Of a stretch of 16,945 nt of DNA, positions 1 through 16,945 are shown one piece after another. The stretch comes from Synechococcus sp. (lineage in GTDB: Bacteria; Cyanobacteriota; Cyanobacteriia; Thermostichales; PCC-7336), in contig JBFRWN010000005.1 in the NCBI GenBank assembly GCA_051439605.1, positions 1 through 16,945 of the forward strand, read 5' to 3'. The notes under the pieces are model-generated. The model was not told the origin of the DNA and ran no database searches. It saw nothing but the letters and a program-made list of their open reading frames with translations. Position numbers and translations under genes: made by a program. Position 1 is the first letter of the stretch; every line of letters starts with the position of its first letter.

Positions 1-548
1 CTCTATATCCGAGTTTATCCACTATAGATAACTGCCTGTTATTTATGCTCCTCGGCTGAGGTTTGGGCTAGGTGGACTGTTAACTGCCAATTATTTATAC
101 TCCTCAAAGCTGCGGATACACTTGGAGTTATCGAATGCTGGTTCGAGCGGATGGGCTCGCTAGGCGCGTCAATTAGCTAATGCATCGATATTGACGCTGG
201 AGACCAATATCAATGGATAGCTCGCGGCCGGTACCTCCCGTAAATCTGATTCCCCTAAGTGGCAATCTGCAAAAGATAGCGACCAAAGTTGCTACGGCAT
301 GGTTTAGATTCCTTGGCTAACGGGTACCACTTCGGACCTAGGGCAGATATTGGCAAAGGCTAGCTCGTAAGGAATTGAGCTATTTGTGACTAACCGGAAG
401 CGCTACCTACCCCTGAACAACGCCGAATTTACTGATTGCTGGTTCCATGAATGGTTACAGCTCCTGACTTTCAGGCCTCTCCACAAAAGCCGCAAGAATC
501 AGATTTATCAAAACCTCAGCTAGCGATTAGCCTTAAACGTTCACTCCG

Positions 549-2333
549 ATGCCCCTTCCCAACCTCACCCTGGCCACTCTCCAACACCACGCCACTGAGC
601 AATCCTACACCCGAGGTGAAACCTACTTCCGTTCTGGCGCAGTAGTGTCCCTCACCCAGCGTGAACAGATCCTACAGGCCGAAGTCGAAGGCAACGAGGT
701 CAACCCTTACCGAGTCACCATCGACTTTGATGAGGGTGGTGTGACCTATGCTGACTGCACCTGTCCCTACAGTTTTGAAGGCTGGTGTAAGCATATCGTC
801 GCCACCTTGCTAGCCTGCATTCACCAGCCCGAAACCATAGAGCAGCGTCCGACCTTGGCCCAATTGTTGGAGTCGTTAACGCTGTTGCAAACCCAAGGGT
901 TAGTGCAACGCCTGGTCGCAAAACACCCTGGTTTGATCGATTCGATCGATCTGTATGTGAGTCAACTGACCCAACCCGAAGCAGCCCCGACCCCAGCATC
1001 GCCCCCCAAACGCAAAACCAGCGTCGATCCGGCTCCCTTCAAACGACAGGCCAGGGAGATTTTGCGGAGCGCAGTACGAGACTGGGAATATGGCCGAGAG
1101 GATGACGACATCGGATTTGAAATGGGTTCCTTGATCGCCGATGCACTGGCCTTTGCCGAACAAGGGGATGCAGCCAATGCCTTGGTGGCGTTGCAGGGCA
1201 TTACCGAAGGCTGTGTAGATAACTGGCACGAGATTGATGACTTCTGTGGGCTCACACCCCAGGATGTGGATGTAGATTTCGATGCAGCCTGGGCTGAAGC
1301 CATTTTGAGTGCTGACCTGACTGAGGATGAGATTTTAGAGTGGCAAGAAACCCTGGAAGCCTGGCAGTATCGGCTGGGTAGCTTTGCCATGGCCCTAGAG
1401 GCGCTACGACAAGGCTGGGACTATCCGCCCCTAGTGCGGGTTTTGCAAGGAGACATTTCAGATTTGGGGGCCTGGTCGGGGGAAGCGCCTGATTGGGCCG
1501 ATGAGTTTAGCCAGATTCGTCTGAAGATTTTGGCCCGGCAGGAACGATACGAGGAATACCTAAACCTGGCTGAGGCAGAAGGACAGACCCAGCAGTATTT
1601 GACCATGTTGGGGCAGTTGGGGCGGATCGATCGGGCGATGACGGAAGCCCAAACCCAGATGACCACCCTGGCTGAGGCTAAAGCATTGGCAGAGACTTTG
1701 CGATCGCAAAACCAACTGTCCCAAGCTTTAGAAATTGCCTTGCAGGGACTCCGATTTGACGATAAAAACCCCTACATTGCCTTTGATTTTGCCACTTGGA
1801 CCAGTGACCTGGCGGAAGGCATGGGCAACATCAGTGCGGCACTGGAAGCCCGCATCATCGCCTTCAAATCGAAACCGTCTTATCAGGACTATCAAAGGAT
1901 CGAAGCACTGGCGGCGGAAAACTGGCCGGAGGTTCGAGAGACGCTGCTGCAATACTTACACACAGCTCAAACTTGGGGACTAGAGCAGGCACAGATCGAT
2001 GTTTTTCTCCACGAAGGGTTACTAAAGGATGCGATCTCGGTGGCATCGGGTTTAAGAAGCTATCATAGCCAGCTCGTTCAGCGGGTGATGGATGCGGTCA
2101 TTGCCACCCACAGTCAGTGGGTGATTGACAATGCCCGCCCTCGAGCCGAATCAATTATGGATGAGGGTAAGTCCAAGGATTATCAAAGTGCGGTGGAATG
2201 GCTAAAGCGAATTAAGGCGGCTTACCAAGCGCTGGGGAAAGAGGCTGATTGGTCTGTCTATTATCAGACATTGCTCAACCAGCACAGTCGTAAACGCAAG
2301 CTGATGGGACTGATGAAACATAATCAACTGTGA
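549..2333 (+). CDS. SWIM zinc-finger domain protein
   Basis: 594-aa ORF with SWIM motif CTC-x(7)-CKH (ADCTCPYSFEGWCKHIVA) after the typical N-terminal 'SYTRGETYFRSGAV...AEVEG...PYRV' segment, then a long helical region; contains HIP1 at 1700. Confidence 0.9.
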   Translation: MPLPNLTLATLQHHATEQSYTRGETYFRSGAVVSLTQREQILQAEVEGNEVNPYRVTIDFDEGGVTYADCTCPYSFEGWCKHIVATLLACIHQPETIEQRPTLAQLLESLTLLQTQGLVQRLVAKHPGLIDSIDLYVSQLTQPEAAPTPASPPKRKTSVDPAPFKRQAREILRSAVRDWEYGREDDDIGFEMGSLIADALAFAEQGDAANALVALQGITEGCVDNWHEIDDFCGLTPQDVDVDFDAAWAEAILSADLTEDEILEWQETLEAWQYRLGSFAMALEALRQGWDYPPLVRVLQGDISDLGAWSGEAPDWADEFSQIRLKILARQERYEEYLNLAEAEGQTQQYLTMLGQLGRIDRAMTEAQTQMTTLAEAKALAETLRSQNQLSQALEIALQGLRFDDKNPYIAFDFATWTSDLAEGMGNISAALEARIIAFKSKPSYQDYQRIEALAAENWPEVRETLLQYLHTAQTWGLEQAQIDVFLHEGLLKDAISVASGLRSYHSQLVQRVMDAVIATHSQWVIDNARPRAESIMDEGKSKDYQSAVEWLKRIKAAYQALGKEADWSVYYQTLLNQHSRKRKLMGLMKHNQL

Positions 2334-2584
2334 CCTAGGACATGCAACTGAGATTGCCCATGGTGGTGAAAAAACCGCGCTCCAAGTTCCCCGCTCGAAA
2401 ACCCAGCCATCGCCAGCATCGAACCACACGCCAAACGCTCACCTTTGTCATACCCAATCCCCCTTGTCCCAGTAAGGCTTAAAAGCTATCCGAACAGTAT
2501 TGGAACGTGTCACACGCAACGATCCTCGGGGTTTTTGCATATCCCTCGAAAAGGTATAGTTCAGTCACCGACTGATCGCTCATT

Positions 2585-2613
2585 AGTTCGCGATTAGGTA
2601 AGGATTGCGAACT
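2585..2613. other. res-like/recombinase-binding palindrome 1
   Basis: AGTTCGC-N15-GCGAACT, followed by an extra AGTTCGC half-site at 2615-2621. Confidence 0.5.
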
Positions 2614-2727
2614 GAGTTCGCATTTATAATGCATCGGGCATCATGAATGGAAAGTCTTCAAACCCCTTGCCTGTCTTACTTTGAGTGCTGTCGATAGTGT
2701 TTGGCTTCTTACACGATATGGGTTTGA

Positions 2728-2756
2728 AGTTCGCCTTTCCACGTGGATTACGAACT
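2728..2756. other. res-like/recombinase-binding palindrome 2
   Basis: AGTTCGC-N15-ACGAACT; same 29-bp length and same GGATT before the right arm as site 1. Confidence 0.5.
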
Positions 2757-2918
2757 CATCTCGAGGTAAAACTAGCATCTCCTGTTTCAGCACAGGGAGC
2801 AACGGACACTGTTGCCTTAGAGACCGGCTGAAGCCTTGATATCAGGGCATTTCAGCGACTATTGCTTCACCGCATATCTGCTGAATTAAACTTTTTCGGG
2901 GGATATGCAAAAAAAACC

Positions 2919-3017
2919 AATAAAGGGTTGATCCTGGTATTCTCAGATACCCTCTCTGGATCACCAAAACCTGACAAGAGCCCGAAGCTAGGTGAATATG
3001 AAATTAAACAAGCGTGA
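2919..3017 (+). pseudogene. 3' remnant of a cassette ORF truncated at the Tn3-like element
   Basis: Open frame NKGLILVFSDTLSGSPKPDKSPKLGEYEIKQA* starts at the right IR and stops 23 bp before attC 3041. Confidence 0.4.
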
Positions 3018-3040
3018 GACCTGAGTTCTAACACCTGAAC

Positions 3041-3097
3041 GCCTAACAACTCGTCGAAGCGCCATATCTGCAGGCCGCTTAGCCATCGACATTTGGC
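3041..3097 (+). other. attC site (degenerate R')
   Basis: R'' GCCTAAC, arms AAGCG...CGCTT, R' ATTTGGC; 57 bp; first 21 nt are 20/21 identical to attC at 3516. Confidence 0.8.
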
Positions 3098-3118
3098 GAC
3101 TTATCGAGCGAATTCACC

Positions 3119-3508
3119 ATGAGACCACATATCACACTTATCACTCTCGGAGTGCAGGACCTGAACTGTTCAATCGAGTTCTACGAACAGGGGCTAGGCT
3201 TTCCCCGCAAAGAGGGGCCCGAAGGGATCGCATTCTTCGAGACCACAGGCACAATGCTGTCTCTATACCCTAGAGACAAGCTCGCAGAAGACATCACAAT
3301 ATCTCCAGACGGTACTGGCTTTCAGGGATTCACGCTCGCGCACAACGTTGCGTCGCCAGAAGAAGTGGATCGCACACTTGAAGAAGCCGTCGCGGCCGGT
3401 GGTGAGCTGGTAAAGCCGGGCCAAAAGGTATTCTGGGGCGGCTATTCAGGCTATTTTCGGGACCCAGATGGGTTTTATTGGGAAGTCGCACACAATCCGT
3501 TCCTATGA
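3119..3508 (+). CDS. VOC/glyoxalase family protein (gene cassette)
   Basis: ITLITLGVQDL..SIEFYEQGLG, TLAHNV..PEEVD, VFWGGYSGYFRDPDGFYWEVAHNP motifs; flanked by attC sites. Confidence 0.92.
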   Translation: MRPHITLITLGVQDLNCSIEFYEQGLGFPRKEGPEGIAFFETTGTMLSLYPRDKLAEDITISPDGTGFQGFTLAHNVASPEEVDRTLEEAVAAGGELVKPGQKVFWGGYSGYFRDPDGFYWEVAHNPFL

Positions 3509-3515
3509 GTGCGTC

Positions 3516-3582
3516 GCCTAACAACTCGTTGAAGCGGACCGTCTAAGTAGGCACGTCTTTGGCTTTCGCCAATGCCGCGCCT
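3516..3582 (+). other. attC site, right arm deleted
   Basis: R'' GCCTAAC, then AACTCGTTGAAGCGGAC and central hairpin AGGCACGTCTTTGGC-TTTC-GCCAATGCCGCGCCT, fused directly to a transposase fragment; no L' or R'. Confidence 0.8.
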
Positions 3583-3959
3583 GCCCACCATGTAAGGCAT
3601 CACGAAGTCGGGGCGTAACTGATACACCTGGTTGGTGGCGCATAATCGGATGCGACGCATGCGTAGGTCCAGCTTGCGCGAGGTGACAAAGCTATGAAAG
3701 TGGAGCCCCCCTCAAACTGGGCGGGCAATAGCTCGGGGTGCTTCTCCCACAGCTTGACCAGGTAGCAGCGATACGCCGGCGCATCTTCCATCAGCTCCTC
3801 GTAGGTGACTGGATCCTTGACGGGAATGCAGATCGTCTTGTCCCCTCGTTGGGCTGCTGGCATAGTTTCCTGCTTGGCTCACAACGGTTGCGTTACCGTC
3901 TTAGCAGAGGACGCTTGCCACGCCGATTGCCCTCACACCACAGAATCCGTTAGAACCAG
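3583..3959 (-). mobile_element. Truncated, frameshifted unclassified IS (5' end and transposase N-terminus)
   Basis: ORF pieces MPAAQRGDKTICIPV...HPELLP (from 3863) and RRIRLCATNQVYQLRPDFVMPYMVG in different frames; terminus CTGGTTCTAACGGATTCT (3959-3942) identical to 16775-16792. Confidence 0.75.
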
Positions 3960-4327
3960 AATTAGCACAGGTCAGAGAAGACCAGGGGCAGGAGGCGCTT
4001 CTGTCCTCGATGCTCGAACCTGAATCTGGATGGGAAGTGTATGCAGCAGAATTAGCTGGGACTGTGGTCGGTTTTGTATCGGTGCAACTCAATCCAGACA
4101 CACATGTTGGAGAGATCGGACTCAATGCAGTTCACCCAGCTTATTCAGGTAGGGGGGTTGGCACGGCAATGTACAACTTCGCGATCTCTCGAATGAAAGA
4201 AGTAGGCATGAGGGTTGCGACAGTCGCGACAGGCTGAGATCCGAGCCATACCCCAGCACGTCGTGCTTATAAAAAGGCAGGCTTTGCAGTAGAAATGTCC
4301 AGTATTTGGATGTGTCGCACACTTTAA
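3959..4327 (+). pseudogene. GNAT N-acetyltransferase cassette, 5'-truncated and with a nonsense codon
   Basis: Frame ELAQVREDQ...AVHPAYSGRGVGTAMY...VATG*DPSHTPARRAYKKAGF...RTL*; GNAT motifs A and B; in-frame TGA at 4235-4237. Confidence 0.85.
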
Positions 4328-4465
4328 TCCTTGGTGAGTCTGACAAATTCCTCTGCTAAGTTTAGAGCAATGCTACTTGGCTAAGCATTAGCCTGTCTTA
4401 TGCCCTAATCCGAACGAATCATTCGTCGAGTACGTTGGGTCGGAGGCATCTATCGATCTGGTATT

Positions 4466-4554
4466 GCCCAACCCGGCACTGGAGTGGACTTGATTGATCG
4501 CGCTGCGGTCACTTATTAAATCCCAGCGCTCCACTCAGTTTGAAGATGTTATGT
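4466..4554 (+). other. attC site
   Basis: R'' GCCCAAC, CTGGAGTGGA pairs with TCCACTCAG (one bulged base), R' GTTATGT; 89 bp. Confidence 0.8.
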
Positions 4555-4569
4555 GGCTTACGCACGGTA

Positions 4570-5232
4570 ATGGATCCCGAGTCTTACGATCGGTGGTACT
4601 CGACTCCGCGCGGCCAATGGATTGGAAAACGCGAGGCTGAGTTGATTCTTAAGTATCTTCGACCTCGTCCAGGAGAATCGCTACTCGACGTTGGCTGTGG
4701 GACAGGCTTCTTTACTCGTGCACTTGGTGCCTCGATAGACGGACAGGTGACAGGTGTCGACATCAACTCGGAGTGGGTAGCGTATGCCCGTCGTCGCGAT
4801 GCAGGAATGGCTTCCTATGAAGTTGCCGATGCTCGCGCGCTTCCGTTCGCCGATGCGAGCTTCGACTTGGTGGTGTCCATTACGGCACTCTGCTTCATTG
4901 AGGAACAGGACGCTGCAGCCCGCGAGATCCTCCGTGTCGCCCGTCGTCGATTCGCGATTGGCTTGCTCAATCGACACAGCCTGCTTTGGTTGCAGAAGGG
5001 TCGGGGCGGCGGCCGCGGAGGCTACCGGGACGCACATTGGCACACGGTGTGCGAAGCCAGACGCCTTTTCCATGACCTGCCCGTTCGGGATCTGCGGGTG
5101 CGCACGGCCATACAGATACCCAGCGGCGGGCAGTTTGCACGATTCGTCGAGCTTGCAATGCCGTCCTCACTTGCAAGTGGCGGATTCATTTTGGTTGTTG
5201 GCGATGTCGCGACGCCAAAGACTGCCACCTAA
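4570..5232 (+). CDS. Class I SAM-dependent methyltransferase (gene cassette)
   Basis: LLDVGCGTG, VTGVDIN, ADARALPFADASFDLV motifs; ATG 4570 preferred because TTG 4540 lies inside the attC; stop TAA within R''. Confidence 0.92.
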   Translation: MDPESYDRWYSTPRGQWIGKREAELILKYLRPRPGESLLDVGCGTGFFTRALGASIDGQVTGVDINSEWVAYARRRDAGMASYEVADARALPFADASFDLVVSITALCFIEEQDAAAREILRVARRRFAIGLLNRHSLLWLQKGRGGGRGGYRDAHWHTVCEARRLFHDLPVRDLRVRTAIQIPSGGQFARFVELAMPSSLASGGFILVVGDVATPKTAT

Positions 5233-5317
5233 CATCACGATGCACGCGGAGCCGCCGACAGCGTGTGTTTTGAATGGAACGATCGCTCCGGCGACCCGGC
5301 GATCGTGAACGTCAGCC
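5227..5317 (+). other. attC site (R' GTC variant)
   Basis: R'' ACCTAAC, TCACGATGCAC..GCCGCCG pairing with CCGGCGAC..GCGATCGTGA, R' GTCAGCC; 91 bp. Confidence 0.85.
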
Positions 5318-5333
5318 TGTAACAATTAGAAAA

Positions 5334-6428
5334 ATGTATCGGTTCTCTGATATCAATATTCGTCTGATGCATGATGACGAGCGCTTGAACGTGCGATCCA
5401 TTGCGCGTCGTGCTTTCCCTTTTGTCGAGTACTGTTTTTTTCAGTGGACGCCGAATGTCCTGGTTGCCGAACGGGGTGGGCAACTGCAAGGAGCGATTGT
5501 GCTCAAGCTTTTCGATCTCCCTCAGAATCGCAAAGGAGGTTCAATCAGCTGGGTGTTCACAGCGCCAGAGGTACGCGGGCAGGGATTGGGACAATGTCTG
5601 GTTGAAGCAGGTCTCGACTTCCTTGAGTGTCAAGGTTGTGATGAGATTCTGGTCAGTGTTGAAGGTTTCAATACTAGCTCTAGTAAGCTATTCGCGACGC
5701 GTGGATTCGGAATTCTGTCGCCAGGAGCGCAATTCCAACGCTATGGGCTAGCGACATTTACAGTGTGGGCACAGCTGTTTCACTACTTTGATGCAGGTTA
5801 CTTCTTGTGGGCACGCCCTTCCCCTCTTGAAGCAGATAGTCCCATCTCGCAGTGGTGGGGCACTATTGCCGCAAATTCCGCGATCGGATTCTTGATGTTG
5901 TGGCGACAGGGTGTTAGCAGAGCTATGGAGCCGATGATGTGGCTAGCTCTTCCGCCAATACTCATTGTGCTGTTTGGTTTGCGTTATCTGGGCATGTGGT
6001 TGGTGGCGTTTAGGCAAGGGCTTAAGGTGCGCTTCCGTGCCTGGGAATCAGGTTTTCCGATCGGCACGGCGATCGTACTAGCCTTTGGAGGGGCAATGTA
6101 CCCGATACCCGGTGGTGTTTATCCCACGACCAACCAATGGCGATATCGAGATTGGCTTCCCAATTTGGGCTGGATGGCATTTGCCGGAACTCTGCCACTA
6201 TTACTCCTGATATGGGGAGTCTGGATACTCTCACAGCTGGACTTACCATCACCATATCTAAGGGCTTGGCTGAACGTCACGCTTAGGTTGGGGAAACCAT
6301 TGATTCTTTTCGATATTGCTATGCCGTTTTTTCCGTTTATTTGCTTCAATGGACGACGCTTGTGGGATTGGAACAAAATCGTCTGGGGACTGATGGCTGC
6401 AGCAGCTATTGCGGTGTGGTTATTTTAG
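5334..6428 (+). CDS. GNAT acetyltransferase fused to a multi-pass membrane domain
   Basis: VFTAPEVRGQGLGQCL (motif A) and NTSSSKLFATRGF (motif B), then several hydrophobic segments; ATG 5334 chosen because 5274 lies inside the attC. Confidence 0.85.
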   Translation: MYRFSDINIRLMHDDERLNVRSIARRAFPFVEYCFFQWTPNVLVAERGGQLQGAIVLKLFDLPQNRKGGSISWVFTAPEVRGQGLGQCLVEAGLDFLECQGCDEILVSVEGFNTSSSKLFATRGFGILSPGAQFQRYGLATFTVWAQLFHYFDAGYFLWARPSPLEADSPISQWWGTIAANSAIGFLMLWRQGVSRAMEPMMWLALPPILIVLFGLRYLGMWLVAFRQGLKVRFRAWESGFPIGTAIVLAFGGAMYPIPGGVYPTTNQWRYRDWLPNLGWMAFAGTLPLLLLIWGVWILSQLDLPSPYLRAWLNVTLRLGKPLILFDIAMPFFPFICFNGRRLWDWNKIVWGLMAAAAIAVWLF

Positions 6429-6480
6429 TGTTTGAGACGATTATCTCGAAAAGATGAATCAAGCGCGATTTCACATCGCC

Positions 6481-6511
6481 GTAAGCCGGGTTGGCGTAAG
6501 GAAACCCGGCA
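6481..6511. repeat. REP-like hairpin
   Basis: GTAA-GCCGGGTT-N10-AACCCGGC; 8-bp perfect stem preceded by a GTAG-like tetramer. Confidence 0.45.
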
Positions 6512-6560
6512 TTTCCTCCTGCTCGGAACTGTGTTTGTTTCTTCTACATCTGCGGTTGCC

Positions 6561-6648
6561 GCCTAACTATCCGGTTGCACCCGATGGAATACGGTCGATC
6601 GGCCAATATAGTGAGATAACCTTCCACGTATGAACCGGTGTGGTAGAA
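6561..6648 (+). other. attC site (degenerate R')
   Basis: R'' GCCTAAC, CCGGTT(G)CA pairs with TGAACCGG with an extrahelical base, inner TGGAA/TTCCA, R' GGTAGAA; 88 bp. Confidence 0.8.
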
Positions 6649-6661
6649 GTCTATCGAAAAT

Positions 6662-7164
6662 ATGAACATTGAAAAAGACATTGCGAACTGGGATGGAAAG
6701 TCGTCAAGTGATATCGAAGCAATTTACAAATGCTATTGTGATGACGAATCTTTTGTATCTAATCTCCTAGACTTGTCCCAGAATACGGAATTACAAAAAG
6801 GTACATCGTGGTTAATGAAACGCTACCTGGAAGACAATCACAGGTTAGGGAAAAATGAGATTGCAAGCTTATTCAAATTACTTTCTAAACTACAGCACTG
6901 GGAAACGAGAATGCACATTCTCCAGTGCATCCCTTACATGCCAATCGGTCGATCTGAAAGAAAATGGTTGAAGCTTTTTTACGGAGGTGTCTTACGGACA
7001 ACAATAAATTTGTGAGAGCATGGGCGTATAACGGATTTTACGTGATTTCTCTTCAGTACCCAGAGTACAAAGAAGAAACGAAGCAGTTTTTTGAAATGGC
7101 AATGAGAGACGAAGCGCCATCAGTGAAGGCCAGAATTCGGAATATCGTAAAAACTGACTTCTAA
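6662..7164 (+). pseudogene. Frameshifted HEAT/ARM-like helical hypothetical protein (gene cassette)
   Basis: ORFs 6662-7015 and 6964-7164 join across A-rich GAAAGAAAATG (~6956-6966); HEAT-like DNNKFVRAWAY and DEAPSVKAR; stop within R'' TTCTAAC. Confidence 0.8.
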
Positions 7165-7191
7165 CAAGCGCACGCATCCGTGGCGTTAGAT
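7159..7191 (+). other. attC site with internal deletion
   Basis: TTCTAAC-AAGCGCACGCATCCGTGGC-GTTAGAT: both core boxes present but only 33 bp long. Confidence 0.7.
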
Positions 7192-8318
7192 AATGTCCTG
7201 ATTCCAAACTTTCGTGTGTAGCAAGAATCTCACTTCATATGATCTGGAGAATCCTTATATAGCGATCCTATGTCATTCGTAGATTACCAATAGTATCATA
7301 ATCAGACTATAGATGCCGAGTGATTACTGGGATGTCCAAGAGCGATCAGATAGAACATATTGATAAGCATGCAGAAGATACGCTAAAGGAGTTAGAGGAG
7401 TTTATTGCAAGCAATCCTGATCCTCGTGAGCTCAAAAGAGCCTTAGCAGTTCGGATGATGATTGAAGGCCTTAGCCGAACTCAGATTCAAACTCTGCTCG
7501 GGGTATCGCTTCCATTTATCAGTAAGTGGAAAGTGCATTTTGCCTTGGGAGGTGTCGAGGCATTGAGATTAGCTCATCGAGGGTCTGAAGGGTATCTTAA
7601 ATTAGAAGAACGTGAAGAAATTATTGAATGGATCAAAAATCAGAACTCTTGGAGCTTGCCAGAACTAGAGAATCATATTGAATGTAATTATAACATCTGT
7701 TTCAAGTCAAAGCAAAGTTACTACGAGCTATATAAAGAGGCAGGGATCAGTTGGAAGAAGTCTCAAAAGAGGAATCCAAAAAGGAACGAGGAAATAGTCA
7801 AAAAAAAACATCAAGAGGTCTGTGAGCTTCTAGAGTCCAATCGAGAAGATATAGAGTCTGGAAGTCTTGTGGTGTATTTGATTGACGAGTGTCATCTCCT
7901 CTGGAGTGATGTTTGCGGTTACGTCTGGGGTCCAAGTGGAGAGCGAATAGAGATCCCGATAGTGAATGAGCGAGAGAGACAAACTTATTATGGTGCAATA
8001 AATTATGCAACCAGGCAGTTTTTTACGCAAGAATATGATGCTGCCAACTCTAAAAACACGGTCTCTTTTATAAAGTACTTTCAATCTGTAAATCCAGAAA
8101 GTAGACATTTAATAATTTGGGATGGAGCGAGCTATCATAAGTACAAAGAGATGAAGGAATATCTAGAGGAAACCAATCAAGGATTAGATATATCTGAATG
8201 GCGTTTGACTTGTAAGTTATTTGCTCCTAATGCGCCAGAACAAAACCCAGTAGAAGATATCTGGTTGAATGCCAAAAACTGGCTCAGGAAGTGTTGGCAT
8301 GGTTTAAGCTCTTTTTCC

Positions 8319-9916
8319 GTAACCGTCCCAGAAGTTGATTAAGCTGCCAATAGTTTTTCATCTCGAGATAATGGGATGAGTAAATTCAAAGATTCAGGAA
8401 TCAAAGATGGAGTCGGTTGCTGCAATCGGGCAGCTCGGCAAGCATGCGTCAGAAAATCAAGAACGTTTCTATTTTGTGCTTTCAACGAGGCCGTCACAGT
8501 CAGCATGCGAGCCACAAACTGACTGCCCGCTTGAGATTGAGAGCCAAAACTGGTGCGACGCCAAATCACTGCCGGTCGCAAAGCTCGCTCCGCTGCATTA
8601 TTGGTCGGTTCTATCCCCGGATGGTAGACAAAGGTCCACAAGGCCGGTTCGACCTTCAATAACTTTCGGCAAGTTCGGACGGTCTTCGCCAGCGGTGTTT
8701 TTTCACCTTTAGCAATGGGCAATGCTGCGGCTTCTTCTAGCTCAGCTTTAAAGCCAGCCCGCAGGTGATTCACGCAGTCAATAAAAGTGGGGTGAGATAG
8801 AGTTCCATCGCGCACCCGATGCCACCACTGAAATAAGCGACGCTCCCGACGCAGCAACGATTCTCCAATCTCTTGAGACGCTCCGCTGCGTTCAGCGAAC
8901 GCTTGCAGGTCTCGTTTGAGGTGAGCCCAGCACAGTTGCCATTGGTCCAGCTCAATCCAGCCGTAAGCACTGTAGCGGTCCGAGATGACAATGCCCGCAA
9001 ACGTTTCGCCAATCAGGGCCTTGGCTGTAGCTTGAGAGCGGCTCAACACCACTTCAAAAAAGCTCACCATCGGCGTCACCAATACCCACAACCAGCCTTT
9101 AGTGCCCTTCGGATTGAGCCCGTCTCGATTGCCTTGGGGGAAGCCCGTTTCATCGCAATTCAGCATCGCTTGCACCTGCACGTAGCTCTTAGCTGCTGTC
9201 ACTGCCTCACTCACTGCTGCACTCATTTCCTGCCGCAGCCGACCTACCCCACCCCGAGAGACTTGGACTCCAAACAATTCCTGCATTAGATGACAGACTT
9301 GTCGATGACTCTGACGGTAGGTCCCACTCAATAACGCCACTACAGCCGTTAAGCGCTCCCCATACCCAAATGGCGACACTCCGGCTGGCAAGCTGGCTTG
9401 GGTGACACAACTGCAATGCTCGCAGCTCAATTGATGCAGACGATACTCCGTTACTCTCGGCACAATTGGCGGTAACTCTATCACTTGATGCCGATGGGGA
9501 TGGCGATCTCGTCCACTCAGCTGCGCTCCACACCCACTACAGACTTCTGGCACCACTTCATGGACTGCGTCGCAACATTCGAATGGCAACAGCTTACGGG
9601 CTTGGCGGGATTGCTTCGAGGGGGGTCCCTTTTTCCTCTGCTTCTGCTGGTTTTTCCCTTTCGTTTGCTTGCCAAATCCATCACTGGAAGGGGGCTTCGA
9701 TGAATTCTGGGAATTTTGATTCAGCTTCTCTTCCAACTGCGATAGACGTTCACTCAACACCAGCACCAATGCTTGCACGCTTGGGGGAGTTGCATCCCAA
9801 TCAGCTTTCGGTATTTTGATGCCGGCAATTTTTATCTCTTCGCTCATGGGTTCAACCTAGCTGAACAGAGACGTAAAAATACCTAATTCTTACTTAAAAC
9901 TTTGAGGGACGCTTAC
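8319..9916 (-). mobile_element. IS66-family element, single-ORF (ISBst12-group-like), 1598 bp
   Basis: IRs GTAACCGTCCCAGAAGTT / GTAAGCGTCCCTCAAAGTT; perfect 8-bp TSD CTTTTTCC at 8311-8318 and 9917-9924. Confidence 0.95.
8339..9847 (-). CDS. IS66 family transposase (TnpC-like)
   Basis: NSQNSSKPPSSD, Zn-finger CSGC/CEHC, DETG, SDRYSAY, QLCWAHLKRD, PTNNAAERALRPAV motifs; intact 502 aa. Confidence 0.96.
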   Translation of the reverse strand: MSEEIKIAGIKIPKADWDATPPSVQALVLVLSERLSQLEEKLNQNSQNSSKPPSSDGFGKQTKGKNQQKQRKKGPPSKQSRQARKLLPFECCDAVHEVVPEVCSGCGAQLSGRDRHPHRHQVIELPPIVPRVTEYRLHQLSCEHCSCVTQASLPAGVSPFGYGERLTAVVALLSGTYRQSHRQVCHLMQELFGVQVSRGGVGRLRQEMSAAVSEAVTAAKSYVQVQAMLNCDETGFPQGNRDGLNPKGTKGWLWVLVTPMVSFFEVVLSRSQATAKALIGETFAGIVISDRYSAYGWIELDQWQLCWAHLKRDLQAFAERSGASQEIGESLLRRERRLFQWWHRVRDGTLSHPTFIDCVNHLRAGFKAELEEAAALPIAKGEKTPLAKTVRTCRKLLKVEPALWTFVYHPGIEPTNNAAERALRPAVIWRRTSFGSQSQAGSQFVARMLTVTASLKAQNRNVLDFLTHACRAARLQQPTPSLIPESLNLLIPLSRDEKLLAA

Positions 9917-10003
9917 CTTTTTCCTTGGTCAGGTGGTTCTTTAGTTTTCTGATAGAAGGGCAGTTTTATGATTTTCCAAAACTTTACAAGTATGGCTCAT
10001 TTA

Positions 10004-10152
10004 GAAAGTGTCAGAACTGAGATCTCATTGTCAATAAGCCTAGAACAATTGAAAATAGAGCCAATAGTTTGACGAGAAAACAAGGGTTTCAGCTCCCTTG
10101 GCTAATAAGATTCTCAATTAAAAAAGTACGAGATCCCAGTTCTGACACTTTC
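10004..10152. mobile_element. MITE, 149 bp, 23-bp terminal inverted repeats
   Basis: GAAAGTGTCAGAACTGAGATCTC (10004-10026) vs reverse complement of 10130-10152, 22/23 identical; flanks CTCATTTA / CTCTTGTA (6/8, possible decayed TSD). Confidence 0.8.
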
Positions 10153-10940
10153 CTCTTGTAGAGCCTCGTCTCACAAACCAAATCGGTAGCTGGTTAAATC
10201 CAATGAAATTGTGAAACTGCAAGATCCAGGGTACATAAATCATTATATACAGAATCAGCCATGAATATGCTGCTTAAGACTTTACGTAAGAAGATAACAA
10301 CAACTTTGTACCAAATTTATAAGAAATAAGACTCAATTTATAGTTTCAATGTATATTAAAATTCCTTACGTGTAGTTATTTTGCAATCAATGTACGCTAG
10401 TTGATTGCAGCACGTTCATGATACAACCATGGAGACCCTAAGTTCAGTTGAAAATCAATCCTACTGAGCCTGAATATATGTAGCTATTGCTACTAATTTT
10501 AGCTCTTGTAATGGCTTCTTGCCATCTCTAGTAGCCGCCAAGATGTATCAAGTTAGGATTAGAAGCCTTGATATGGATATGACAACGGGGCTATCTCCCC
10601 CAAATTAGACCGCAATTAAGAGTTTCGTTTTGGATAGGAAACTTTCTTCTTTGGAGTAAACAGTCTGTAAATACTATCGACCTCTAGATAGTAAACCTCC
10701 TCCATAAAGATTATGGTGGGACACTGAAGAGTTTTGATTAGACTCTCTTTCTCTGTGCAGCATAGATATCTCTGTCTAAAGCACAGAAACTAGAAACATT
10801 TTGAAACTTTTTTAATTGGAACATCAAATCTATTTTGAAAGACACCTATTACAAATATTATGAAATTCTGATGATCGGTTGCTCGTCTAAGCATGACCTT
10901 ATCTTGTTTCCGAACAAGCAAAAACTAAGTTGACTTTCGT

Positions 10941-11450
10941 ATGGGTAAGGAGACTTCTCTCGTGAAAAGCTTAAGTGTCAATGCAGAAGAAAATGCCTCT
11001 AAACTAAAGCGGCAGCATTATCCTAAATCGCCAACAGATAAAAAAATATTTCACCTGTCTTTGTCAACCTTAAATATAGATGATACTCGCGAGTTCTACG
11101 AGTCGAATTTTGGCTGCAAGGTCAGGCGGATAACCAAAAGCAAGAAAGGAATGCATATCGACTTCTTTGGCCATCAGTTGACTTTTGTTGAAGTACCTCC
11201 TTCAAAACATCGACAAATTAGCGAGACAAACGAACACGGATCTCCTTTAGTTCATTTTGGAGTGGCTCTGCCCTACTATCAATGGTTCGCAATTAAAGAA
11301 CGTTTGATCGGAAATCAGGTTGATTTCTGTGTCCAGCCTCACTTGAAATTCAAGGGTGAACCCCACGAGCACTATGTTATGTTCGCTAAAGATCCGTCCG
11401 GTAATGCTCTTGAAATCAAGAGTTTCACCAATACCAGCGATTGGCTGTAG
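10941..11450 (+). CDS. VOC/glyoxalase (extradiol dioxygenase-like) family protein
   Basis: FHLSL..REFYE..FGC, IDFFGHQL, HFGVAL, MFAKDPSGNALEIK motifs; start uncertain. Confidence 0.88.
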   Translation: MGKETSLVKSLSVNAEENASKLKRQHYPKSPTDKKIFHLSLSTLNIDDTREFYESNFGCKVRRITKSKKGMHIDFFGHQLTFVEVPPSKHRQISETNEHGSPLVHFGVALPYYQWFAIKERLIGNQVDFCVQPHLKFKGEPHEHYVMFAKDPSGNALEIKSFTNTSDWL

Positions 11451-11464
11451 GCGAGCGCAATCTG

Positions 11465-12010
11465 TTAAGTGGACTTCTGGCAAAGAAATGTATTCCTCTT
11501 GAAATAGCTCAGCAGCTGGGGCCATGACTCAAATCCCTGAAACTGGCATTGAAAGGGCTTAGTCATTGTGCGATTTGAATAACTGATGAATACCAGGCTT
11601 TGTTGTCGTAGGTCATTGGTCGATCTGAAATTCCCGCAGCGGGTTAAACGTTGCAAAATACTGAACCAAAACTCAATTTGATTGAGCCGGTATGTGTGTT
11701 TGGGAATCATCGACTAGACAGTTCCAACCGTCGTGTTGGACCGTTTCGATGGTATAGGTCCGGTCATTGGAAAAGTCAGGCTCCTTGCGAGTGGCTCCCA
11801 ACGAGGGAGCCACTACCTAAACCAGCGCACCTACCAAATGGCGATCAAGATGAGGGTGCCGTAGCACTCGTACTCTTACTCCGTCCGTTGCAGTTGCGGC
11901 ACTCTCATCGCTTGGTCTGGATGGAGTCACTCGAGCACTTGAATGCTTGCCATCTCGTAGAAATAGGTACGGACAAAATTGGATCGACACTTGAGAACTG
12001 ATTGATTATC
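11465..12010 (-). pseudogene. Degraded IS630-family transposase
   Basis: Pieces EMASIQVLE*LHP..EYECYGTLILIA and PKHTYRLNQIEFWFSIL..GNFRSTNDL..NRTMTKPF with stops, frameshifts and an internal deletion; boundaries approximate. Confidence 0.8.
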
Positions 12011-12024
12011 TTCAGGACCGTGCA

Positions 12025-12867
12025 TTAGGAGGCAGAAAAAGCTTGCCAAGCTTTGAAGAAAGTAAACGCCGAGAGGAGCAACATCAATCCGCGAAAGATG
12101 AGGCTCACTACGCGATTGGATAGTTTTGGCAAGAACCGCACTCCCAATTGTGCCCCCAGCAATCCTCCCAATCCCACAGCAATTCCGGCAGACCAAATCA
12201 CATTGCCGCGAAATGCGTGACCGGTGGTATTGAATAGGGACGTGAGGACAATAGCCCCCAAACTTGTTTGGATAGCGACTTTGATCGGCTCGTTCAGGAG
12301 CAGAATTTGTAAGGGAACCATAATCACTCCTCCCCCGACGCCGAACAGTCCCGCCATCAGCCCTGCGGTTCCACCAGTTGCAAGTCGGGCGATCGCCGGG
12401 AAGCGATTGTCAGTGGATAATGTTTCCGATGGGGCTTGGTTAACCCATTCATGAGTAGCTTTGGAGATCGCCTGTTTTTTCAGGGAGATCAAGTAGACGT
12501 TGAGCAATAGCAACAGTGCGAAGCCTGTTAGAAGCAAGTATTCAGGAATCACATCGCTGGCGAGAAAAACCCCCAGTTGACCGGCAATGGCCGCCAGAAT
12601 CCCCAACGGCATCACTTTTGCGATTGCGAGATTTCCCGTCCTCCAATTGCGCAGGCTGCCCGAGGTGGCAGTCAGAAAAATCGCAAGATTGCTGGTGGCA
12701 GTGGCGAAAAGCCCTGGTAAGCCTGTTGCCACCAACATTGGCACAACCAACGTGCCCCCTCCAATGCCGAGTAACCCCGCAACCATCCCAGCTACGATAC
12801 CACCGGCGATCCAAATTAAGATTGTCCCAATTTCCACAGCAACCACTCCACACAATGCCCATTTCAA
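12025..12867 (-). CDS. Sulfite exporter TauE/SafE family membrane protein
   Basis: Two repeats AGLLGIGGGTLVVP / AGLFGVGGGVIMVP, ATATS / AIQTSL, many TM segments; true start may be GTG ~12837. Confidence 0.92.
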   Translation of the reverse strand: MKWALCGVVAVEIGTILIWIAGGIVAGMVAGLLGIGGGTLVVPMLVATGLPGLFATATSNLAIFLTATSGSLRNWRTGNLAIAKVMPLGILAAIAGQLGVFLASDVIPEYLLLTGFALLLLLNVYLISLKKQAISKATHEWVNQAPSETLSTDNRFPAIARLATGGTAGLMAGLFGVGGGVIMVPLQILLLNEPIKVAIQTSLGAIVLTSLFNTTGHAFRGNVIWSAGIAVGLGGLLGAQLGVRFLPKLSNRVVSLIFRGLMLLLSAFTFFKAWQAFSAS

Positions 12868-13402
12868 AGGAAGCTAACAACTGCCAAACTTGCTGGCAAG
12901 ATTGAACTCTCATAGGATAAAAGCTTCAATACGAGTCAGACAAGAATTAGAATATTTGAAGATGAGAGGTTATCCTCCTGACCGACGAAGCAAAAAAGTA
13001 CTAGAGAAGACGTTTAATCAGAAACAGAAGAGAATGCATTTCCAATTCTGTCTATATTGAGAATGAATCATGGGATTCGTGTCAATCAATAGCCCTCAAG
13101 TTGGAGGGCGGGATCAGCCCAACCAAACTGATAATATCTTTTCTAAGAGAGCGACGAGTTTCTCCATTTAAGAACTAACAGAGAATATTTCCCTGCTTCT
13201 TACTGCAACACTTCTCCTCAACCAAACTTTACCCCGCAAATAAATTAACCCCTCCCACTTAGGTATAGAAGTTTTGAGATATCACTATAATCTTGCAGTA
13301 TAGTCTAGAGGGTTTTATTCTACATGATGGCAGCAAAATATTATTGAGAAAAGCTTAATCTTCGTAAAAGATCGGTGGATATACATAGGCAGAGATGTCT
13401 AC

Positions 13403-13418
13403 TGTAATACTAAATACA
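13403..13418. promoter_or_regulatory. Candidate NtcA binding site
   Basis: TGTA-ATACTAAA-TACA matches GTA-N8-TAC with the extended T/A, ~210 bp upstream of the gabD-like gene; hexamer 22 nt downstream (TATTTC) is not a perfect TAN3T. Confidence 0.5.
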
Positions 13419-13627
13419 AAATACTCGTTGGATTGTTGCTATTTCTCATTTTGAGATGTTTTTGCCGTCTCCAAGAAGATTCAATTTACTTGATACAATG
13501 CTTAGCTTTGGAGGCCTAAGGTCAGTTGTTTTTTGTACTAAGGAACGTTAATGATTGAAGTCTACTAGAGTACGCAACCCTCTGAATAAATAGCTCTGGC
13601 ACATGCCATTGGATAAAGGAGATTTCT

Positions 13628-15133
13628 ATGGAAACAGTGAAGGAAGTGAATCGAGTTGAGGCGGTTGCCATTGCTCAGCCCCAACTCCTGGAACGAAAGC
13701 TCTACGTTGACGGTCAGTGGTTGGATGCGGAAGGAGGACGCACTTTTGAGGTCCGCAATCCCGCGACAGGAGAGCCGATTGCCGCTGTCGCAGATGCTGG
13801 AGGGGCTGAAACACAACAGGCGATCGCCGCTGCCCGCAATGCCTTCACAGCATGGGCTGCGACACCAGCCAAAGAAAGGGGCGAGCAGCTCAAAGCCGTT
13901 CAGAGCATCTTGCAAGAGCGTGTGGATGACATTGCCCAGTTAATGGTGCTCGAGAATGGCAAACCCCTGGCAGAAGCAAAAGGGGAGGTGGGGTTCTCGC
14001 TTGGGTATTTCAGCTGGTTTGCAGAGGAAGCTCGTCGGGCTTACGGCAAACTCGTCCCCTCTCCATTTGCCAACAAGCGGTTGTGGGTGCAATCTCAACC
14101 GTTAGGTGTGGTGGGAGCCATTACCCCCTGGAACTTCCCGGCAGCGATGGTGGTGCGCAAGATTGCACCGGCTCTTGCTGCGGGCTGCACGGTCGTGCTC
14201 AAACCAGCAGAGGATACCCCCCTGACCGCGCTAGCGATTGCGCGAGCCTGTCACGATGCAGGACTGCCACCAGGAGTTTTTAATGTTGTGACCGGAGCGA
14301 ATCCCCGTCCGATCTCGGCTGAAATGCTTGATAATCCCGCAGTCAAGAAAATTGGCTTTACGGGTTCCACCGAAGTCGGCAAAGTCCTCATGGAGCTAGC
14401 GGCTAAATCGATCAAGCGCGTCTCCTTCGAGCTGGGTGGAAATGCACCCTTCATTGTGTTTGAGGATGCCGATCTCGACGCTGCTGTGGCAGGTGCGATC
14501 GCCATCAAGTTCCTGCGAGTGGGTGGACAATCTTGTATTTGTGCCAATCGGATTTACGTACAAGAGAGCATCGCCGAGCGCTTCATAACTGCTTTCATCG
14601 AGAAAGCTAAAGACCTCAAGCTCGGGCCAGGATTTGGGCCGGGGATACAAGTGGGTCCCCTGATTAACGAGCGGGCGCGGCAAAAAGTGAACGCTTTGGT
14701 GGAAGACGCTGTGTCGCGGGGGGCAAAGGTCGCTCTGGGCGCTCGTGCTGTAAACGATGGCATTTTGGCCGGAGGCTCTTTCTATGCCCCTACCGTCCTG
14801 CTCAATGTCGAAGATAGTTGGCCGATTTGCCAGGAAGAGATTTTCGGCCCTGTAGCACCCATCATGACGTTTAAGTCGGAAATGGAAGCAATCTCCCGGG
14901 CAAACGATACAACCTACGGTCTGGCTGGCTACCTGTACACGCGTGACTTGGGGCGAGTCATTCGCGTGTCAGAAGCCCTCGAATACGGATTAATAGGGGT
15001 GAACGATGCGGCGGGATACACACACGAAATTCCCTTCGGCGGGTTTAAGGAATCTGGTTTAGGTCGCGAAGGAGGCAAAGAAGGGTTGGAGGCATATATG
15101 GAAACTAAATCCGTTGTCGTAAATCTCTCATAG
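13628..15133 (+). CDS. gabD: NAD(P)-dependent succinate-semialdehyde dehydrogenase-like aldehyde dehydrogenase
   Basis: ITPWNFP, KPAEDTP, FTGSTEVGK, ELGGNAPFIVF, GQSCICANR, EEIFGP, PFGGFKESGLGREG; RBS AAGGAG; exact substrate not determinable. Confidence 0.85.
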   Translation: METVKEVNRVEAVAIAQPQLLERKLYVDGQWLDAEGGRTFEVRNPATGEPIAAVADAGGAETQQAIAAARNAFTAWAATPAKERGEQLKAVQSILQERVDDIAQLMVLENGKPLAEAKGEVGFSLGYFSWFAEEARRAYGKLVPSPFANKRLWVQSQPLGVVGAITPWNFPAAMVVRKIAPALAAGCTVVLKPAEDTPLTALAIARACHDAGLPPGVFNVVTGANPRPISAEMLDNPAVKKIGFTGSTEVGKVLMELAAKSIKRVSFELGGNAPFIVFEDADLDAAVAGAIAIKFLRVGGQSCICANRIYVQESIAERFITAFIEKAKDLKLGPGFGPGIQVGPLINERARQKVNALVEDAVSRGAKVALGARAVNDGILAGGSFYAPTVLLNVEDSWPICQEEIFGPVAPIMTFKSEMEAISRANDTTYGLAGYLYTRDLGRVIRVSEALEYGLIGVNDAAGYTHEIPFGGFKESGLGREGGKEGLEAYMETKSVVVNLS

Positions 15134-15138
15134 GTAGC

Positions 15139-15182
15139 TGAGGAGGATTGCAATTTTTCCGAATAGTTTGCAATCCTCCTCA
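15139..15182 (+). terminator. Strong hairpin after gabD-like gene
   Basis: Perfect 15-bp IR TGAGGAGGATTGCAA / TTGCAATCCTCCTCA, 14-nt loop, 5 bp after the stop; no U-tract. Confidence 0.65.
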
Positions 15183-15385
15183 CCATCCCTGTTATGTCCC
15201 GCACAACCATTTAGGTTCTCGCTTGTCCCAGGTACGTTCCAAGTTTTTTAAAGTGATATAGTAATCCCACGTATACGTATGGGTGCTTTAACGAGCATAA
15301 GTATATTTTTTCTTGTTAAGTGTTTGCCATGGGCAATTTCAATACGAATGGCCTGCAGTGGAATTGCGGATTGCCACTTTGGAAA

Positions 15386-15715
15386 ATGCCCTCCTTTGAG
15401 ATCGGTACGGTTGAACTCTTGCAGCGATATGCATCTGGGTCGAGAGATTTTACCGGAGTTAAATTAAGCACTGTCTATCTCAGTCAGGCTAGTTTGGTCG
15501 GTATCAACCTGTACGAAGCCGATTTCTTTGAAGTTGCTGCGATTGAAGCGGATTTAAGTCGAGCGAACCTGAGCGGCGCAAACTTGAGCCGTGCTAATCT
15601 TCGGCGTGTCAAGTTGATTGCTCGAGATGGGACTATTGAAAAATTATTTTATCCGGTATTTCCACCAAGTAATAACGCTGATGAGGTACTTATATGGTTG
15701 CAATCATATGCATAA
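15386..15715 (+). CDS. Chimeric ORF: pentapeptide-repeat N-terminus fused to a peroxiredoxin-like C-terminal tail
   Basis: ELLQRYASGSRDF...ADLSRANLSGANLSRANL, then RRVKLIARDGTIEKLFYPVFPPSNNADEVLIWL; stop lies in attC R''. Confidence 0.7.
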   Translation: MPSFEIGTVELLQRYASGSRDFTGVKLSTVYLSQASLVGINLYEADFFEVAAIEADLSRANLSGANLSRANLRRVKLIARDGTIEKLFYPVFPPSNNADEVLIWLQSYA

Positions 15716-15782
15716 CAAGCGCATGGAGGCGGATCAGCAAAGCGCCTAGCGGTTTGCTGACCGCTGATGCGAAGCATTAGGC
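15710..15782 (+). other. attC site (R' ATT variant)
   Basis: R'' GCATAAC, CGCATGGAGGCGG-ATCAGCAAA / TTTGCTGA-CCGCTGATGCG, R' ATTAGGC; 73 bp. Confidence 0.9.
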
Positions 15783-15826
15783 GTTTTTGAATAACCAGCG
15801 TAATATCAGACAGAATTGATATTGAT

Positions 15827-16489
15827 ATGGATGAAGATGCACTGTTTAAAGTACTAAATCGACAAACTAAAGCAACTTTGCTTGATTTTTTACACTCGGC
15901 ATATTACGTAAAGAATACTCAACAAAGACGTCATATATTTGGCGACCTGATGAAGGAGTCTAAGCCATCAAAAGCTGTAGCGAATGATATTATAAAAGAA
16001 TAAAAAACTTCTATAAAAACTCATTGCTGGTTTATACTATGCGCCTTTTGATATTAATTCTAAGAACTTTTCTCATATTCCTGAAGAAACAGAGGAATGG
16101 TTTGAGAAGCTCGGAAATCTTTTACAAGAGAGCACTCAACTAACAAACCGGAAAGAACATAAATCTGCAGTAGAATCTTTCAAGATTCTCTATGAGCTGA
16201 TAGCAAAAATGGAATATGTTGAAGAAATTATCTTTGCTGATGAATATGGGAGTTGGATGATTCCTGGTAATGAACAGGAATTCCTTGATGCTTATATTTC
16301 GTCATTGTCTGAGATTAAAACACCAGATGAATATACAAAAATAGTGATACCTTTGATAAAAAGAGATAGCTATTCATCATTTTCAATAAAGTCCATTCAC
16401 TAGCAATAGAGCATAGTAATAAGGAGCAAGAAAAATCTTTAATGGAGGCAATCAAAGAACAAAACATTAAGATTAAATCAAGTCGATAG
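15827..16489 (+). pseudogene. AT-rich hypothetical cassette gene with multiple frameshifts
   Basis: MDEDALFKVLNRQTK...DIIKE* then YYAPFDINSKNFSHIPEETEEWF...FADEYGSWMIPG...RDSYSSFS and a shifted tail ...EQNIKIKSSR*; fills the space between two attC sites. Confidence 0.8.
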
Positions 16490-16498
16490 CTCAAAGAC

Positions 16499-16590
16499 GC
16501 CTAACAAGCGCTTGCACACGGAACGGCAGTATATACTATATTTTGTGTCGCAGGCTCCATTTTTGTCCGGTGAAGCGCAGTCCGTTATGC
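16499..16590 (+). other. attC site (canonical)
   Basis: R'' GCCTAAC, GCGCTT(G)CAC(A)CGGA pairs with TCCGGTGAAGCGC with two extrahelical bases, R' GTTATGC; 92 bp. Confidence 0.93.
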
Positions 16591-16686
16591 AGCATAAGCT
16601 GCTTATGGGACAGAAGCTTGAAGATGATTGGCGATTCTAAAACGAATTGAGTTAGTCTAATCAAGTTCATCGTTTAGGCTCTTTAT

Positions 16687-16774
16687 ATGCTTAGAGAAAT
16701 TGATAGAGATATTTGGGTTGCCGAACAGCCATTACGATATTTTGGCCTCAATGTTGGGACAAGAATGACTATAA
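16687..16774 (+). pseudogene. DUF4336-like protein N-terminus, interrupted by IS
   Basis: MLREIDRDIWVAEQPLRYFGLNVGTRMTI, resembling the DUF4336 start, ends at the IS terminus. Confidence 0.7.
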
Positions 16775-16945
16775 CTGGTTCTAACGGATTCTATGGCACC
16801 AATGTATAGTGCGGCACCAATGGCTATTTGATAGATCTAGCTTGTCGTGGATGAGTCGCCGATCGTGCCTGCAGCCAAACGGGGAGACAAGAGCATCTGT
16901 ATCCCGGTCGAGAGTGAAGGCCAGTATCAGAACTTGATGGAGAAT
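16775..16945 (+). mobile_element. Unclassified IS, 5' end and transposase start (GTG 16865, runs off window)
   Basis: Terminus CTGGTTCTAACGGATTCT; (M)PAAKRGDKSICIPVESEGQYQNLMEN is 17/27 identical to the ORF starting at 3863. Confidence 0.8.

Follow-up and report, generated by a model that had tools for sequence, protein, structure and literature searches.

Two probable integron cassette array fragments, six and two attC sites long, on a contig of a Synechococcus genome

Introduction

The integron integrase IntI acts on attC sites in the form of their folded bottom strand and recombines them at a GTT core. CALINs are described as at least two heterogeneous attC sites on the same strand, with one gene between sites and no intI nearby (PMC4889954, PMC9024848). 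Half of them lie in genomes that carry intI elsewhere and 38% have insertion sequences as neighbors, and the action of IntI in trans is a listed route to their formation (PMC4889954), while draft assemblies inflate their counts (PMC9024848). Integrons of cyanobacteria have also been published, in surveys of 2007-2008 (PMC2426708), in the IntegronFinder survey (PMC4889954) and with an attC model of their own (PMC8352920). An initial annotation of the DNA studied here, which called them little described in this phylum, was right only in that no paper devoted to them was found in the literature searched. The searches also listed no functional study of a cyanobacterial IntI.

The window, a stretch of 16,945 nucleotides that makes up a whole contig (C5) of a draft Synechococcus genome, resembles CALINs in its heterogeneous sites on the same strand with one gene between sites, in an intI elsewhere in the genome and in insertion sequence neighbors; no intI lies on the assembled contig, and the cluster size is near the reported mean of 5 to 6. 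It differs in that the locus counts as two elements by the 4-kb clustering rule, its sites are more decayed than those of G002, a complete genome of the same genus, and the remnant of one cassette has become joined to a host gene. With the chromosomal integrons of cyanobacteria (Nemergut 2008, PMC2426708; Ghaly 2021, PMC8352920, PMC9176274), it shares the host phylum, sites recognized by a model built from cyanobacteria and, at the genome level, frequent intI pseudogenes (about one third; PMC2426708). Unlike these integrons, the window shows no intI or attI and no promoter-like match upstream of the array.

Results

attC sites and their decay

The window was reported to hold eight attC-like palindromes on the + strand. 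An R''-type heptamer is present on this strand at all eight positions, and each is matched by R1, a covariance model of 21 attC sites adjoining intI genes in other cyanobacterial genomes, none from the genome of the window. With filters off, R1 returns 18 matches in the window at E ≤ 10; the eight sites are eight of the top nine, all with the bottom strand folded, and the best score on the opposite strand is 7.5 bits. Five sites reach E < 0.001, three in a left cluster and two in a right one. The three damaged sites at 3516, 7159 and 3041 (E 0.11 to 0.37) lack significance on their own, which counts against the best explanation given below, and are outranked by a match of 14.2 bits at 14068-14107 within an aldehyde dehydrogenase gene. 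R1 is small, and G002 supplied 10 of its 21 training sequences; a low score is therefore in part a measure of how far a site lies from those sequences. The modeled structure covaries among the training sites: both partners vary in 15 of 21 pairs, and none of 500 shuffles reaches the covariation score. A strict hand-made pattern (intact GTT, fixed spacers) detected four sites across the genome, all outside the window, and was superseded by a looser scan and the covariance model.

All sites lie on the + strand. In the left cluster, attC 1 (3041..3097; 10.9 bits, E 0.37) is degenerate, has ATT as its R' triplet and lacks any remaining upstream gene of its own; its left half shares 95% identity over 22 nt with attC 2 (3516..3583; 12.9 bits). 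Of the latter only the left half remains: where it meets a transposase fragment, L' and R' are missing, and the fragment, with homology extending to 3580-3584, takes the place of the right arm. attC 3 (4466..4554; 21.7 bits, E 5e-4) has an intact AAC/GTT core and 5/8-nt spacers, and its bottom strand folds with a z score of -2.0. It is followed by attC 4 (5227..5317; 26.4 bits, E 3e-5) and attC 5 (6561..6648; 21.7 bits, E 5e-4), in which R' reads GTC and GGT, respectively, and by attC 6 (7159..7191; 12.6 bits), reduced by an internal deletion to 33 bp that keep both R boxes and a short hairpin (z -3.5) but not the L arm. The right cluster consists of attC 7 (15710..15782; R' ATT; 27.7 bits, E 1e-5; z -3.1) and attC 8 (16499..16590), the best site of the window (35.2 bits, E 1e-7). 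Overall, the core is intact at three of eight sites (4466, 7159 and 16499), changed at four and lost at one. At 4466, 5227, 6561, 15710 and 16499, the R1 alignments show an imperfect palindrome of R''-L''...L'-R' layout whose bottom strand folds with extrahelical bases; free folding of these five gives z scores of -0.2 to -3.1, energy alone being weak evidence.

CGATCG hexamers occur three times in attC 4 and attC 5, and seven times in the cassette DNA against 2.0 expected. Erosion of attC sites driven by HIP1 is not supported as a general cause, since the genome's 23 other sites, 1948 bp in all, contain only two CGATCG.

Layout of the locus and its flanks

The sites form two clusters, with six sites at 3041-7191 and two at 15710-16590. 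The 8.5 kb between 7191 and 15710 hold an IS630 element, an IS66 element and host-type genes, with no R1 site above 14.2 bits. We therefore rejected the single eight-site array, alternating with single ORFs, of the initial annotation; its classification as a CALIN or remnant applies to each cluster separately, as the 4-kb rule holds within each cluster and a 10-kb threshold would merge both.

No intI adjoins the sites, as a complete integron would require. The best tblastn match to intI on the contig has an E value of 0.56, where the assembled flanks span just 3.0 kb upstream and 0.35 kb downstream. A profile of 26 intI-upstream regions gives no hit in the window at E ≤ 1, while six other contigs match it, among them C88, C31, C96, C43 and C16. 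These searches reject an intI trace or attI platform within the window, as already noted in the initial annotation. No sigma-70-like cassette promoter was matched in 2300-3150, which is a weak test, and among 40 relatives region 2334-2924 has two short weak matches only.

The genome is split into 143 contigs, one of them (16.9 kb) being the window in full; another (C7) begins inside an intI gene, and inflated CALIN counts are a known property of drafts (PMC9024848), so that a complete integron might have been split, with its intI just past a contig end. We consider this very unlikely. The intI would be expected upstream of attC 1, where 3 kb are assembled with a SWIM-finger gene and no trace of intI or attI, and one contig spans 18-6032. 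Moreover, the C7 start and both ends of the window share no sequence, and the right contig end is downstream of the array, inside an insertion sequence.

Insertion sequences and host-type genes

The 5' end remnant of an ISL3-family element (2925..3003, - strand) lies directly upstream of attC 1, overlaps the first codons of the ISL3 transposase and has 13 matches at 81 to 86% in G002. Whatever preceded the array, be it a first gene, attI or intI, is gone. Within the left cluster, the 5' fragment of an insertion sequence of unassigned family (3584..3959, - strand) ends in an inverted match to 16775-16796; its G002 homologue has no NCBIfam match. The left cluster is followed by an IS630-family element (7257..9997; PF13358) with an IS66-family insert (8331-9916; PF03050). 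Both have G002 copies and neither is a cassette; their nesting is seen in contig ends and the joint 8310-9917. Beyond attC 8, the 5' end of a second element of the unassigned family (16775..16945, + strand) is 91% identical to two G002 copies, and the contig ends inside it. A recent composite transposon between the inverted ends at 3959 and 16775 was rejected, since the two are 72% versus 91% identical to the G002 element and show no mutual match in a window-versus-genome BLAST.

The host-type block (10941..15133) contains a second VOC gene, a TauE exporter and the aldehyde dehydrogenase, with three HIP1 sites and a paralogue on contig C27. These are not cassettes: the VOC gene and the dehydrogenase adjoin in G002, with no attC hit at E ≤ 0.1 across 19.9 kb there.

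The cyanobacterial host inferred initially is borne out by psaA/psaB-family genes in the genome and a 51-fold enrichment of HIP1. Given an estimated contamination of 4.1% and a SWIM-finger gene whose query was unmatched in three of three same-genus genomes, the contig could have been mis-binned from a non-cyanobacterial genome, or the palindromes could be products of chance. Such readings are largely refuted and extremely improbable. The non-cassette genes carry four HIP1 octamers; DNA identity to same-genus genomes is 66 to 83% for IS630, IS66, TauE and the dehydrogenase; and five sites at E < 0.001 argue against chance. Read depth is even over cassettes and host-type genes and equal to that of a cassette copy on contig C6, although the run is possibly the source of the assembly and would then check the assembly only.

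Cassette genes

Six cassettes were delineated, all on the + strand, with three intact and three broken ORFs. The first intact gene is a VOC/glyoxalase-family gene (3119..3508, 129 aa; PF00903, E 2e-18). Among its 40 best metagenome relatives tested, two lie between full attC hits; the closest do not, which weighs against the best explanation given below, and one relative (L096, 88%) retains a similar left half-site. A role as fosfomycin-resistance gene was rejected (18 to 23 bits versus cut-offs of 171 to 280), and no cassette gene reaches the cut-off of a resistance family. Next comes a GNAT acetyltransferase pseudogene (3960..4327; PF00583, E 4e-12), cut at its 5' end by the insertion sequence and interrupted by an internal in-frame stop. 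It precedes an intact class I SAM methyltransferase (4570..5232, 220 aa; PF08241) and an intact gene (5334..6428, 364 aa) with a GNAT domain (PF00583, E 3e-11) and a C-terminal half that reads as hydrophobic. The last gene of the left cluster is split over two frames (6662..7164, 40% GC; weak HEAT-repeat match). In the right cluster, a chimeric ORF (15320..15715, + strand) joins in frame a host-type pentapeptide-repeat N-terminus (PF00805), with a paralogue on C27, to a tail of ~35 residues from the end of a peroxiredoxin/redoxin gene (50 to 58% to such proteins among the 15 matches listed). The final cassette (15777..16590, 35% GC), of unknown function, is broken by three single-base gaps.

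ORFs of at least 50 aa stop inside R'' at three sites (5227, 7159 and 15710), one fewer than first claimed; at 3516 and 6561, the frames that run open into R'' have 35 and 45 codons and do not represent the cassette genes. The cassette DNA has no HIP1 octamer in 4698 bp versus 4.0 expected (P 0.017), and its GC content ranges from 35 to 59%.

The proposed integron cassette architecture is upheld by the R1 matches and by homology that starts at the crossover. Two of the six cassettes are units bounded by the G/TT crossover in differing array contexts, in two independent comparisons. The methyltransferase shares 73% protein identity with a gene (L078) between two attC sites of a deltaproteobacterial MAG, in an array of seven attC hits; this cassette is thus common to a cyanobacterium and a deltaproteobacterial genome. 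The cassette at 15777-16590 has an intact 221-aa copy on C6, behind a different attC-like sequence, with 90.5% identity over 814 nt, homology from the TT of the core site and a dN/dS of 0.21. Two separate captures may fit these copies as well as movement within the genome. Joints skipping a whole cassette were absent from the assembled contigs of four of nine runs; contigs drop rare variants, and this result is silent on excision. No RNA run was listed as carrying sequence of 2900-7300.

Integrases and attC decay elsewhere in the genus

The genome-wide search located intI homologues on three other contigs and none on that of the window: the first carries a stop codon, the second is truncated by the end of its contig and the third is a fragment. 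In the sole full-length intI, codon 22 is a stop and the second catalytic His is replaced by Arg. The C7 gene is open over all 258 codons present, with RHSFATH, LLGH and YTHV motifs, and the contig starts inside it. Its intact catalytic motifs, cut only by the contig start, make a working integrase possible and weigh against the best explanation.

The clusters could have been built in place by an IntI in trans, at secondary sites or resident attC sites, with cassette exchange with the other arrays of the genome perhaps continuing and insertion sequences arriving later. We regard this reading as possible but rather unlikely. It draws on the open C7 frame, on the core kept at 4466 and 16499, on a cassette shared by the window and C6 at equal read depth behind different upstream sites, and on its being a listed route to CALINs (PMC4889954). 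However, no adjacent sites both keep GTT, half of the cassette ORFs are broken, and the 9.5% divergence and dN/dS of the two copies imply that any move was not recent.

Decay is genome-wide, as 12 of the 23 sites outside this contig have a changed core. It is intact at 13 of 28 sites in this genome versus 33 of 46 in G002 (Fisher P 0.047), a comparison of two genomes only, with a model biased towards G002. The latter has 16 attC clusters, 11 with at least two sites, and three intI remnants were found there, none intact. Outside the two main intI-linked arrays of G002, only five of 13 loci match the four transposase queries used, so that the evidence for splitting by insertion sequences does not extend to all of them, a point against the best explanation. 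Among the 41 nearest relatives, 20 have an intI over the cut-off, versus 23 of 401 genomes drawn across the phylum, which suggests that intI is unevenly distributed over cyanobacteria.

Discussion

The best explanation, which has good probability, is that this cyanobacterial contig carries two integron cassette array fragments (CALINs), one with six attC sites and the other with two. The locus is an ordinary example of a known element type, namely worn cassette remains without a nearby recombinase. It appears to be a relic and not a hotspot, because no adjacent pair of sites both has the GTT core and three of six cassette ORFs are broken. The active acquisition hotspot initially proposed is not supported in view of the missing attI and the lack of a promoter-like match upstream either.

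On this best explanation, an integron integrase would have captured the cassettes singly, at least some of them from a cross-phylum environmental pool, as shown for the methyltransferase. Since the window sites vary in length and sequence, in contrast to the uniform type beside intI in G002, they suggest cassettes of mixed foreign origin. Insertion sequences would then have severed the array from its intI/attI platform and left it among host genes, a step inferred because their ends lie at three of four cluster borders and within the array. Sites and genes would have decayed afterwards, the excision of single cassettes was probably lost, and the intact genes may be passive or weakly expressed passengers. 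We infer the order of capture, severing and decay.

The cassettes could instead have been domesticated, with the loss of attC cores selected since useful genes are thereby locked in place. Behind each of the three intact genes, the R' of the next site is broken or lost, while the three broken genes each precede a site with an intact core; this split, noticed post hoc, is 1 in 20 by simple counting. Together with the new open ORF formed by fusion of a cassette remnant and a host pentapeptide gene, it makes domestication conceivable, though quite improbable. If true, the integron would persist in the genus as scattered integrase-dead clusters, such as the 11 multi-site clusters of G002, supplying fixed foreign genes.

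As two decayed array fragments, the locus is of modest importance. It adds a further case to the decayed CALINs of cyanobacteria, whose integrons are known but seldom investigated. Given the uneven distribution of intI suggested above, this lineage is a sensible place for testing cyanobacterial IntI.

Host and genomic setting

The genome of the window, G000 (4.90 Mb in 143 contigs), contains two full-length PsaA/PsaB-family matches, and the HIP1 octamer occurs in it 4221 times, a 51-fold enrichment. The host is therefore a cyanobacterium, as the initial annotation had suggested. The window carries four HIP1 octamers, located in its SWIM, TauE and dehydrogenase genes. DNA identity with same-genus genomes is 66 to 83% for IS630, IS66, dehydrogenase and TauE. 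By sequence, contig C5, which the window covers in full, is assigned to this cyanobacterial genome. Mis-binning of the contig is improbable, as is a split introduced by the assembly. Read depth is 29 to 38 in every bin from 566 to 15820 and a single contig covers positions 18-6032 in a run that is possibly the assembly source, so both serve as a check on the assembly, not as independent support. The datasets listed as containing the window sequence are marine sediment metagenomes.

The left flank may itself be accessory DNA, because the SWIM zinc-finger gene (549-2333), used as query, has no match in three of three same-genus genomes; one same-family genome gives a 33% match. Upstream of the array, 33-nt inverted repeats (2532-2564 and 2881-2913; 88% complementary, 316 nt between) have no further copy in the genome and only weakly match, over 46 nt, one site in a same-family genome.

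Two clusters of attC sites

A strict attC pattern search recovered 0/8 of the window sites, and a looser scan found well-formed sites adjoining integron integrase (intI) genes in related genomes. A covariance model, with R and L pairings fixed by hand, was trained on 21 attC from the looser scan, 10 from G002 (a complete same-genus genome) and none from G000. In this set, 15 of 21 pairs are altered on both sides, and the set pairing pairs 86% of cells versus 24 to 41% in slid controls. The eight named sites are eight of the top nine model matches in the window, all with the bottom strand folded. Five (4466, 5227, 6561, 15710 and 16499) reach E<0.001. The other three of the eight sites originally proposed are damaged, with E values of 0.11 to 0.37, and are outscored by a match within the dehydrogenase gene: the right half of 3516 is replaced by a transposase fragment, 7159 is reduced by deletion to 33 bp and 3041 carries several substitutions.

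The GTT of the R' box is the crossover point, and efficient recombination requires it. It is altered at four window sites, and the core is kept only at 4466, 7159 and 16499, none adjacent to another. That core loss was under selection, fixing useful cassettes, is improbable, the idea being based on six cassettes and a post hoc pattern.

The sites do not form the single array first described. Six fall within 3041-7191 and the other two within 15710-16590, separated by an IS630 with a nested IS66, then a VOC gene, TauE and an aldehyde dehydrogenase. The VOC and dehydrogenase genes adjoin each other in G002, where the model gave no attC match at E<=0.1 in the surrounding 19.9 kb. Paralogues of the dehydrogenase and pentapeptide genes stand side by side on contig C27. 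The right cluster opens with a chimeric ORF (15320-15715), a pentapeptide-repeat start in frame with a peroxiredoxin-like tail, which appears to be a host gene with a cassette-derived tail. It is one of three ORFs, rather than the four claimed, whose stop codon lies within R''.

Of the four cluster borders, three have an IS end, as does the interior of the array, and an ISL3 end lies 40 bp upstream of the first attC. The 5' end of one IS family occurs at 3584-3959 and again at 16775-16945; this family gave no NCBIfam match via its G002 homologue and no Pfam match as window fragments. Four further contigs terminate in related sequence.

Cassette genes

Segment 15777-16587 has a 90.5% identical copy on contig C6. 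The homology begins at the core-site TT and stops in the next attC, and the upstream sequences are unlike. The C6 copy is an intact ORF (221 aa), and the window copy carries three single-base gaps. A dN/dS of 0.21 shows that the copies diverged mostly while working genes, and is thus equally compatible with two separate captures and with a single move. Three relatives of the methyltransferase were found in 185,579 genomes, the best (73% identity) in a deltaproteobacterial MAG, directly flanked by two attC matches in an array of seven. Here too DNA homology starts at the core site, and this one cassette is common to two phyla. The window genes are accordingly read, from sequence, as true integron cassettes. 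Evidence to the contrary comes from the VOC gene of the left cluster: of its 80 retrieved relatives the best 40 were tested, and only 2 have full attC matches, although an 88% relative retains a similar left half-site.

Cassette DNA (GC 35 to 59%) contains no HIP1 octamer in 4698 bp, versus 4.0 expected. At 4587-6601, CGATCG hexamers number seven versus 2.0 expected, with the full octamer absent, possibly reflecting early amelioration towards the host. Three of six cassette ORFs are intact and three broken. With the core kept at three of eight sites, this speaks against the proposed gene-acquisition hotspot. Cassette architecture and the decay of sites and genes are both evident in the window.

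Integrase and attI platform

The window lacks intI (best tblastn E 0.56) and any match to a platform profile built from 26 regions upstream of intI genes, which matches six other contigs; on this point the first reading stood. Genome-wide, intI was found at three loci. On C88 it is full length and two attC sites adjoin, with a stop at codon 22 and the second catalytic His changed to Arg; on C7 the frame is open and the motifs intact, the first 57 codons lying beyond the contig start; on C61 it is a fragment. C88:1837-5282 (L001, L087) has a complete integron layout of two attC, platform and intI pseudogene. It is possibly carried by a plasmid or ICE, because the adjoining ORF resembles a conjugative coupling protein. 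The profile also matches attI-platform-like sequence without intI at C31:3127-3394 and C16:39621-39840, both near attC, at C96:27173-27389 and on C43.

The cassettes would have been captured by IntI at an attI no longer present, the array separated through IS action, and the cassettes would now be immobile. The main rival is that IntI acting in trans, possibly from the C7 copy, assembled the clusters in place.

Integrons in relatives and in the published record

The window holds two decayed CALIN fragments, which belong to a kind of element already known; the initial annotation was largely right and overstated unity, activity and novelty. Although integrons had been called little described in cyanobacteria, passages of PMC2426708, PMC4889954, PMC8618304, PMC8352920 and PMC9176274 cover the phylum. 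The first places it among six phyla bearing intI, with about one-third of intI genes pseudogenes. PMC4889954, the source of the CALIN definition, records cyanobacterial integrons, with half of CALINs in genomes having intI elsewhere and 38% adjoining an IS. The phylum is included in a list in PMC8618304 and has an attC model in PMC8352920 and PMC9176274 (at least 51 sites per model). Passages elsewhere note that draft genomes inflate CALIN counts (PMC9024848) and include a Synechococcus IntI (PMC3108266). Our literature search found no paper devoted to cyanobacterial integrons. With G000 included in both counts, 20 of the 41 nearest relatives have an intI above the family cut-off, as do 23 of 401 genomes from across the phylum (at most five candidates scored per genome in this wider set).

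In G002, a cassette body of ~90 bp, below typical gene size, recurs more than 20 times (78 to 100% identity), often in tandem with a 176- to 180-bp period and near-identical attC sites (L061:9218-9845; L062:4399-4758 and 10340-10785; L177, L178, L181, L183, L184). All copies inspected contain a HIP1-type word, pointing to cassettes made by the host, either "empty" or regulatory. This cassette was not found in G000.

The model gave at least 24 matches on at least 11 contigs of G000 (150 of 1097 candidates scored), with the core altered in 12 of 23 sites examined outside the window. Among three other same-genus genomes, one (85% complete) had no match. The attC sites of G002 fall into 16 clusters, 11 of them multi-site, and its intI genes carry frameshifts, are split or survive only as a fragment. 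In both genomes, then, arrays are typically dispersed and in decay.
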